A stretch of DNA of 64,000 nucleotides, taken from contig CAZUZV010000004.1 in the NCBI GenBank assembly GCA_964624385.1, positions 12,348-76,347 on the forward strand, read 5' to 3'. The translations under genes and the position numbers were made by a program. Positions within the stretch are counted from its first letter, which is position 1; every line of letters starts with the position of its first letter. This stretch comes from an uncultured Eubacteriales bacterium. GTDB taxonomy: Bacteria > Bacillota > Clostridia > Oscillospirales > Acutalibacteraceae. The notes below the pieces were generated by a model, which had not been told where the DNA came from, did not search any database, and saw only the letters and a list, made by a program, of their open reading frames with translations. Below are positions 1-64,000 of this stretch, in pieces.

Positions 1-2
1 AT

Positions 3-539
3 GTGGCTTTCGGACCTGAGAATCTCGGCATTCCCCGTAAGGAAATAAGAAAACGTGTTGATGATGCATTGAAAATTGTTGATATGTATGATTACAGAAA
101 ACACGAACCCCACCGCCTTTCCGGTGGTCAGAAGCAAAGAGTTGCTATTGCAGGTGTAATTGCAATGCAAACTAACTGCATAGTTCTTGATGAGCCTACC
201 GCAATGCTTGACCCAAAAGGCAGAAGAGAGGTTATGAATGCTCTTTTGAAATTGAAAAATGATTTAGGCATTTCGGTTATTCTTGTTACACACTTTATGG
301 ATGAGGCGGTTAAAGCCGATAGGGTAGTGGTAATGAATGACGGTAAGGTTTGCCTTGATGGTACACCCAGAGAGGTCTTTTCAAATACCGAATTCTTAAA
401 GTCCATAGGACTCGCTGTTCCTAAGCCAATGGAGCTTGCACTCGCTTTAAAAGAAAGCGGAATTGATCTAAAAGAAACACCGCTTACTGCGGAAGAGTTT
501 GTTGAAATTTTTAAAGAATATACAGATAACAGAGGTTAA
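3..539 (+). CDS. ecfA1: ECF transporter ATPase subunit EcfA1 (C-terminal part; 5-prime end lies outside the window)
   Basis: ABC signature [13 protein letters not shown], Walker B IVLDEPT and H-loop VTHF. Immediately followed by a second ECF ATPase and EcfT. Confidence 0.9.
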
Positions 540-542
540 AAT

Positions 543-1406
543 ATGTCCGTGCTTTCAGTGGACAACTTAATATATGGTTATTCCAAAGGTACCCCGTTTG
601 AAATGGGTGCTTTAAGAGGCGTTTCCCTTGATTTTCAGCAAGGCGAAATTGTGGCTCTTATAGGGCATACCGGTTCGGGTAAAAGCACTCTTTTGCAACA
701 CCTGAACGGACTTTTAAAGGCTGACTCGGGTAAGGTTCTTTTTGAGGGTGTTGATATTCATTCATCAAAAGAAACTCTTCGAAAATGCCGTTTTAATGTG
801 GGTTTATGCTTTCAGTATCCCGAACAACAGCTTTTTGAGTCAACGGTTTATAAAGATATTGCTTTTGGTCCAAAAAATATGGGTCTTTCAGAAGATGATA
901 TAAAGAAGAGAGTTTATTCTTCAATTTCTTATGTAGGACTTTCAGAGGAATATCTTGAAAAGTCACCCTTTGACCTATCCGGTGGTGAAAAACGAAGAGT
1001 TGCTATTGCAGGTGTTATTGCAATGGAGCCGAAGGTTCTCATTCTTGATGAGCCTACTGCCGGTCTTGACCCGGTTGGTAAAAACGCTCTTTTAAAGCTT
1101 ATTAAAGATTATAATGCTTTAACAGGAAGCACAGTCATTTTTGTTTCTCATAATATGGATGATGTTGCAAATGTTGCTCATAGAGTTATTGTTATGAATA
1201 AAGGGCAGGTTGCACTTTCGGGAACAGTTGAAGAGGTTTATTCAAAAGGAGAAAATCTTTCTGGTTTAGGTCTTGATGTGCCTGAAATTACAAATATTTT
1301 CCTTGAACTCAAGAAAAACGGCTTTGATTTGGGCGAAACTGCTTATACAGTTGAAGGCGCTAAGCAAGCTATTTTGAAATATTTAGGCGAGGGGGAAAAT
1401 ATATGA
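543..1406 (+). CDS. ecfA2: ECF transporter ATPase subunit EcfA2
   Basis: Walker A GHTGSGKST, signature LSGGEKRRVAIAG, Walker B LILDEPT. 4-nt gap after ecfA1 and overlaps the ecfT start. Confidence 0.9.
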   Translation: MSVLSVDNLIYGYSKGTPFEMGALRGVSLDFQQGEIVALIGHTGSGKSTLLQHLNGLLKADSGKVLFEGVDIHSSKETLRKCRFNVGLCFQYPEQQLFESTVYKDIAFGPKNMGLSEDDIKKRVYSSISYVGLSEEYLEKSPFDLSGGEKRRVAIAGVIAMEPKVLILDEPTAGLDPVGKNALLKLIKDYNALTGSTVIFVSHNMDDVANVAHRVIVMNKGQVALSGTVEEVYSKGENLSGLGLDVPEITNIFLELKKNGFDLGETAYTVEGAKQAILKYLGEGENI

Positions 1407-2218
1407 TAAAAGATATTACAATCGGTCAGTTTTTTCCCGGCAATTCACCAATTCATAAATTAGATGCAAGAACAAAAATACTTTTAACTTTTATATTTAT
1501 TATTTTTATTTTTGTTTGTCAGAATTTCTGGTCTTTAGGGCTTTTGAGCGGTTTTGCGGTTGTTGTATTCTTGCTTACGAAACTTTCACCTAAGCTCGTT
1601 TTAAAAAGCTTTAAACCGCTATTGCCAATCGTTTTGCTTACAACAATTTTGCAAATTTACTATATAAAGGAAGGTAATATCCTTTTTGATTGGAAATTTA
1701 TAACTATAACGGATAAGGGCGTTTTTACCGCTATTTTCATTGTTATAAGAATTTTTGCTTTACTTTTAATGAGCTCACTTTTAACATATACAACATCTCC
1801 AACGGATTTAACAGATGCTATTGAAAAGCTTTTGTCACCTTTGAAGTTTTTTAAAGTTGATGTTCATACATTTGCAATGATGATGACGATTGCTTTAAGA
1901 TTTATTCCTACTCTCATCGATGAAATTGACCGTATTATGTCAGCTCAGAAGGCGAGAGGCGCAGATTTTGAAAGCGGTAATTTAATTAACAGGATTAAAG
2001 CCTTATTTCCTATTTTTATTCCTCTGTTTATTTCTGCTTTTAAAAGAGCAATTGAGCTTACAGATGCTATGTCCTGCCGTTGTTACACAGGTGGAGAAGG
2101 CAGAACTCGCTTGAGACAAATGAAAATAACTCACAGAGATTTCGTGGCTTTCTCAATTATGACTGTGGTATGCACAGGGATAATTCTTTTGAATATTTAT
2201 TTTAATCATGTGATATAA
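1403..2218 (+). CDS. ecfT: ECF transporter transmembrane subunit EcfT
   Basis: Polytopic membrane protein with the conserved Ala-Arg-Gly motif (SAQKARGADFESG). Canonical position after ecfA1 and ecfA2. Confidence 0.85.
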   Translation: MIKDITIGQFFPGNSPIHKLDARTKILLTFIFIIFIFVCQNFWSLGLLSGFAVVVFLLTKLSPKLVLKSFKPLLPIVLLTTILQIYYIKEGNILFDWKFITITDKGVFTAIFIVIRIFALLLMSSLLTYTTSPTDLTDAIEKLLSPLKFFKVDVHTFAMMMTIALRFIPTLIDEIDRIMSAQKARGADFESGNLINRIKALFPIFIPLFISAFKRAIELTDAMSCRCYTGGEGRTRLRQMKITHRDFVAFSIMTVVCTGIILLNIYFNHVI

Positions 2219-2221
2219 TTT

Positions 2222-2980
2222 ATGAGAAATTTATTGTTTAAAATTGCCTTTGATGGTGCAGCTTTTCATGGCTGGCAGCAACAAGAAAACGCAGTAAGCG
2301 TGCAAGGGGAGTTAAAAAAGGCTTGGGAAGGCTTAACCGGAGAAAAGCCGAATATAATAGGTTGTAGCAGAACTGATGCAGGCGTTCATGCAAATGAATT
2401 CTATTTTAATGTAAGAACAGCTTCGACAATTCCCGCGGAAAGCTTTGCTGTTGCCCTTGCATCAGCAAAGCTACCTAAAGAGATATCAATTTATTCTTGT
2501 GTAGAGGTTGACTATGACTTTAATGCACGTTTTGACTGTGTAAAAAAGGAATATGAATATATAATTGAAAACACTCCTGTCCCGTCTCCGTTTATGTTTA
2601 AAAGAGCGTTCAATTATAAATATAAAATTGATGTTGATTTAATGAATAAAGCAGCACAGAGCTTTGTGGGTACTCATGATTTTTCTGCTTTTTGCGCTGC
2701 AGGTGCGCAAGTAAAATCAAAAGTCAGAACCATTTACAGTGCAAGAGTTTTTCGTGATGGCGATTTAGTGAAATTTCGTGTGTGCGGTAACGGTTTTCTT
2801 TACAATATGGTCAGGATTATGGCAGGTACTCTGCTTTATGTAAACAACGGTAGGATTGAAGCAGAGGAAATTTCAACTATTATTAAAAACGGAGATCGTA
2901 CAAAAGCGGGGATTACCGCCATACCCGACGGCCTTTATTTAAATAAAGTGTATTATGGAGGTGAATCGGTTGAAAGTTAA
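2222..2980 (+). CDS. truA: tRNA pseudouridine(38-40) synthase TruA
   Basis: Catalytic motif CSRTDAGVHA and C-terminal GNGFLYNMVRIMAG. Typical ecfT-truA synteny of Firmicutes. Confidence 0.9.
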   Translation: MRNLLFKIAFDGAAFHGWQQQENAVSVQGELKKAWEGLTGEKPNIIGCSRTDAGVHANEFYFNVRTASTIPAESFAVALASAKLPKEISIYSCVEVDYDFNARFDCVKKEYEYIIENTPVPSPFMFKRAFNYKYKIDVDLMNKAAQSFVGTHDFSAFCAAGAQVKSKVRTIYSARVFRDGDLVKFRVCGNGFLYNMVRIMAGTLLYVNNGRIEAEEISTIIKNGDRTKAGITAIPDGLYLNKVYYGGESVES

Positions 2981-4181
2981 GTTTAAAGAACTGAACAGCG
3001 GTTATACAGGCTACGGGAGAGTTTCACGTTTTTCTCAAAAAACGAGAAGTAAAATGACTATTGCAGGTGTTTTAGTAGCGGTATTTGTATTTGTTTATAT
3101 TCTTTCTTCTGTCGGAATTATACCGATTGATGCAATTGGTGCAAGAGTTTCTTCTTTTGTTCGTCAGGACGGTGATAATTTTCCTGTTTCTGTTAATACC
3201 GATTCAACTGTTAATACGGTTGTAATCGGTGATAATATTCTGGTTTTGACTACAGAGAATTTCTCCGTGTATTCACAAAGCGGAAAACTAATTTATACGC
3301 AACCTCATAATTATGCTGCTCCCGCTGTTTCAGTGAATGGTGCTAAAGGTGTAGTTTTTGACAGAGGCTACAAAAACTACATGTTGATTAATGAAAAAAA
3401 AGTTGTATATACAGGAGAGTCATCTAACGATATAATTTGTGCCGAATATGGTGAAAGCGGCAATTATGCCCTCGGAACAGAGGGAGAAGATTCAACCAGC
3501 AAGCTCACCGTTTATTCTGCAACCAATAAAATTAAGTTTCAGTGGAAATGTGCATATGAACATATAGTTTCGATAGCTTTGGCATCAAACGGTAGGTTTG
3601 CAGGAGTGGCAGTTGTTGGAGCAGAGAATGGTGAGATTTTCACTTGTGTTAAATATTTTGGGTTTGATTACCAAGAACCGCTAAATTCCCAGACTATATC
3701 GGGTACTGCTGCATTTGATTTGAAATTTACCGCGGTAAATACTTTAACTCTTTTTTCTGATACAGGTGTTTTTAAAGTTACAAAAAAAGGTGAAACTTTT
3801 GAAACCATAAGTCAGTATTATTCATCTGAATTCAATTCATTCGACTGTGCTGATAACGGTAAATATATAGTTGCATTAGCAAAATATGGCAGTGCGAATG
3901 ATTTTTCTGTTTCGGTATATTCTCCTAACGGTAAAGAAAATGCCACTATTTCTGTTGATAGTGCAATAAAAAGTGTGGCAATGAGTGATAAATATATATT
4001 TGCTCTTGCCGAAAACGAGATAATGGTTTATAATTTAAACGGGAGAAAAATCAGTCAAATTGATGTGAAAGGTGATGCAAGAAGTATTCTTCCTACCGAT
4101 AAATATATTTTCATCAATTCTCTCGATAAAATATTAAGATGTTATTCATACGGTAATACTGTCGTTGAAATTAGTAATTAA
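2955..4181 (+). CDS. Hypothetical membrane-anchored protein, probably extracytoplasmic and beta-rich
   Basis: Long ORF with one N-terminal TM helix (IAGVLVAVFVFVYILSSVGII) followed by repetitive beta-strand-like sequence. An in-frame TTG at 2970 sits 6 nt behind GGAGGTG and may be the true start. Confidence 0.6.
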   Translation: MEVNRLKVKFKELNSGYTGYGRVSRFSQKTRSKMTIAGVLVAVFVFVYILSSVGIIPIDAIGARVSSFVRQDGDNFPVSVNTDSTVNTVVIGDNILVLTTENFSVYSQSGKLIYTQPHNYAAPAVSVNGAKGVVFDRGYKNYMLINEKKVVYTGESSNDIICAEYGESGNYALGTEGEDSTSKLTVYSATNKIKFQWKCAYEHIVSIALASNGRFAGVAVVGAENGEIFTCVKYFGFDYQEPLNSQTISGTAAFDLKFTAVNTLTLFSDTGVFKVTKKGETFETISQYYSSEFNSFDCADNGKYIVALAKYGSANDFSVSVYSPNGKENATISVDSAIKSVAMSDKYIFALAENEIMVYNLNGRKISQIDVKGDARSILPTDKYIFINSLDKILRCYSYGNTVVEISN

Positions 4182-4198
4182 TGTAAGGAGGTTTTTTA

Positions 4199-4906
4199 AT
4201 GGCATACATAATTGATATTCTTATTATTGCGTTGTTTGTATTTTTGGTAGTTTCAGCGTACAAAAAAGGTTTTGTATCTACTGTGATTGATACTTTTGCA
4301 GTGGCAATTTCTGCGGTTTTATCATACAAGTTCTTTGAACCTGTTGCAGAAGGTGCGTACAATCTCTTGGTTCGTAATCTCGTTGAAACTCGTTTCACAA
4401 GAGTTTTGGAGGAGGTTTCTTCGAGTTTAAGTATTGCTGATAAGGTTTCTGCTATGATTGATGGACTTCCTCAAGGTGCAGTCAGACTTGCAGAGGTAAT
4501 GGGAGTTAATTTTAATTCCTTGGCACTGTCAATGTCATCATCAGGAAATCTTTCCGATGATGAATTAATAAGTCTTGCAGTTGATAAAATCGGTCATACA
4601 ATTATGATAAATGTAACGGAAGTAATTACATTTATTGCAATGTTTGTTATTATTACCGTTGCTTTGAAATTTCTTGCAGGTATGTTCAAAAAAGCAAATG
4701 ATATTCCGCTTTTAGGAAAATTAAATGCTTTACTCGGCGGTGTAATCGGTGTCGCAAAAGCTGGTGCAATTGTGTTTGTTGTGTGTACTGCATTCTATTT
4801 TATCGTTGGTATGTCAGGTGCAGGTCCTGTTATAGAGGCAATAAACAATTCAAAGATTTATGCGGCTATTATTGAAAATAATCCGATCGTAAACCTTGTC
4901 GGTTAA
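4199..4906 (+). CDS. CvpA-like integral membrane protein
   Basis: N-terminus DILIIALFVFLVVSAYKKGF and several TM helices resemble the CvpA family. RBS AAGGAGG upstream. Family assignment is from memory only. Confidence 0.5.
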   Translation: MAYIIDILIIALFVFLVVSAYKKGFVSTVIDTFAVAISAVLSYKFFEPVAEGAYNLLVRNLVETRFTRVLEEVSSSLSIADKVSAMIDGLPQGAVRLAEVMGVNFNSLALSMSSSGNLSDDELISLAVDKIGHTIMINVTEVITFIAMFVIITVALKFLAGMFKKANDIPLLGKLNALLGGVIGVAKAGAIVFVVCTAFYFIVGMSGAGPVIEAINNSKIYAAIIENNPIVNLVG

Positions 4907-4929
4907 AGGCAATATTAAGGAGTTTTATA

Positions 4930-5541
4930 ATGAAAGATTTATTTAAAGGTTGTTGGACTATTCCGAATTTACTTAGTGTTATAAGAATTATTCTTATACC
5001 AGTTTTTGCTGTTCTGTTTTATAACGGCGAATACGGTTGGGCGATATTTACGCTGGTTCTTTCTGGGCTTTCAGATTTCTTTGACGGCAAAATTGCACGT
5101 AAATTTAACCAGATTAGCGCTTTGGGTAAAATGCTTGATCCCGTTGCAGATAAATTAACACAAATTACCATTGCGATTCTTTTGTTCGTTTCTTTCAATG
5201 GTGCAGAAGATGTAACTTTAAAAGCATTTAGTTGGGTTTTCCTTGTATTTATAATTAAAGAGTTGGTAATGGTTTTAGGCGGTGCGATTATGTTGGCTTG
5301 CGGAATTCGTCCCGGCGCGGCTGAAATCTACGGCAAGGTTGCAACCTTCGCTTTCTATGCAATTATGATTATTGTTATTGCATTTGGTCCCGAGGTTGGC
5401 GTCTTCAGAGCTGTTTTCACACTTCCCAACGCTCTTATGATGATACTTGTTATTATTTCGGCAATACTAACTCTTGTAGCCTTTGCAAGCTATATTCCCG
5501 AAACCTTCCGTCAATTTAAGGAACGTTTTTCTAAAAAATAA
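4930..5541 (+). CDS. CDP-alcohol phosphatidyltransferase family protein (PgsA-like)
   Basis: Full family motif DG-x2-AR-x8-G-x3-D-x3-D in DFFDGKIARKFNQISALGKMLDPVADK. Multi-TM. RBS AAGGAG. Confidence 0.85.
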   Translation: MKDLFKGCWTIPNLLSVIRIILIPVFAVLFYNGEYGWAIFTLVLSGLSDFFDGKIARKFNQISALGKMLDPVADKLTQITIAILLFVSFNGAEDVTLKAFSWVFLVFIIKELVMVLGGAIMLACGIRPGAAEIYGKVATFAFYAIMIIVIAFGPEVGVFRAVFTLPNALMMILVIISAILTLVAFASYIPETFRQFKERFSKK

Positions 5542-5573
5542 AAATTCGAAATTCACTTTCTCAGGAGAACTAA

Positions 5574-7886
5574 ATGAACAATAAAATGATATGCAGCAAA
5601 TGCAAAAAGCGTCCTGCAGTAATTTTTGTGTCCCGTGTAGACGGAGACAAAACAACACAGGAAGGCTTTTGTATCAAATGTGCCACCGAACTCAACATCG
5701 GACCCATAAAGCAAATGATGCAAAATATGGGAATTACTGAGGATGATATTGAAGCGGTAAGTGAGCAGTTCGGCGATATGATGGAAAATATGGATGATTT
5801 CCAGCTTGGTGGCGCAGGAACAATGCCCTTTATGCAGAATTTCTTTAATAACAGTCCTTCAGAAAAGAATGCTCTGACTTCTGATGAGCAAATTGAAGAT
5901 GAAGCAGTTGAAGAAGAAAAAAATGAAAAAAAGAGCAAAAAGAAAAAAGGTAAACATAAAACAAAACGTAAGTTTTTAAATTCATATTGTACCGACCTTA
6001 CCGCAAGAGCGAGAGATGGTAAAATTGACAGAATTATTGGTAGAGAAACTGAGATTTACAGAGTTACTCAGATTCTTTGCAGAAGAACCAAAAATAACCC
6101 TTGCTTAATAGGTGAACCCGGTGTTGGTAAAACTGCAATTGCGGAGGGTCTTGCTCTTAAAATTGCCGCAGGTGATGTCCCTGCAAGAATTGCAGATAAA
6201 GAAATCCATCTCCTTGATTTAACATCTCTTGTTGCAGGTACTCAGTTCAGAGGACAGTTTGAAAGCAGAATTAAAGGTCTTGTAGATGAGGTGAAGGAAG
6301 AGGGGAATATAATCCTCTTTATTGACGAAGTTCATAACCTTGTAGGTACAGGTGATGCAGAAGGCTCAATGAACGCTGCAAATATCTTAAAGCCTGCTCT
6401 TTCAAGAGGTCAGATTCAGGTTATCGGTGCTACTACTTTTAATGAGTATAGAAAGCATATTGAAAAAGATGCAGCTCTTGAAAGAAGATTTCAACCTGTT
6501 AAAGTTGAAGAACCTTCTGTTGAAGAATGCTTCAAAATGCTTGTGGGAATTAAAGAATATTATGAAGATTTCCATAAGGTTAAAATTTCCGATGCCCTTG
6601 TTTACAGAGCAGTTCACCTTTCGGAAAGATATATTAATGACAGATTTTTGCCCGATAAGGCAATTGACCTTCTTGATGAGGCTTGCACTTGCGCAAACCT
6701 TCGTAATGTTGCCATAAGCGATTACCAGAAGCTTATGACTAAAATTGAAGATTTGAATGAGCGTCAGGAGGAGCTTCTTGACACAACTGCCGAAGAAGGT
6801 CCGGATTATGAAGCGATTTCTAATCTAAAAGCAGAAAAAATTGCTCTTGAAAAAGAAGCGGCACAGCTTAAAATCAAAGCCGATGATAACGATGTTACGG
6901 AAGAGGATATTGCAAAGGTAATTAACCTTTGGACAGGTATCCCAACATCAAAAATCATCGAGAACGATATGAGAAAGCTTTCAGGTCTTGAAAGCAAACT
7001 TAAACAGAGAATTATCGGTCAGGATGAAGCAATTGAGGTTCTTGCAGCAGCTATAAGACGAAGCAGAGTTCAGATTTCAGCCGTAAGAAAGCCTGCATCC
7101 TTTATCTTTGTTGGTCCGACCGGTGTGGGTAAAACCGAGCTTGTAAAGCAGCTTGCAAATGAGCTTTTTGAAACTCCTGAAACTCTCATTCGTCTTGATA
7201 TGTCCGAGTTTATGGAGAAGCATAGCGTTTCCCGTCTTATTGGTTCTCCTCCCGGTTATGTTGGTTATGATGAAGCAGGTCAGCTTACAGAAAAGGTAAG
7301 AAGAAAACCCTATTCGGTTGTTCTTTTTGATGAAATAGAAAAAGCTCATCCCGATGTTCTTAACATTCTTCTTCAGATTCTTGATGAAGGGAAAACTAAC
7401 GATGCTCAGGGCAGAACAGTAAGCTTTGAAAATACTGTTATTATTATGACCTCTAATGCAGGCAGTCATATAAGCGAAAATGCTCTTGGCTTTAACCGTG
7501 ATAAAAACCAAGCCTCAAAAGACAAAACGATGAAAGCGTTGAAAGAATTTTTGAGACCTGAGTTTTTAGGAAGAGTTGACGAGATTGTTACGTTCAACAC
7601 TCTCGGAAAAGAAGAGCTTGTTAAAATTGCTGAAGTTTTGTTAAATGAGCTTAAAGCACCTCTTAAAGATAAGGGCATTGACCTTGTTGTTAATGATGGG
7701 GTATATGAAATTATTGCCGATATGTCCGAAGATGGTGGCAGAGGTGCCCGTGATATAAGAAGAACAATAAGAAAAGAAGTTGAAGATAAAATAGCAAGCA
7801 TTCTTATTGATAATGCGGGTGAGCTTGTAAATGGAATTACTGTTAACAGCGTTAATGGTGAAATAGCAGTGGATTTCAAATCATAA
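5574..7886 (+). CDS. Clp/Hsp100 AAA+ unfoldase with ClpE-like architecture
   Basis: N-terminal CxxC...CxxC zinc ribbon (CSKC..CIKC) and a Lys/Glu-rich linker. Two AAA+ modules: Walker A GEPGVGKT and GPTGVGKT, Walker B ILFIDEVH and [11 protein letters not shown] ClpP-docking tripeptide present. No Clp_N repeat domain. Confidence 0.85.
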
Positions 7887-7894
7887 AACACAAA

Positions 7895-7928
7895 ATACCG
7901 ACAGAGCAAAAAGTTCTGTCGGTATTTT
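7895..7928 (+). terminator. Rho-independent terminator after the Clp ATPase gene
   Basis: 11-bp stem ataccgacaga/tctgtcggtat followed by TTTT. Confidence 0.8.
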
Positions 7929-7944
7929 AGAATTAAGGATATGT

Positions 7945-10530
7945 ATGAAAAAAGTGGTAGTCGGTATTATTGCCCATGTGGATGCAGGGAAAACAACTCT
8001 TGCAGAAACGCTTCTTTATAAATCGGGCAAAATAAGAAAATTAGGTCGTGTTGATAATGGTGACACGGCTTTGGATACCCATACCCTTGAGCGTGAAAGA
8101 GGTATAACAATATTTGCAGGACAGTCTGTGTTTAATATAGGTGATTTGGAAATAAACCTTCTTGATACACCCGGGCATGTTGATTTTTCTGCAGAAACAG
8201 AAAGAATGCTTAAAATTCTTGATTATGCAATTCTCGTTATAAGCGGAACAGACGGTGTTCAGGCTCATACAAGAACTTTGTGGAAGCTTCTTTGCGCCTA
8301 TAATATTCCCACATTCATTTTTGTTACAAAAATGGATTATGCAAGACTTTCTAAAGAAGAACTTATTGCTGATTTAAGAGGTCTTTGCTCTGATAATTGC
8401 ATAGATTTTTCAGATGAAGTTTCAAATGATTTCTTAGAAAATATTTCAATGTGTGATGAAGACGCCTTGGAAACATATCTGGAAAGCGGAACAATAGAAA
8501 CGGAGAAAATCAAAGAGTTAATAGTTTCCCGAAAATGTACTCCTTGTTATTTTGGTTCAGGGTTAAAAGGCGATGGCGTTGATGAATTTGTCAACGGTCT
8601 GGAAAAGTATATTTCAGTTAAAAAATACCCTGAAGAATTTGGTGCAAAGGTATATAAAATAACTCACGACCCCAAAGGCGAAAGAATAACCCATATAAAA
8701 ATAACAGGTGGTTCTTTAAAGGTTAAAGATACCGTATCAATAGATGAAAAAAACGAAAAGATTAATAATATAAGAGTTTATTCGGGCGAGAAATTTATAA
8801 CTGTAGAAGAAGCAACAAGTGGGGGCATATACGCTCTTACCGGATTGAATTCCGTAAATACAGGTGACGGACTAGGCTTTGAAACATCCTTTGGAAAAGC
8901 TTTTTTAGAGCCTGTTATGAACTATAGAATTGTTCTGCCTAAGGATTGCGACCCTAAAACCTTTTTTTCGAAATTAAAAGAGCTTGAAGCAGAAGACCCA
9001 CAGCTACATATCACTTGGAACACATACTTGCAGGAAATATATGTTTCCCTGATGGGTGATGTTCAAACTGAGATTCTCAAAAGTATTATTTCTACTCGCT
9101 TTAATGTGGATGTAGAGATTGATAGCGGTAAGGTGCTTTATAAGGAAACGATTAATAATAAGGTTGAGGGAGTAGGACACTATGAACCCTTAAGGCATTA
9201 TGCTGAGGTTCATTTGATTTTAGAACCCTTGCCAAGAGGTAGCGGTATTGTTTTCTCTTCAAAATGCAGTGAAGATTCATTAAGCCGGAATTGGCAGAAT
9301 TTAATTATGGCTCATTTATCCGAAAAAGAGCATTTGGGCATACTTACAGGTTCGCCTGTAACTGATGTTAAAATCACTCTTGCTGCCGGTAGAGCACATT
9401 TAAAGCATACTGAGGGAGGAGACTTCAGGCAGTCTACATATAGAGCAGTAAGGCAAGGTCTTATGCAAGCAAAATCCATTCTTTTGGAGCCTTATTATAG
9501 CTTCAGACTTGAAGTTCCCACCGAACAAATCGGAAGGGCAATCAATGATGTAAGAATGAAAAACGGCACAATTGATTCTCCCGAGGATTTAAACGGAATA
9601 AGCATTTTAACGGGTAAAGCACCTGTTACAACATTGAATGGCTATGCTTCTGAGGTGGCTGCTTATACCGGTGGTAAAGGTAGATTGTTTCTTGAAGTAT
9701 GTGGTTATGATGTTTGCCATAATGCAGATGAAATAATTGAAAATTCAAAATATTCTCCCGAAAGTGATTTAGAAAACACTCCCGATTCAGTTTTTTGCGC
9801 TCACGGAGCAGGATTTAATGTTAAATGGGATAAGGTATTTGAATATATGCACATAGATTCTTGCCTTGAACAAGAGAAAACGCCATACGAGGTAAATCTC
9901 AATAAGCGTAATTTTCACATTGACGATAAAGAGCTGGAGGCTATAATGACCCGTGAATTTGGTGAAGACAAGCACCCATTTTACAGATATAGCCATAGTA
10001 AAACTCCTGCTAAACCCATTAATACGGAATATAATACGCAAATCTGTAAGAAGTATGTTATTGTTGACGGCTACAATGTGATTTTTGCTTGGGATGAGCT
10101 TAAAGAAATTGCAAACGATAATCTGGGGGTTGCACGGGATAAGCTTTTAGATGTTCTTTGTAATTATTCCGCTTTTACAAAATGTGAAACAATTGTAGTT
10201 TTTGATGCTTATAAGGTTTCGGGCAATAATGGGCAGAGGTTTAATTACAATAATATTCATGTTGTTTACACAAAAGAGCGTGAATTGGGGGATAATTATA
10301 TCGAAAAGCTTGTTAGCGATATAGGCAAAAATGAAAATGTCAGAGTTGTAACATCGGATAACCTTATTCAGCTTTCTTCTATTCGTTTTGGTGTGTTGCG
10401 CGTTTCCGCGCAGGATTTCAAAAGGGAAGTAGATGCAGTTGAAAAAAATATAGATGATTTGCTTTTCAAAATAAATAAACCCCGACCACAAAAAGTAGGG
10501 GAGTTAGTTGATTGGTTGTTAGAAAATTAA
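7945..10530 (+). CDS. Translational GTPase (TetM/EF-G-like, five-domain) fused to a C-terminal YacP/Rae1-type NYN ribonuclease domain
   Basis: G1 AHVDAGKT, G2 RGITI, G3 DTPGH, G4 TKMD; strong TetM-like similarity through about aa 640. The last ~165 aa carry the YacP/Rae1 motifs VIVDGYN, VVFDAY, GDNYIEKL and VTSDNL. Single uninterrupted ORF. Confidence 0.85.
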   Translation: MKKVVVGIIAHVDAGKTTLAETLLYKSGKIRKLGRVDNGDTALDTHTLERERGITIFAGQSVFNIGDLEINLLDTPGHVDFSAETERMLKILDYAILVISGTDGVQAHTRTLWKLLCAYNIPTFIFVTKMDYARLSKEELIADLRGLCSDNCIDFSDEVSNDFLENISMCDEDALETYLESGTIETEKIKELIVSRKCTPCYFGSGLKGDGVDEFVNGLEKYISVKKYPEEFGAKVYKITHDPKGERITHIKITGGSLKVKDTVSIDEKNEKINNIRVYSGEKFITVEEATSGGIYALTGLNSVNTGDGLGFETSFGKAFLEPVMNYRIVLPKDCDPKTFFSKLKELEAEDPQLHITWNTYLQEIYVSLMGDVQTEILKSIISTRFNVDVEIDSGKVLYKETINNKVEGVGHYEPLRHYAEVHLILEPLPRGSGIVFSSKCSEDSLSRNWQNLIMAHLSEKEHLGILTGSPVTDVKITLAAGRAHLKHTEGGDFRQSTYRAVRQGLMQAKSILLEPYYSFRLEVPTEQIGRAINDVRMKNGTIDSPEDLNGISILTGKAPVTTLNGYASEVAAYTGGKGRLFLEVCGYDVCHNADEIIENSKYSPESDLENTPDSVFCAHGAGFNVKWDKVFEYMHIDSCLEQEKTPYEVNLNKRNFHIDDKELEAIMTREFGEDKHPFYRYSHSKTPAKPINTEYNTQICKKYVIVDGYNVIFAWDELKEIANDNLGVARDKLLDVLCNYSAFTKCETIVVFDAYKVSGNNGQRFNYNNIHVVYTKERELGDNYIEKLVSDIGKNENVRVVTSDNLIQLSSIRFGVLRVSAQDFKREVDAVEKNIDDLLFKINKPRPQKVGELVDWLLEN

Positions 10531-10541
10531 ATAAAAAAACA

Positions 10542-10567
10542 GAACCGCTTCCTTTCGGAAGCGGTTC
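10542..10567. terminator. Bidirectional terminator between convergent genes
   Basis: Perfect 11-bp stem gaaccgcttcc/ggaagcggttc with a tttc loop. A-tract upstream and T-rich downstream. Confidence 0.8.
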
Positions 10568-10582
10568 ATTTATGTTTGCAGA

Positions 10583-12481
10583 TTAAACTCTAACGATTTC
10601 GTTATTTAATTCTTGAAGTCCATTCATAAGAGAGGAAGCAACATTTTTACCGAGAGAAATAAGCTCGTGGTAGTGATTTGCAGGATCGCCCATTGTGAAG
10701 TCGTTATCAGGAACAACATAACCAATAGCATCGTTCATAAGACCGAAGCATTTAACATCGCTACCGAAGATGTTGCAAGCGGGTTGAGCAGAAAATGCAG
10801 TTGCAGTAACAGAATTTGCTGCTAATAATGATGCACCGTTAGGAGCGATAAGATCCTGACAAATTTCACCGGGTAAGAACACTGTCTTGAACTGATTGCC
10901 CATTTCCATATAACCGATTTCTGTAATTGTCGCATAGGAGCCGTCTTCTTTTGCAATAACAACATAGTTAGCAAGATTAAGCTTACCAACAGTTTCAATA
11001 AGTGCGTTGGAAATCGGGATTTCAACCTGCTTGATGAGAAGGTTGAGGAAGGGTTCAACAACCTGTTCTTCGGGGATTACATCATTGCCTTCTTCATCTT
11101 TGTTCCAATTTTCGTACCAGATTGAGTATGCTTCGTTATCGCCGTATTCAGCAATTTCTTCTGCACAGTTGAGCATATCATCAGCTTCAACTTCTTCTTT
11201 TGTGAGAGTGAGTGAGAGAGCCATTCTTGCAAGCTCATATCCATATCTTTGAGATTCCTCAACTCTTTGTTCAGTGGGAACGCCGTCACCGGTAACACTT
11301 CTTGACATATATATACCTGCGATGGCACCCTGGAAGAACATAAAGTTGTAACCTGCATCCTCAAGGAATTTACCACAGTAGAAGAGATAGTCACCACTGA
11401 TTTCACGACCGGAGTTGGAGCTTGTGGGAAGACCTGCAACGTCGGGGTGAGCAGCAATGTTGAGCATCATTGTGGGAGTTTCACCTTCAGCATCAGGAAC
11501 AAAGACAAATCTTGAAATATCTGTCATAGCGATTTCTTTTTCACCGGTATAAACCTTGTTACCATTTGTGTCAATTTCGTAAATCATTTCGCCTGCTGAG
11601 GGGCGGTTTTTGTTATTGAAATAGTCCTGTCCGAGATCTTTTTCTGTATATGTAAGAACACCGGGTTGTAAATCTTCATAAGCATCAACAAGAGCATCAG
11701 CAACTCTTTCTTTAAGGAATGCCATATATGCCGGATTAGTGCCCTGAACAAGCTCTTCATCAGCACCCGTGCCGTTTACAATACCGTTACGAGAAAGCTT
11801 ATAAAGAAGTTTGGTCCAAAGACCTTCTGTGTCGATACAACTATGTGTATGAGTAGAAGAAACGTTGATTGAAACGATATCGTTAGCCTCTGCGAAATCT
11901 GCAAGAAGTGCACGAATATCCTTAATATCAGCGTTTGTAATACCGATACAGTCAATTGTTGCAAATAACACAGTACCTGAATCCGTACCATCGTTTATTG
12001 CAACACAACGAACCTTCATATCATCTTTGCCGATTCCGGGAATTTCAGCGATACCTTCAACAACATTTGAAAAACCGTTTTCAATTGCGATGTAACCACC
12101 GATGTAGTATGTACCATTGCTGTAATCATTAGGAATAAGGCTTTCGTTAGAATAACCGAGATTCCATTGTGCACCGTCTTCAGCCGAAGTGCGGAATTCA
12201 TTTCCTGTGCCTTCGTAGAAGTTTTCTGAGGCTTTAATTTCAGCACTTTCTTGGCTTACAAATCCGGGACCATCGTTAAACAAACCGGAGAAGAGGTTAA
12301 GAATAAAGTTTAAAAGTGTTTCAATAATGTCAGAAAAAATAACACCAATAGGGTCTTCGCTGTCATTGCTTATAATTGGATAAGCACTTGAAGCACTCGC
12401 TGTTGTTGCGCCGAAAGATGCAAAAGCAAGAGTCAACGAAAGAATAACAGCAATGATTTTTGTTAATCTGCTTTTTTTCAT
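10583..12481 (-). CDS. Secreted protein, neutral/alkaline ceramidase-like family (tentative)
   Basis: Start placed at ATG 12481 behind AAAGGAGA, giving signal peptide MKKSRLTKIIAVILSLTLAFASFGATTASA. Motif SSTHTHSCIDTEG resembles the THTHSGP zinc-site motif of neutral ceramidases. The ORF-track start at 12565 is probably too far upstream. Confidence 0.6.
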   Translation of the reverse strand: MKKSRLTKIIAVILSLTLAFASFGATTASASSAYPIISNDSEDPIGVIFSDIIETLLNFILNLFSGLFNDGPGFVSQESAEIKASENFYEGTGNEFRTSAEDGAQWNLGYSNESLIPNDYSNGTYYIGGYIAIENGFSNVVEGIAEIPGIGKDDMKVRCVAINDGTDSGTVLFATIDCIGITNADIKDIRALLADFAEANDIVSINVSSTHTHSCIDTEGLWTKLLYKLSRNGIVNGTGADEELVQGTNPAYMAFLKERVADALVDAYEDLQPGVLTYTEKDLGQDYFNNKNRPSAGEMIYEIDTNGNKVYTGEKEIAMTDISRFVFVPDAEGETPTMMLNIAAHPDVAGLPTSSNSGREISGDYLFYCGKFLEDAGYNFMFFQGAIAGIYMSRSVTGDGVPTEQRVEESQRYGYELARMALSLTLTKEEVEADDMLNCAEEIAEYGDNEAYSIWYENWNKDEEGNDVIPEEQVVEPFLNLLIKQVEIPISNALIETVGKLNLANYVVIAKEDGSYATITEIGYMEMGNQFKTVFLPGEICQDLIAPNGASLLAANSVTATAFSAQPACNIFGSDVKCFGLMNDAIGYVVPDNDFTMGDPANHYHELISLGKNVASSLMNGLQELNNEIVRV

Positions 12482-12659
12482 AATTTGTAATCTCCTTTTA
12501 TATTGCCGGATTTTTGACAATATTATTTGATAATATATTTTACAATACATTTCAAGTTTTTTCAACCATCAATTTTGCTAAATTACGAGGAGTTTATTAA
12601 ATGATTTGCACAAATTTTATTATTTTAAAAATTAAAGTAAAAGATAAGCGGATTTTATA

Positions 12660-12688
12660 TTGACTTTTTCGGAAAGTTTGTGTAAAAT
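12660..12688 (+). promoter_or_regulatory. Sigma-A-type promoter for the 12725 gene
   Basis: TTGACT, 17-nt spacer, TAAAAT, about 37 nt upstream of the ATG. Confidence 0.6.
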
Positions 12689-12724
12689 GAATAAGAATTA
12701 TTAGGTATCAAGGGGGATACTCGG

Positions 12725-13948
12725 ATGAAAAACTTAGATATAGCTAACGGCAGACTAAAAAAAGTCGTTGCGTTGCTTCTTGTGACCTGTATGGTTGTAG
12801 GTCTTCTTTCCAGCGCAGCTGTTAAGGTTGTTGCTTCCACCTACTATATGCAGACGAAGCGCAAATTGAAAGTAAATAATCCTATTGTTCAGCAGGCGAT
12901 TGACACAATAGTTGGTGACAATAACATTGCCGGTCCGGAAACTACAGCTCCTACAGTAACAGCACCGGCTACAACAGAAGCCCCCACAACACAGGCTCCA
13001 ACTACAGAAACACCTACAACCGAATCGGATACGTCTGAAGTTGCTTCTGATGAAACAACAACTACAACAACAGCTGTTAGCGGTTCAAGTGGCAGTTCTA
13101 CGGATATTTTAGGCACAATCACAGGCTTACTTGGTGGTTTGGGTAGTGTTGATATCGGTGGTATGCTCGACGGCATCGGTGATATGCTCGGCGGCCTAGG
13201 TGGCGGTTCTTCAGAAGAAACTACAACAACCACGGAATCTACAACCGAATCCAAGGCATCCAAAGCTCAGAAAAAAGAAGTTCTCAGTGAATATAACGCG
13301 GTTGTTAATTATGCAAAGAAGATAGGCAAACCGGCTTTCACAAAAGTAACTTACAGAACTCTTGAAAAAGATGGCGCTGCAAAATTGCTTTTCCGTAATG
13401 TTGAGTCGCAGTACCCCGAATATTTCATTTCCAAAGAAAATGCAGAAGCAGCACCAATTCTTGTTCCCGCAAATACTGAAACATCGGAGCTTTTGATTGA
13501 TAATGAATACTTTGCAGGTATGCTTGCAACAGCAGATGCTTCCGATGCTATTGAATCTGCAACAAGTGTTAAGCTTGAAGACGGTTCACAAAAGATTACA
13601 ATTACACTTCGTGATGAAGTTGATCCCGCTATTACAGTAGCTGATTCAAAAACAGCTGCAAGTTTCACAAGTGCGATGTTCCCTGTTATTGATGCAGAAA
13701 CAGTTAAAGAAAAAGTTGCAAGCACTTTGAAGATTACTAAAATTACCGGCGCAAATGTTACTTATACTGAATGTACTGTTGAACTCATTTTTAATCCTTC
13801 GTTGAATAGAATTATCAGTGTTAAGCAAACAGTTAAACACGTTGATAATGTCGAAGGTTATATTATTGAGGGTATGCTTCCTGTTTCGGGTTCAGCAACG
13901 GTAACAGAAATTTCTGAATACAGAGATTTCGACTACGGTCTTCTTTAA
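12725..13948 (+). CDS. Hypothetical secreted or membrane-anchored protein with Thr/Pro-rich and Gly-rich linkers
   Basis: RBS AGGGGGA and an N-terminal hydrophobic anchor. Linker TTAPTVTAPATTEAPTTQAPTTETPTT, then GGLGSVDIGGMLDGIGDMLGGLGGG, then a ~220-aa globular C-terminus. Confidence 0.7.
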   Translation: MKNLDIANGRLKKVVALLLVTCMVVGLLSSAAVKVVASTYYMQTKRKLKVNNPIVQQAIDTIVGDNNIAGPETTAPTVTAPATTEAPTTQAPTTETPTTESDTSEVASDETTTTTTAVSGSSGSSTDILGTITGLLGGLGSVDIGGMLDGIGDMLGGLGGGSSEETTTTTESTTESKASKAQKKEVLSEYNAVVNYAKKIGKPAFTKVTYRTLEKDGAAKLLFRNVESQYPEYFISKENAEAAPILVPANTETSELLIDNEYFAGMLATADASDAIESATSVKLEDGSQKITITLRDEVDPAITVADSKTAASFTSAMFPVIDAETVKEKVASTLKITKITGANVTYTECTVELIFNPSLNRIISVKQTVKHVDNVEGYIIEGMLPVSGSATVTEISEYRDFDYGLL

Positions 13949-13962
13949 TAATTTTAATTTTT

Positions 13963-13997
13963 GGAAGAACAGGTTAAAAACTTGTTCTTCCTTTTTT
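13963..13997 (+). terminator. Rho-independent terminator
   Basis: Stem ggaagaacagg/cttgttcttcc followed by TTTTTT. Confidence 0.8.
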
Positions 13998-14005
13998 ATA
14001 TTTAC

Positions 14006-14034
14006 TTGATAAATGATAATTGTTGTGCTATAAT
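14006..14034 (+). promoter_or_regulatory. Sigma-A-type promoter of the nusB operon
   Basis: TTGATA, 17-nt spacer, TATAAT. Confidence 0.6.
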
Positions 14035-14090
14035 TTTAAATTGATAAATTATAGGGTATAAAAGTACCTGTACTAACTGAGGAGATATTT

Positions 14091-14483
14091 ATGACAAGAC
14101 GTGAAGCAAGAGAACAAGCCTTTATTGTGCTTTTCGAAAAGATTTTTGATAATGAAACCCCGATTTCAGAAATTGTTGAAACTGCAAAAGATGCTGAACT
14201 TATAAAAATCAATAGTTTTGCAGAGAATGTTCTTAATGCGGTTGAAAACAATTCAGAGGAAATTGATAGCGTTATTGAAGCAAATTCTCAGGATTGGACT
14301 CTTGTGAGATTGCCCAAGGTTTCACTTGCAATTTTGCGCCTTGCAGTTGCAGAGATTAAATATATTGATGAAGTTCCCAACGGAGTTGCCGTTAATGAAG
14401 CTGTTGAACTGGCAAAAAAATACGGTACAAATGAAGATGCCTCTTTTATAAACGGTATCCTCGGAACTATTGCTAAAGAGTAA
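14091..14483 (+). CDS. nusB: Transcription antitermination factor NusB
   Basis: N-terminus MTRREAREQAFIVLF, 130 aa. Begins the conserved nusB-xseAB-ispA-dxs block. Confidence 0.9.
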   Translation: MTRREAREQAFIVLFEKIFDNETPISEIVETAKDAELIKINSFAENVLNAVENNSEEIDSVIEANSQDWTLVRLPKVSLAILRLAVAEIKYIDEVPNGVAVNEAVELAKKYGTNEDASFINGILGTIAKE

Positions 14484-15423
14484 TATGGATGGTTTTTTAG
14501 GTTTTGATACAAGCAATTACACAACCTCAGTCGCTGTGTTCAGTGATGGCGATGTAATTCAAAATAAACGTCTTTTGCCTGTAAAAGAAGGAGAAAGAGG
14601 AATTCGCCAAAGTGATGCGGTTTTTCATCATACAAAAGCTTATGGCGAACTTTTAGAGGGCGTTTTATCTGAATACGCGGGGGAAATTTCGGCGGTTGGC
14701 GCTTCTGTAACCCCAACAACTCAAGTGGGCTCCTATATGCCTTGCTTTTTGGTTGGCGAAAATGCTGCTCGGACGGTTTCGGCGGCATTAAATATTCCTT
14801 TTTACAGTTTTTCTCATCAGCAAGGTCATATCGCAGCAGCGCTATATTCTGCCAAAAGAACAGATTTATTTAATCGAAGATTTTTAGCCTTCCATATTTC
14901 GGGAGGAACAACGGATTTGGTTCTTTGTGAACCCGATGAAGAAAGTATTATAAAAATTACACCTGTTTCAGGCTCAAGTGATTTAAAAGCAGGACAGGCT
15001 GTTGACAGAATCGGTGTAAAAATGGGGATACCTTTTCCTGCAGGAGCGGGGCTTGAAGAGCTTGCAAAAAAATCTCAAAAAATATTTAAAAATAAAATCA
15101 AGCTTCACAATGGCTTTTGTTCTCTTTCAGGTCTTGAAAACAAGTGCCTTAAAATGCTTTCAGATGGTGAATCAAAAGAGGATACCGCAAAATTTTTGCT
15201 TACTTATATTGCAGATACAATTTCCGCTATGGCAGAAACCGCACTTGAAAAATACGGCTCATTACCCCTTGTTTTTGCCGGTGGGGTAATGTCCGATAAA
15301 ATTATAAAAGATATTATTACAGAGCGCTTTGATGCTTCGTTTGCTGAACCGCAGTTTTCATGCGATAATGCGGCAGGTATTGCGTATTTAACTTCTTTAA
15401 AATATTCGAAAGAGGTACTTTGA
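14470..15423 (+). CDS. Kae1/TsaD-like ASKHA-fold protein (peptidase M22 family paralogue)
   Basis: GFDTSNYTTSVAV N-terminus, metal-site-like SHQQGH (HxxxH), SGGTTDL and AGGVMSD motifs. The start may instead be ATG 14485 (MDGFLGFDTS). Confidence 0.7.
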   Translation: MLKSNMDGFLGFDTSNYTTSVAVFSDGDVIQNKRLLPVKEGERGIRQSDAVFHHTKAYGELLEGVLSEYAGEISAVGASVTPTTQVGSYMPCFLVGENAARTVSAALNIPFYSFSHQQGHIAAALYSAKRTDLFNRRFLAFHISGGTTDLVLCEPDEESIIKITPVSGSSDLKAGQAVDRIGVKMGIPFPAGAGLEELAKKSQKIFKNKIKLHNGFCSLSGLENKCLKMLSDGESKEDTAKFLLTYIADTISAMAETALEKYGSLPLVFAGGVMSDKIIKDIITERFDASFAEPQFSCDNAAGIAYLTSLKYSKEVL

Positions 15424-16631
15424 TGTATACACCTTCACCAACTGTTTACAGTGTGTCACAATTGAATAATTACGTTAAGGGCATACTTGACAGTGATGAA
15501 AATCTTGCTCATATTTTTGTGACGGGAGAGATATCTAATTTCAAAGCCCATTACAGTGGGCATATATATATGACTGTTAAGGACGAAACTGCGTCTGTGA
15601 AGGCGGTTATGTTTGCCGGGAATGCCAACAGATTGCGTTTTGTACCTGAAAACGGAATGAAGATTCTTGCTTTCGGAACGGTTTCTCTTTTTCCTCGTGA
15701 CGGTTCTTATCAGCTATACATTAACGATATGCAACCCGATGGTGTAGGTGCTTTAAATATAGCCTTTGAGCAACTTAAAAAGAGGCTGGAAGCAGAGGGG
15801 CTTTTTAAAAAGGAATATAAAAAGCCTTTACCGAAATTTCCAAAAAGGGTCGGTGTTGTTACCTCGGCTACAGGCGCAGCGGTTCAGGATATTTTCAATG
15901 TATTAAATCGTCGTTTCCCTGTAGCGGAAGTTGTTTTACGTCCTTGTCAGGTTCAGGGAGAAGGTGCAGCACAGGATATCGCAAAAGCTATTTATGAATT
16001 TAATAATTTAAAAGGTGCAGATGTGCTTATTGTTGGTCGCGGTGGTGGTTCTATTGAGGATCTTTGGGCATTTAATGAAGAAATTGTTGCAAGAGCAGTT
16101 TTCGCCTCTGAAATTCCCGTTGTTTCCGCTGTGGGTCACGAAACCGACTATACAATTTGCGATTTTGTTGCAGATTTAAGAGCGCCCACTCCTTCTGCTG
16201 CTGCAGAATGTGCAGTTCCCGATATATATGAGCTTAAAGCTTCCCTTATTGCGTTTCAGCAAAGGATTTTTTCATTAACAAAGAAAAAAATTGATATCGA
16301 AAGAGAAAGGCTCAAAGCTGTTGAAAAAAGCGGTGTTCTCAGAGACCCTTTGACAAATATTAACGAAAAGAGAAAAGAGCTTGTTTATATTTCAGAAAAA
16401 CTTTTCGGATTTGTGAATAATGAAGTAGATTTAAATAAAATGAAAATCTCTGCTTTGGCAGGAAAGCTGGATGCTCTGAGTCCGTTGAATGTTATTTCAA
16501 GAGGTTATTCCCTTGTTCAAAAGGATGAAAAACCTATCACCAGCGTAAAGCTATTGAAAACGGGCGATACAATTTCTGTTAAACTTTCTGACGGAACATT
16601 GGAAGCAAACGTAACAAGTATTGGAGAATAA
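15420..16631 (+). CDS. xseA: Exodeoxyribonuclease VII large subunit
   Basis: 403 aa with N-terminal OB-fold-like region and VGRGGGSIEDLWAFNEE motif. Followed by xseB. Confidence 0.9.
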   Translation: MMYTPSPTVYSVSQLNNYVKGILDSDENLAHIFVTGEISNFKAHYSGHIYMTVKDETASVKAVMFAGNANRLRFVPENGMKILAFGTVSLFPRDGSYQLYINDMQPDGVGALNIAFEQLKKRLEAEGLFKKEYKKPLPKFPKRVGVVTSATGAAVQDIFNVLNRRFPVAEVVLRPCQVQGEGAAQDIAKAIYEFNNLKGADVLIVGRGGGSIEDLWAFNEEIVARAVFASEIPVVSAVGHETDYTICDFVADLRAPTPSAAAECAVPDIYELKASLIAFQQRIFSLTKKKIDIERERLKAVEKSGVLRDPLTNINEKRKELVYISEKLFGFVNNEVDLNKMKISALAGKLDALSPLNVISRGYSLVQKDEKPITSVKLLKTGDTISVKLSDGTLEANVTSIGE

Positions 16632-16634
16632 AAA

Positions 16635-16835
16635 ATGGAACAGAATTATGAAAAGTCATTAAAACGCCTGGAAGAGATAGTTTCTTTGTTGGAGGATGGT
16701 GGACAACCTCTTGAAAAGACCCTCGAGCTTTTTTCAGAGGGTACAGCACTTTTAAATGAATGCGCAAAGTATCTTGACAGCGCTGAACAAAAAATAACAT
16801 CGCTTCTTGGTAATGGTGGTAACAATGCACAGTAA
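16635..16835 (+). CDS. xseB: Exodeoxyribonuclease VII small subunit
   Basis: 66 aa, YEKSLKRLEEIVSLLEDG motif typical of XseB. Position after xseA. Confidence 0.9.
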   Translation: MEQNYEKSLKRLEEIVSLLEDGGQPLEKTLELFSEGTALLNECAKYLDSAEQKITSLLGNGGNNAQ

Positions 16836-17709
16836 AATTAAGGAATTTTCTGAAATTTTTGAAAAAAGTCTGTACGGATATTTTGAGGAGTGTCTTACAG
16901 AATATAAAGTTATATTCGACTCAATGGAATATAGTGTTAAAAACGGCGGCAAAAGAGTTCGTCCGCTTTTGACATTGCTTTTTTGCGATGCCTGCGGAGG
17001 AAAGGTCGAAAGTGCTCTTCCAATGGCTCAAGCAGTTGAGTTTATTCATACCTATTCTCTTATTCACGATGATTTGCCGTGTATGGATGATGATGACTAC
17101 CGTCGCGGTAAGCTTTCGAATCACAAGGTTTACGGTGAAGCCTTTGCACTTTTGGCGGGAGATGGACTTTTGACTGCTGCATTTGAAATAATTTCCAAAG
17201 GATGTCTTGAAGGTCTTTATGACAGTGAAACTGCTATAAGCGGTGTTTCTGCTCTTTCTTCTCTTGCAGGATGTCGCGGTATGATTGGCGGTCAGGTTAT
17301 TGACCTTCTTAACGAAAATAATCCCGAAGCAGATTTCGAGAATCTGCAGCTTATGGATTCTTTGAAAACAGGCGCATTAATTGAAGCAGCTTGTGTTCTG
17401 GGGTGTATTGTAGCAGGTGCAGATGAAGAAAAACTTAATGCTGCCAGAACCTTTGCGCAGAATATCGGACTTGCATTTCAGATTAAAGACGATATCCTTG
17501 ATGTTACAAGCTCTTTAGAAAAGCTCGGTAAGCTGACAGGTAGTGACACTCAGAACGGCAAGTCTACTTATGTTACACTTTTAGGTGTGGAAAAATGCCA
17601 GGAAATTGTTGAAAAACTTACCGAAGAAGCTATGGCTTCTCTTGATGAATTTTTAAATAACGAAGCACTAAAAGATTACGCAGAATTTTTAGCTCACAGA
17701 GAGAATTGA
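16825..17709 (+). CDS. ispA: Polyprenyl (farnesyl/geranylgeranyl) diphosphate synthase
   Basis: Two Asp-rich motifs: LIHDDLPCMDDDDYRRG and FQIKDDILD. Start chosen at ATG 16825 (MHSKIKEF); the ORF track begins at 16807. Confidence 0.85.
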   Translation: MHSKIKEFSEIFEKSLYGYFEECLTEYKVIFDSMEYSVKNGGKRVRPLLTLLFCDACGGKVESALPMAQAVEFIHTYSLIHDDLPCMDDDDYRRGKLSNHKVYGEAFALLAGDGLLTAAFEIISKGCLEGLYDSETAISGVSALSSLAGCRGMIGGQVIDLLNENNPEADFENLQLMDSLKTGALIEAACVLGCIVAGADEEKLNAARTFAQNIGLAFQIKDDILDVTSSLEKLGKLTGSDTQNGKSTYVTLLGVEKCQEIVEKLTEEAMASLDEFLNNEALKDYAEFLAHREN

Positions 17710-17713
17710 TTTA

Positions 17714-19588
17714 ATGGAACATAATTTACTTTCAAAAATTAAATCACCATCTGATTTAAAAAAATTAGATGATATACAGCTTCCTTTGCTTGCAGAGGAG
17801 GTAAGGGATACCATTGTTACAACAGTCTCCGAAAATGGCGGTCATCTGGCATCAAATTTGGGTGTTGTGGAGCTTACAATAGCACTTCATAAGGTTTTTA
17901 ATTCACCTAACGACAAAATAGTTTGGGACGTGGGGCATCAGGTGTATACCCACAAACTTCTTACAGGGCGCTATAATGAATTTTCAACACTCCGTCGTGA
18001 AAAAGGGCTTTCGGGCTTTTCTCGTCCCGATGAAAGTGAACATGATATTGTTTTCAGCGGACATAGCAGTGTTTCTGTTTCAACAGCTTTGGGTATTGCC
18101 TCTGCTAATAAAATCAACGGCAAAAAGGATTACGCCATTGCAGTTTTAGGCGACGGTGCTCTAACAGGCGGTCTTATTTACGAAGCCCTTAACAATGCAG
18201 GGCATATGAAGGACACAAGACTTATAATCATTCTTAACGATAACGGAATGTCCATTTCCAAAAATGTAGGTCACCTTGCCAAAAGATTGGCGGTTATGCG
18301 TTCTCGTTCCGGTTACTTTAAATTAAAAGCCTTGACAGAAAGAGCCGTTTCAAGAATTCCGTTAGTAGGTAAAGCTCTTTCCAATAAGCTTTTTAAAATA
18401 AAGACGGATTTAAAGAATATGCTTTATGAAAGCAATTTCTTTGAAGATTTAGGTATCAGATATATGGGGCCCATTGACGGTCATAATATATCCCAGCTTT
18501 GTGATGCTCTTGAGGGTGCAAAGCTTGTAAATTCTCCTGTATTGGTTCATATTAATACAGTCAAGGGTAAGGGATATAAGCCTGCTGAAGAAAGACCATC
18601 GGAATTTCACGGCGTAGGTCCCTTTGACAAAGAAAGCGGCTCACTTAAAACCAATTCTGATAATTTTTCGGAAAAGTTCGGTGAATTCTTATACAATCAA
18701 GCTCCTAAAGACAAACGGATCTGTGCCATTACTGCAGCAATGTCATTGGGTACGGGGCTTAAGAAGTTTTCTGAAGAATACCCTGATAGAGTGTTTGATG
18801 TGGGAATTGCAGAGGAGCATGCCGTGCCCTTTGCATTAGGTCTTTCAAAGAACGGAATGTTACCTGTTTTCGTGGTTTATTCAACATTTTTACAACGTTG
18901 CTATGACCAGCTTATCCATGATTGCGCGCTTCAGAACAGCCGTATGGTAATTGCAGTAGACAGAGCAGGTATTGTCGGTGATGATGGTGAAACTCATAAT
19001 GGTATATATGATACCGCATTTTTTAACGGTATTCCTAATTTGACTGTTTACTCACCCGGTTATTATTGTGAACTTAATAATGCACTTGTAAATGCTCTTT
19101 ATCATAGTCAAGGTCCTTGTGTCATAAGATACCCGAGAGGTTCAGAACCCGAAATGCCCGAAAATTATGAATGTAGCGGAAAAGCATTCGATGTGTTTGG
19201 CGATGAAAATGCAGACGTGGTTTTGGTAACCTACGGCAGAATTTTCGCTGAGTGTTATAAAGCTTGTGAGCGTCTGAAAAAAGATGGTATTAAAGTAAAG
19301 CTTATAAAGCTAAATATAATTGTACCGGTTCCCGAGGAAAGTATTAACTTCATTGGAGATGCTGAAAACGTATTTTTCTTTGAAGAGGGTGTTAAAAGCG
19401 GTGGCGTCGGTGAGAGCTTTGCTACTGTTATGTTGGAAAATAATGTGAAATCATCTTTCTCTCTTACTGCTTTTCCGGATTGTTTTGTTAAACAGGGAAA
19501 AACTGATAGTATTTTACATCAATATTTCTTGGACTGTGAAGGTATGTATAACACAGTAAAAAAATTATTGGAGATAAATAATGAGTGA
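17714..19588 (+). CDS. dxs: 1-deoxy-D-xylulose-5-phosphate synthase
   Basis: 624 aa with GGHLASNLGVVELT, WDVGHQVYTHK and TPP motif LGDGALTGG...LNDN. Confidence 0.95.
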   Translation: MEHNLLSKIKSPSDLKKLDDIQLPLLAEEVRDTIVTTVSENGGHLASNLGVVELTIALHKVFNSPNDKIVWDVGHQVYTHKLLTGRYNEFSTLRREKGLSGFSRPDESEHDIVFSGHSSVSVSTALGIASANKINGKKDYAIAVLGDGALTGGLIYEALNNAGHMKDTRLIIILNDNGMSISKNVGHLAKRLAVMRSRSGYFKLKALTERAVSRIPLVGKALSNKLFKIKTDLKNMLYESNFFEDLGIRYMGPIDGHNISQLCDALEGAKLVNSPVLVHINTVKGKGYKPAEERPSEFHGVGPFDKESGSLKTNSDNFSEKFGEFLYNQAPKDKRICAITAAMSLGTGLKKFSEEYPDRVFDVGIAEEHAVPFALGLSKNGMLPVFVVYSTFLQRCYDQLIHDCALQNSRMVIAVDRAGIVGDDGETHNGIYDTAFFNGIPNLTVYSPGYYCELNNALVNALYHSQGPCVIRYPRGSEPEMPENYECSGKAFDVFGDENADVVLVTYGRIFAECYKACERLKKDGIKVKLIKLNIIVPVPEESINFIGDAENVFFFEEGVKSGGVGESFATVMLENNVKSSFSLTAFPDCFVKQGKTDSILHQYFLDCEGMYNTVKKLLEINNE

Positions 19589-20396
19589 TAAAAAAAGACT
19601 TGACATAGTGTTATTTGAACGCGGTTTTGCCGAAAGTCGTGAAAAGGCTAAAGCGTTGATTATGTCAGGTATTGTTTATGTAAACGACCAAAAGGAAATA
19701 AAAGCCGGTCGTGATATCAAAACTGATGACATAATAGAAGTGCGCGGAAATACACTTAAATATGTAAGTCGAGGCGGTTTAAAGCTTGAAAAAGCAATGG
19801 AATCCTTTCCTATAGCTCTTTCAGGAAAGCTTTGTATGGATATCGGGGCATCAACAGGTGGATTTACTGACTGTATGCTTCAGAACGGGGCTGTGAAAGT
19901 TTATTCAATTGATGTTGGTTACGGTCAACTTGCCTGGAAGCTTCGCAGTGACGAGAGAGTTGTCAATCTGGAAAGAACAAATTTCCGTTATGTTACCCGT
20001 GAACAGATACCCGAAGAAATCGATTTTGCTTCTGTTGATGTTTCGTTTATTTCCTTAAAGCTTATTTTACCGGTTATGCACACGCTTCTGAAAAAAGACG
20101 GTGAAGCGGTTTGCCTTATAAAACCTCAGTTTGAAGCCGGAAGAGAAAATGTTGGAAAAAAAGGAGTTGTTCGTGACCCTGCCGTCCACGAAAATGTTAT
20201 AAAAACCATTGCAGAATTTGCAAATTCTCAATGCTTTGAAGTTTTGGGACTTGAACATTCTCCCGTAAAAGGCCCTGAAGGAAACATTGAGTATCTTATG
20301 TACATAAAAAAGTGCGAGGAACCTCAGGATTCCGAAGAGGTTATTTCTACTGCAGGGGCGCTTGTGGAACGCTCGCATAATGTGTTAGATAAGTAA
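19581..20396 (+). CDS. tlyA: TlyA-family rRNA 2-prime-O-methyltransferase
   Basis: N-terminal S4 domain ([24 protein letters not shown]) and FtsJ-type SAM motif [11 protein letters not shown]. Confidence 0.9.
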
Positions 20397-20407
20397 TAGG
20401 TGATATT

Positions 20408-21256
20408 ATGAAATTTTTTGTAATTCCCAATATGACAAGAGAAAATGCACAAGCTGTCACCAATTCGTTGATAAAAGAACTTTTTGCACTTGACTGCCGG
20501 GTTTCGATGGATTTATCTCTTAAAGATGTTTTTGGTGAATTTACCAATATTGCTTTTGATGAGCAAAAAATTCTTTTGCAAGAGTGTGATATGGTTGTGT
20601 CCGTTGGTGGCGACGGTTCTTTTATAAATGCTGCAAAAATTGCCACGGCACACAGTAAACCTTTACTGTGTATCAACGCAGGAAAGCTTGCGTATCTTGC
20701 TTGTCTTGAAAGGGATGAATTACCCCTTCTCAAAAATGTTATTGACGGGAATTTTGTAACCGAAAAAAGAATGATGCTTGATGTGTCGATTCTTGACAAA
20801 AACGATAGAATAATATATCATTCAAGTTGCATAAATGATGCAGTTGTTTCAAGAAGCGGTGTTATAAGAATTATGAAGCTTTTTGTTTCTTGTAACGGTG
20901 CACCGCTTATTCACTATATGGCAGACGGTGCCATTGTTGCAACTCCGACGGGCTCAACGGCATATTCTCTTTCAGCTGGTGGTCCCGTAATTGATCCTTG
21001 TGTTGAAAGTATACTTCTAACACCTGTTTGCCCTCATAGCGTTTTTTCCCGTTCAGTTGTTTTGGGTGGTAATTCAGGTCTTGAGATAACCCATGATAAT
21101 AGCGGTGAAGCAATTTTATCCTGCGACGGACAAAGTGCCGTAATAATTCCCGAAGGTGCCGTTGTCAGCGTTAAGCGTTCTGATAATTACGCTTCATTTA
21201 TCAAGATTAAAAAAGATACATTTATTGATGTTTTGAATAAAAAAATATCGGATTAA
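20408..21256 (+). CDS. nadK: NAD kinase
   Basis: GGDG motif (VSVGGDGSF) and [16 protein letters not shown] motif. Confidence 0.9.
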
Positions 21257-21266
21257 GGTGAGCGAA

Positions 21267-21719
21267 ATGAAGAAGAGAAGACATAAATTAATACTTGATT
21301 TGATTTCACAGTATGATATCGGCACTCAGGAAGAGTTACTTGCTCTCTTGCGCGATAAGGGTTGCGATGTTACTCAGGCTACCGTTTCAAGAGACGTAAA
21401 GGAATTGCGCCTTTTAAAAACTCTCGGAGCTAACGGAGTGTATAAATATACAGTTGAACGCTCCAACGATACCGGTTATTCGGGTATGTTTGATGCTCTT
21501 TTCCAGAGTGCAATGACCAAGGTTGACTATGCAGGAAATATCTGCGTAATTAAATGCTCGCCCGGTCTTGCAGGAGCAGCCTGTGCTACTATTGACTCAA
21601 TGAATGTTCACGAGGTTGTCGGTACAATAGCAGGTGACGATACTATATTTATGCTTTGCAGAACCTCCGAGGAAGCTCGTGGAGTTGCAGAAGCACTTAA
21701 CAGAATGATTGGCAGGTAA
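21267..21719 (+). CDS. argR: Arginine repressor
   Basis: Winged-helix N-terminus (QATVSRDVKEL) and GTIAGDDTIF arginine-binding motif. ATG 21267 follows AAGGTGA; the ORF-track GTG is at 21258. Confidence 0.9.
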   Translation: MKKRRHKLILDLISQYDIGTQEELLALLRDKGCDVTQATVSRDVKELRLLKTLGANGVYKYTVERSNDTGYSGMFDALFQSAMTKVDYAGNICVIKCSPGLAGAACATIDSMNVHEVVGTIAGDDTIFMLCRTSEEARGVAEALNRMIGR

Positions 21720-21725
21720 AACTTT

Positions 21726-23393
21726 ATGCTTTCCGTTTTAAAAATCGAGAACATAGCAATAATCGAAAGCGCCGAGATTGAATTCTTAAGGGGCTTTAAT
21801 GTGTTGAGCGGTGAAACGGGAGCAGGTAAATCTATAATATTGGATTCTATTAACGCAGTACTTGGTTTTCGTACCTCTCGTGAGCTAATAAGAACGGGGG
21901 AAACGCAGGCGCAGGTGACTGCGTTGTTTTCGTCTGTAAGTAAAGGTGTTGAAGACAAATTAACGGAGCTTTCAATACCTTTATCACCTGATAAATCTCT
22001 ACTTGTGTCGCGAGTTATCAGTGCAGATAAGAATATATGTAAGGTTAATAACACCTTGACTAATGTTTCTGCTCTTCGTGAAATAGGTGCAGAGCTCATT
22101 TCAATTCACGGTCAGCAGGACAACAGAGAGCTTTTAAACAATGAAACTCATATTTCATATATTGATTCTATGGCGGATTTAACGGAGCTTGTAGGGGAGT
22201 ACAGAGCCCTTTATGACGAGCTTTTGGGTCTTAAATCCCAAATAAAGAAACTTTCAGGTAACAAAGAAGAAAAAGCAAGAAGAATTGATATTCTTTCTTA
22301 TCAGATTGATGAGCTGGAAAAGGCAGAAATCAATCCGGGTGAATGGGAGTCTTTGAAAAACAGACGAACCGAACTTCAGAATTTTGAAAGAATTCAAGAA
22401 AGTCTTTCCGCCTCGTATGATGCACTTTCGGGTAGCGATTCATATAAAGGTGCGGTGGAAATGGTTTCCGGAGCATTCAGAGAACTTTCTTCAATTGGTA
22501 AATTCTCTGCCGATGTTCAGGAGCTTTCAACAAAATTGGGCGACCTGTATTACGAATTATCTGATATTGCCGATTCGATTCGCGACAGTATCTCTCAGGA
22601 CGGTTATTCTCCTTTGGAGCTTGAAGAAATAGAAAACAGAATTGATTTACTTTATAAACTAAGTAAAAAATACGGTGAAACCGAAGAAGAAATGCTTGAA
22701 TTCTTAGAAAATGCCAAAAAGGAATTAAGCGAAATTTCGCTTTCGGATGAGGTTCTCGATAAATTAAAAATTGAATATTCGGAAAAACTTGCAGTGGCGC
22801 AGAAATTAGCGAAAAAGCTTTCAGAAAAAAGAAAAGAAGAAGCAAAAGTCTTTTGTGAAAAGGTTTGTGATGAGCTTCGTTTTCTTGATATGCCAAATGT
22901 TGAGTTCCTTGTTGATTTTAAAGAAACAGAGCTTTGCGAAAACGGAATCGACAGCGTTGAATTTTTGATTTCTGCCAATGTGGGCGAAATACCCAAGCCC
23001 ATTGCAAAAATTGCAAGCGGTGGTGAGCTTTCAAGAATTATGCTTGCACTTAAAACGGTTTTAGCTGATAAAGATAAAATTTCTACAATGATTTTTGATG
23101 AAATTGATACTGGTGTCAGCGGTAGAGCGGCATTGAAGGTTGCTTCAAAGCTTAAAGAGGTTTCACAAGGTAAGCAGGTTATTTGCGTTACCCATTTGGC
23201 GCAGCTAATGGCGTATGCGGACAGTCATTATCTTATCGAAAAGGCAGTTCGTGCCGGAAAAACCTATACCGGTGTAACTCTTCTCGAATTAGAGGGTAGA
23301 AAAAGAGAAATAGCGAGAATTACAAGCGGAGGCGAAATAACTCAAACCCAGCTTGATAACGCTCTTGAAATGATTAATAAAGCGACGAAATAA
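21726..23393 (+). CDS. recN: DNA repair protein RecN
   Basis: Walker A GETGAGKS, long coiled coil, signature ASGGELSRIMLALK, Walker B MIFDEIDTG. Confidence 0.95.
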   Translation: MLSVLKIENIAIIESAEIEFLRGFNVLSGETGAGKSIILDSINAVLGFRTSRELIRTGETQAQVTALFSSVSKGVEDKLTELSIPLSPDKSLLVSRVISADKNICKVNNTLTNVSALREIGAELISIHGQQDNRELLNNETHISYIDSMADLTELVGEYRALYDELLGLKSQIKKLSGNKEEKARRIDILSYQIDELEKAEINPGEWESLKNRRTELQNFERIQESLSASYDALSGSDSYKGAVEMVSGAFRELSSIGKFSADVQELSTKLGDLYYELSDIADSIRDSISQDGYSPLELEEIENRIDLLYKLSKKYGETEEEMLEFLENAKKELSEISLSDEVLDKLKIEYSEKLAVAQKLAKKLSEKRKEEAKVFCEKVCDELRFLDMPNVEFLVDFKETELCENGIDSVEFLISANVGEIPKPIAKIASGGELSRIMLALKTVLADKDKISTMIFDEIDTGVSGRAALKVASKLKEVSQGKQVICVTHLAQLMAYADSHYLIEKAVRAGKTYTGVTLLELEGRKREIARITSGGEITQTQLDNALEMINKATK

Positions 23394-23402
23394 GGTGTAA
23401 TT

Positions 23403-24188
23403 ATGATATTCGGTGTTTGTCGGGGGCTTGATGACTTCGAAGCTATGAAAGCTGCTTCAGAAGCAGGTGTTGATTATTACGAATGTGGCTTTGGAAGTCT
23501 TTCAAGATTTGATGATGAAAAATTCAATTTGTGCAGAGAAAAATTGGAAGAATATTCTCTCAATTGTCTTGTGGCTAACGGATTTGTTCCGGGTGACTTA
23601 AAAGTAGTAGGGGACTCGGTGGATTACGGTGCTTTGCGTGAATATCTTGATAAAGGCTTTGAAAGAGCAAGAATTCTCGGGGTTAAAAAGATTGTTTTCG
23701 GCTCAGGCGCTGCAAGAAGCTTTCCTGAGGGCTTCTCTTTAGAAAAAGCAAAAGAACAGCTTGCATTCTTTTTAAGTGAATATGCTGCTCCGAGAGCAGT
23801 GGAATCCGGTTGTATAATTGTTATGGAGCCTTTAAGATTCGGGGAATCCTCAATGATTCATACGGTTGCTGACGGTATCGAAATTGCAAGGATGAGTGGC
23901 AGTGAAAATGTTGGCGGTCTTGCAGACCTATACCATGTTTACGGCAATAACGATAGCATTGAGGGAATTGGTGGGTTTAAAGGTGAGCTTCTTCACGCTC
24001 ATATAGCAGAGCCTGTTAACAGAAAATTTCCGTCTTTGAATGACGGTGAGGATATTATTAAAATATATAAATCCTTCTTCAACGCTTTAAAAAAGGCGGG
24101 GTGTGAAACCTGTTCTGTTGAAGCAAGAACAGATGATTTTAAGAATGATATTGTCAGCGCACTTGAAATTATTAAAACTTTGGTATAA
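23403..24188 (+). CDS. Sugar phosphate isomerase/epimerase (xylose-isomerase-like TIM barrel) family protein
   Basis: 261 aa with family-like pattern (IVFGSGAARS, VMEPL, HAHIAEP). Specific function unknown. Confidence 0.6.
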   Translation: MIFGVCRGLDDFEAMKAASEAGVDYYECGFGSLSRFDDEKFNLCREKLEEYSLNCLVANGFVPGDLKVVGDSVDYGALREYLDKGFERARILGVKKIVFGSGAARSFPEGFSLEKAKEQLAFFLSEYAAPRAVESGCIIVMEPLRFGESSMIHTVADGIEIARMSGSENVGGLADLYHVYGNNDSIEGIGGFKGELLHAHIAEPVNRKFPSLNDGEDIIKIYKSFFNALKKAGCETCSVEARTDDFKNDIVSALEIIKTLV

Positions 24189-24860
<672 letters not shown>

Positions 24861-24875
24861 TTATTGTTAATATGT

Positions 24876-24914
24876 AAAAAACACATTTGGAAAGAGCTCC
24901 AAATGTGTTTTTTC
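24876..24914. terminator. Bidirectional terminator between upp and the DUF378 gene
   Basis: 11-bp stem acacatttgga/tccaaatgtgt flanked by an A-tract and a T-tract. Confidence 0.85.
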
Positions 24915-25148
24915 TTATTCAACCTTATCATTAATCATATCGTTAGTTGAATCAAGCATTTCATTTTCTCTGAAGAGAAGCGAGATACACCAGATACCTG
25001 CAAGTGCAATAACCACGTAAATAATTCTTGAAAGAATAGCTGCCTGACCGCCGAAAAGCCATGCAACAAGGTCAAATTTAAAAAGACCGATACTGCCCCA
25101 GTTAAGCGCGCCTATAGTTACAAGAATCAATGCAATTCTGTCTAACAT
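24915..25148 (-). CDS. DUF378-family small membrane protein
   Basis: MLDRIALILVTIGALNWGSIGLFKFDLVAWLFGG matches the DUF378 pattern. ATG 25148 follows a GGAG RBS. Confidence 0.75.
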   Translation of the reverse strand: MLDRIALILVTIGALNWGSIGLFKFDLVAWLFGGQAAILSRIIYVVIALAGIWCISLLFRENEMLDSTNDMINDKVE

Positions 25149-25275
25149 TATTAAAACTCCTTTCGGCAAATCGCCGTTTATTTGTTTCAACTTTAGTTTG
25201 CACAGATTTTTTTATTTTATAAAAATTATTTTTTAAATAAAAGTACCTATAAAAGTCCTTCAATAAGTAATGCTA

Positions 25276-25304
25276 TTGGCAAATTATTAAAAGTATGATA
25301 AAAT
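25276..25304 (+). promoter_or_regulatory. Sigma-A-type promoter of addBA
   Basis: TTGGCA, 17-nt spacer, TAAAAT, ~29 nt upstream of the ATG that follows RBS GGAGGTG. Confidence 0.55.
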
Positions 25305-25332
25305 AAAAATAATATAGGTTCGGAGGTGGATT

Positions 25333-28300
25333 ATGTTATATCTTTTGCGCGGCAGGGCAGGAAGCGGAAAAACTGCAAAAATGCGTGATATTATTTCAAA
25401 AATGGCACAGAGCGGTTGCAGTAAACCCTTGCTCCTTGTACCCGAACAGTTTTCTTTTGAAACAGAAAGAGCGATGCTGAAAATATTGGGTCCCAAGAAT
25501 TTAAAAAATATTGATATTTTCAGTTTTCCCCGAATGGCTTTTTCGGAGCTGAAAAAGGCTGGAAAAGCACAGTTGAAAACAGCTGATAACGGCATTAAAG
25601 CCGCCATAATGAGCGAAGCACTTTTGCAATTGGAAGGTCGTCTTGAAATCTTCTCTAACATAAGGCATAATTCTACCGCAATTAATCCTCTTGTGGATTT
25701 TTGTAAAGAACTGAAATATTGTTGTATAGATAGTGAAGGTTTAACTGAAAAGCTTGAAAATTCTACCAATTCATTTTTGAAAAATAAGCTTTTGGAACTG
25801 GATTTAATCAGAAACACCTACGAAGCACTGTTAACTCAGAGCTATTTCGATGATACGGACGCGGTCAGTGAGTTTACAAAAATTGCGTTGGAAAAAGATT
25901 ATTTTAAAAATAAAACATTATTTATTGACGGTTTCAGAAATTTCTCAAAGCAGGAGCTTGAATGTTTAAAGGTTGCTTTCTCTCAATGCGAGGATGTTTA
26001 TATTGCCGTTTGTGTTGATGATAAAACAAGAAAATTTTCTTCTCTTTACTATATGAAAGAGTTTGAAAATAAGCTTCGAACAATTGCATCAAAAACCAAT
26101 ACCGCAGTTGAAACCATTGAAGGTTTTCAATCAGAAAATGCATTTGCACCCGATATTTCAAAGCTTGAAAAAAGTCTGTTTTCTTCCGAAAAGCAAGAAA
26201 AGATAAACTACAACGGCGATGTGGTTGTTGCAAGATGCTCTGACAAGGAGGACGAAGCACTATTCGTTGCCAATACGATAAAGAAGCTCCTTAAATCAGG
26301 GGAGTACAGATGTCGCGATATAGCGGTTATTGAACGTACCGACGGCACTTATAAATCAAGTGTTATCGATGCGTTAAAGCGCTTGTCAATACCCGTTTTT
26401 GACGATAGCAGACGTCCCGTTATGAATGAAACCCTTTTTATAAATGCTTGCTCTGCTTTGGAATGTGCCGTTAAAGGTCTTACTACCCAGAATCTAATGT
26501 GTTATCTTAAAAGTGGTCTTACAGATTTATCTCTCTCCGAGATTTCAAGGCTTGAAAAATATGCTCTTATCTGGGACATTGGTGCAAAGGGTTGGGAAAA
26601 GGATTTCACGATGCACCCGGAGGGTTTCGGAAGCTCGTTTGACGAAAAATCCCAAAAAGAACTTGCTGAACTTAATGAAATTCGCAAAAAGGCAGTTTTA
26701 CCCATCCTTGCTTTCAAAAACGCTTGTAAAGCTGCAGACGGACAAACTATTGCAAAAGCACTTTATGATTTTATAAGCGAAACGAATATAAAAGATAATC
26801 TTTATAAATTAACTCTTGAGCTTGATAAAGCTGGTTTTTCCGTGGAAGCAAACCGCCAGGAATATTCATGGAATGTTTTGATGCATATTCTTGATACAAT
26901 GGCAATTCTGACTGAAGATAAATACTATTCCTTAAAACGTTGGTATGAGCTTTTTATGATTCTTGTTTCTTCGGGTGATATGGGTGAAATTCCTCAGGGT
27001 CTTGATGAGGTTACTGTTGGCTGTGCCGACAGAATACGCCTTGAAAAAGCAAAGGTAGTTTTTCTTGTGGGCGTGAATAAAGATGAGTTTCCTCTCGTGA
27101 ATGTGGGAAGCGGAATTCTCACGGATGCGGACAGGGTTCTTTTAACAAATCTCGGTATCGAGGTTCGCCCGCCATTTGAAGATACTGTTGATGAGGAGCG
27201 TTTTATTGCTTATTGCGCTGTTACCGCAGCTTCTGATAAGCTTTATTTAACATATAAATGCAGTGATGGCGAAGGGGGAAGTCTTTTTAAATCCGAAATT
27301 ATCTCCACAATTGAAAACGCTTTTACGGATTTTGAAGCTATAACAACAAGTGATTTGCCCATTGATTATTTCGTTGAAAGTGAAGAAAGTGCATTCTCTG
27401 CTTTTGCAAAAAATTATCTTTATAATAACGAGATTAAATCAACCTTGTCAGCTTACTTTAAAAATAAAGAGGAATACAAGGGTAAAATCAATTCTCTTAA
27501 TATTTTAAGCGGTGAAAAGACCTTTGAGTTCAAGGATGAAAGCCTTTCAAAAAAGCTTTTCGGCGAAGATGTTTATATTTCTGCAAGTAAGGTTGAGAGC
27601 TTTTATAACTGTCCTTTTGCCTATTTTATGCGCTATGGTCTTGGTGCAGAGCCCTTAAAAGAAGCAGCTCTTGACCCTGCTCAAAGCGGTACAATAATCC
27701 ATTTGATAATGGAAGAAATCTTAAAAAAATACCCACAAGCTCGTTTTCTTGAAACTTCCGATGAAGAGCTTAAAGCAACTGTTTCATCGGTTTTAAAGTC
27801 ATATCTTGACGATAAAATGGGCGGTGTAGAGGAGAAAAGCGAAAGGTTTATGCGCCTTTTCAATCGCCTTGTTGATATCTCAATGGCAATTATTGAGAGG
27901 TTGAAGATTGAATTCGGTGTAGGGAGCTTTGCTCCTTGCGATTTCGAATTGAGAATAGGCGGGGAGGATATTCCTGCTTATGAATTACCCCTTGAAGATG
28001 GCAAGGTTAAGGTTACAGGTTCTATTGACCGAGTAGACTTAATGGAAAAAGACGGAGTAAAATATATTCGTGTTATAGATTATAAAACCGGACAAAAGGA
28101 ATTTAGGCTTTCCGAGCTTTTCGACGGACTTAATATACAGATGGTTTTATATCTTATGGCGTTGGAGAAAAACGGCAAAGCCTATTATGGTGACATTGTT
28201 CCGTCGGGCGTTTTGTACCTTCCTTCAAGAATAGGTATTAAAAACTATCTTGAATTGCGTTCACCTACAAGTGAAAGCATCGAAAAGCAGAAGAGAATCA

Positions 28301-28674
28301 GCGGTAAGCTTTCAGGTATGGTTCTGGACAGTCCCGTTGTTTTCAACGGTATGGGCGTTGATACCATTCCCGATTACTTTCCTGTTTCATATAAAAAGGA
28401 TGGTTCACCTAAAGATAATTATTATTCTTTATCACATTTTAAAAACCTTTCAAAAATTATAGATAACAAAATAATTTCCATGGGTAATTCTCTTCAGGGC
28501 GGAAAAATTGACGCAGTTCCCATAGGAGAAAAGGGTAAGACAGAGGGTAAAATGTGTGAATATTGTTCTTATAAGAGCGTTTGCGCCCGTGAAAAAGGCG
28601 AGCCCATTAACGAGCTTACAAAGCTTACCCATTTGAAAGCCCTGGAAAGATTGGAAGGTGATGGAAATGAGTAG
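25333..28674 (+). CDS. addB: Helicase-nuclease AddAB, subunit B
   Basis: 1113 aa. N-terminal GRAGSGKT. C-terminal RecB-type nuclease with Fe-S cysteines (CPFAYF ... CEYCSYKSVC). Overlaps the addA start. Confidence 0.9.
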   Translation: MLYLLRGRAGSGKTAKMRDIISKMAQSGCSKPLLLVPEQFSFETERAMLKILGPKNLKNIDIFSFPRMAFSELKKAGKAQLKTADNGIKAAIMSEALLQLEGRLEIFSNIRHNSTAINPLVDFCKELKYCCIDSEGLTEKLENSTNSFLKNKLLELDLIRNTYEALLTQSYFDDTDAVSEFTKIALEKDYFKNKTLFIDGFRNFSKQELECLKVAFSQCEDVYIAVCVDDKTRKFSSLYYMKEFENKLRTIASKTNTAVETIEGFQSENAFAPDISKLEKSLFSSEKQEKINYNGDVVVARCSDKEDEALFVANTIKKLLKSGEYRCRDIAVIERTDGTYKSSVIDALKRLSIPVFDDSRRPVMNETLFINACSALECAVKGLTTQNLMCYLKSGLTDLSLSEISRLEKYALIWDIGAKGWEKDFTMHPEGFGSSFDEKSQKELAELNEIRKKAVLPILAFKNACKAADGQTIAKALYDFISETNIKDNLYKLTLELDKAGFSVEANRQEYSWNVLMHILDTMAILTEDKYYSLKRWYELFMILVSSGDMGEIPQGLDEVTVGCADRIRLEKAKVVFLVGVNKDEFPLVNVGSGILTDADRVLLTNLGIEVRPPFEDTVDEERFIAYCAVTAASDKLYLTYKCSDGEGGSLFKSEIISTIENAFTDFEAITTSDLPIDYFVESEESAFSAFAKNYLYNNEIKSTLSAYFKNKEEYKGKINSLNILSGEKTFEFKDESLSKKLFGEDVYISASKVESFYNCPFAYFMRYGLGAEPLKEAALDPAQSGTIIHLIMEEILKKYPQARFLETSDEELKATVSSVLKSYLDDKMGGVEEKSERFMRLFNRLVDISMAIIERLKIEFGVGSFAPCDFELRIGGEDIPAYELPLEDGKVKVTGSIDRVDLMEKDGVKYIRVIDYKTGQKEFRLSELFDGLNIQMVLYLMALEKNGKAYYGDIVPSGVLYLPSRIGIKNYLELRSPTSESIEKQKRISGKLSGMVLDSPVVFNGMGVDTIPDYFPVSYKKDGSPKDNYYSLSHFKNLSKIIDNKIISMGNSLQGGKIDAVPIGEKGKTEGKMCEYCSYKSVCAREKGEPINELTKLTHLKALERLEGDGNE

Positions 28675-31600
28675 GGAATGGACACCCAATCAGAAAAAAG
28701 CTATTGATGCCCGTAATATGCAAATTCTTGTTTCCGCCGCCGCAGGTTCGGGTAAAACATCAGTCCTCACAGAGCGCGTAAAGAGAATTCTTTGCGATAC
28801 GGAAAATCCTTGCTCTGTTTCGGAAATTCTTGTTGTTACCTTTACCCGTGCTGCCGCTTACGAAATGCGGGACAGAATTTATAAAGCTATTTCAACTGAA
28901 ATTGAAAACGATTTTGAAAATGCGGACTATTTACGCCGTCAGATGACCCTTTTGCCGACTGCTGATATTTGTACAATTGACTCTTTTTGTGCAAAAATTG
29001 TAAGAGAAAATTTTCACCTTGCGGATGTTGGAGCAGATTTCAAAATTCTTGATGAAAAAGACGAAAAAGAATTAATGAAATATGCTGTTAAGCAGGTTGT
29101 TGACGAGCTTTATGAGGAAAATGACGAGAGTTTTATTTCATTGAGTCAGATGTTTCTTAATGAGCGTGATGATGTTCGTCTTGAAGAGGTTATTGAAACT
29201 CTTTATACCTATTCCCGTTCATACCCATCACCGTTTTTGTGGCTTGATGAAATTTCAGAGAAATTCTCTCCCGAAAACACACCCTTTGACACAGGTTGGA
29301 CGGATGTTGTTTGCAAATTTCTTTCTATGTTCGCATCTTTCTATGCTAAGAATCTTAAAAGATGCGTTTCGCTTCTTGAGGATTCAGGGAATTTTGATCC
29401 TAATTATATCAGTCGCTTTTCAGCTACGGCTGAAAAACTGTCACTTCTAAAAGAACTTTCCGATAATAATCAATGGGATTCCTTGGTTAATTTAATAAGA
29501 GAGGGATTGATTGTTAAACCCACGTCAAGAAACAAAAATGCAGACAAGGACCTGCAAGGCGTAACAGATAAGGTTTTCAAGGATTTGGAAACGGCGGTTG
29601 CAGGTATTGAAAAACGCACATTACCCACAGATAGCGAACATAAGCTTGACTGCGAAACCTTGTATCCGATTGTTAAAAAGCTTTGCGGTTCGGTAAAGCG
29701 GTTAACAGAGGTTCTTGACGAAGCTAAAAAAGAAAAGAATGCCTACGGTTTTGATGACATTCTTCATAAAACCATTGATTTACTTGTGGATTTCGGTGGT
29801 GGTAAAGAAAAGAAAACACCGCTTGCCGAAGAGCTTACTTGCAAGTATAAAGAGATACTAATTGATGAGTATCAGGACACAAACAAAGCACAGAATAAGA
29901 TATTTGAAATAATTTCAAGAGATAAAGCTAATCTTTATACAGTTGGTGATGTTAAGCAGAGTATCTACGGTTTCCGTCTTGCGAGTCCCGATTTATTTAT
30001 GAATTTGAAGGATTCCCTAGGTGATTACAACGGTGAGGAGAAACCCTCACAGATTACTCTTGAAAATAATTTTAGAAGTCGCGAAGGCATTACAAAAGCC
30101 GTTAATGCAGTTTTTTCGGGTATAATGTCGCGTGAAATGGGCGAAATTGAGTATAATGAGAGAGAATATCTGAACTACAGCGCAAATTTCCCTCAAAAGC
30201 ATACTCACGATATGGAAATTATCTGTGTAAACGCAGATAAAAATGACGAGCTCGCGCCTACTGAACCCCAAACGGTTGCCAAATATATAAAGTCAGTTGT
30301 TGATTCGGGTGTTACCGTTTCCGATTCCAAAGGCGAACGCAGAGTTCGTTGGGGAGATTTCTGTGTACTTTTAAGAAGCGCAAAAGGTAAAATGGGCGCT
30401 TATGCGGATGAAATGAAAAAGCTTTCAATTCCCGTTACAACCGCTGCGGACAGTGAATCCACGCAATCAAAGGAAATAATGTTTATAACCTCTCTTATAA
30501 AGGTTATAAATAACCCACTTATCGATATTTCTCTTGTTGCGGTTTTGCTTTCTCCCGTTTTCGGATTCAGTCCCGATGAACTTGCAGAAATCAGGATGAT
30601 TGACAGAAAAGCCGATTTTTATGTCTGCCTTGTGAAATATGCAGAAAAATCCCAAAAAGCAAAAGCTTTTCTTGATAAAATACAACTTTACCTAAATATT
30701 TCTGTTGCTTACCCAATTGATGAATTTGTAAAGTTTGTAATTAATGATAGCTCGGTTGCAGATATTTATTATGCTGCAGGAGAGGGTGATTTAAGAAATT
30801 CAAATATTAAAGGCTTTTTGAAGCTTTCAAAGGATTTTGTAGATAGCGGAAGAACCGGTCTTAACGATTTTGTCCGTTACGTTGACCTCGCCGCCGAAAA
30901 AGGTGGTTTAAAGAGCGTTAACAGTGATTTCGGTGACGACAACAGCGTTAAAATTATGTCCATTCACAAGAGTAAGGGTCTTGAATTTCCCTATGTTTTG
31001 ATAGCCGATTGCTCCAAGGATTTGAACCGTCAGGATGCTTATAAGCAGTTGACTCTTTCAAGAGAAACGGGAATTGGTATGAGAATTCGTGACGATGAAC
31101 ACTTTACCCGTTACCACACCCTTTCCTCTGTTGCAACGGAAAAAGCAGTGCTTTTCAGTACGCTTTCCGAGGAGCTTCGTGTTCTTTATGTTGCAATGAC
31201 GAGAGCAAAGGAGCATCTGACCTTCTTTATTAATGTTGCAGATAAATCTCTTAAAAGCAGAGTAAAGCTTAATCATATGCTTTCTGTAGATAAAGATAAC
31301 AAGCTCCATCCCTTTGCCGTTTATCGGGCGGGAAGTATGTCCGAATGGATTTTAAGTTGTCTTTCAAATCACCGTGACGGTGCGGTTATAAGGGACCTTT
31401 GTGAAATTCCCTCCCATAGCTTTAAAGAAGATGCGGATTTCAATTTTGATTGCTCTTATATTGAGTCGGTTGATGATGATTTCAGCATTGAAAAAGAAAT
31501 TCGTGAAGATTTACCTGTTAATGAAGAATTGTTAAGTAAAATCAAGAGTAATATTGAATATATTTACCCGTATGATTATTCGGGTATTCTTGCCAAAAGA

Positions 31601-32188
31601 ACAGCTTCTTCTACGGAAACAACGAGAAAAAACAGAGAGTATTTCGGCACGGCAAAGCCAAGGTTTCTTAACGAAAAATTGCGCGGAGCCGATAGGGGAA
31701 CGGCAGTTCATAAGTTCCTTGAACTATGTGATTTTAAGCTTGCCTTTGCTGATATAGAAAGCGAGAAAAAACGACTTGCGGAAAAATCTCTTTTAACAAA
31801 AGAAGAACTTGAAGCTCTTGATAGTTCAGCAGTTGAAAGCTTTCTTAAAAGTGATATGGGTCAGCGTCTTTTAGCATCTCCTGAAATTCTGAAAGAATAT
31901 GAATTTTCTGTTCTTAAGAATGCAGAAGAAGTATATGAAGAACTTCCCGAAAGTGCAAAAGGTGAAAAAATCGTCGTCCAAGGTAAATTAGACTGTGCAT
32001 TCAGAGAAGCAGACGGCTATGTTCTTATAGATTATAAAACCGACAATGTAACGGATGAAAGCTATTTTGTTTCGGTTTATAAAAAGCAGCTTGATATTTA
32101 TGCGGATGCCCTTAATCAATGCACAGAAATCCCCGTAAAAGAAATATCCATTTATTCCTTTAAGCTAAAAAAGTTTATTAAAATATAA
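28658..32188 (+). CDS. addA: Helicase-nuclease AddAB, subunit A
   Basis: UvrD-type motifs AAAGSGKT, IDEYQDTN, VGDVKQSIYGFR, YVAMTRAK. C-terminal RecB nuclease motif (GKLDCAF..LIDYKTD). Confidence 0.95.
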   Translation: MMEMSREWTPNQKKAIDARNMQILVSAAAGSGKTSVLTERVKRILCDTENPCSVSEILVVTFTRAAAYEMRDRIYKAISTEIENDFENADYLRRQMTLLPTADICTIDSFCAKIVRENFHLADVGADFKILDEKDEKELMKYAVKQVVDELYEENDESFISLSQMFLNERDDVRLEEVIETLYTYSRSYPSPFLWLDEISEKFSPENTPFDTGWTDVVCKFLSMFASFYAKNLKRCVSLLEDSGNFDPNYISRFSATAEKLSLLKELSDNNQWDSLVNLIREGLIVKPTSRNKNADKDLQGVTDKVFKDLETAVAGIEKRTLPTDSEHKLDCETLYPIVKKLCGSVKRLTEVLDEAKKEKNAYGFDDILHKTIDLLVDFGGGKEKKTPLAEELTCKYKEILIDEYQDTNKAQNKIFEIISRDKANLYTVGDVKQSIYGFRLASPDLFMNLKDSLGDYNGEEKPSQITLENNFRSREGITKAVNAVFSGIMSREMGEIEYNEREYLNYSANFPQKHTHDMEIICVNADKNDELAPTEPQTVAKYIKSVVDSGVTVSDSKGERRVRWGDFCVLLRSAKGKMGAYADEMKKLSIPVTTAADSESTQSKEIMFITSLIKVINNPLIDISLVAVLLSPVFGFSPDELAEIRMIDRKADFYVCLVKYAEKSQKAKAFLDKIQLYLNISVAYPIDEFVKFVINDSSVADIYYAAGEGDLRNSNIKGFLKLSKDFVDSGRTGLNDFVRYVDLAAEKGGLKSVNSDFGDDNSVKIMSIHKSKGLEFPYVLIADCSKDLNRQDAYKQLTLSRETGIGMRIRDDEHFTRYHTLSSVATEKAVLFSTLSEELRVLYVAMTRAKEHLTFFINVADKSLKSRVKLNHMLSVDKDNKLHPFAVYRAGSMSEWILSCLSNHRDGAVIRDLCEIPSHSFKEDADFNFDCSYIESVDDDFSIEKEIREDLPVNEELLSKIKSNIEYIYPYDYSGILAKRTASSTETTRKNREYFGTAKPRFLNEKLRGADRGTAVHKFLELCDFKLAFADIESEKKRLAEKSLLTKEELEALDSSAVESFLKSDMGQRLLASPEILKEYEFSVLKNAEEVYEELPESAKGEKIVVQGKLDCAFREADGYVLIDYKTDNVTDESYFVSVYKKQLDIYADALNQCTEIPVKEISIYSFKLKKFIKI

Positions 32189-32208
32189 AGCTAAAAAGAG
32201 GTGTTTTT

Positions 32209-32709
32209 ATGAACAAAAAATATGGTTTAATTGCAGGATGTATTATTTTAATTTCTTTGGTTTTTGCTCTTGTTGTTGCAGGTGTTACAAAGCTCAGTGA
32301 TAATACGTCACCCTCGGAAATAGTAAGCGGAGAAGCAACTCTTCAAGCTCAGGAGGGTAACTATTCTGTCAAAATTACAACGGTTTTGGAGGCGGAGCCG
32401 AACACTGACGATGCTGACCCACCCAAAGCAGAAAGAATAGCAATTGTAGTTTATGAATACACAAATGCCGATATTACCCACGGTCTTGCAATTGGAAACA
32501 CCCATTTCAAAGCTTATGATGCCAACGGTAAAGAGCTCCTGCAGTACCCGCAAAAAGACCTTTTTGTACCAAGCGAGGTAGAGGAGTCGGGAACGTTTAC
32601 CGCAAGTGTCGCTTTTGCCCTTAATAACGATAAAAATTATCTGAAAATCGAGTATTATAACGATGTTTCAGCAAAAACCCCCGATGCAGTATTTGAGCAA
32701 GAGTGGTAA
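32209..32709 (+). CDS. Hypothetical membrane-anchored small protein
   Basis: RBS AAGAGG, one N-terminal TM helix, beta-rich ectodomain. Confidence 0.6.
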   Translation: MNKKYGLIAGCIILISLVFALVVAGVTKLSDNTSPSEIVSGEATLQAQEGNYSVKITTVLEAEPNTDDADPPKAERIAIVVYEYTNADITHGLAIGNTHFKAYDANGKELLQYPQKDLFVPSEVEESGTFTASVAFALNNDKNYLKIEYYNDVSAKTPDAVFEQEW

Positions 32710-32715
32710 AATTAA

Positions 32716-32774
32716 GTTGCAAGTCGGAAGTGGTAAGTGACAAATTAAGGGTGTTGCGTACGGCAAGTACAATG
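32716..32774 (+). repeat. TGGYAAR-heptad plus hairpin element, copy A
   Basis: gcaagtc-ggaagt-ggtaagt-gacaaat followed by taagggtgttgcgtacggcaagtac (GTAC..GTAC stem). Starts 7 nt after the stop codon of the upstream gene. Confidence 0.6.
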
Positions 32775-32827
32775 TATATTTCAAGCTATTTGTTATTCAG
32801 CTAAAACTAAATGCAACAAAAATAAAT

Positions 32828-32870
32828 GGATTCAGGACAACTAATGTCTTGAATCCACTTTTCTGTTTTA
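32828..32870. terminator. Shared terminator of two convergent genes
   Basis: Stem ggattca-g-gac / gtc-t-tgaatcc followed by cttttctgtttt; A-rich on the other side. Confidence 0.7.
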
Positions 32871-32919
32871 TAATCGGCTTTGCCCCTAAACTTGCCACTT
32901 ACCATTTACCATTTGCCAC
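32871..32919 (-). repeat. TGGYAAR-heptad plus GGGGCAAAGCCGATTAT element, copy B (inverted relative to copy A)
   Basis: Reverse complement reads gtGGCAAATGGTAAATGGTAAGTGGCAAGTttaGGGGCAAAGCCGATTA. About 46 of 53 positions match copy C1 at 55957 (aligned by eye). Confidence 0.7.
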
Positions 32920-32920
32920 T

Positions 32921-34000
32921 TTATTCTATATTCCCGATAAACGCCGTGTCTGTGGGGTATTTCCCTCGGTGGTTTCTGTATTTTGCGGCACCGGATTCGA
33001 ATATAATATATTGTCCTTTCTCGCCTTGAACGATGCCTTCTGCCATTGGGGGAGCGGTTATGGTTTCTTTTAATAAATCGCTACTGCAGGCGAGAAGACT
33101 TATTTCCGTGTCGTCAACGGTATAAATACCGATTCTTTCCGATAAGAGAACATCGTCATAAACATAGATTATTGAGTTGTTCTTCCTTCCGTAGCTAGTG
33201 GAGAAAATGAGCTTACCGCTGTTTGTGAACGCCATACCCTGAACCTGTTCGGGAATTGCCAGGAAATAGTCGGGAATATAACCGTTGTTTTCGGAATTCA
33301 GCTTCTTAACATCGGGTAAACCGTCTTTTAATATATAACCCTCGCAATAGGCGTAGAAAGTTTCGCCACTTGCAAGTGTCGTTATTTTTCGGGTATTTTC
33401 TCTTGCAGAGTCGCTGCTTTCTATAAAGTCGCCCGTCCAGAGAATACCTTCGTTATAGCAAGCAAAAGAGCCGTAAGTGTTCAGCTTAAAATTGCTTTCA
33501 AATTTTAACATTTCCCCGTTTTTTAATTCTTTTAGTTTGTTAACCTCGAATATATAACAGGTGTTATCGCTTGTAATGTATACGTAATCTTCTGAAGAAG
33601 TAAGACCGCCTGCATGACCGTAATAGGCATTACCGTCAACGCTTTCTAAAGGAAATGCTTTAGTGAATTTTTTTGTTTGAGCGTCAATAAGCATTATCAT
33701 TGAGGGGTACGCACCATCCTCGTAATAACCGCTTACGGCATATAAATTCAACTTTCCGATATAGCAAATACCTTGGGGAATTATACCCTCAAAAAGTCCC
33801 GGTATTGTAAAATCTGGAGAGAACTCCTTGAAAAAGCTTTTATAATCCTCAACCTCTTCAATTTCGGATTCGGTAACAACGGATGTTTGGGTTATTATAT
33901 CTGTAATATCTTTTGTTTTCAAAACCTTCCAATCACCGCAAGAGCTAAAAAGAACAACAGACATTATCAGAGCCGTAATTCCAATAATTTTTCTTTTCAT
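32921..34000 (-). CDS. Hypothetical lipoprotein
   Basis: Start set at ATG 34000, giving MKRKIIGITALIMSVVLFSSCGD with a lipobox LFSSC. About 340 aa of beta-rich mature protein. The ORF track extends to 34045. Confidence 0.65.
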   Translation of the reverse strand: MKRKIIGITALIMSVVLFSSCGDWKVLKTKDITDIITQTSVVTESEIEEVEDYKSFFKEFSPDFTIPGLFEGIIPQGICYIGKLNLYAVSGYYEDGAYPSMIMLIDAQTKKFTKAFPLESVDGNAYYGHAGGLTSSEDYVYITSDNTCYIFEVNKLKELKNGEMLKFESNFKLNTYGSFACYNEGILWTGDFIESSDSARENTRKITTLASGETFYAYCEGYILKDGLPDVKKLNSENNGYIPDYFLAIPEQVQGMAFTNSGKLIFSTSYGRKNNSIIYVYDDVLLSERIGIYTVDDTEISLLACSSDLLKETITAPPMAEGIVQGEKGQYIIFESGAAKYRNHRGKYPTDTAFIGNIE

Positions 34001-34100
34001 AAAAATCACCGCACAAAGTATAACACAATTGTGCATAAATGGCAAATTATATTGAAAAAGTCATATTTTTACAAATTTGACGGAATTTCACTTTTTACTC

Positions 34101-34129
34101 TTGATAGATTTATAAAACTGTGTTATAAT
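34101..34129 (+). promoter_or_regulatory. Sigma-A-type promoter of pfkA with extended -10
   Basis: TTGATA, 17-nt spacer ending in TGT, TATAAT. Confidence 0.6.
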
Positions 34130-34191
34130 TCACTGGATTTGATAACATAGGGCTGAAAATCAACCCTAAATGTGTGATGGAGGTCATTGAA

Positions 34192-35160
34192 GTGAAAACA
34201 ATCGGTGTACTTACAAGCGGCGGTGACGCACCAGGAATGAACGCTGCAATTCGTGCAGTTGTGAGAACGGCTTGCGAAAGCGGTATCAAGGTTATGGGTA
34301 TCCGCCGAGGTTATAAAGGGCTTATTGAGGGCGATATGTATGAAATGAATCTTCGTTCCGTTTCCGATATTATTCATCGTGGCGGCACAATGCTTTATTC
34401 CGCTCGTTGCCCCGAATTTGCAGAGCCTGAGGTTCAGGATAAGGCAGTTGAGGTTTGTCATGAGTTCGGTCTTGAGGGGATTGTTGCAATAGGCGGTGAC
34501 GGTACTTTCAGAGGTGCCCGTGCCCTTACTCTTAAAGGTATTCCCTGTATCGGTATCCCCGGCACAATTGACAATGATATTGCATCCTGCGATTATACAA
34601 TCGGTTACGATACTGCTCTTAATACAGTTATGGCAATGGTTGACCGCATCCGTGATACCACAGAATCACATGACAGATGCTCTGTTGTTGAGGTTATGGG
34701 TAGAAATGCCGGTTATCTTGCTCTTAATGCAGGTCTTGCAATCGGTGCAACTTGTATCCTTATTCCCGAGGTTGATTATGATATTGATTCATACATCATC
34801 GAAAGAATGAAACGTACTCAGAAGACAGGCAAAGAACATTTTGTTATTGTTGTTGCGGAAGGTGTTAAGGGCATTGACGCTAACTCTCTTGCAAAATATA
34901 TTGAGCAGAAGACAGGTGTTGAAAGCCGTGCAACAATTCTTGGCCACGTTCAGCGCGGTGGTTCTCCCTCAGTTCGTGACAGAGTTCTTGCTTCTCAGAT
35001 GGGTAACTATGCTGTTCAGCTTCTTAAAAACGATATAGGTAACAGAGTTGTTGCTTCCTGCAAAGATAAAATTGTTGACTATGATATTATTGAGGCTCTC
35101 AATATGAAGAAAACAATTGATCTCGATCTTTACAGAATAGCAAACGAAATTTCTATATAA
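34192..35160 (+). CDS. pfkA: ATP-dependent 6-phosphofructokinase
   Basis: IGVLTSGGDAPGMNAAIR, IGGDGT, PGTIDND and GHVQRGG motifs. GTG 34192 sits 8 nt behind GGAGG; the ORF-track ATG is at 34174. Confidence 0.95.
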   Translation: MKTIGVLTSGGDAPGMNAAIRAVVRTACESGIKVMGIRRGYKGLIEGDMYEMNLRSVSDIIHRGGTMLYSARCPEFAEPEVQDKAVEVCHEFGLEGIVAIGGDGTFRGARALTLKGIPCIGIPGTIDNDIASCDYTIGYDTALNTVMAMVDRIRDTTESHDRCSVVEVMGRNAGYLALNAGLAIGATCILIPEVDYDIDSYIIERMKRTQKTGKEHFVIVVAEGVKGIDANSLAKYIEQKTGVESRATILGHVQRGGSPSVRDRVLASQMGNYAVQLLKNDIGNRVVASCKDKIVDYDIIEALNMKKTIDLDLYRIANEISI

Positions 35161-35180
35161 TTAACAAAATTTACCATTTA

Positions 35181-35216
35181 AACAGTCTCGAGAAATCGGG
35201 ACTGTTTTGTTTTTTG
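35181..35216 (+). terminator. Rho-independent terminator after pfkA
   Basis: Stem aacagtctcg/cgggactgtt (one G-U pair) followed by ttgtttttt. Confidence 0.8.
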
Positions 35217-35275
35217 TAAATAATTTTTCTTTATATTCACTGCGTTTTTACACAAAGTAATTTGTGTGAAGCGAG

Positions 35276-36433
35276 GTGATTTTTTTGAAAAAAAGTAAAG
35301 TTGTTATTTCTCTTTTTTCCATTGTTTTGTCGGCTGTTCTGATGTTTTCGGTGTTTTCTTCCGATATTTTTAAAATTGATGCTGCTGCCGATGTTAAGCT
35401 TAACGGAGTCAGCGGAAAAATTGCAGAAATTAAAGACGATTTTTTAAACATATTTAACTATGATAGTAAAACCAAACAAGAAGGAAATATAACTTCAGGA
35501 GAGCTTCCGTATGTTTATGTTGGCGGATACCCAATTGGTTTAAAGCTTTATGCTGACGGTGTGGTTATTGTCGGAACAGAGGCAGTTGACACCGAAAACG
35601 GGCCTGTTAACACCGCTCAAAAAGCAGGGTTAAAACTGGGTGACATTATTAAAAAAGTTAATGGTATTGAGGTGAAAAGCAACACACAAGTTTCTGGGAT
35701 TATTGAGAAAAGTGCAGGTGAAATCCTGTTTTTTGAGGCAGAGCGTAACGGCAAGGTATTTGAGGCTTCTTTTAAAGCGGAATATTCTGTCAGTGAGGGG
35801 AAATATAAAGCAGGAATCTGGATCAGAGATAGCTCGGCGGGTATAGGAACAGTAACTTTTTGCACCGAAGACGGCTTCTTTGCTTCCCTGGGTCATGCAG
35901 TATGCGATATAGACACAAAATCAACTATTCCTATTTCACAAGGAGAATGCACACAGGCGAAAATCACGGGTTTTATTAAAGGTGGAAACGGAACCGCAGG
36001 AGAGCTTTGCGGTTATCTCGACAGTAACAAAACAGGTGTTATTTACAGTAACGATAATTTAGGGGTTTACGGAGAGTTCGATTCTGTTCCGAATGGTTTT
36101 GAAAAGCTTCAGATAGCTTCAAAAGATGAAGTGTGCGAGGGTGAAGCGGAAATTTTAACAACAGTTGAAAACGGAGTAATTGAAAGTTATTCGATAACCA
36201 TAGAAAAAATTGATGAAAATTCAACCGATAATAAAAACCTTGTTTTAAAAGTTACGGACAGAGATTTAATCGAAAAAACAGGTGGGATTATTCAGGGAAT
36301 GAGCGGTTCTCCCATAATCCAAAACGGTAAGCTTGTGGGCGCAGTTACCCATGTTTTTTTGAATGATGCTACGGGTGGTTTCGGCATTTTTGCTCAAACA
36401 ATGTCTGAAAAACTTGAATTTATAAAGAATTAA
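35276..36433 (+). CDS. spoIVB: Sporulation signalling serine peptidase SpoIVB (S55)
   Basis: Signal anchor, PDZ segment (GLKLGDIIKKVNGIEV), peptidase region with SLGHAV and GMSGSPI. Canonical position immediately upstream of spo0A. Confidence 0.9.
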   Translation: MIFLKKSKVVISLFSIVLSAVLMFSVFSSDIFKIDAAADVKLNGVSGKIAEIKDDFLNIFNYDSKTKQEGNITSGELPYVYVGGYPIGLKLYADGVVIVGTEAVDTENGPVNTAQKAGLKLGDIIKKVNGIEVKSNTQVSGIIEKSAGEILFFEAERNGKVFEASFKAEYSVSEGKYKAGIWIRDSSAGIGTVTFCTEDGFFASLGHAVCDIDTKSTIPISQGECTQAKITGFIKGGNGTAGELCGYLDSNKTGVIYSNDNLGVYGEFDSVPNGFEKLQIASKDEVCEGEAEILTTVENGVIESYSITIEKIDENSTDNKNLVLKVTDRDLIEKTGGIIQGMSGSPIIQNGKLVGAVTHVFLNDATGGFGIFAQTMSEKLEFIKN

Positions 36434-36453
36434 ATATCAAACTGCACAATTCA

Positions 36454-36460
36454 TTCGACA
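36454..36460 (+). promoter_or_regulatory. Candidate Spo0A box (TTCGACA, complement of TGTCGAA) upstream of spo0A
   Basis: Exact 7-mer match 146 nt upstream of the spo0A start. spo0A autoregulation through 0A boxes is established in Bacillus and Clostridium. Confidence 0.4.
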
Positions 36461-36605
36461 GAATTTTACGTTTTGAAATTTTTTTATAGTTTTTTCTTAA
36501 TTAGCAAATTGCGCTATTTTGTTTAAACTAACGATATTTGTTGAACCCACTTGATTTGAGGTGTTTTGAGGCTTATAATTTAACCATACTTTAGGAGGTG
36601 TTCAA

Positions 36606-37370
36606 ATGGTTGGCAACATAAAAGTTTTGTTAACTGATGAAAAGGATGAAGCTACTTTGCAGCTTGTTGCTGCTCTTCGTTCAAACAGAATGGAAGTTAA
36701 GCTTTGTCAGAAAAACGGAGCGGAGCTTTTGAATTTAATTGAAGATACCAATCCGGATGTTGTTGTGATGGATGCGTTTTTACAGCACATTGATGCGGTG
36801 GGTGTTGTATCAAGAATAAATATGAAAGATCCTGCGAAAAGACCGCTTATAATTGTTATGTCCGGCATAAATAATGTGAATTTTGAGAGAGAAATTCTTA
36901 AGAGCGGGGTGGATTATTATTTCCTGAAGCCCATTGATGCCCAGATGGTAGCTCAGCGTATTATTCAGCTTACAAGCTGGAAGGATGTAGGCGTCACTGC
37001 ACGCTATGAGGAACCGCAGGATTTAACTGTTATAATAACAGAAATTCTTCACCAAATCGGTGTTCCTGCTCATATTAAGGGCTACAGATATGTGAGGGAA
37101 GCAATTCGCTTAACTGTTGAAAATCCCGAAATGCTTAATTCAGTTACAAAAATTCTTTATCCAACTGTTGCAAAGAACTTTAAAAGCACATCTTCACGTG
37201 TGGAAAGGGCAATTCGTCACGGAATTGAAACTGCTTGGGACAGGGGAGATGTTGACGTTCTTAACTCCTATTTCGGTTACACTATTCAGAATCAACGCGG
37301 AAAACCTACTAATTCCGAGTTTATCGCTATGATTGCGGATGACATTAGATTAAAAAGAAGAGTATCATAA
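36606..37370 (+). CDS. spo0A: Sporulation master regulator Spo0A
   Basis: REC domain (VLLTDE, VVVMDAF, FLKP) and Spo0A C-terminal DNA-binding signature SRVERAIRHGIETAW. RBS AGGAGG. Confidence 0.95.
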   Translation: MVGNIKVLLTDEKDEATLQLVAALRSNRMEVKLCQKNGAELLNLIEDTNPDVVVMDAFLQHIDAVGVVSRINMKDPAKRPLIIVMSGINNVNFEREILKSGVDYYFLKPIDAQMVAQRIIQLTSWKDVGVTARYEEPQDLTVIITEILHQIGVPAHIKGYRYVREAIRLTVENPEMLNSVTKILYPTVAKNFKSTSSRVERAIRHGIETAWDRGDVDVLNSYFGYTIQNQRGKPTNSEFIAMIADDIRLKRRVS

Positions 37371-37373
37371 TTT

Positions 37374-37408
37374 ACAGGACTGTTACATTTTGTGACAGTC
37401 CTGTTTTT
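37374..37408 (+). terminator. Rho-independent terminator after spo0A
   Basis: 10-bp stem acaggactgt/acagtcctgt followed by TTTT. Confidence 0.85.
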
Positions 37409-37462
37409 AGTGTATTATATAATATAAATAAAAATATACTTTAAATTTGAGCAATTAAACAC

Positions 37463-37491
37463 TTTACAATAATTGTGGTTTGTTGTAAAAT
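37463..37491 (+). promoter_or_regulatory. Sigma-A-type promoter of the pyrH operon
   Basis: TTTACA, 17-nt spacer, TAAAAT. Confidence 0.5.
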
Positions 37492-37544
37492 AAAATGGTA
37501 CAATTAGGAATGAAACGCATTTTTGCGGTGAAAGGGGCATATTT

Positions 37545-38255
37545 ATGAAACCTGTTTACAACAGATTGTTATTAAAATTAAGCGGCGAGGTTCTCGCAGG
37601 TGAAGCCGGTCACGGTTTCGATTTTACTGTTATTGAGGACGTTTGCAAAGCAATCAAAGATGTTACTGATAAAGGAGTTCAGGTTGGTATCGTTGTTGGT
37701 GGCGGCAATTTCTGGCGCGGTCGTTCAAGCGGTGCAATGGACAGAACAAGAGCCGACTCAATCGGTATGCTTGCAACTGTTATGAATTCTCTCGCTCTTC
37801 AGCAGGGCTTCCTTGATATCGGCGTTGAAGCAAGAGTTCAGTCAGCAGTGCAGATTACAGGTGTGGTTGAAACCTTTATCCGCGATGAAGCGGTAAGACA
37901 TCTTGAAAAGGGCAGAGTGGTTATTTTCGCAGGAGGAACGGGTAATCCCTTCTTCTCAACAGACTCCGGTGCAGCTCTCAGAGCAGCTCAGATTAATGCA
38001 GATGTTCTTTTAAAAGCTACAAATGTTGACGGTATTTACGATAAAGACCCCAACAAATTCAGCGATGCTGTTAAGTTTGATAAAATCACTCATAACGAGC
38101 TTCTTGAAAGACATCTTGCAGTTATGGATACTGCAGCAGCTGCTATATGTCAGGAAAACAATATTCCCATTCTTGTTTTCAATCTTAATGACACTTCTAA
38201 CATTCTCAAAGCAGTTTGCGGTGAAAATGCGGGAACTGTTGTTACAAACTCATAA
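37545..38255 (+). CDS. pyrH: UMP kinase
   Basis: LLKLSGE, VVGGGNFWRG and GTGNPFFSTDS motifs. Confidence 0.95.
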   Translation: MKPVYNRLLLKLSGEVLAGEAGHGFDFTVIEDVCKAIKDVTDKGVQVGIVVGGGNFWRGRSSGAMDRTRADSIGMLATVMNSLALQQGFLDIGVEARVQSAVQITGVVETFIRDEAVRHLEKGRVVIFAGGTGNPFFSTDSGAALRAAQINADVLLKATNVDGIYDKDPNKFSDAVKFDKITHNELLERHLAVMDTAAAAICQENNIPILVFNLNDTSNILKAVCGENAGTVVTNS

Positions 38256-38290
38256 AAAATTATTTTATTATAAACTCGGAGGTATTCTTT

Positions 38291-38845
38291 ATGGAATCAG
38301 TATTTAATTTGGCAAAAGAAAAAATGGAAAAATCAATCAACTCTCTTAAATATGAGTACAATTCAATCAGAGCAGGCAGAGCTAATGCCGCAATTCTTGA
38401 CAGAATTTCTGTTGACTACTATGGTTCTCCCACTCCCATTAACCAGATGGCAGCAATTTCTGTTCCTGAACCCAGAGTTCTTGCAATTCAGCCTTGGGAT
38501 ATGTCTGCATTAAGCCTTATCGAAAAAGCAATCCTTGCTTCTGATATAGGCATTAACCCCTCAAACGACGGTAGAATCATCCGCCTTGTTTTCCCTGCTC
38601 TTACAGAGGAGAGAAGAAAACAGCTTTCAAAAGATGTTTCCAAATACGGTGAGGAGGCAAAGGTTGCAGTTCGTCAGATAAGACGTGATTGCATCGAAAA
38701 AATCAAGACAATGAAAAAAAATTCCGAAATTACTGAAGACGACCAGAAATACGGCGAAGAAAAGCTTCAGAAGATTACTGACGAATTTGTTAAGAAAATT
38801 GACGAAATCGCAGAAGCAAAAACTAAAGAAATAATGGAAATCTGA
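38291..38845 (+). CDS. frr: Ribosome recycling factor
   Basis: 184 aa with IRAGRANAAILDRI and TEERRKQLSK motifs. pyrH-frr synteny. Confidence 0.95.
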   Translation: MESVFNLAKEKMEKSINSLKYEYNSIRAGRANAAILDRISVDYYGSPTPINQMAAISVPEPRVLAIQPWDMSALSLIEKAILASDIGINPSNDGRIIRLVFPALTEERRKQLSKDVSKYGEEAKVAVRQIRRDCIEKIKTMKKNSEITEDDQKYGEEKLQKITDEFVKKIDEIAEAKTKEIMEI

Positions 38846-38848
38846 GTT

Positions 38849-39580
38849 ATGAACGATAATATTCCTAAATTTGACGTTTTGCCACGGCATATCGGCTTTA
38901 TTATGGACGGTAACGGCAGATGGGCAAAAATGCGGGGTCTTGAAAGAAGTGCAGGTCATAAAGAAGGTGCTTTAACCTTTCGCCGTATCGGTGAATATTG
39001 CGCTGATGTGGGCATAAAATATATGACCTTTTACGCTTTTTCAACAGAAAATTGGAACAGACCCAAATCCGAAGTTATGGCTCTTATGAAGCTCTTTAAA
39101 GAATATCTTAAAGAGGGCGATGAGCGTATCGCAGAAAACGATATCCGCCAGATGTGTCTTAAATTTATCGGTGAGCGCGATAATCTTCCGAAAGACCTTT
39201 TAAAGCTTATTGAAAAGGCAGAAAGAGAGTCCGCAAAATATGATAAGGTTACTGTTAATATCGCTCTTAATTACGGTGGCAGAGCAGAGATTACCCACGC
39301 AGTAAAGGAAATTGCCAATAAGGTGAAAAATGGTGAAATGTCTGTTGAAGATATTACCGAGGATGTTGTGAGCAATAATATATATACGGCAGGTCAGCCC
39401 GACCCGGATATTATTGTAAGACCAAGCGGTGAATACAGACTTTCGAACTTTATGACCTGGCAGTCGGCATATTCTGAATTCTGGTTTTCCGATATTCTTT
39501 GGCCTGATTTTACTGAGGAAGATGTTAATAAAATTCTTGAAGATTACCAGAAACGCAACCGTCGTTTCGGTGGAGTGTAA
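38849..39580 (+). CDS. uppS: Undecaprenyl diphosphate synthase
   Basis: HIGFIMDGNGRWA, FSTENWNRP and RPSGEYRLSNFMTWQSAYSE motifs. Confidence 0.95.
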   Translation: MNDNIPKFDVLPRHIGFIMDGNGRWAKMRGLERSAGHKEGALTFRRIGEYCADVGIKYMTFYAFSTENWNRPKSEVMALMKLFKEYLKEGDERIAENDIRQMCLKFIGERDNLPKDLLKLIEKAERESAKYDKVTVNIALNYGGRAEITHAVKEIANKVKNGEMSVEDITEDVVSNNIYTAGQPDPDIIVRPSGEYRLSNFMTWQSAYSEFWFSDILWPDFTEEDVNKILEDYQKRNRRFGGV

Positions 39581-39611
39581 TCAATTTGTGGATTAGAACG
39601 AGGAGAAAATA

Positions 39612-40451
39612 GTGAAACAGAGAGTAATAACCGGTGTGTTGTCCGGTATAATATTTATAGGCGCGCTTTTACTGATGAATACAGTCGTATTCCCTGTATT
39701 TGTTGCTTTGCTCAGCGGTATGGCAGTTTATGAAATTGAAAAAGCAGTTGGACTGAAAAATAAAATGATAATGGCTATAAGCCTTGTGCTTTCGGTTGCA
39801 ATTCCCTTTATAGTTCATTTCGATTTGAAAATGCCGATTGCCGCTTTTGGCGGAGTATACGTTGTTCTTGTGTTCATTTTTATGTTACTGAAATTTGAGA
39901 CCACTAAATTTGAACAAGCGGTTACTGCCATTTTCTCTTCTGTTTGTGTTCCGTATTCGTTTTCGCTTATGATTGTTTTCCGCGATATTCATAAGCATTT
40001 TGAGGGTTACACAAAGGTTGACGGAGTTTATCTTCTTCTTTTCGCTTTTTTTGCAAGCTGGATGACGGATATTTTCGCATATTTTGTAGGAAGTAAGCTC
40101 GGTAAACATAAGCTTTGCCCCAAAATCAGTCCCAAAAAGTCTGTTGAGGGTGCAATTGGCGGTGTTGCAGGTGCAGTTATTCTCAATGTGCTTCTTCTCT
40201 TTGTATTTAAGAAGTTCTTCTTTGAAGGGGAATCAATTCTTTCCTACATAACTGTTGCAATATTGAGCGTTGTTCTCTCTGTTGTAAGTATGTTCGGCGA
40301 CCTTGCCGCTTCCACAATCAAACGAAACTTCGGAATTAAGGATTTCGGTAAGCTTCTTCCCGGTCATGGTGGTATTATGGACCGTTTCGACAGTGCATTA
40401 TTCGTAATGCCCGTTCTTTATTCCGCAATTTATTTTATTAATGCATTTTGA
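39612..40451 (+). CDS. cdsA: Phosphatidate cytidylyltransferase
   Basis: C-terminal signature STIKRNFGIKDFGKLLPGHGGIMDRFDS. GTG start behind AGGAG. Confidence 0.9.
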   Translation: MKQRVITGVLSGIIFIGALLLMNTVVFPVFVALLSGMAVYEIEKAVGLKNKMIMAISLVLSVAIPFIVHFDLKMPIAAFGGVYVVLVFIFMLLKFETTKFEQAVTAIFSSVCVPYSFSLMIVFRDIHKHFEGYTKVDGVYLLLFAFFASWMTDIFAYFVGSKLGKHKLCPKISPKKSVEGAIGGVAGAVILNVLLLFVFKKFFFEGESILSYITVAILSVVLSVVSMFGDLAASTIKRNFGIKDFGKLLPGHGGIMDRFDSALFVMPVLYSAIYFINAF

Positions 40452-40457
40452 TTTATT

Positions 40458-41606
40458 ATGAAAACTATTAATTTATTAGGTTCAACAGGTTCAATAGGTG
40501 TTCAGACATTAGACGTAGCAAGGGCCCACGGTTATAAAATCGAGGCTCTTGCCGCATTTTCTGACGTTAAAGGTATTGAAGCGCAGATTCGCGAATTCAA
40601 GCCCAAATACGCAGCTCTTGTTGATGAGAGTGCTGCTAAGGATTTAAAAGACAGAGTCAGAGATTTGGATGTTACCGTTTTAAGCGGTATGGAAGGTGTT
40701 TGCTACTGTGGTGCAGAGGCGAATGGGGAAATTACCCTTAACTCCGTAGTGGGTATGGCAGGGCTAAAACCCACTCTTGATGCAGTTAATTCAGGTAAAA
40801 CAATAGCCCTTGCAAATAAGGAAACCCTTGTTGCAGGTGGTCATCTTGTAACAGAAGCGGCAAAGAAGAATAATGTTTCTATTTTGCCCGTTGATAGTGA
40901 GCACTCAGCAATTTTCCAATGTCTTTTAGGTGCACCGTCCAATAAAGCGCTCAAAAGAATTATACTTACTGCTTCAGGCGGTCCTTTCTTTGGTAAAACT
41001 AAAGAGGAACTGCAGAATGTTACTTTGGCAGACGCTCTCAAGCACCCGAGCTGGAGTATGGGACAAAAAATAACAATAGACAGCGCTACAATGTTCAATA
41101 AGGGGCTTGAGCTTATTGAAGCAGTATGGCTCTTCGATGTAAGTCCTGATATGATTGACATTGTTGTTCACAGAGAAAGCATTGTTCATTCTCTTATTGA
41201 ATACGATGATAATTCAGTTATCGCTCAGTTAGGTCATCCTGATATGAGATTGCCCATTCAGTTTGCAATAACTTATCCCGAGCGTTATGAGTCGCCCGAA
41301 AAGCAGCTTGATTTATGGGAAGTGGGAAAGCTCACTTTCTATAAACCCGATTACGAAAACTTCCCTTGTATGAATATTTGCCGTGACGCTATAACAAAAG
41401 GTGGTTTGTATCCTGCCGCAGTGAATTGCGCAAACGAAGAGGCAAATTTGCTTTTCAGACAGGGTAAAATATCATTTAATGCCATTCCTGAGCTTATTTC
41501 TCTTGCATCGGAGCATACTCTCAAAAAGCAGGATTTCACTTTGCAGGATGTTTTCGATACGGATAATTTAATGAGAGAAAAAGTCAGAGAATTAGCAAAA
41601 GCATAA
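40458..41606 (+). CDS. dxr: 1-deoxy-D-xylulose-5-phosphate reductoisomerase
   Basis: LGSTGSIG NADPH site, LANKE, DSEHSAIFQC, HPSWSMG motifs. Confidence 0.95.
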   Translation: MKTINLLGSTGSIGVQTLDVARAHGYKIEALAAFSDVKGIEAQIREFKPKYAALVDESAAKDLKDRVRDLDVTVLSGMEGVCYCGAEANGEITLNSVVGMAGLKPTLDAVNSGKTIALANKETLVAGGHLVTEAAKKNNVSILPVDSEHSAIFQCLLGAPSNKALKRIILTASGGPFFGKTKEELQNVTLADALKHPSWSMGQKITIDSATMFNKGLELIEAVWLFDVSPDMIDIVVHRESIVHSLIEYDDNSVIAQLGHPDMRLPIQFAITYPERYESPEKQLDLWEVGKLTFYKPDYENFPCMNICRDAITKGGLYPAAVNCANEEANLLFRQGKISFNAIPELISLASEHTLKKQDFTLQDVFDTDNLMREKVRELAKA

Positions 41607-41633
41607 TTTTTATTTTTTAAATAAAGCAAAGAG

Positions 41634-42713
41634 GTGTTAACCATAGAAAACTTTGATATCGGCGCACTCTGGAGCAGTGTATGGCCCTTTTTACTTGCAA
41701 TATTTCTTTTCGGTGTAATTATTGCCATTCACGAATTCGGTCATTTTTCGTTTGCGAAGCTTTTTGATGTTCAGATTAATGAGTTCTCCCTTGGAATGGG
41801 ACCGAAGCTTCTTAAAAAGAAGAAGGGCGAAACAACTTATGCCTTGCGTCTTTTTCCCATTGGTGGCTTTGTAAGTATGGAAGGCGAAGATGAAGATAGT
41901 GATAATCCAAGGGCATTCAATAATAAACCTGCGTGGCAGAGATTTATAATCGTTGCCGCAGGCGCAATACTCAACCTTGTTTTAGGTGTGGTTGTTGTTG
42001 GGATTTGTCTTTCCTGTGGTGACCTTGTGGGCACTCGTCAGATTCATAGCTTTATGGAGGAGTCCGTAAGTGATAAAAGCGGTCTTCAGGCAGGGGACGA
42101 GATTATAAAAATTAATAACACCCACGTATATTCCTCTCAGGGTGTTGCCTTTAATATGGTTCGCGATACTGACAACAAGCTTGATATTACCGTTATTCGT
42201 GATGGTGAAAAGCTTCTCATTGAGGGCGTTGAGTTCAAGCAATTTGAGTTTGAAGGCAGAAAATATATTCAGCAGGATTTCTATATTGTAGGCGAAGAGC
42301 CCACAGTTCTGAATGTTTTGAAAAATGCTGTTCTCGATTCCGCTTCCATTGTGCAGATGGTTCGTTTGAGTCTTGTTGATATGGTAACGGGAAAATACGG
42401 TATGAAGGATGTTTCGGGTCCTATCGGTACAATTTCTGCAATTGCTGAATCCACTGCTGAACCCGAAGAATTCAGTGATAAAATTCTTACAGCGCTCAAT
42501 TTCCTTTCTATGATAACAATCAATGTTGGTGTGTTTAATCTTCTTCCTTTACCTGCTCTTGACGGTGGCAGACTATTCTTTATTTTAATTGAAATGATAA
42601 GAAGAAAACCCATACCTGCAAAAAAAGAAGGCATTGTTCATACTGTGGGACTTGTGCTTTTGCTTATATTAATGGCAATTATTTCAGTTAATGATGTTAT
42701 AAAACAATTTTAG
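41634..42713 (+). CDS. rseP: RIP (site-2) zinc metalloprotease RseP/RasP
   Basis: HEFGH zinc motif in TM1, PDZ segment (GLQAGDEIIKIN), NLLPLPALDGG motif. GTG is the only in-frame start and its RBS is poor. Confidence 0.85.
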   Translation: MLTIENFDIGALWSSVWPFLLAIFLFGVIIAIHEFGHFSFAKLFDVQINEFSLGMGPKLLKKKKGETTYALRLFPIGGFVSMEGEDEDSDNPRAFNNKPAWQRFIIVAAGAILNLVLGVVVVGICLSCGDLVGTRQIHSFMEESVSDKSGLQAGDEIIKINNTHVYSSQGVAFNMVRDTDNKLDITVIRDGEKLLIEGVEFKQFEFEGRKYIQQDFYIVGEEPTVLNVLKNAVLDSASIVQMVRLSLVDMVTGKYGMKDVSGPIGTISAIAESTAEPEEFSDKILTALNFLSMITINVGVFNLLPLPALDGGRLFFILIEMIRRKPIPAKKEGIVHTVGLVLLLILMAIISVNDVIKQF

Positions 42714-42717
42714 TGAG

Positions 42718-43776
42718 TTGAATTTTATGATTAGACGAGTTTCAAGACAAGTTAAGGTTGGTAATGTTAAGATTGGTGGAGATGCACCAATTGCAGTTCA
42801 GTCAATGCTTAATGCCCTTGCAAGTGATTTCGAGGGCAATTTAAAGCAGCTTAAAGCACTTGAAGAAGCAGGATGCGAAATTGTTCGTATGGCAGTGCCC
42901 GATATGGAAGCTGTTAAAGTTCTTGGTAAGCTTAAAGAGCACAGTAATATTCCTCTTGTTGCTGATATCCATTTTGATTATAAGCTTGCTCTTGAAAGTC
43001 TTAATGCAGGAGTGGATAAAATCCGTATTAATCCGGGTAATATTGGCTCTGCGGATAAGGTTTTTGCAGTTGCCGATGCTTGTCAGCTTAAAAATGTACC
43101 TATCAGAATCGGTGTTAACTCAGGCTCGGTTGAAAAGGATTTATTGGAAAAATTCGGCGGTGCAACTCCTGAAGCAATGGTTGAAAGTGCATTCCGCCAT
43201 GTTAAGCTTTTAGAGGATTGCGATTTCTATAACACAGTTATTTCAATTAAATCCTCCGATGTTGGTAATATGGTTGAAGCGTATTCTCTCGTTGCCGATA
43301 GATGCGATTATCCATTGCATTTAGGTGTCACAGAGGCAGGAACAGAGCGCAGTTCACTTATTAAATCTTCTATCGGTATCGGTTCACTCCTTCTTAAAGG
43401 TATCGGTGACACCGTCAGAGTTTCCATTACTGATGACCCTGTTAAAGAAATATATGCCGCAAAGGATATCCTTAAAGCAGTTAATGTAAGAGTTGAAACA
43501 CCTCAGATAGTTTCCTGTCCTACTTGCGGACGAACAAAAATTGACCTTGTTTCCCTTGCAAATCAAGTGGAAAATGCGGTCAGAGATATTAAAAAGCCTA
43601 TTAAAATTGCCGTTATGGGTTGCGTAGTTAACGGACCCGGTGAGGCTAAAGAAGCCGATATCGGCATTGCAGGAGGGGACGGATGCGCCGTTCTCTTCAA
43701 AAAAGGCGAAATTCTTAGAAAGGTTTCAGAAGAAAATGTCCTCAAGGAGCTTTTTGAGGAAATTGATAAAATATGA
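42718..43776 (+). CDS. ispG: 4-hydroxy-3-methylbut-2-enyl diphosphate synthase (flavodoxin)
   Basis: GGDAPIAVQSM, RINPGNIG, Fe-S Cys SCPTCGRT and GCVVNGPGE. The start may be ATG 42727. Confidence 0.9.
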   Translation: MNFMIRRVSRQVKVGNVKIGGDAPIAVQSMLNALASDFEGNLKQLKALEEAGCEIVRMAVPDMEAVKVLGKLKEHSNIPLVADIHFDYKLALESLNAGVDKIRINPGNIGSADKVFAVADACQLKNVPIRIGVNSGSVEKDLLEKFGGATPEAMVESAFRHVKLLEDCDFYNTVISIKSSDVGNMVEAYSLVADRCDYPLHLGVTEAGTERSSLIKSSIGIGSLLLKGIGDTVRVSITDDPVKEIYAAKDILKAVNVRVETPQIVSCPTCGRTKIDLVSLANQVENAVRDIKKPIKIAVMGCVVNGPGEAKEADIGIAGGDGCAVLFKKGEILRKVSEENVLKELFEEIDKI

Positions 43777-46700
43777 TGTATAATTTTTTGGATATTTTCG
43801 GTGAATATATTGCGACGCAGAAATATCGCGATATGCTGAAAAGCACAACCTTCACCGATTTAGAGATAAATAAGGATTTAATGACAATGAAAGCGCTTCT
43901 CCATGTTGATGCTTTCGCTAATATAATGTGCCTGAAGGCAGTTGCAAACGAAATCAAAACGGCACTTCGTTTTAAATCCGTTGAATTTGAATATATTTTA
44001 CCTCCCGAAGCGTTGACGGAAACTTGTTTTCCCATGCTTTTAAAGGTAGTTAAAGTAAATGTTCCTCAGACAAATGGCTTTCTTGACAGTATAGAAACAA
44101 GCTTCGGTGACGGTGTTTTTACTGTTAATTTCTTAAAAAGCGGTAGAGATATTTGTGTCAATGCAGGAGCGGATAAATTTTTAGAGGATTACATAAAAAC
44201 TCATTTTAATCGTTCAATAACTGTTGAATTTATTGGAAAAGATTCAAATGAAGAAGAGTTTTTGAGAAAACAACAGGAGATAGACTCATCTAATAAAACT
44301 CTTCGTCCTACTGCTCAATATGAAAATTTTCCCGATGTTCCTCTGGATTTCAATACTGTTAAGTCAATAATAGGTAACTTTAAATATCAAAAACCAAAAG
44401 CGATGGAAGATGTTACCTATGAGGATGGTCAGGTTTTCGTATGGGGCGATGTTTTCAAATATGAAAAGCGCGAAACCAAGGACGGAAAGCGTTATATAAT
44501 TGAGTTTAATATAACTGATAATACAGGTTCCTTCGGTTGTAAATTTTTTGATACTAAAGAGCAGCTCGAATACCTTGATTCTCAGTTGAAGGAGGGCGTA
44601 ACAGTTCTTGTTCGCGGTGTTCTGGGCTATGATGACTATAAAAAGGATTTTATTATTCGTCCAAGCTGTGTAGCAACAATTCAGAAGCTCGATTTTGTTG
44701 ATGAAGCAGAGGAAAAGCGCGTTGAACTTCATCTTCATACAAATATGTCCGCAATGGATGCTATGAGCAGCGCAAAATCCATTGTTAAACGTGCTATGAA
44801 ATGGGGTCACAAGGCAATTGCCATTACTGACCACGGCTGTGTTCAGGCTTTCCCGGAGGCTTGTAATACCGCAAGAGGCAGTGATTTTAAAATCATTTAC
44901 GGTTGCGAATGCTACCTTGTAAATGATTATAATGAGGACGGCTCTAAGAAAACTCTTGAAGAGATAAAAGCGGACAGATATTACCATTGTATTCTTCTTG
45001 TTAAGAATAAGGTGGGGCTTAAAAATCTTTATAAGCTTGTTTCCGCTTCGAATATTGAGTATTTCCATAAAAAACCAAGAATGCCTAAAAGCCTTATTGA
45101 AGAAAGACGTGAAGGTCTTATTATTGGTAGCGCTTGTGAGGCAGGTGAGCTTTACCGTGCAATTTTAGCAGGGGAAAGTCACGAAAAGCTTCTTGAAATT
45201 GCATCATTCTACGACTATCTTGAAATTCAGCCTACGGGTAACAATGAATTTATGATTTCTAAAAATGATGTTGGTTACGATAAAATCAATTCATACGCCG
45301 ATATCGAAAATATTAATAAAATGATAATCAGTTTGGGCGACGAGTTAGGTAAAAAGACTGTTGCCACAGGTGACGTGCATTTCCTTGACAAGAATGACGC
45401 TAAATACAGAGCAATTCTTCAGGCAGGACAAGGTTTCTCCGATGCAGATAATCAAGCTCCCTTGTATTTAAAAACAACAACTGAAATGCTTGCGGATTTT
45501 TCCTATTTAGGTGAGGAAACCGCAAAAGAGGTTGTTGTTACAAACACAAATTATATTGCAGATATGATTGAGCCGGGCATTTTACCCATTCCTGACGGTA
45601 CATTTAACCCGATTATTCCCGGTGCTGAAGAGGATTTGACGAAGCATTGCTGGGACAGAGCTAAGGAATGGTATGGTGACCCTGTTCCGAAAGTGGTTGC
45701 TGACCGACTTGAAAAGGAGCTTAAATCCATTATTGAAAACGGCTTCGCAGGACTTTATATGATTGCACGTCTTCTTGTTAAGCACTCGGAAGAATGTGGC
45801 TATTATGTAGGTTCCCGAGGCTCAGTTGGTTCTTCCTTTGTTGCTATTATGGCGGGTATTTCCGAGGTTAACCCGTTACAGCCTCACTACCGTTGTACTA
45901 ATTGTAAATATTCCGAGTTTTTCTTGCATAATGAAGTGGGTTCAGGTTTTGACCTTCCCCCGAAGAACTGCCCCGAATGCGGTACACCCTTGTTCCGTGA
46001 CGGTCACGAAATTCCTTTTGAAACCTTCCTTGGCTTCTTCGGTGATAAATCTCCCGATATTGACCTTAACTTTGCAGGTGAATATCAGAGCCAATCCCAC
46101 AGATATACAGAAGAGCTTTTCGGTAAAGCTTATGTTTTCAAAGCAGGTACAATTTCAGGTGTTGCAGAAAAAACCGCTTTTGGCTTTGTTAAAAAATATG
46201 TTGAAGAACGAGGACTTAATATCACAAAAGCGGAAATTGACCGACTTACCTTGGGGTGCACAGGTGTTAAGAGAACAACCGGTCAGCACCCGGGCGGTAT
46301 GGTTGTTGTTCCGAACACCTATGAGGTTGAGGACTTTACACCCGTTCAAAGACCTGCTGATGACGCAACAAAAGATATTATCACAACTCACTTTGACTTT
46401 AACTCAATGCACGATACATTGTTAAAGCTTGACGAGCTGGGTCATGATGTTCCCACTATTTATAAGCATTTAACCGATTTAACGGGCATTGACGTTCTTG
46501 ATATTGATATCAGTGACAGAAAGCTTTACGAATTATGCACTTCACCCGAACCTCTCGGTATTACTGCTGAGGAATTGGGTTGGCCCACGGGTACGCTTTC
46601 CATTCCCGAAATGGGAACGGATTTCACTAAAGGAATGCTTCTTGAAGCGAGACCACAGACCTTTGCCGACCTTATTCAGATTGCAGGTCTTTCCCACGGT

Positions 46701-47489
46701 ACTGCCGTGTGGCTTGGCAATGCGCAGGATTTAATCAGGGACGGTATATGTACCATTTCCGAGGTTATCGGTACTCGTGACAGTATTATGGTTTATCTTC
46801 TTCATAAAGGTCTTGAACCTAAACAGGCTTTTGATATTATGGAAGATGTCCGTAAGAAGAATAAACAGCTCAAGCCCGAGCAGGAAGCACTTATGAGAGA
46901 ACACGATGTTCCCGAATGGTACATTGACTCTTGTAAAAAGATTCAGTATATGTTCCCGAAAGCTCACGCAGCGGCTTATATTATTGCATCTCTTCGTCTT
47001 GCATGGTTCAAGGTTTATAAGCCTCTTGAATATTACTGCGCTTATCTTACTGTTCGTGGCGGTGACGTTGACGCTGAATCTATGTCAAAGGGTAAAGAAG
47101 CTGTTAAAACTCTTCTTCAGATGATTAGAAATAAGGGTAAAGAGGCTTCCAATGCGGAAAAGGATAAAGAAACAATTATGATGATTGTTTACGAAGCTAT
47201 GGTTCGCGGAATTGAGTTTTTACCCATTGATATTTATAAATCAACCGCCCATTCCTATGAGCCCGAGGACGGCAAAATAAGAATGCCTTTCTCTGCTCTT
47301 GCAGGTGTTGGTGATGCGGCGGCGGAGCAGTTAGCAAAAGCAAGGGACGACGGCGGTCCCGCGTTCTCTTCAATTGAAGATTTTGAAGTTCGTTCAGGTG
47401 CGGGTAAATCAACTGTTGCCCTTCTTAAAGCCTGCGGTGCTTTTGGCGATTTGCCCGATAGCGACCAGATATCATTATTTGAGTTTTAA
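43773..47489 (+). CDS. polC: PolC-type DNA polymerase III alpha subunit lacking the inserted 3-prime-5-prime exonuclease domain
   Basis: PolC order: N-domain, OB fold, PHP (ELHLHTNMS, ITDHG), Zn module CTNCKYSEF..CPECG, GVKRTTGQHPGG, FPKAHAAAY. Canonical rseP-ispG-polC locus. 1238 aa. Only ~25 residues lie where the ~190-aa DEDDh domain normally sits. Confidence 0.85.
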   Translation: MMYNFLDIFGEYIATQKYRDMLKSTTFTDLEINKDLMTMKALLHVDAFANIMCLKAVANEIKTALRFKSVEFEYILPPEALTETCFPMLLKVVKVNVPQTNGFLDSIETSFGDGVFTVNFLKSGRDICVNAGADKFLEDYIKTHFNRSITVEFIGKDSNEEEFLRKQQEIDSSNKTLRPTAQYENFPDVPLDFNTVKSIIGNFKYQKPKAMEDVTYEDGQVFVWGDVFKYEKRETKDGKRYIIEFNITDNTGSFGCKFFDTKEQLEYLDSQLKEGVTVLVRGVLGYDDYKKDFIIRPSCVATIQKLDFVDEAEEKRVELHLHTNMSAMDAMSSAKSIVKRAMKWGHKAIAITDHGCVQAFPEACNTARGSDFKIIYGCECYLVNDYNEDGSKKTLEEIKADRYYHCILLVKNKVGLKNLYKLVSASNIEYFHKKPRMPKSLIEERREGLIIGSACEAGELYRAILAGESHEKLLEIASFYDYLEIQPTGNNEFMISKNDVGYDKINSYADIENINKMIISLGDELGKKTVATGDVHFLDKNDAKYRAILQAGQGFSDADNQAPLYLKTTTEMLADFSYLGEETAKEVVVTNTNYIADMIEPGILPIPDGTFNPIIPGAEEDLTKHCWDRAKEWYGDPVPKVVADRLEKELKSIIENGFAGLYMIARLLVKHSEECGYYVGSRGSVGSSFVAIMAGISEVNPLQPHYRCTNCKYSEFFLHNEVGSGFDLPPKNCPECGTPLFRDGHEIPFETFLGFFGDKSPDIDLNFAGEYQSQSHRYTEELFGKAYVFKAGTISGVAEKTAFGFVKKYVEERGLNITKAEIDRLTLGCTGVKRTTGQHPGGMVVVPNTYEVEDFTPVQRPADDATKDIITTHFDFNSMHDTLLKLDELGHDVPTIYKHLTDLTGIDVLDIDISDRKLYELCTSPEPLGITAEELGWPTGTLSIPEMGTDFTKGMLLEARPQTFADLIQIAGLSHGTAVWLGNAQDLIRDGICTISEVIGTRDSIMVYLLHKGLEPKQAFDIMEDVRKKNKQLKPEQEALMREHDVPEWYIDSCKKIQYMFPKAHAAAYIIASLRLAWFKVYKPLEYYCAYLTVRGGDVDAESMSKGKEAVKTLLQMIRNKGKEASNAEKDKETIMMIVYEAMVRGIEFLPIDIYKSTAHSYEPEDGKIRMPFSALAGVGDAAAEQLAKARDDGGPAFSSIEDFEVRSGAGKSTVALLKACGAFGDLPDSDQISLFEF

Positions 47490-47513
47490 TTGAGTTTTAT
47501 AGGAGAATTAACT

Positions 47514-48998
47514 ATGAAAAAATCCAAAATTATAAAAACAGGCTTAGGTGTTGCTGCTTTAGCAGGTGTTGGTGTAAGTATGGTACGCGCCGCAACAACC
47601 TATAAAGCAAAACCGATAGAAAATGCAAATATTGGCGAAGAAGAAAAGGTTGATGTTGAAAGATTTATAAAAAATCTTTCCGATGCAATTAAAATCCCCA
47701 CAATTGCAAACAGGGATGAGTCACTTGTTGATTGGGCTCCTTTTGATGAATTTCACGCTTTTTTGGAGAAATCATATCCGCTTATGCACGAAAAGCTTGA
47801 AAAACAAATAATTTCAACTCGTAGTCTTATGTATCATTGGAAGAGTGAGCATCCCGAGAAAGAGCCTATTGCTCTTCTTTCCCATCAGGATGTTGTGCCC
47901 GTAACTCCCGGTACAGAGGATGACTGGAAATATCCTGCATACAGCGGTGAGGTTGCAGAAGGCTTCCTTTGGGGCAGAGGCGCAATTGATATGAAAAACC
48001 ACCTTATAGGTGTTTGCGAAGCAGTTGAAACTCTTCTTGAAGAGGGCTACGTTCCCGAAAGAGATGTTTATCTTTGCTTCGGTCATAATGAAGAGGTTAT
48101 GGCAGAGGGAGACGCTTGCGGTGCAGACTGTATGATGCGTTGGTTCAAAGAGCGTGGCATTAAGCTTGATAGCGTTCTCGATGAAGGTGGCGCAATCCTT
48201 GAAGCGAAGGTTGACAAAGTTATTGACGGTCACCTTGCAGGCGTTGGTATTGCAGAAAAAGGTCACGTTGACTTTGAAATCTCCGTTAATGCAAAGGGCG
48301 GTCACTCTTCGCAACCACCCAAGCATAGCGCATTAGGTGAGCTTTCAAGAATTGTTTGCAAGCTTGAAAACAATCAGTTTAAGGCAGAGCTTACTCCTCA
48401 GCTTTATTCACTTTTCAATGAAATCGGTAAAAACACAACTTACCCCGTAAGATGCGTTATGAGTAATCTTCCTGTTCTTAAACCTCTTATAACAAAGATT
48501 TGCTCCGAAATTCCTCCTGTTGCTTCAATGATGAGAACAACAACCGCCGTTACTATGGCAAACGGTAGCCCGGCGCCCAATGTTTTACCCCAGAAAGCAA
48601 CTGTTAACGTGAATTTCCGCATTATGCCCGGTCAGACAATCGAAGATGTTGAAAAGCATATAAGAAAATACGCTGGTCCAAAAGCAGAAATTAAGCTTGT
48701 CAGCGGTAAAAATCCTTCAAAGATTTCTCCCACGGATTCAAGAGCTTTCAACGCTATCAGAGAAATCTGCAAGGAAATGGATTCCAAGGCAATTGTTGCA
48801 CCGTATCTTGTTATGGGTGGAACTGATGCCCGTCAGTATGAGGATGTTTGCGATAATATTTATCGTTATTCACCATTCCTTATGGATACTGCTCTTCTTC
48901 TTACTTGCCACGGCACAAATGAAAGAATTCCTGTTTCTTCACTTGAAGACGGTGTTGTATTCTTCAAAAGATACATAAAAGCGCTTACCAAGGATTAA
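47514..48998 (+). CDS. M20-family metallopeptidase, membrane-anchored
   Basis: N-terminal TM helix plus HQDVVPV, GRGAIDMKN, GHNEE and LDEGG motifs. ATG 47514 follows AGGAGA; the ORF-track TTG is at 47490. Confidence 0.8.
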   Translation: MKKSKIIKTGLGVAALAGVGVSMVRAATTYKAKPIENANIGEEEKVDVERFIKNLSDAIKIPTIANRDESLVDWAPFDEFHAFLEKSYPLMHEKLEKQIISTRSLMYHWKSEHPEKEPIALLSHQDVVPVTPGTEDDWKYPAYSGEVAEGFLWGRGAIDMKNHLIGVCEAVETLLEEGYVPERDVYLCFGHNEEVMAEGDACGADCMMRWFKERGIKLDSVLDEGGAILEAKVDKVIDGHLAGVGIAEKGHVDFEISVNAKGGHSSQPPKHSALGELSRIVCKLENNQFKAELTPQLYSLFNEIGKNTTYPVRCVMSNLPVLKPLITKICSEIPPVASMMRTTTAVTMANGSPAPNVLPQKATVNVNFRIMPGQTIEDVEKHIRKYAGPKAEIKLVSGKNPSKISPTDSRAFNAIREICKEMDSKAIVAPYLVMGGTDARQYEDVCDNIYRYSPFLMDTALLLTCHGTNERIPVSSLEDGVVFFKRYIKALTKD

Positions 48999-49049
48999 TT
49001 GCTTTAGTATTTGGTAAAATAACATATATGTTTGATAAAGGAGATTCAT

Positions 49050-52000
49050 ATGGGTGTTTTAAAACTCCTGAAATTAATAAAGAAAAATATTGCCAAGTTT
49101 AAAAGAATGTTTTTCACAAAAGCCCCAAAACGCAAGTTCTTTTATGCATATTTTTATAAATTTTTTAAGATAAAGCCTAATACAATATTGGTTGAGTCCT
49201 TTCACGGCTCAAATATTTCGGACTCCGGTCTTGCATTGGTAAGAGAAATATTAAAATCTTATCCTGATAAATATAAAATTTATTACGGAACGATTGATAA
49301 AAAATTACATCAAAAATTTATTGATGATATAGGTTTAAAGGTTGAACTTGTTGATGTTGAGTCTTTTCGTTATACAAAAATTCTTGCGACAAGCGAATAT
49401 CTTATAAACAATAGTTCATTTCCGGTATACTTTGTGAAACGTGATGAACAGAAATATATTCAAACCTGGCATGGTACTCCTTTGAAAACTCTTGGTAAAG
49501 ATATGAGATTGGGAATTGAATCAATGTATAATGTTCAGCATAACTTTTTACAAGCTGACTATATTACATTCCCTAATGATTTTACAAGAGATGTTATGAT
49601 GGAGTGTTACAATCTTAATCCGCTTTATACAGGTAAGGTAGTGATGGCAGGGTATCCGAGAAACGAGATTTTCTTTGATACTCAAACAGGCAAAGATTTA
49701 AAGAAAAAATTGGGTCTTGAAAATAAAACAGTTTATGGCTATATGCCAACCTGGCGCGGAAAGAGTAATGCAGATATCAGTACCGAGGTTTATGAAAAAA
49801 CTGTTGCAAGCATATTCAAGGAACTTGATAAGAAATTGAACGATGATCAGGTTTTCTTTGTGAACTTCCATCCTATATTGAAAAATGCAATATCATTGGA
49901 TAACTATAAGCATATAAAGCCTTTTCCCCAAGGCGTAGATAACTACTCTTTCTTAAACTGCTGTGATGCCTTGATAACAGACTATTCTTCTGTTTTCTTT
50001 GATTATTCATTAACAAAGAAGCCCATTGTTCTGTTTATGTATGACTATGATGAATATATGCAAGATCGCGGTATGTATATGGATGTGGCGACCTTGCCGT
50101 TCAGGAAGATTTACGATGTTGAGGAGTTTGCAGAAACTCTTGCATCGGAAAGCTTTATGAACGACTCTTATGAGAATACGGAGTATTTTGAAACCTTCTT
50201 TAAATATGATTCGCCCGATATAAGCAAAAAGCTTCTTAGGCTTTTGCTTGAGGGTGATGCGGGAAATCTTCCTGTTACCGACTATTCTCACAATACAGTT
50301 AAACCTTTAAAAGTTCTTCATCCTCAAGTAGTTAAAACCTTTGCAGACCTCAATACAATTTCAAAAGTTGCAGATGATGATACTGTTGTTTATTTTGAAA
50401 GGCGTTGGTTTAAAAAATCAGTTGGACCTACTTTGCACGATTTTTTCAATAACGACTTTAAATATGTTATCGTAACGCGTACCACACCTCGAACATATTT
50501 AGAAGAAATTCTTTGTAAGCTTGGGGTAAAAAGTGCATTGAAGGCTGTTCAGTTGCGCGAAATTAAAAGAACCTTTCCCAATTTAAATATTAACCCTGAA
50601 TTTATTACAGAATACTCTGCTTATGAAAAAGATTGTAATGTTGATATTAATAATATCAGATTTGCGGATATCAAATCTGTCGAAAATCAGGGGAAGGATT
50701 TAAAAGTTGCTTTCAATAACGATGGTTTTGAACTTTTAAATATAGTTTTGCTTAATAAAAAAACTATTACCAATGTAGTTGAAATTCCCGAGGAAAACAG
50801 AAATTCCGATTCTTTTATTGTGCCTTTGCAAAGCTTAATTGAGAAATATGAGGTCTATTACAAGGAGAAGAGAAAGGTCGGGGTTGTTGCCGTTTGTAAA
50901 TCAACAGGGGAAAAATGTGTCCTCTTGTTTTCCAAACAAACGAACGGCACAGATATTGCTCAAAATTACGAGAACCCGATTCTTGAAAACTATAATCTTG
51001 TTAAAGACTATTACAAAGAGAATTTCAAAAGGCTTTTCAATATGGAATCCCAAAGAGCCAAGGAAGTTTCAGAATTATATGATTTAACGCTGACTGATGT
51101 CAGGGTTGCGATTTTGCCTTATTATTTTGAAGATGCGCTTTCGCTCTGCTTTTCTTCTGAAGAGAATTATTTGGAGTTTGCTTATGAAAACGGTTCTGTA
51201 AAAACAGTAAAAACAAAAGGTAATAAATGCAGAATTACCGCAACCTTCCCGATAGACTCTGCTGCAAAGATTACTGATGTTGTTCTTAAATATCGCTCAA
51301 AAGTGGAAGATATTCTGATACCCGTTAATTTTACAACAAAGGTTTTGAAAGATCGGGTTTTATTGAATATTGATATTGATTTTAGCGAAGATATGCCCTT
51401 AAAGCCGATTTATTGGGATTTAAGAGTTGTTGTTGAAAAATACGGAACGAAGCAACTTATTAAGCTGGAGTATAAAAACAAAACACTGCTTAAATATAAA
51501 TTTATTGCCCTAAACTGTGTTTGCAAAATTAACAGTGAAAATCTCATTTTTCCTTATTTGGGCAAAAACGGAGCCTTGTGTTTCTGTTATAAAGAAAACG
51601 GTGAATATGATACCGCATTGGTGAAATTCAAAGAGGTAGTTGTTTTCGGCATTTATTATTTCTTTGGTTCATTCTGGAGAAGAAAAAACATTTGGTTAGT
51701 ATATGAGAAGTTTTCAAACTATGCTCAAGATAATGGTTATTTCTTCTTTAAATACTGTATGGAAAACCTTACAGATGAACAGAAGAAAAACATTTTCTAT
51801 GTTATTGATAAACGCTCACCGGACTATAAGAACGTAAAAAAATACAGTAAAAATGTTATTCAGTTTATGAGTATGAAGCATATGATGTATTGCCTTGCAA
51901 TGCGAATATGCATCGCTTCAGACTCTAAACCCCATCTTTATAAATGGCGTTCCACACCAAGCTTCATTGTTAACAGATTAAACAGAAAGAAAATTCTTTT

Positions 52001-52781
52001 CTTGCAACACGGTGTTACGGCATTAAAGCAGGTTCATTCTCTTTTCGGTAAAAAAGGTTCTTCACCGATGACATATTTTATTACAACCGGTAAGGTAGAG
52101 CAGGAAATTGTCGTTAATGAACTTTTATACACTCCCGAAACTGCCCCCATAACAGGTTTTGCCCGTTGGGATGCGTTAGTGAATAAAGAGGATAAGAATG
52201 ACAGATTCATTCTTGTTATGCCTACATGGCGCTCATGGTTAGAGGATGTTTCGGACGAAGAGTTTATGCAAAGTGACTATTATAATCGCTATACAGCTCT
52301 TCTTAAAAGCCCCGAACTTTCAGATGTTCTCCAAAAAGGTAATACCAGAGTGGTTTTCTATATTCACCCGAAATTTGCAGGATATATAGAAAACTTCAAG
52401 GATTTGGTTAGCGAGAACATCTCGTATATTCCGTTCGGTCAAGAGCCTCTTAATGAGCTTATGATGAAATGTTCAATGCTCATAACGGACTATTCAAGCG
52501 TTTGTTGGGATGTTTATTATCTGGACAAACCCGTTCTGTTCTATCAGTTCGATTATGATAAATATTCTGTTGCTCATGGTTCATATATCAATATGGAAAC
52601 AAGTCTTTTCGGTAACCGTTCTGTTGAAGAAGCTGATTTGATAAAGGATATCGAGCATTTTGTTAACAATGGTTTTGTTGAAAATGAAAAAGACAGAATT
52701 GATGCGGCGAAGTATTTTGAATACCGTGATAATAATAATAGTAAGCGAATATACGAATTCTTAAAGAAAAATAAATATTAA
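49050..52781 (+). CDS. Teichoic-acid-type CDP-glycerol/ribitol glycerophosphotransferase with two TagF-like catalytic domains
   Basis: Domain 1 (about aa 40-410): TWHGTPLK, GYPRNE, YMPTWRG, LITDYSSVFFDY. Domain 2 (about aa 870-1243): LQHGVTALK, GFARWD, VMPTWRSW, LITDYSSVCWDV. ATG 49050 follows AAGGAG. Confidence 0.85.
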   Translation: MGVLKLLKLIKKNIAKFKRMFFTKAPKRKFFYAYFYKFFKIKPNTILVESFHGSNISDSGLALVREILKSYPDKYKIYYGTIDKKLHQKFIDDIGLKVELVDVESFRYTKILATSEYLINNSSFPVYFVKRDEQKYIQTWHGTPLKTLGKDMRLGIESMYNVQHNFLQADYITFPNDFTRDVMMECYNLNPLYTGKVVMAGYPRNEIFFDTQTGKDLKKKLGLENKTVYGYMPTWRGKSNADISTEVYEKTVASIFKELDKKLNDDQVFFVNFHPILKNAISLDNYKHIKPFPQGVDNYSFLNCCDALITDYSSVFFDYSLTKKPIVLFMYDYDEYMQDRGMYMDVATLPFRKIYDVEEFAETLASESFMNDSYENTEYFETFFKYDSPDISKKLLRLLLEGDAGNLPVTDYSHNTVKPLKVLHPQVVKTFADLNTISKVADDDTVVYFERRWFKKSVGPTLHDFFNNDFKYVIVTRTTPRTYLEEILCKLGVKSALKAVQLREIKRTFPNLNINPEFITEYSAYEKDCNVDINNIRFADIKSVENQGKDLKVAFNNDGFELLNIVLLNKKTITNVVEIPEENRNSDSFIVPLQSLIEKYEVYYKEKRKVGVVAVCKSTGEKCVLLFSKQTNGTDIAQNYENPILENYNLVKDYYKENFKRLFNMESQRAKEVSELYDLTLTDVRVAILPYYFEDALSLCFSSEENYLEFAYENGSVKTVKTKGNKCRITATFPIDSAAKITDVVLKYRSKVEDILIPVNFTTKVLKDRVLLNIDIDFSEDMPLKPIYWDLRVVVEKYGTKQLIKLEYKNKTLLKYKFIALNCVCKINSENLIFPYLGKNGALCFCYKENGEYDTALVKFKEVVVFGIYYFFGSFWRRKNIWLVYEKFSNYAQDNGYFFFKYCMENLTDEQKKNIFYVIDKRSPDYKNVKKYSKNVIQFMSMKHMMYCLAMRICIASDSKPHLYKWRSTPSFIVNRLNRKKILFLQHGVTALKQVHSLFGKKGSSPMTYFITTGKVEQEIVVNELLYTPETAPITGFARWDALVNKEDKNDRFILVMPTWRSWLEDVSDEEFMQSDYYNRYTALLKSPELSDVLQKGNTRVVFYIHPKFAGYIENFKDLVSENISYIPFGQEPLNELMMKCSMLITDYSSVCWDVYYLDKPVLFYQFDYDKYSVAHGSYINMETSLFGNRSVEEADLIKDIEHFVNNGFVENEKDRIDAAKYFEYRDNNNSKRIYEFLKKNKY

Positions 52782-52785
52782 AAGT

Positions 52786-52819
52786 TTAACACCGCAGAAA
52801 AGATTTTCTGCGGTGTTAA
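52786..52819. terminator. Bidirectional terminator between the TagF-like gene and the acyltransferase gene
   Basis: 16-bp perfect stem ttaacaccgcagaaaa/ttttctgcggtgttaa. Confidence 0.85.
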
Positions 52820-52823
52820 ATAT

Positions 52824-54200
52824 TTAAAAGCCTTTTATATTCTTTTCATATTCTGTGAAGAATCTTTCAAGGATTTCTTCATCTTTTTTGTTACCTCTCA
52901 GGCAAATTGAAACGCTTAAATCTCCGTTAATGCTCAGAGCCGTCATAACCGCGCAAGGCTTGTTTTTTGCAGCACCTGCTACGAAAGCGGAAAACGGCTT
53001 ATTGTCTGCAAGCGAGAATGCAACTGTGTCAATTTTACCAACATTGCTGACTGATAAAGTGGGGTTGCGGTAAAAGAGCTTTACAACGGGCTCTGCCTGT
53101 AAATAAATCATTGATTTATAGCCTATATTAAGAAGTGGCAGTCCGTGAAGTCCCATAAATTCATCAGCTTTAAGTTCTTTTGTTTTCTTAATGACAAGTG
53201 AAAGTGTTTCCTTTAAATTATTACCCATTCTTTCAATTGCGCAATGGCTGAAGGAAACGTGATTAGTGTAGCCTATGGTTGAGGTGTCTTTAATATGCCG
53301 TCTTAAATCGGTAGCACATGAAACGCTTATACTTTCGTTACTTTTGAAATCAGCAACCTTTTTAAGTGCGTCAATATAAGATGCCACTAGCAAATCGTTA
53401 ACTGTACCGCCTTGAGCTTTTGTATAAGCTACTGCTTTGTCAAAATAATCTTTTTCGATTTTTCTCCCGACAATAACAACATCTTTCTCAATATTGTCAT
53501 TTTGGAAGGGAAAACGATGATTGTCACGAGGAGAAATATTGGCAAATTGAAGCTTCGCTTTCTTTTTAAAACCAGGCTCCATATCCTTGTAAACCTCAGT
53601 ATATTTTCTTGAGCCCACAGAGAAGCAAACAGGGGAGATGCCGTTTAAAACGTAATCGGAATAGGCTTTGCAAAAGTCGCTCCAAAACGCCTTGAAACCG
53701 CCACCATCCATACACATATGATTCCATATAAAAAGTATGTATGTCTTACCGGAATGATAATATAATCCTATATTTATCTGGATATTGCTTGAAAGTGGGA
53801 TTTCCCGGGAAAAGAATTGCTGTTTTGCTTTTTCCAAGTCCTCAACCTCTTGGGCAAATACCGTTTCATTAATGTTGTAATTCGCAACTTTCCAGTAAGG
53901 TGTTATGGGGTTTCTTATAACTCTCGAATGTAAACAAGGTGCGCTTTCAAGGGCGCAAACAGCAACATTTTTGAAGGCTTCTTCATCAACTAAAAAGTCA
54001 TAATCAACCTCAAAGCGTGCCAGCCTGTCCATATATTTACGGCACATAAGATTAACCTTATCATACATTTCGCAGGGTAGGGTCTTTTTTAAGAGCTTGG
54101 GATTATTCTCTTTGAACTCAATTAAATCCGTAATAACCTTTTCATCGGTCAAGCCTTTATTTCTTAAAGATTGCGATTCAGTTTCAAAATTAATTTTCAT
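52824..54200 (-). CDS. Stand-alone condensation/CAT-fold (HxxxD) acyltransferase
   Basis: Active-site-type motif WNHMCMDGGG (HxxxDG), downstream VNDLLVASY and C-terminal SNVG, as in NRPS C-domains and WS/DGAT enzymes. 9-nt gap after the GH3 gene. Confidence 0.7.
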   Translation of the reverse strand: MKINFETESQSLRNKGLTDEKVITDLIEFKENNPKLLKKTLPCEMYDKVNLMCRKYMDRLARFEVDYDFLVDEEAFKNVAVCALESAPCLHSRVIRNPITPYWKVANYNINETVFAQEVEDLEKAKQQFFSREIPLSSNIQINIGLYYHSGKTYILFIWNHMCMDGGGFKAFWSDFCKAYSDYVLNGISPVCFSVGSRKYTEVYKDMEPGFKKKAKLQFANISPRDNHRFPFQNDNIEKDVVIVGRKIEKDYFDKAVAYTKAQGGTVNDLLVASYIDALKKVADFKSNESISVSCATDLRRHIKDTSTIGYTNHVSFSHCAIERMGNNLKETLSLVIKKTKELKADEFMGLHGLPLLNIGYKSMIYLQAEPVVKLFYRNPTLSVSNVGKIDTVAFSLADNKPFSAFVAGAAKNKPCAVMTALSINGDLSVSICLRGNKKDEEILERFFTEYEKNIKGF

Positions 54201-54209
54201 TTAAGTACC

Positions 54210-55904
54210 TTATTCTTCAATAATGTGGGAGAAGAAAAATTCCTTCTTTTCTTCTGTGTCAATAACCTTAATTGGCTTAACCTGATTAAGATTTGCACCA
54301 CGCTTTCTTAATACCTCACGGTAGTCGTCATAGGTTCCGTGGCGCAGGAATTTAACCCGGCAATGACCGAGAGCACCGCTTTTTATAAGGGGCTCAACTG
54401 AAACATTACCCTTGCAGAGCATTTTTTCAAAAAGCTGATTGTATGTAGCTTTCTTTTCTTCGCTTATGGGGGTAGCCGCTTCAATAAGAAGAACATAGTG
54501 TCCGGGTGAGGTGGTGCGGTCGGGGTAAATACTGTAGCCGATGTATAAATCATCTGTTTCATCGGAAAGATTCTGCACTATTTCGTCAAAAGCCATCTGG
54601 CTGATTTTTTCACCGCTTATGTTTGCAATTTGGTTGAGTCTGTAACAGAATGTTACTTTCGGTGATTGATGATAGTAACCCGTAACCTTTATAACATCTT
54701 CAATTCTGTAGCGGTAAAAGCCACTCATATTTGTAAGGATTATTTCGTATTCCTTGCCTATTTCAAGGTCTTTTATAGTGAGAAGCTTGTCATAACCCTC
54801 CTGGTCAACAGGACGGAATTCGTAAAAACCGTTCTGAGGGAGCATTACATATTCAAAGGAGTTCAGCTCAATGGGAACTGCCATAAAGGCTTCTGTTGCG
54901 GTGTAGCCCAGATAGTGAATGGGCATATCTTCGCCAATGTAACGGCGAAGCTTTTTAGCGTATAGAGAAAGCGCACCCGTTCCCATACCGTAAAGCCACT
55001 CAACCTTGGGCCATATACGAGGAATAATGGGGGAATCATCAAAGCCCTTTTGGAACTCTTTTCTCAATTCATCCGCTCTTTTGGGATTGGGTTTAAGCTT
55101 TTTATTGTATTTTGCTCTTAATTCTTCAGGCATTTTTATACTGTCGTTTATAACACCCTTTTCAATATCATCGCAAAGCATTTCCCAGTTTTCTTCCATA
55201 TAGAAAAACATAGATTCAAGAGTTGTGATGAAAATTGTGCCGAGATAGCTTACTTTTCTGTTAGGTAAAGCAAAGCGCAGTTTAAGATAGTGCATATCCA
55301 TATCGCTGTCAGGAGCAGGGAAAAGCACTTCCTTAGGTGATGTAGCAAAGAAGGGAACAAGAGGACGGAGGTTTAAAAGAGGTACGGAAGAAAGGCAACT
55401 GATAGTACCGCCTTTTACTTTTCTTCTTCCCGTTTCCGCAGTCAAAAGTCCCTTTTGCGGTGGTAATACTCTGCCTTTTTTCAAAAACCATTTTACAGCG
55501 CAGCCTACGGGCGCAGAAAAACCGAAGCATTGAGCAACCCATTCCGCCCAGAATGAAAGGGGAACGAGCTTTTGCTTACCGGTACTGCCCGAGCTTTCTG
55601 TAAATCGCCTTATCGGGAAATTAGTGATAAGCCCTCGTTTGCCCTCAGCCATCTGCCAGACATATTCGTCATAATCGGCATAGGTTGAAAGGGGAACAAT
55701 TTTCTGATAATCTTCAACAGATTTAACATCCTTGAAATTATTCTTTTTGCCGTAAACCGTGGTTTTATTTATTCTCATAAGACGCTTAATTGTCTTTTCC
55801 TGTAGCTTCCAAGCCCGTCTTGAATAAATTGCTAATTTTGTATGCTCGCATACACCCAAAAATCCACCAAACGCTGCAAGGATATAACCTTTTATATCAA
55901 TCAT
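54210..55904 (-). CDS. GH3-family adenylate-forming acyl-acid amido synthetase-like protein
   Basis: TESSGSTGKQKLVP (ANL/GH3 P-loop motif), YRYRIEDVIKVTGYY (GH3 YRxGD motif), C-terminal NLNQVKPIKV. 564 aa. Confidence 0.75.
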   Translation of the reverse strand: MIDIKGYILAAFGGFLGVCEHTKLAIYSRRAWKLQEKTIKRLMRINKTTVYGKKNNFKDVKSVEDYQKIVPLSTYADYDEYVWQMAEGKRGLITNFPIRRFTESSGSTGKQKLVPLSFWAEWVAQCFGFSAPVGCAVKWFLKKGRVLPPQKGLLTAETGRRKVKGGTISCLSSVPLLNLRPLVPFFATSPKEVLFPAPDSDMDMHYLKLRFALPNRKVSYLGTIFITTLESMFFYMEENWEMLCDDIEKGVINDSIKMPEELRAKYNKKLKPNPKRADELRKEFQKGFDDSPIIPRIWPKVEWLYGMGTGALSLYAKKLRRYIGEDMPIHYLGYTATEAFMAVPIELNSFEYVMLPQNGFYEFRPVDQEGYDKLLTIKDLEIGKEYEIILTNMSGFYRYRIEDVIKVTGYYHQSPKVTFCYRLNQIANISGEKISQMAFDEIVQNLSDETDDLYIGYSIYPDRTTSPGHYVLLIEAATPISEEKKATYNQLFEKMLCKGNVSVEPLIKSGALGHCRVKFLRHGTYDDYREVLRKRGANLNQVKPIKVIDTEEKKEFFFSHIIEE

Positions 55905-55941
55905 TTTATCACCCGAGTAACTTCATTTTACAATTACATAA

Positions 55942-55970
55942 AATATACTATATTAATGGCAAATTGTAAA
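55942..55970 (-). promoter_or_regulatory. Possible sigma-A promoter of the GH3 operon, with its -35 inside repeat copy C1
   Basis: Minus strand reads TTTACA, 17-nt spacer, TATATT, ~38 nt upstream of the ATG. Confidence 0.35.
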
Positions 55971-56009
55971 TGGTAAATTGCAAATTTCGGGGCAAAGCCG
56001 ATTATGAAT
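55957..56009 (+). repeat. TGGYAAR-heptad plus GGGGCAAAGCCGATTAT element, copy C1
   Basis: tGGCAAATTGTAAATGGTAAATTGCAAATttcGGGGCAAAGCCGATTATgaat. Near-identical to the reverse complement of copy B. Confidence 0.7.
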
Positions 56010-56093
56010 GCAAAATTGCTAAATGCAAAATATCGTGGCGCGTAAATGCGCCAAATTATAATTGTAGGGTAGGTCCGTCCCGTTAGCTACAAT
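56010..56093 (+). repeat. Heptad plus GGCGC hairpin element, copy C2, with an adjacent 7-bp-stem hairpin
   Basis: gcaaaattgctaaatgcaaaat, then hairpin GGCGC-gtaaat-GCGCC (56037-56052), which matches the copy D hairpin. Then ATTGTAG..19 nt..CTACAAT (56061-56093). Confidence 0.55.
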
Positions 56094-56122
56094 AAAAATT
56101 TAGCGAAAAAATCAAAAGTGGG

Positions 56123-56151
56123 TTGCAAAATATTTTTTTATGGTTTATAAT
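56123..56151 (+). promoter_or_regulatory. Sigma-A-type promoter of the replication-module genes
   Basis: TTGCAA, 17-nt spacer, TATAAT. RBS GGAGG precedes ATG 56194. Confidence 0.6.
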
Positions 56152-56193
56152 TGCAAACAGAACAAATGTTCACAAAGAAAACGGAGGAATTGA

Positions 56194-56982
56194 ATGAAGG
56201 AAAAGAAAGGATTTATTGTCTATTTTGATTGGGCGGAAACATTAAAAAGATTTTCAAAAGAACAGGCAGGGGAAATATTTTTTGCTATGTTCGACTTTGG
56301 TGAAACCGGCGAAGTTCCTGAGTTTGAGGATTTTGCTGTTGAAACTGCCTTTTCATTTATTAAGAGAACTTTAGAAAGAGATATGGAGGCTTATGAGAAA
56401 AAGTGCATTGCACGTTCTGAAAACGGAAAAAAGGGCGGAAGACCAAAAAAAGAGGAGAGTGATAAAAAGCTGAATAAAGCTAATGAAAGCAAAGAAAAGC
56501 TAAATAAAGCTAAAAAAGCAGAAACAGAGAAAGAAACAGAGAAAGAAACAGAAAAAGAAACAGAAACAGAAACAGAAACAGAAACAGAAACAGAAACAGA
56601 AACATATAATTTATTATCAATATCTTCATCACCTGCGGTGACGGAGGGGAAGCCTTTGAATGTTTATTCAGATGATTTTTTAAAATTCTGGAGCGAATAC
56701 CCGAGGAAAGTTGGAAAAGGTGCGGCATATAAAATATTCAATAAGCTTAAATTAACCAAAAAAGAAAAAGACGATATTATGTCGGCTCTCATTTGGCAGA
56801 AAAAAAGTGAGCAGTGGTTGAGAGACAACGGACAATATATTCCTCATCCTGCAACTTATCTTGTCCAGAAAAGGTGGGAGGATGAACCGTCGGAAAAATT
56901 CGGCGGTGATATAACCGACCCAAGCAGATATGTTGATGATGAAGAAGATAATTTTGATTTCAGGAGTGTTTATGGAGAATAA
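56194..56982 (+). CDS. Phage/plasmid-type replication organizer-like protein with an internal (ET)n repeat
   Basis: N-terminus FIVYFDWAETL..NGKKGGRPKK and C-terminus FLKFWSEYPRKVGKGAAYKIF..YIPHPATYLVQKRWEDE are patterns I associate with phage replisome-organizer/DnaD-like proteins. Family names are recalled, not searched. Confidence 0.6.
   Translation: MKEKKGFIVYFDWAETLKRFSKEQAGEIFFAMFDFGETGEVPEFEDFAVETAFSFIKRTLERDMEAYEKKCIARSENGKKGGRPKKEESDKKLNKANESKEKLNKAKKAETEKETEKETEKETETETETETETETETYNLLSISSSPAVTEGKPLNVYSDDFLKFWSEYPRKVGKGAAYKIFNKLKLTKKEKDDIMSALIWQKKSEQWLRDNGQYIPHPATYLVQKRWEDEPSEKFGGDITDPSRYVDDEEDNFDFRSVYGE
56521..56604 (+). repeat. In-frame hexanucleotide microsatellite: (GAAACA/GAGAAA)x6 followed by perfect (GAAACA)x8
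   Basis: Counted directly. The perfect run is 56557-56604 and encodes ETEKETEKETEK plus (ET)8. Confidence 0.95.
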
Positions 56983-57775
56983 AAATATTTGTAGAATTTG
57001 TGGTAAGGAAAAAAGCAGTAGGGTAATACCTTACATAAATAAAATTATTTATATTGATTGTGAATGTGAAAAGGAATTGCTTTTAAAAATTGAGGAAGAA
57101 AAAAGGGAGAAAGCAATCAAAAGTTATATTGATATGAGAACAAAATCAAGTCACATTTTAAGAAAAGAAGAAAAAGCAGATATTTCAACCTTGATAATTG
57201 ATGATAACAACCGCAGAGCCGTTGACGCCGCCAAATACATTATTGAGCTTTTGTTAAAAGAAGATTCATCAAAAACCAAGAACGGCTTGATTTTGTCAGG
57301 TAACAGAGGCAGCGGGAAAACCTTTATTGCCGCTTCGATTATTAATGAATATAATAAAAAGCAAGCTTTTAATGAGGGCGTAATAAAAGAAATTATTAAA
57401 TCACATGAAAATGGTTTTCTTAATGATCTTGGTGTGAAAATTAATTCGAATTGCAAATACATTAAAGAAAAAGATGTTATTTTGCTTTATGAAAAATATA
57501 ATTACAGGGATAATACTTCACCAATTGATGAGTTTAAAAAAGCAAAGCTTTTGGTTATTGATGATTTAGGCACTACTTATGGTGACAGTAAAAAGATTAT
57601 GTCAATTTTATTTGATTTATTTGATTACCGATACAGTCAAGAGCTTTCCACAATTATAACAACTAACCTTACAAAAGAGGATTTAATGGATTATTTAGGA
57701 GAAAGAACATTTGACAGATTACGGTGCGCTTGTCATTTTGTAAGCTTGGCATCATTTGAAAGCAGGAGGAGTTAA
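56972..57775 (+). CDS. DnaC/DnaI/IstB-like AAA+ helicase-loader protein
   Basis: N-terminal Cys cluster CRICGKE..CEC, Walker A GNRGSGKT, Walker B LLVIDDLG, sensor ITTN. ATG 56972 follows AGGAG and overlaps the upstream stop codon. Confidence 0.75.
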   Translation: MENKNICRICGKEKSSRVIPYINKIIYIDCECEKELLLKIEEEKREKAIKSYIDMRTKSSHILRKEEKADISTLIIDDNNRRAVDAAKYIIELLLKEDSSKTKNGLILSGNRGSGKTFIAASIINEYNKKQAFNEGVIKEIIKSHENGFLNDLGVKINSNCKYIKEKDVILLYEKYNYRDNTSPIDEFKKAKLLVIDDLGTTYGDSKKIMSILFDLFDYRYSQELSTIITTNLTKEDLMDYLGERTFDRLRCACHFVSLASFESRRS

Positions 57776-57780
57776 AAAAA

Positions 57781-57804
57781 CATCGCAGTCATTTGACTGC
57801 GATG
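57781..57804. terminator. Bidirectional terminator
   Basis: 10-bp stem catcgcagtc/gactgcgatg, A7 upstream (T7 on the minus strand). Confidence 0.8.
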
Positions 57805-57811
57805 AGGGGAT

Positions 57812-58714
57812 TTATTTCATAAGTCCGTTTGCCACGCACCAATCGTGGAATGATTTAATAGAGCGAAGTCTTGCGGGAGAAAGATTGTGAGAGCCTCTTG
57901 TGTACCAGTTGAAGTTTTTAACTCCCTGAAGTCTGATAAGCTCTTTTGCACTTGCGCAGAAGCCACTGTCAATAGCGTTATCAAGAAGAATAATTTCGTT
58001 GTAGCGTTGCTCAGCAAGAGCCATATCACCGCTTACGAATGCTTCGTGGAATCTCTGGAAGAATGCACCACCGCAGGATGTGGGAGTTGCCATAACACCT
58101 CTTGCACCTGCAACATAGGAATCAAAGAGATAGGGCATATTTGCCTGAATGATTGTGGAATCATTTTTGTTTGCGATTTTATCTTTAATCATTTCAAGTG
58201 AGCAGGTTGTGTCCTTAATACCCCAGATAAGACCGTCTTTAGTAAGCTCACCGTATGCTTTACCGCTCATAAGATGAGGTTGGAAGCCGGGAAACTCGTA
58301 AAGGAAAACGGGGAGAGTTGTTGCGGAGGCTAACTCTCTGATGTATTCAACGAGCTTGTCGTCATCATCGCCCATACCTTTTGTGGTAAGAACAAGACCG
58401 TCAACACCGGTCTGCTCCATTTTCTTGATTTCTTCGAGATTTTCTTCCTTTGTAGGTTCAATGTTTGCAGTTGCAACAACTGTTGTTTCACCTTTGTGCT
58501 TAACTGTAAGTGTTGCAAGTTTAAGTCTTTCTTCGAGAGTAAGCTCTCTCATTTCAGAGCTGCCACAAACTGCGAAAAGGTGTTCAACGCCTTGTGAAAC
58601 CTGCCAGTCTGCATATTCTTCGTATGTATCATAGTCAATGCTTCTGTCCTCAAAGAAGGGGGTGAGCATTAATGAATAAATACCGTCTTTTGCTTCTCTT
58701 GTAAGCTTTGCCAT
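57812..58714 (-). CDS. Dihydrodipicolinate synthase/N-acetylneuraminate lyase family protein
   Basis: 300 aa with LTPFFED N-terminus and Schiff-base lysine context WGIKDTT. Specific substrate not assignable. Confidence 0.8.
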   Translation of the reverse strand: MAKLTREAKDGIYSLMLTPFFEDRSIDYDTYEEYADWQVSQGVEHLFAVCGSSEMRELTLEERLKLATLTVKHKGETTVVATANIEPTKEENLEEIKKMEQTGVDGLVLTTKGMGDDDDKLVEYIRELASATTLPVFLYEFPGFQPHLMSGKAYGELTKDGLIWGIKDTTCSLEMIKDKIANKNDSTIIQANMPYLFDSYVAGARGVMATPTSCGGAFFQRFHEAFVSGDMALAEQRYNEIILLDNAIDSGFCASAKELIRLQGVKNFNWYTRGSHNLSPARLRSIKSFHDWCVANGLMK

Positions 58715-58768
58715 TGTAAACGACTTCTTTCTTTAGTGATATTTTTACAAGCTTTTTACAAAGTTTTT

Positions 58769-58794
58769 AAGGGCTGTACCGAAGTACAACCCTT
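58769..58794 (-). other. Stable stem-loop with a cUUCGg tetraloop in the pck 3-prime UTR
   Basis: The minus-strand RNA forms an 11-bp stem (one G-U) closed by UUCG. The plus-strand version would carry a C-A mismatch. No U-tract follows. Confidence 0.6.
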
Positions 58795-58807
58795 ATAAAA
58801 TGTTAAA

Positions 58808-60586
58808 TTACTGAACGTTCTTTTTAAGTGTAGCAAGCTCTTCTGCAAGCACAGGAGGAATTTTGTCGCCGAATTTAGCGTAGAATTCTTCAATGCCCTT
58901 TGCATCCTCCTGCCAGAGTTCTTTTTCAACTTCGAGGATGCTTTCGAGAGATTCGAGAGATACTTCACCTTCAAGACCTTCAATATTGATGTCTTTAGCA
59001 TAGGGAATGTAACCGATTTCCGTATCCTTAGCATCTACCTTGCCTTCGCAACGGTTGATGATCCATTCAAGAACACGAAGGTTGTCACCGAAGCCGGGCC
59101 ACATAAAGTTGCCTTCGTCATCCTTACGGAACCAGTTAACGTTGAAGATTTTTGGAGCTTTATCGGGGTCAAGAGTTGCACCGATATCAATCCAATGCTG
59201 CCAGTAATCTGCCATATTGTAACCGCAGAAGGGAAGCATAGCCATGGGGTCACGGCGAACAACACCAACTGCACCCGATGCAGCAGCAGTTGTTTCGGAA
59301 GCCATAATTGAACCAACGAATACACCGTGGTTCCAGTCACGTGACTGATATACGAGGGGAGCAAGCTTTGCACGTCTGCCGCCGAATACGATAGCACTAA
59401 TCGGAACACCGTTGGGATTCTCAAATTCGGAGCTGAGGCAAGGACAGTTAACAGCGGGAGCTGTGAAACGGCTGTTGGGATGAGCGCCTTTTTCTTCGCT
59501 TTCCTGACCGTTCCAGGGATTGCCCTTCCATTCAATTGCGTTTGCGGGAGGATTCTTGTCAAGACCTTCCCACCAAACTGTGTTGTCATCAAGATTATGA
59601 GCAACGTTTGTGAAGATAGTACCTTTCTTGGTTGAAGCGAGAGCATTGGGATTGGATTTTACGTTAGTACCGGGAGCAACGCCGAAGAAACCGTTTTCGG
59701 GGTTGATAGCGTAAAGTCTTCCGTCGGGACCTTTACGAATCCAGGAAATATCGTCACCAACGCACCATACCTTATAGCCTTTTTCCTTGTAAAGTTCCGG
59801 AGGAATAAGCATAGCAAGGTTTGTTTTACCGCAAGCTGAGGGGAATGCAGCGCAGATGTATTTAACTTCGCCCCGGGGATTTTCAATACCGAGGATGAGC
59901 ATGTGCTCTGCCTGCCAGCCTTCTTTCCAACCCTGGTAAGAAGCGATACGAAGTGCGAAGCATTTTTTACCGAGAAGAACGTTTCCGCCGTAACCGGAGT
60001 TAACGGAGATAATTGTGTTGTCCTGAGGGAACTGACAGATATATCTCTTTTCTTCGTCGATATCGCAACGGCAGTGAAGACCGCGAACCCAATCATCGCT
60101 GTCGCCGAGTACATCAAGAACATCTTTGCCTACTCTCGTCATAATAACCATGTTGAGAACAACATAGATAGAGTCAGTAAGCTCAATACCTACTTTTGCA
60201 AAGGGAGAGCCAACGGGACCCATTGAATAGGGGATAACATACATTGTTCTGCCCTTGTAGCTGTCACGAGCAATATCGTAAAGCATTTCATAAGCTTCAG
60301 AGGGTTCCATCCAGTTGTTGGTGGGGCCTGCTTCCTCTTTTGTGTTTGCGCAGATAAATGTTCTGCCTTCAACACGTGCAACGTCGTTAACTGCAGTTCT
60401 GTGAAGATAACAGTCAGGAAGAAGCTCCTGGTTAAGCTTGATGAGTTCGCCTGTAGAGCAAGCAGTTGCTCTGAGCTCCTCGATTTGTTCTTTTGAGCCG
60501 TCGATCCAAACAATTCTGTCGGGCTTTACAAGGTCAACTTTTTCGTCGATCCAAGCAAGGACGCTCTTGTTGTTTGTTAATGCCAT
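58808..60586 (-). CDS. pck: Phosphoenolpyruvate carboxykinase (GTP)
   Basis: 592 aa with the GTP-PEPCK P-loop AAFPSACGKTNLAML and FGGRR and NWF motifs. RBS AGGAGG. Confidence 0.95.
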   Translation of the reverse strand: MALTNNKSVLAWIDEKVDLVKPDRIVWIDGSKEQIEELRATACSTGELIKLNQELLPDCYLHRTAVNDVARVEGRTFICANTKEEAGPTNNWMEPSEAYEMLYDIARDSYKGRTMYVIPYSMGPVGSPFAKVGIELTDSIYVVLNMVIMTRVGKDVLDVLGDSDDWVRGLHCRCDIDEEKRYICQFPQDNTIISVNSGYGGNVLLGKKCFALRIASYQGWKEGWQAEHMLILGIENPRGEVKYICAAFPSACGKTNLAMLIPPELYKEKGYKVWCVGDDISWIRKGPDGRLYAINPENGFFGVAPGTNVKSNPNALASTKKGTIFTNVAHNLDDNTVWWEGLDKNPPANAIEWKGNPWNGQESEEKGAHPNSRFTAPAVNCPCLSSEFENPNGVPISAIVFGGRRAKLAPLVYQSRDWNHGVFVGSIMASETTAAASGAVGVVRRDPMAMLPFCGYNMADYWQHWIDIGATLDPDKAPKIFNVNWFRKDDEGNFMWPGFGDNLRVLEWIINRCEGKVDAKDTEIGYIPYAKDINIEGLEGEVSLESLESILEVEKELWQEDAKGIEEFYAKFGDKIPPVLAEELATLKKNVQ

Positions 60587-60641
60587 ATTATTACGACCTC
60601 CTGTAAATTAGTCCAAAATTACCTATTTTGTAATCATAAAG

Positions 60642-60670
60642 AGTATACTGCATTTTGCGCATAATTTCAA
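60642..60670 (-). promoter_or_regulatory. Sigma-A-type promoter of pck
   Basis: Minus strand reads TTGAAA, 17-nt spacer, TATACT. Confidence 0.55.
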
Positions 60671-60752
60671 CAAAAAATACTAAATATTCCAAAATATTTA
60701 ACAATTTAACATTTTGAACAATCAATTATATATATTATATGTTTATTTATAT

Positions 60753-60787
60753 AAAAAACTACCCGAAAGATAATTTCTTTCAGGTAG
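60753..60787 (-). terminator. Rho-independent terminator of the hydrolase gene
   Basis: Minus strand: ctacctgaaag..ctttcgggtag followed by TTTTTT. Confidence 0.75.
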
Positions 60788-60795
60788 TGAGTTGA

Positions 60796-61764
60796 TTAAT
60801 CAACATATTTTTCAACAAAATTGAAAACAGAATCCCAATAAAGCTCGGGGTGAACAAGGTGGGCTTCTGCGTGTTCTGCATCGGGAATTGAAACCTTTTC
60901 TTTTTCGCACGCAGCAGCGTTGTAGTTAAGGTCAAGCATTCTGTAGGGAACAAATAAATCCTTTTCACCGTGTAAGAAAATTGTGGGTGTTTTGGATTTC
61001 TTCAACTGTTCAACGCAGGATGCTTTCTTGAAATCAAAGCCTGAAACCACATTTGTAACAAGGTTTGCCGCGTAAAGAACAGGGAAAGCAGGGGTGTGAT
61101 AGCTTTGCTTCATTTCATTTTTGAATTCATCCCAAACTGAAGAATAACCGCAGTCCGCAACGGCGCATTTAACATTGAAGGGTAAATCCTCGCCCGTTGT
61201 CATCATAACGGTAGCCGCACCCATTGAAACACCATGGAGCACAATCTGAGGATTATTGTAGGTTTTTGATATGTACTGAATCCAATCTATAATATCAAGT
61301 CTGTCAAGCCAGCCCATTGTAATTGAGCGATGCTCGCTTATATCGTGACCGCGAAGGCAGGGAAGAAGAATATTATAGCCTCTTTTGTGATAATGAAGCG
61401 CATAGCTTCCCATACCCTTGGGAGAGCTTGTATAACCGTGGATGCAGATAAGCCATTTGTCACTTTCCTCGTCAGCTTTGACAGTTAAAGCGTGTATGGG
61501 CTCGTTTTTGCGGTTTTTAATAACGATGTGGTCATAATCTTTAGTATCAACCCAGGCATCACCCTCGGCTCTTAAAACCTCTTTGGGAGCGGTTAAATCC
61601 GTGGGGTTTTTCTTTTCTTCCTGTTCTTTATTGAAATCACTGATTTTCTTTGATGCTCTTGTAAGAACAAAGGTGTTCATTGCAAGACCTGAACCAAAGA
61701 AAAGAGCACCTGCACCTAATAAAGCTTTAGCAGATTTTTTCAATTCTGTCACAACCTTTCGCAC
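60796..61764 (-). CDS. Alpha/beta hydrolase, membrane-anchored
   Basis: N-terminal TM helix, oxyanion CIHGYTSS, nucleophile elbow GVSMGA, C-terminal D/H (HGEKD, AEHAEAH). Confidence 0.8.
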   Translation of the reverse strand: MRKVVTELKKSAKALLGAGALFFGSGLAMNTFVLTRASKKISDFNKEQEEKKNPTDLTAPKEVLRAEGDAWVDTKDYDHIVIKNRKNEPIHALTVKADEESDKWLICIHGYTSSPKGMGSYALHYHKRGYNILLPCLRGHDISEHRSITMGWLDRLDIIDWIQYISKTYNNPQIVLHGVSMGAATVMMTTGEDLPFNVKCAVADCGYSSVWDEFKNEMKQSYHTPAFPVLYAANLVTNVVSGFDFKKASCVEQLKKSKTPTIFLHGEKDLFVPYRMLDLNYNAAACEKEKVSIPDAEHAEAHLVHPELYWDSVFNFVEKYVD

Positions 61765-61852
61765 TTTTTTTACATTATACTACATATAATTAAAAAAATA
61801 AATATAAAATTTTGTTGTTTTATATATTATATTCTGTTATAATTACTGAAAA

Positions 61853-61961
61853 GTGGCAAGTTGGAAGTGGCAAGTGGCAAGTTTTTGGGCGCGGAAATGC
61901 GCCGAAGAATGATGTTTTCAATCGCAGGCATCCGGCAACTGGCAACTGGCATCTGGCATCT
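61853..61961 (+). repeat. Heptad plus hairpin element, copy D: four GGCAAGT-type heptads, a GGCGC hairpin, then five GGCAWCY heptads
   Basis: 61855-61882 GGCAAGT TGGAAGT GGCAAGT GGCAAGT. Hairpin GGCGC-ggaaat-GCGCC at 61888-61903. 61927-61961 GGCATCC GGCAACT GGCAACT GGCATCT GGCATCT. Confidence 0.75.
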
Positions 61962-62006
61962 TTGTAATATTTTATTTTGATATTATATTTAGAATGAGGT
62001 TTTTTT

Positions 62007-62777
62007 ATGTCTAAAGACTTTATGTTCAGAACATCTGCTTTCGGTGGTTTCAGAAAAGATGAGGTAATGGATTTTATCGAAAAAATTCTAAATGAAAAAA
62101 GCGCTCTTGAAAGAGAATTAGCAACAAATACTGCCAAAACAGCTCAATTAAATGCTCAGATTTCATCCTTGCAGAATGAAGTTTCGGATATTGGTAAGCT
62201 TCGTTCGGACGTTTTGGAGCTTTCTGCAAAAATTAATGACTACGAGGTAGCAGTAGACGATAAGGATACTCTTATTAAGGAGCTTACCGAAAGGCTTTCA
62301 GAGGCTCAGTCAAATGCAGTCACCGAAAATGAAATCAATGAATTGAGAAGCGAAAACGAAAAACTTCAGGCAGAGCTTAATAAGAAAGGTGAGCTGGAGC
62401 GTCAGGTCGGTGCGGCTATGCTTGATGCAAGAGTTCATTCAGAAGAGCTTGTTGAGCAGGCAAAAGAGAGAGCAAACTCTGTTACAAAGGCTGTTTATGC
62501 AGCGATTGGTGACACAGCCTTAAAAATTGATGACCTTTCTGCAGGAATAGGTGAGATTGCGCGTAATTTTACAAAATCCGTTGAAGAGGTTGAGCTCCGT
62601 ATAAAAGCCTTAACGGGTGATATGAGTAAAACCGCTCAGGCACTTATTTCTGAAAATGTTTTAACAGAAGAGGTTGTTACTGAAATCGTTGAACCTGCAA
62701 CAGAATATGATTTTTCTTCACCCGTAGTTGAAGATGAAATTATTTTTGACAGTAAAATCGGTGACGAGGATTATTAA
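62007..62777 (+). CDS. DivIVA-domain coiled-coil protein
   Basis: N-terminus FRTSAFGGFRKDEVMDFIEKI resembles the DivIVA/GpsB lipid-binding domain, followed by a long coiled coil. Confidence 0.65.
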   Translation: MSKDFMFRTSAFGGFRKDEVMDFIEKILNEKSALERELATNTAKTAQLNAQISSLQNEVSDIGKLRSDVLELSAKINDYEVAVDDKDTLIKELTERLSEAQSNAVTENEINELRSENEKLQAELNKKGELERQVGAAMLDARVHSEELVEQAKERANSVTKAVYAAIGDTALKIDDLSAGIGEIARNFTKSVEEVELRIKALTGDMSKTAQALISENVLTEEVVTEIVEPATEYDFSSPVVEDEIIFDSKIGDEDY

Positions 62778-63304
62778 TGAGCGAATATTACTTAAACACT
62801 GAGAATATTAATGAATGGGTGGAAAATCTCGTAGCAGGTGACAGAGTACTTTTGTCCGGAACTGTATATACTGCGCGAGATGCTGCCCACAAGAGAATTA
62901 AAGAGCTTGTTTCAAATAATGCAGAATTACCTTTTGAACTTGAAAATTCTGTTGTCTATTATGCAGGACCCACACCTGAAAAAGAAGGTCTTGCAATTGG
63001 TAGCATAGGACCTACAACATCTTCAAGAATGGATTGCTTTTCGCCTTTGATGATTTCTCTCGGTCAAAAGGCGATGATTGGAAAAGGTAACAGAAGCGAA
63101 GAGGTTGTAAATGCTATGAAAGAATATGGCGGAGTTTATTTTGCCGCTATCGGTGGCGCAGGGGCGCTTTATTCAAAATGCGTTGAAGAATGCAATGTAA
63201 TAGCCTTTGATGATTTAGGCTGCGAATCCGTAAAAGAACTGAAAATCAAAGATTTCCCGCTTTTAGTGGCTATAGACTCAAGGGGCAAAAGTTTGTATAA
63301 GTAA
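62777..63304 (+). CDS. Fe-S hydro-lyase beta subunit (class I fumarate hydratase / L-tartrate dehydratase C-terminal type)
   Basis: GTVYTARDAAHKR, GPTTSSRMD, MIGKGNRS and AIGGAGAL motifs. TAATG stop-start overlap with the upstream gene. Confidence 0.85.
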   Translation: MSEYYLNTENINEWVENLVAGDRVLLSGTVYTARDAAHKRIKELVSNNAELPFELENSVVYYAGPTPEKEGLAIGSIGPTTSSRMDCFSPLMISLGQKAMIGKGNRSEEVVNAMKEYGGVYFAAIGGAGALYSKCVEECNVIAFDDLGCESVKELKIKDFPLLVAIDSRGKSLYK

Positions 63305-63398
63305 TGGGATTACTATCCCTCTTTTTTTGAAGCAAAAAGGAGGGGACCGCGTCAGCGGTGGGTGGTACAACAATTACTGAACGAGTAAAGGAGCGTAT

Positions 63399-63956
63399 TT
63401 GAAAAAATCCTACGATTATTTCAAGACGTTGAAAATGTTGTCGGAAATGGTTTCAGGTATATATGATAAAACCCTTTCAAATGACAACTTCGAAGCAAAA
63501 CGAATTTCGTTTTTAGCTGAAAAAAGCGAGCTTATAAATAATCTCAGAAATGAATTTATTACTCCGCTTGAACGGAGTGATATTTTCTTGTTAACGGAAT
63601 GTTTAACCGAAGAGCTTAATTCTGTTTTTGTTTTGCAGGAAAATTTGAGTTTGATTAATTGTAAGAATTCTGATGAGCTGAAAAGCTTTGGTGAAATTTT
63701 AAAAACACAAAACCATATTATTTCTCAATTAACAAATTTTAAGAGCAATTTAAAGCTTTTTGAACAATGCTCTGAAGAAACTAAGAAGCTTAATTCGGAA
63801 AAAAGAAATATTGAAAAGAATATTATTGAAGCACTTAAGTGCAAGACTGAGCAACCTCTCATTAAATATGCAATTAATACTGCTTTTCTTGATTTGAACA
63901 GAAAAATATATAAGACTATATTGGAAATAGAAAGAATTTTAATAAATAACAGTTAG
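63399..63956 (+). CDS. DUF47-family (PhoU-like) protein
   Basis: FITPLERSDIFLLTECLTEEL matches the DUF47 core motif. TTG start 6 nt behind AAGGAG. Confidence 0.6.
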   Translation: MKKSYDYFKTLKMLSEMVSGIYDKTLSNDNFEAKRISFLAEKSELINNLRNEFITPLERSDIFLLTECLTEELNSVFVLQENLSLINCKNSDELKSFGEILKTQNHIISQLTNFKSNLKLFEQCSEETKKLNSEKRNIEKNIIEALKCKTEQPLIKYAINTAFLDLNRKIYKTILEIERILINNS

Positions 63957-64000
63957 GTGAACTATGGATTTTTACTCATTAAGAAAAAAACTTATAGAAA

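Follow-up and report, generated by a model that had tools for sequence, protein, structure and literature searches.

A widespread clostridial protein joining an EF-G-like GTPase to a Rae1-type nuclease, with a possible role in cutting mRNA on stalled ribosomes

The window analysed here, a stretch of 64,000 nucleotides from an uncultured Eubacteriales bacterium, contains at 7945..10530 on the + strand an 861-codon gene (plus stop codon) for a single polypeptide with six Pfam domains, in which a translational GTPase is followed by a linker and a Rae1/YacP-type NYN nuclease. Judged by alignment, the protein is a further member of a catalogued family of TetM-like/NYN_YacP fusions, and its GTPase module appears to represent a translational GTPase subfamily that has yet to be characterised and whose domain IV tip is very strongly conserved. 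The function we favour, to which we give an even chance and which keeps the surveillance or rescue idea of the original prediction, is that of a GTPase-guided Rae1; it would cut mRNA where ribosomes have stalled or collided and would feed tmRNA rescue.

By homology, the GTPase would dock in the ribosomal factor-binding site with the domain IV tip in the 30S A site, and in its GTP-bound form it would recognise a stalled or collided ribosome. A linker of about 60-85 residues, with a helix and then a basic stretch, would tether the Rae1-type nuclease, and docking would in this way raise the local nuclease concentration beside the mRNA of that ribosome. The tethered nuclease would cleave this mRNA like free Rae1 does in B. 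subtilis, the factor would be released on GTP hydrolysis, and the truncated mRNA would lead to ribosome rescue through tmRNA/SmpB. Ribosome binding, the reading of the ribosome's state, mRNA as the substrate and the coupling to tmRNA are all steps that we infer. The fusion is of interest since it naturally anchors a Rae1-type nuclease to a factor-site GTPase, which could make ribosome recognition by Rae1 directly testable.

The original prediction knew of no functional description of this architecture, and indeed our literature search found no functional study of any family member, but the architecture itself was published twice: Atkinson (2015, BMC Genomics, PMC4342817, Additional file 8) catalogued clostridial TetM-like/NYN_YacP fusions and Matelska et al. 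(2017, NAR, PMC5499597) reported the same arrangement, in both cases without functional data.

The nuclease domain and its substrate

The NYN endoribonuclease domain of Rae1/YacP type occupies residues 705-846 (10057..10482, + strand; NYN_YacP, E 1.6e-44) and matches positions 1-144 of the 166 in the PF05991 profile with 152.3 bits, against a gathering threshold of 24.6. The C-terminal part is furthermore 37% identical to the B. subtilis Rae1 crystal-structure sequence (E 2e-23 and 3e-27), and Foldseek with the nuclease model returned 5mq8/5mq9 (E 1e-11, TM 0.72-0.78) as the sole matches with E <0.001, so that profile score, identity and fold all bear out the assignment originally made from motifs. 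These motifs were all located, VIVDGYN at residues 705-711, VVFDAY at 751-756, GDNYIEKL at 782-789 and VTSDNL at 802-807, and alignment confirms that the expected acidic residues are kept in 137-139 of 139 members (D708 and D783 in 137 each, D754 in 138 and D805 in all). D708 aligns with D7 and D783 with D81 of B. subtilis Rae1, the positions of the published catalytic mutant D7N D81N, in which the double mutation abolishes activity. With its four aspartates and the equivalents of Rae1 D7 and D81, the domain looks catalytically competent.

The premise that Rae1 enters the A site, on which the original prediction was built, is outdated, having been revised in 2025 (Deves et al.). According to a 2026 preprint, Rae1 generates tmRNA substrates on collided ribosomes, there is no structure of ribosome-bound Rae1, its binding being transient, and how it picks out ribosomes that have stalled or collided has yet to be settled (PMC13622287). 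Free B. subtilis Rae1 works without a GTPase partner, and the fusion is thus dispensable for Rae1 chemistry as such. It cuts at -12 from the leading A site, where the mRNA leaves the stalled ribosome, and since this is far from the factor site of the same ribosome, an easy geometry needs the GTPase to sit on the trailing ribosome, or else a cut elsewhere, for example on the mRNA entry side. It is conceivable, if rather unlikely, that the GTPase is a sensor of non-translocating ribosomes, namely of the rotated ribosome that trails in a collision, and that GTP-dependent docking on it would set the tethered Rae1 on the inter-ribosome mRNA, at -12. The rotated trailing ribosome is the natural substrate state of EF-G. 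If this were true, the fusion would be a bacterial no-go-decay factor in one polypeptide, it would suggest in the manner of a 'Rosetta stone' that in other Firmicutes free Rae1 approaches the trailing ribosome from its factor-binding or mRNA-entry side, and the nuclease-less relatives in Actinobacteria and Bacilli would be GTPases of a new class that sense stalls or collisions. That the GTPase module also occurs without the nuclease does however mean that it has a function of its own, which need not be stall sensing.

The substrate could alternatively be rRNA or tRNA, the NYN domain being delivered to cut either of these on the ribosome, in maturation or in the inactivation or turnover of damaged or idle ribosomes. 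Such a role, to which we assign a small but real chance, is close to the 'rRNA RNase ability' proposed by Atkinson in 2015 (PMC4342817) and agrees with the inference of rRNA/tRNA processing by YacP that Anantharaman and Aravind and Matelska et al. (PMC5499597) drew from the operon with mrnC and rlmB; moreover the sequence holds nothing that specifies mRNA, and rRNA close to the factor site could lie within range of the basic flexible tether. However, the operon-based inference is older than the Rae1 experiments, in which B. subtilis Rae1, the sole homologue studied experimentally, cleaves translated mRNA and has effects that run via tmRNA, and no rRNA-processing genes adjoin the fusion gene in the window.

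The GTPase module

Residues 1-637 make up the GTPase module, which begins with a G domain with G' insertion (residues 4-223, 7954..8613; GTP_EFTU, E 8e-48) followed by EF-G-type domains II (233-310) and III (322-392; together 8641..9120), for which EF-G_D2 scores 36.8 and EFG_III 32.2 bits against a Pfam cut-off of 27 bits, domain IV (395-510, 9127..9474; EFG_IV, E 1.5e-20, and aligned to TetM, TetO and EF-G) and domain V (513-593, 9481..9723; EFG_C, E 2.4e-16), all on the + strand. All five EF-G-type domains thus exceed their curated Pfam cut-offs, and GTP_EFTU, EFG_IV, EFG_C and NYN_YacP are found on one polypeptide as was expected. A complete GTPase had been predicted for residues 1 to about 640, and complete it is, but its EF-G-type domains stop at about 593. 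The predicted motifs are likewise all there, AHVDAGKT at residues 10-17 (G1), RGITI at 52-56 (G2), DTPGH at 74-78 (G3) and TKMD at 128-131 (G4). In the family alignment K16, T55, D74, K129 and D131 are found in 139 of 139 sequences and H78 in 138. TKMD, singled out at first as unusual, is indeed present but is a clade-level variant of the NKxD that is the norm of the family, residue 128 being N in 127, T in 6 and S in 6 of 139 members next to the invariant K129 and D131. With G1-G4 and the catalytic H78 kept in 138-139 of 139, the GTPase half looks active. The top Foldseek matches of the GTPase-half model are EF-G chains (E 1e-49), and the model also fits the TetM fold. The N-terminal module belongs to the GTPases of the EF-G/EF2 family and is probably ribosome-dependent, with homology pointing to ribosome binding.

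In EF-G and TetM, domain IV extends into the 30S A site. The corresponding tip of the fusion protein carries loop I, G411-H-Y-E-P-L-R-H-Y-A-E-V-H423 (9175..9213, + strand), identified in the family alignment, and loop III, G482-R-A-H-L-K-H-T-E-G-G-D-F-R495 (9388..9429, + strand), identified in alignments to TetM and EF-G. Loop I is specific to the subfamily, and few parts of the protein are conserved as strongly, with G411, H412, E414, P415 and L416 in 139 of 139 members and H418 in 138, while in loop III D493 is invariant (139/139) and H488, K487 and H485 are kept in 138, 129 and 121, respectively. The loop III motif is also present in the nuclease-less relatives. Such a very strong constraint on the domain IV tip fits a role within the decoding site.

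The same tip sets the module apart from both of its better known relatives. The EF-G tip motifs GGRGQ and SYHxVDSS are replaced in the subfamily by EPLRHYAEV and RAHxKHTEGG, and the loop I site reads GGRGQYGHV in EF-G and PNPFWAS in TetM. Loop III aligns with G504-L-Y-Y-S-P-V-S of TetM and G-S-Y-H-E-V-D-S of EF-G, and between L505-Y506-Y507-S508-P509-V510 of TetM and R483-A-H-L-K-H488 of the fusion there is zero identity, at a site where the TetM residues matter for tetracycline displacement (PMC4750697). All EF-G models score below their cut-offs (TIGR00484 279 versus 659 bits, NF009381 330 versus 583 bits), and so do those for tetracycline ribosomal protection proteins, with 450.6 versus 775 bits for the NCBIfam model tet_protect, 329 versus 1100 for tet_protect_M_W, 317 versus 1425 for Tet(Q) and 315 versus 900 for Otr(A); the nuclease-less relatives likewise stay below the tet_protect cut-off, at 370-436 bits. 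On these grounds the GTPase is assigned to a subfamily of its own, nearest to yet distinct from the Tet proteins.

The idea, put forward in 2015 and 2017, that a nuclease was added to a tetracycline ribosomal protection protein is accordingly very improbable, even though the best matches among curated models and PDB sequences are Tet ones (tet_protect with 451 bits, TetM with E 4e-82) and some homologues are named 'TetM/TetW/TetO/TetS family...' at NCBI. The general Tet model is missed by a wide margin and the specific Tet and Otr(A) models by more, the loop III residues are replaced, and the three tip loops have a different invariant signature. Tet protection genes are typically found on mobile elements and spread horizontally. 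The fusion gene on the other hand lies in a syntenic housekeeping locus with native composition, co-diverging neighbours and no mobile elements, and among the matches listed the identity of its homologues falls continuously from 92% to about 40%, unlike that of horizontally spread resistance genes. 'TetM-type', as the original prediction had it, was therefore an overstatement, and the drug-bound ribosome that it offered as a target finds support neither in context nor in sequence. Many members of the fusion family are annotated as tetracycline-resistance proteins. Our analysis suggests that they are not, and their annotation as such probably inflates resistome counts.

The locus itself has ecfA-ecfT-truA and, further on, a clpC-like gene upstream of the fusion gene and nusB-xseA-dxs-recN downstream, the immediate neighbours being the clpC-like gene and a convergent gene of no assigned identity (10583..12565). 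GC and GC3 of the fusion gene are in line with those of its neighbours, and the upstream order, from the ecf genes and truA to the clpC-like gene, is retained in a 78%-identical relative, whose neighbouring genes are 59-88% identical. The fusion gene is a native, vertically inherited clostridial housekeeping gene. The upstream synteny is limited to close relatives, and 25 more distant loci have no neighbour in common with that of the window, so that context yields no clue to function. A search with PADLOC for a place in anti-phage defence gave no match for the fusion.

C-terminal extension, linker and basic tether

Beyond domain V the GTPase module ends in a conserved extension (residues 591-637, 9715..9855, + strand), delineated in the family alignment, with the pattern C-H-N..E-V-I..Y-D-P..D..N-P..S-V-F-C-x-H-G-A-G..V-x-W..V..Y-M-H. 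Its conservation is 0.99 for each of Y603, S615 and F617, 0.98 for D608, 0.97 for G621, 0.94 for H636, 0.88 for C618 and 0.87 for C591. The Cys/His pattern alone suggests that C591, H592, C618, H620 and H636 form a putative metal site. A profile search of the PDB with the extension gave no sequence match, and AlphaFold models it with low confidence, whether as part of the protein or by itself. The nuclease-less relatives terminate directly after this segment.

The linker to the nuclease, originally put at about 55 residues, comprises 67 (638-704; 9856..10056, + strand) by the length distribution in the family and the predicted structure, which is relatively short for a family in which it ranges from 31 to 192 residues with a median of 85. 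Residues 643-699 have pLDDT <50 and are predicted to be disordered. Within the linker, conservation and a predicted helix mark a short motif at residues 659-673, IDDKELEAIMTREFG (9919..9963, + strand), in which E663, I667 and G673 are conserved at 0.91, 0.88 and 0.78 and the model places a helix at 661-672; it is missing in the five NYN-less relatives, which end ahead of it. It is followed by a basic tether abutting the nuclease (residues 674-703, 9964..10053, + strand), defined by charge analysis, which is net positive in 94% of the 139 members (median +5, K+R 27%), as against median net charges of -21 for the GTPase part and -5 for the NYN domain. A disordered tether with a basic segment adjoining the nuclease fits the reaching and binding of RNA beyond the factor site. 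The confidence of both structure models is moderate (pLDDT 72 and 69), and they carry no inter-domain information.

The conservation of the GTPase and its extension in relatives without NYN might also be taken to mean that the NYN domain binds RNA or serves as an anchor, without catalysis, and that the protein acts as a GTPase only, for example in ribosome splitting or rescue, like its nuclease-less relatives. The B. subtilis collision factor MutS2, with its inactive nuclease-like domain, is a precedent (PMC13622287). Such a non-catalytic role is however hardly credible, since retention of the four active-site aspartates in 137-139 of 139 divergent members would be unexpected for a degenerate domain.

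Gene and family

The ORF listing of the window bears out the single unbroken reading frame that was first described, from its ATG to the stop after 861 residues. It is preceded by an AAGGA ribosome-binding site (7935-7939, + strand) 5 nt ahead of the ATG and, 5' of this, by a hairpin TACCGACAG / CTGTCGGTA with TTTT following it (7896..7924, + strand), read from the sequence between the stop codon of the clpC-like gene and the fusion gene. The hairpin is possibly a weak terminator or attenuator, although it was not among the terminators called by a consensus scan. A bidirectional terminator-like hairpin (10542..10567; 11-bp stem with 7 G-C pairs) separates the fusion gene from the convergent gene. 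The best sigma-70-like match that a promoter scan found in the region lies within the ORF (9920-9947) and is judged a chance match. A promoter inside the ORF for a nuclease-only product was considered and rejected, there being no in-frame start codon ahead of D708.

Fusions of this architecture make up more than 130 clusters at the 50% identity level, and a protein database search gave at least 120 close clusters with the GTPase-then-NYN order among the best 120 listed. The family set comprised 138 full-length representatives at 50% clustering, conservation being counted over 139 sequences. End to end, the window protein is 49-52% identical to the fusions of R. albus, E. eligens, C. cellulolyticum, C. 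thermocellum and D. hafniense, these five being taken from Additional file 8 of Atkinson 2015, with invariant columns in both halves. The family is plentiful among the dominant Clostridia of gut and rumen, namely Lachnospiraceae, Oscillospiraceae, Ruminococcus and E. rectale. A genome scan used two peptide patterns, one of which, DTPGH[VI]DF, also fits ordinary EF-G, so that about 25 of the 80 loci listed were relevant; among the loci listed, neighbouring GTPase and NYN genes as a split pair were absent. The 'short' relatives genuinely consist of the GTPase alone, and their loci have no NYN gene within 10 kb or, in one case, within the available flank; the module with its extension and without the nuclease is found in Bifidobacterium, Coriobacteriaceae, Neobacillus and Intestinibacter.

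That two adjacent genes were joined by assembly error or frameshift is practically inconceivable, given that the one-polypeptide fusion originally claimed recurs as an identical 861-residue protein in an independent Logan assembly (SRR14307658), that full-length homologues number in the hundreds in NCBI genomes, ENA, JGI and Logan and include isolate genomes (R. albus 7, E. rectale, C. thermocellum, D. hafniense and others), and that the halves were never seen as separate neighbours among the loci listed.

Comparison with known systems

Nothing essential distinguishes the window protein from the published TetM-like/NYN_YacP fusions, with which it shares domain order and motifs; the minor differences are T for N in G4 and a linker of 67 residues against the median of 85. 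The published papers filed the GTPase under 'Tet', whereas we place it in a separate subfamily that includes nuclease-less members. With B. subtilis Rae1 (YacP, PDB 5MQ8) the nuclease domain has in common its NYN_YacP fold and all four acidic residues, and presumably the same chemistry and, by extension, the same class of substrate, translated mRNA. Rae1 is however a stand-alone protein of about 170-180 residues, encoded in an mrnC-rlmB-rae1 operon (PMC5499597) and transiently associated with the ribosome, while the domain in the window is fused to an N-terminal part of 700 residues in another gene context.

Tet(M) and Tet(O) are alike in having a five-domain EF-G-like GTPase and show the top sequence similarity among solved structures (for TetM, phmmer E 4e-82 and 29% identity in the Foldseek alignment to 3j9y), but the fusion has neither their loop I nor their loop III residues, its C-terminal extension is different and longer, and it resides in a chromosomal housekeeping locus. 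With EF-G it shares the fold, the G' insertion and the G motifs, and by our reading of the alignment H485 falls where T. thermophilus EF-G has its domain IV tip histidine. It differs in a loop I that is 4 residues shorter and has another invariant motif, and in the extra extension, linker and nuclease.

The likeness to Hbs1-Dom34 of no-go decay, in which a GTPase of the translation factor superfamily probes a problematic A site, is one of function only. The collision-triggered endonucleases SmrB of E. coli and Cue2 of yeast likewise offer a functional analogy only, in that a nuclease is brought to stalled or collided ribosomes for mRNA cutting and rescue (PMC13622287), their nuclease fold being SMR and unrelated to the NYN of the fusion. 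In none of SmrB, Cue2 and Hbs1-Dom34 are nuclease and GTPase on one polypeptide, as they are in the fusion.

Domain architecture of the fusion protein

The fusion gene at window positions 7945..10530 (+) begins with an ATG, preceded 5 nt upstream by an AAGGA ribosome-binding site, and is one ORF of 861 codons as the original prediction had it, with every motif quoted there found in its place. The expectation that EF-G-type and NYN_YacP domains would be detected on one polypeptide is likewise borne out, since Pfam returns six domains, every one over its curated cut-off: GTP_EFTU (residues 4-223, E 8e-48), EF-G_D2 (233-310), EFG_III (322-392), EFG_IV (395-510), EFG_C (513-593) and NYN_YacP (705-846, E 1.6e-44). 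Over its C-terminal part the protein shares 37% identity with Rae1 (YacP), the ribosome-associated endoribonuclease of Bacillus subtilis, and when modelled this part finds significant fold matches in the PDB in Rae1 crystal structures only; the model of the full-length protein resembles EF-G chains (E 1e-49) and TetM by fold comparison. The observation of a GTPase-NYN fusion is confirmed and stands far beyond chance, and the interpretation put on it, GTP-gated delivery of a nuclease to particular ribosomes, is partly supported.

Conservation of the two catalytic centres

In a MAFFT alignment of the window protein with 138 divergent full-length relatives (n=139), K16 of G1, T55 of G2, D74 of G3 and both K129 and D131 of G4 are kept in 139/139 sequences and H78 of G3 in 138/139. 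The acidic catalytic residues anticipated for the NYN domain are present and similarly conserved, D805 in 139/139, D754 in 138/139 and D708 and D783 in 137/139 each. In the alignment their Rae1 counterparts for D708 and D783 are D7 and D81, and a Rae1 D7N D81N double mutant is a catalytic null (PMC10351889). As judged from the alignment, this shows both the GTPase and the nuclease centre to be under purifying selection, and the protein is shown to combine a complete EF-G-like GTPase with a predicted competent Rae1-type active site. The G4 sequence TKMD is present as described but is less unusual than had been thought, since NKxD is what most of the family has (first position N in 127/139, T in 6 and S in 6) and TKMD is a variant at the level of a clade. 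The specificity-determining Asp of G4 is invariant in 139/139, and SRP-type GTPases use TKxD, so specificity for GTP should be retained.

C-terminal extension and linker

The GTPase module had been placed at residues ~1-640, but the EF-G-type domains stop at ~residue 593 and a distinct, strongly conserved extension follows (window 9715..9855, residues 591-637). Conservation is 0.99 each for Y603, S615 and F617, 0.98 for D608, 0.97 for G621 and 0.94 for H636, and the cysteines C591 and C618 are conserved at 0.87 and 0.88. The Cys/His pattern of C591, H592, C618, H620 and H636 hints at a putative metal-binding site; no PDB entry matches the extension in sequence, and it is modelled at low confidence.

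The linker that follows (residues 638-704) ranges from 31 to 192 aa within the family (median 85), is predicted to be disordered over 643-699 and holds a short conserved helix at 659-673 (E663 0.91, I667 0.88, G673 0.78). Directly before the nuclease lies a basic segment, 674-703, whose net charge is above zero in 94% of members (median +5), whereas the GTPase part and the NYN domain are acidic, with medians of -21 and -5 respectively. Disorder and basic charge together place the nuclease on a flexible leash with RNA-friendly charge. A sigma-70-like match at 9920..9947 (+) (TTGACG, 16-nt spacer, TATAAT; 11/12), the best of the 5.6-kb region scanned, falls inside the ORF ~110 nt upstream of the NYN core, and it is probably due to chance since no in-frame start codon was found ahead of the catalytic D708.

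A proposed model for GTPase-guided mRNA cleavage

We consider it about an even bet that the general mechanism is GTPase-guided cleavage of mRNA on ribosomes unable to proceed, feeding tmRNA rescue. The GTPase would dock in the factor site of such a ribosome and the leash would let the nuclease reach nearby mRNA; cleavage, then GTP hydrolysis, would release the factor, and the truncated mRNA so created could be passed to tmRNA rescue. The -12 site, at which Rae1 cuts relative to the A site of the leading ribosome, lies where the mRNA leaves that ribosome, right beside the point at which it enters the trailing one; within a single ribosome, the factor-binding site is much closer to the mRNA entry than to the mRNA exit. 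A GTPase seated on the trailing, collided ribosome is therefore the most economical model, and in an alternative geometry the fused nuclease would cut where the mRNA enters a stalled ribosome. A 2026 preprint shows that the rise in tmRNA tagging upon ribosome collision requires Rae1, and attributes the lack of a ribosome-bound Rae1 structure to transient binding (PMC13622287). The older, operon-based idea of a nuclease directed at rRNA or tRNA is the foremost alternative to mRNA cleavage, and testing of the 'rRNA RNase ability' of Tet-NYN proteins has been suggested (Atkinson 2015, PMC4342817), yet we regard such a target as unlikely.

Identity of the GTPase

The nearest curated model is that of the tetracycline ribosomal protection family, and NCBI MAG annotations give several homologues the name 'TetM/TetW/TetO/TetS family tetracycline resistance ribosomal protection protein'. 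It is nevertheless highly improbable that the protein is a tetracycline protection factor to which a nuclease has been added, since the match to that model misses the cut-off (451 bits against 775), the domain IV loops differ and the genomic context speaks against it. The specific Tet and EF-G curated models are all below cut-off for the window protein. The tip loops of domain IV are the part of EF-G that touches the decoding site and the part of TetM that displaces tetracycline, and in alignments all three loops are without the signature of TetM/TetO or of T. thermophilus EF-G. Loop I of the family reads G-H-[FY]-E-P-L-R-H-Y-A-E-V, with G411, H412, E414, P415 and L416 in 139/139, and is conserved at least as well as the nucleotide-binding motifs. 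Loop III, functionally the most important in TetM, where it is G-L505-Y-Y-S-P-V510 (PMC4750697), is G-R-A-H-L-K-H-T-E-G-G-D-F-R in the fusion protein, with H488 in 138/139 and D493 in 139/139.

As to the context, the gene lies in an ordinary chromosomal housekeeping region, between ecfA-ecfA-ecfT-truA, DUF5711, cvpA, pgsA and a clpC-like gene upstream and nusB, xseA, ispA, dxs, tlyA, nadK, argR, recN, addBA, spoIVB and polC downstream, and it is flanked by a hairpin after the clpC-like gene and by a bidirectional, terminator-like hairpin. Its GC (36.8%) and GC3 (28.6%) are matched by the neighbours, and it diverges in step with the chromosome, since in GCA_017626295.1, with the same upstream gene order, the relative is 78% identical and the neighbours 59-88%. 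Housekeeping context, native composition and co-divergence point to native vertical inheritance and not to an acquired resistance determinant. No neighbours shared with more distant fusion loci were found, and the fusion matches no known defence system.

A genome scan found GTPase relatives of 648-741 aa without an NYN domain at five loci (L014, L018, L019, L020 and L022), their hosts being a Coriobacteriaceae isolate, Bifidobacterium avesanii, Neobacillus cucumis, Intestinibacter bartlettii and a Clostridiales MAG. They end directly after the conserved extension ('...YMH') and carry the same domain IV motifs as the fusion family, and no NYN gene was found within 10 kb of them (for L020, within its available flank). 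L014, L018 and L019 score 370-436 bits, under the Tet cut-off, and are under the EF-G curated cut-offs too. By neighbour-joining of the GTPase region, the nuclease-less forms fall inside the family radiation, and all family members are about equally distant from TetM. We conclude that the GTPase falls outside the Tet proteins, in a subfamily of its own with nuclease-less members too, and that the NYN domain was joined to GTPase and extension within Clostridia and Desulfitobacteriia; GTPase and extension appear to constitute a distinct, uncharacterised translational-GTPase subfamily. The analysis corrects a widespread 'tetracycline resistance' annotation, which likely inflates resistance-gene counts in gut metagenomes. 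That the NYN domain is a non-catalytic anchor is highly improbable too, and its conserved aspartates contradict it.

Neighbouring genes

The clpC-like gene (5574..7886, +) encodes a double-AAA+ protein of 770 aa whose AAA-type Pfam matches start at ~residue 154, with no Clp_N match returned and a CxxC...CxxC motif (CSKC...CIKC) at the N terminus; it stands next to the fusion gene in the 78%-identity relative as well, but not in distant fusion loci. Downstream, the fusion adjoins a 660-aa ORF with an N-terminal hydrophobic segment (10583..12565, -), and a Thr/Ser/Gly-rich 407-aa ORF lies at 12725..13948 (+), both without a Pfam family. ORFs of 458 aa (52824..54200, -) and 374 aa (32921..34045, -) have no Pfam family at E <= 1e-8. 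At 54210..55904 (-) lies a gene for a full-length GH3-family protein (E 2e-70) in which the N-terminal, middle and C-terminal domains are all present; the family is known chiefly for the acyl-acid amido synthetases of plants. The source organism appears to be a spore-forming Firmicute, with a protein bearing a SpoIVB-type peptidase S55 domain encoded at 35276..36433.

Distribution of the architecture

The identical 861-aa protein is found on an independently assembled contig of a public sequencing run, and protein search returns at least 120 clusters, 848-883 aa long and sharing 65-92% identity with it, in which PF05991 always accompanies the EF-G-type GTPase domains. In a HMMER search exhaustive over 50%-identity representatives, 138 of the best 150 matches are full-length (820-1200 aa), with identity down to ~40%. 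The fusion occurs in the isolate genomes of Ruminococcus albus 7, Eubacterium rectale, E. eligens, Butyrivibrio proteoclasticus, Clostridium thermocellum, C. cellulolyticum and Desulfitobacterium hafniense, and where a comparison with split genes had been called for, none of 25 related genomic loci has GTPase and NYN parts as an adjacent pair of separate genes. An artefact of assembly or frameshift joining two genes can practically be dismissed.

One full-length fusion gene (locus L025, contig CAVJLG010000039.1) sits in a bin of Barnesiella intestinihominis (Bacteroidota), its best tblastn segment 49% identical and its GTPase part 52%; this placement reflects either a misbinned Firmicute contig or horizontal transfer. 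The contig also holds a second, distant EF-G-like match on the opposite strand (12906-14264).

Relation to known systems

No functional study of the fusion was found in full-text literature searches, and the passages and sections consulted of recent Rae1 papers do not mention it. The GTPase-NYN architecture itself has already been reported (Atkinson 2015; Matelska et al.), is contained in domain databases and is no surprise to specialists; Atkinson 2015 lists ten Clostridiales genomes whose Tet proteins carry a YacP-like NYN domain (PMC4342817). The window gene is one more member of this known, uncharacterised family, to which are added here the subfamily status of the GTPase, the invariant domain IV tip signature, the conserved C-terminal extension and the basic tether. 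The fusion offers a promising, neglected handle on how Rae1-type nucleases get targeted to ribosomes, and with the Rae1 findings of 2025-2026 a model based on collision or stalling becomes more specific than the proposals made before.

Follow-up and report, generated by a model that had tools for sequence, protein, structure and literature searches.

In the typical architecture of PolC, found in 86% of PolCs, the PHP domain carries an inserted DnaQ-like DEDDh exonuclease, and this integral exonuclease is textbook knowledge of an enzyme that is the target of a new antibiotic class. The polC gene described here, from a 64-kb window (the whole stretch of DNA analysed, 64,000 nucleotides), comes from an uncultured bacterium of the Acutalibacteraceae (Clostridia) that lives in herbivore guts, and its product lacks the exonuclease. 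The locus raises the question of whether such a replicase is genuine, and which nuclease proofreads the DNA that it makes.

The polC ORF (43773..47489, + strand) encodes 1238 amino acids followed by a stop codon, exactly the length and position given in an earlier note on this DNA. Its product scored 1432.1 bits with the PolC equivalog model NF001688 (cut-off 873) and 1302.4 bits with the PolC model TIGR01405 (cut-off 1043.45), and DnaE models gave at most 250 bits, far under their cut-offs. With both equivalog models above cut-off, the PolC-type identity proposed in the note is upheld. A Pfam scan of the product matched the OB, PHP, DNA_pol3_alpha, finger and HHH_6 domains. The gene order 5' of polC is pyrH, frr, uppS, cdsA (CTP_transf_1), dxr, rseP (Peptidase_M50) and ispG (GcpE). 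The last four (39612..43776, +) are conserved upstream neighbours that mark the canonical polC slot, and the Pfam families of the genes called on identical contigs agree with the cdsA-dxr-rseP-ispG-polC locus that had been read from the sequence.

Alignment of the protein to a full-length PolC (9qpc_A) gave two blocks, residues 210-385 matching chain residues 255-431 and residues 398-1237 matching chain residues 634-1472, so that chain residues 432-633 (~200 residues, the DnaQ-like exonuclease) have no counterpart. Alignment to the engineered exo-deleted G. kaustophilus PolC (3f2b) ran as a single unbroken stretch over residues 209-1237. The suspected clean deletion of the exonuclease at the PHP insertion point is thus confirmed, and where canonical PolC has the ~200-aa domain, the two-block alignment leaves a short linker, VNDYNEDGSKKTLEEIKADR (residues 383-402; 44919..44978, +), modelled as a strand, a short helix and a strand with pLDDT of 90-92. 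Counted between the metal ligands E379 and H405, the gap is 25 residues, matching the ~25 estimated earlier between the PHP motifs, and it ranges from 22 to 25 residues in every one of the 79 relatives with sequence across the region. The polC product gave no Pfam match to RNase_T/PF00929 even at E <= 0.1, a regular-expression scan found none of the ExoI, ExoII and ExoIII motifs in it, and an HMM trained on 95 PolC exo inserts scored -0.1 bits on it, the same HMM giving 50-225 bits on most insert-carrying PolCs. The claim that the protein contains no DEDDh motifs therefore stands, and the HMM score and the absent PF00929 match exclude a diverged DEDDh domain hidden inside the ORF. On the basis of these two results and the residues skipped relative to 9qpc_A, the protein was assigned to the exo-less subgroup of PolC.

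The linker separates the N- and C-terminal halves of PHP. The N-terminal half (residues 316-382; 44718..44918, +), defined by Pfam and by ligand alignment, carries the ligands H320, H322, D329, H354 and E379, and the C-terminal half (residues 403-600; 44979..45572, +), defined by ligand alignment, carries H405, C455, D534 and H536. Pfam PHP matched residues 318-486 with an E-value of 2.4e-34. The site reads HHDHEHCDH, leaving the nine-residue motif HHDHEH[C/H]DH intact; HHDHEHCDH is the motif used to call a PHP domain 'active' (PMC12926913). The ligands align with H14, H16, D23 and the following ligand positions of M. tuberculosis DnaE1, in keeping with the earlier description of the HLH, DH, E and GDVH segments as intact, and all nine are invariant in 78-79 relatives and in alignment A1. 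AlphaFold models the PHP domain with pLDDT of 85-96, and the best PDB matches to the model are 3f2c and 3f2b (TM 0.71-0.74 over ~1037 columns).

The protein had also been credited with a PolC-specific organisation. An OB fold lies N-terminal to PHP (residues ~209-305; 44397..44687, +), as judged from Pfam, the 3f2b alignment and the model: Pfam tRNA_anti-codon matched residues 237-289 with 24.3 bits, just below the gathering score of 27, the region aligns with the 3f2b OB from residue 209, and it is modelled as a five-strand barrel with pLDDT of 87-93. Its position ahead of PHP, which begins at residue 316, is specific to PolC. The Pol III alpha polymerase core of palm, thumb and fingers (residues 621-1140; 45633..47192, +; PF07733, E 3.9e-53; PF17657, E 3.2e-21) contains the catalytic aspartates D762, D764 and D887, which are invariant in relatives. 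A CxxC...CxxC zinc module was read from the sequence at C708, C711, C733 and C736 (45894..45980, +), and all four cysteines are invariant in alignment A1, in which the numbering follows the 1039-aa query (residues 200-1238, as used in the search of protein representatives) and the cysteines become C509, C512, C534 and C537. A tandem helix-hairpin-helix domain (residues 1146-1227; 47208..47453, +; PF14579 HHH_6, E 1.5e-12) is followed at the C-terminus by QISLF (residues 1232-1236; 47466..47480, +), read as a sliding-clamp-binding motif; its Q, S, L and F vary little or not at all among relatives. A clamp motif at the extreme C-terminus of PolC is tabulated by Timinskas et al. (PMC3919608, Table S1), for example QMTFF at 1453-1457 in E. 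harbinense. The OB fold, CxxC module and polymerase motifs of the claimed organisation were thus recovered. Residues 1-200 (43773..44372, +), where the PolC-specific N-terminal domain would lie, are conserved among relatives and covered by the consensus of 32 relatives, and they have no Pfam match; the N-terminal domains of PolC are poorly conserved (Timinskas et al., PMC3919608). In identity and architecture, the 1238-aa protein is almost certainly a genuine, functional PolC replicase with the natural exo-less architecture NTD-OB-PHP-Pol3-(HhH)2.

The same architecture was found in 80 species-level genomes, mostly of Acutalibacteraceae, with 47-95% identity and lengths of ~1235-1287 aa. The titles of these relatives name Acutalibacteraceae, Oscillospiraceae or Clostridia. 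The NCBI lineage is Bacillota; Clostridia. The survey of relatives that the note had called for thus recovered the same deletion, and the exo-less architecture is a fixed trait of the entire lineage. The dN/dS ratio is ~0.04 for the whole gene, ~0.02 for the polymerase core and 0.03-0.06 for PHP, the N-terminal region being the least constrained part of the gene at 0.05-0.08. Judged from these ratios and the alignments, the polymerase active site, zinc module, clamp-binding tail and nine PHP ligands have stayed intact, strongly constrained by purifying selection. A pseudogene or relic was rejected in view of the whole-gene dN/dS and the occurrence of the same form in 80 relatives.

Six metagenome contigs are on record with the identical 1238-aa protein, and four of them were read. 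Only three metagenome runs contain 5-6% of the gene's sampled words, too small a share for arguments from co-abundance. An assembly or gene-calling artefact, the chance of which we consider negligible, is refuted by the identical protein on separate contigs from different sequencing runs and by the shared junction, which is open and in frame here and spans 22-25 aa in 79 other genomes.

The note had left it open whether the exo-less form was already catalogued, and it was: Timinskas et al. (NAR 2014, PMC3919608) recorded 6% of PolCs without the Exo insert, in Clostridia and Negativicutes only and always paired with DnaE1. Their Table S2 contains 12 PC+E1 genomes with the architecture NTD-OB-PHP-Pol3-HhH, in all 12 of which the exo-less PolC is the sole PolC (PMC3919608). 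Both features that delimit the subgroup of Timinskas et al. 2014, an architecture without the Exo insert and a host in Clostridia or Negativicutes, are found here. Since the variant has been in the literature since 2013-14, the present gene is a well-documented further example from an uncultured lineage and not a new kind of enzyme. Our literature search found no paper characterising an exo-less PolC biochemically.

In a tree of 135 PolC representatives, 31 exo-less and 104 with the insert, the Exo insert has been lost many times (parsimony, 16 changes), with at least ~7 pairings of exo-less and insert-keeping PolCs at local support of >=0.97. A perfect HHDHEHCDH site is present in 30 of the 31 exo-less PolCs versus 69 of the 104 insert-carrying ones, an association of exo loss with the perfect PHP motif for which Fisher's test gives p = 4e-4, a value not corrected for phylogeny. 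An intact PHP site is common in insert-keeping clostridial PolCs, so this association is partly phylogenetic and is no proof of a PHP takeover. One representative, P0210, has neither the Exo insert nor the PHP ligands, so compensation by PHP is not an absolute rule. We tentatively suggest, at slightly less than even likelihood, that the DnaQ-like insert of clostridial PolC may be an accessory that the enzyme can do without and has shed repeatedly, and the PHP site the primary, ancestral proofreader. If this is true, the Acutalibacteraceae clade is a large natural knock-out series that could settle which domain proofreads in PolC.

For the present enzyme, we favour with modest confidence, as the likeliest mechanism, proofreading by its own PHP metal site. 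By analogy with Thermus and Mycobacterium DnaE1, the trinuclear metal site of PHP, in which the 25-residue strand-helix-strand connector between E379 and H405 stands in the exonuclease's place, would carry out 3'-5' proofreading of the DNA made by PolC, and the partner polymerase would probably be a DnaE1 with a PHP site of its own, as in all catalogued genomes with this variant. PHP-based proofreading, with DnaE1 of Thermus and Mycobacterium as precedent, was reportedly described by Stano in 2006 and by Rock in 2015. Proofreading could instead be supplied in trans by a separate DnaQ-like (DEDDh) exonuclease docked on PolC or on the clamp, comparable to epsilon on E. coli DnaE1. Stand-alone DnaQ homologues are common, averaging >3 per proteome (PMC12926913), but no PolC-type exonuclease ORF is present among the 378 ORFs of the window (best match E = 0.73), and no DEDDh or RNase_T signal was found elsewhere in it. 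The large ORFs of the window encode AddB, AddA, ClpC, an EF-G-NYN fusion, Dxs, RecN and PEPCK, and the others are housekeeping. Nor does a partner gene occur in the inspected parts of the 3-kb flanks of polC in 80 relatives, because the same slot genes flank polC there. With a strictly conserved PHP site already a candidate proofreader in cis, we consider a trans-acting DnaQ quite improbable.

A third option, beyond the choice between trans DnaQ and PHP posed in the earlier note, is that DnaE1, whose own PHP proofreader is intact, acts as the main replicase, leaving the exo-less PolC a more restricted task for which intrinsic proofreading is less important. This possibility was raised by Timinskas et al., whose exo-less PolCs all come from clostridial PolC+DnaE1 genomes (PMC3919608, Discussion), and the repeated disappearance of the insert agrees with a domain that such genomes can spare. 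We nevertheless rate it as unlikely, given the very strong purifying selection on PolC, above all on its polymerase core, and the retention of the clamp motif and the canonical locus; the invariance of the PHP ligands is a further argument for continued selection on a nuclease activity of PolC itself. No dnaE was found within the window, and a search with an E. harbinense DnaE1 query (the first 400 residues of the protein in Timinskas Table S1, padded with X to full length) retrieved 120 Oscillospirales DnaE1s, none of which could be assigned either to this genome or to any of the 80 related MAGs. Two other Oscillospirales loci, from other samples, have the synteny murB-rapZ-whiA-dnaE1-pfkA; unlike in these, no dnaE1 precedes pfkA in the window. 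The gene might also be an extra paralogue beside a full-length, exonuclease-bearing PolC elsewhere in the genome, and the literature does record one additional exo-less PolC copy, in Thermotogae. Such a paralogue is very improbable here, as the gene sits in the canonical slot, all 80 related species have the same form at the same locus, and the exo-less PolC is the only PolC in every PC+E1 genome of Timinskas Table S2 (PMC3919608).

Natural insert-free lineages are the cleanest material for an experiment on which of the two nuclease sites of PolC, DnaQ-like or PHP, does the proofreading in PolC+DnaE1 bacteria. The present gene contributes a documented example that is conserved throughout its lineage, together with evidence that the insert was lost recurrently.

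Among known systems, the exo-less PolCs of Timinskas et al. are alike in the architecture NTD-OB-PHP-Pol3-(HhH)2, the clostridial host, the conservation of the nine PHP positions and the C-terminal clamp motif; the present gene differs in coming from a herbivore-gut Acutalibacteraceae lineage absent from the 2013 genome set. Canonical PolC (B. subtilis, S. aureus; 9qpc) has the same domain order, zinc module, catalytic aspartates and genomic slot, with ~50% identity outside the insert, whereas the ~200-aa DEDDh exonuclease (9qpc_A 432-633) is found only in the canonical enzyme. The engineered G. kaustophilus PolC (3F2B, 3F2C), from which the N-terminal region and Exo were deleted, aligns end to end and is the best structural match, and this construct shows that the PHP barrel can close when the insert is missing. 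Crystallography was the purpose of that deletion, whereas the one in the present PolC is natural and the full N-terminal region is kept. The PHP-proofreading DnaE1 enzymes of M. tuberculosis and Thermus (7pu7, 5lew, 2hpi) belong to another C-family group, with the OB fold C-terminal and ~20% identity to this PolC, but their nine-residue PHP metal site aligns with it position for position, and the mode of proofreading is likely the same.

The open reading frame at 43773-47489 (+) encodes 1238 residues and scores above the cut-offs of both equivalog models for PolC, NF001688 (1432 bits versus 873) and TIGR01405 (1302 bits versus 1043); DnaE models score far under their respective cut-offs. Its Pfam domains comprise an OB fold, PHP, the Pol III alpha core, a finger domain and tandem HhH, and the genes upstream are, in order, pyrH, frr, uppS, cdsA, dxr, rseP and ispG. 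The PolC organisation described in the earlier note was thus recovered, and the upstream genes match the cdsA-dxr-rseP-ispG-polC locus proposed there exactly.

No RNase_T/DnaQ domain was detected in the protein using Pfam, even at E <= 0.1, and motif scans revealed no ExoI, ExoII or ExoIII signature. An HMM built from 95 PolC exonuclease inserts gave -0.1 bits, against 50-225 bits for most insert-bearing PolCs. Alignment with the full-length PolC structure 9qpc_A produced two blocks (query 210-385 to chain 255-431, and query 398-1237 to chain 634-1472), passing over ~200 chain residues corresponding to the exonuclease, at the PHP insertion point. By comparison, query residues 209-1237 align as one stretch with 3f2b, a G. 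kaustophilus construct designed without the exonuclease for crystallisation. The two PHP halves are linked by 25 residues lying between ligands E379 and H405. The short PHP gap (~25 residues) and the lack of DEDDh motifs claimed from the sequence therefore both stand, and the deletion is clean.

The PHP metal ligands looked intact in the earlier note, and all nine are present in an alignment to the M. tuberculosis DnaE1 site (H320, H322, D329, H354, E379, H405, C455, D534 and H536). The protein also keeps its catalytic aspartates (D762, D764 and D887), all four cysteines of the zinc module and, at the C-terminus, the clamp-binding motif QISLF. Modelled with AlphaFold2, residues 200-1238 reach a mean pLDDT of 77.8, rising to 85-96 in the PHP domain, and the PHP linker is modelled as strand, short helix, strand (pLDDT 90-92). 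The top PDB matches of the model are exo-deleted G. kaustophilus PolC structures (TM 0.71-0.74, ~1037 columns). The observation is confirmed, and its structural interpretation is supported.

Six metagenome contigs are on record with the identical 1238-aa PolC; four of them were read, each from a different sequencing run. Scanning one genome per species yielded relatives at 80 loci (47-95% identity, each coding ~1235-1287 aa), nearly all of them in MAGs titled Acutalibacteraceae, Oscillospiraceae or Clostridia and sampled from the guts of ruminants or other herbivores. In their alignment, the same deletion is seen in every locus spanning the junction (79/79), with an E379-H405 spacing of 22-25 residues, and the nine PHP ligands and polymerase aspartates do not vary in any contig that reaches them. 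Pairwise dN/dS with six relatives is ~0.04 over the whole gene; the PHP domain gives 0.03-0.06 and the polymerase core ~0.02, all approximate because dS is near saturation. This PolC is real, functional and common to the whole lineage. One MAG bin contains two polC pieces on separate contigs, JAZQMA010000039.1 and JAZQMA010000051.1 (92% and 95% identity to the query), for which a strain mixture is more likely than true duplication.

Timinskas et al. (PMC3919608) found exo-less PolCs, those without the exonuclease insert, to make up 6% of PolCs and to be restricted to Clostridia and Negativicutes, save one extra copy in Thermotogae, and these classes to pair PolC with DnaE1; their Table S2 holds 12 such genomes whose sole PolC is NTD-OB-PHP-Pol3-HhH. 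They also reported all nine PHP positions conserved in PolC and discussed PHP-dependent proofreading. The query is a further example of this known natural variant. A 2026 survey by the same group (PMC12926913) charted the bacterial distribution of 'active' PHP and DnaQ proofreaders, scoring a PHP domain as 'active' by the motif HHDHEHCDH, which is how the query ligands read. We found no paper with a biochemical test of an exo-less PolC, and the remaining interest is which site proofreads in it.

Searched with residues 200-1238, a set of 1.84 billion cluster representatives gave both one-stretch matches of ~1220-1290 aa (exo-less) and two-stretch matches of ~1400-1500 aa (insert-bearing). Among 135 full-length representatives aligned, the insert measures 11-61 aa in 31 and at least 140 aa, mostly ~200 aa, in 104. 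On a FastTree phylogeny with the insert columns left out, the exo-less state is scattered, with 16 changes by Fitch parsimony and an insert-bearing root. Local support reaches at least 0.97 for about seven exo-less/insert-bearing pairings, and the query's clade (support 0.99) is sister to P0122, a 1469-aa insert-bearing PolC (support 0.969). The perfect PHP motif occurs in 30/31 exo-less versus 69/104 insert-bearing representatives (Fisher p = 4e-4), a comparison made without phylogenetic correction; clostridial PolCs tend to retain PHP in any case. An apparent exception is the representative P0210, exo-less with an 11-aa linker and a degraded PHP site that has lost most ligands (HRSLENSDQ instead of HHDHEHCDH), and 40% identical to the query's PHP region (E 2e-64); in its sister P0170, which bears the insert, the PHP site is degraded as well. 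In P0148, P0140, P0211, P0158, P0192 and P0163, 140-290 aa occupy the exonuclease position, yet these inserts score <=10 bits with the 95-insert profile, as if the exonuclease domain had been eroded or replaced.

Oscillospirales DnaE1s, none of which could be linked to the query genome, were retrieved using an E. harbinense DnaE1 fragment, and at two loci (L085 and L086, in two other Oscillospirales genomes) the gene order is murB-rapZ-whiA-dnaE1-pfkA. In the window, the genes ahead of pfkA (34174-35160, +) are addB, addA and two unassigned ORFs, and checking ORFs by family placed no dnaE1 upstream of it; either the synteny is broken in the query genome, or dnaE1 sits elsewhere. The window also encodes an unusual 861-aa fusion (7945-10530, +) of a complete EF-G/Tet(M)-like translational GTPase (GTP_EFTU, EF-G domains II-IV, EFG_C) with a C-terminal YacP-like NYN nuclease domain. 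Four sizeable ORFs matched no Pfam family at E <= 1e-5: 10583-12565 (-, 660 aa), 12725-13948 (+, 407 aa), 32209-32709 (+, 166 aa) and 32921-34045 (-, 374 aa), the last starting with a lipoprotein-like signal sequence. A DUF6291 gene followed by an IstB/IS21-like ATPase gene (56194-57775, +), immediately downstream of the GH3 operon, forms a mobile-element-like pair.

The query PolC combines an intact polymerase with a PHP metal site that is intact and under strong constraint, and has no DEDDh domain. A second, full-length polC elsewhere in the genome is unlikely, because the query gene occupies the canonical locus and the exo-less PolC is the sole PolC in the Table S2 genomes (PMC3919608). Timinskas et al. 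(PMC3919608) suggested that DnaE1 is the main replicase, leaving PolC a narrower role; with DnaE1 assumed from the literature to be present in the query's lineage, we consider this improbable here. Proofreading in trans by a DnaQ-like protein seems a little less probable still, the insert HMM having found no PolC-type exonuclease in the 64-kb window.

We favour, at somewhat better than even chances, the PHP site as the proofreader of the query PolC. PHP-site 3'-5' proofreading is established in Thermus and Mycobacterium DnaE1. In analogy to these enzymes, 3'-5' proofreading would be performed by PolC's own PHP site, whose nine ligands match those of M. tuberculosis DnaE1 position for position.
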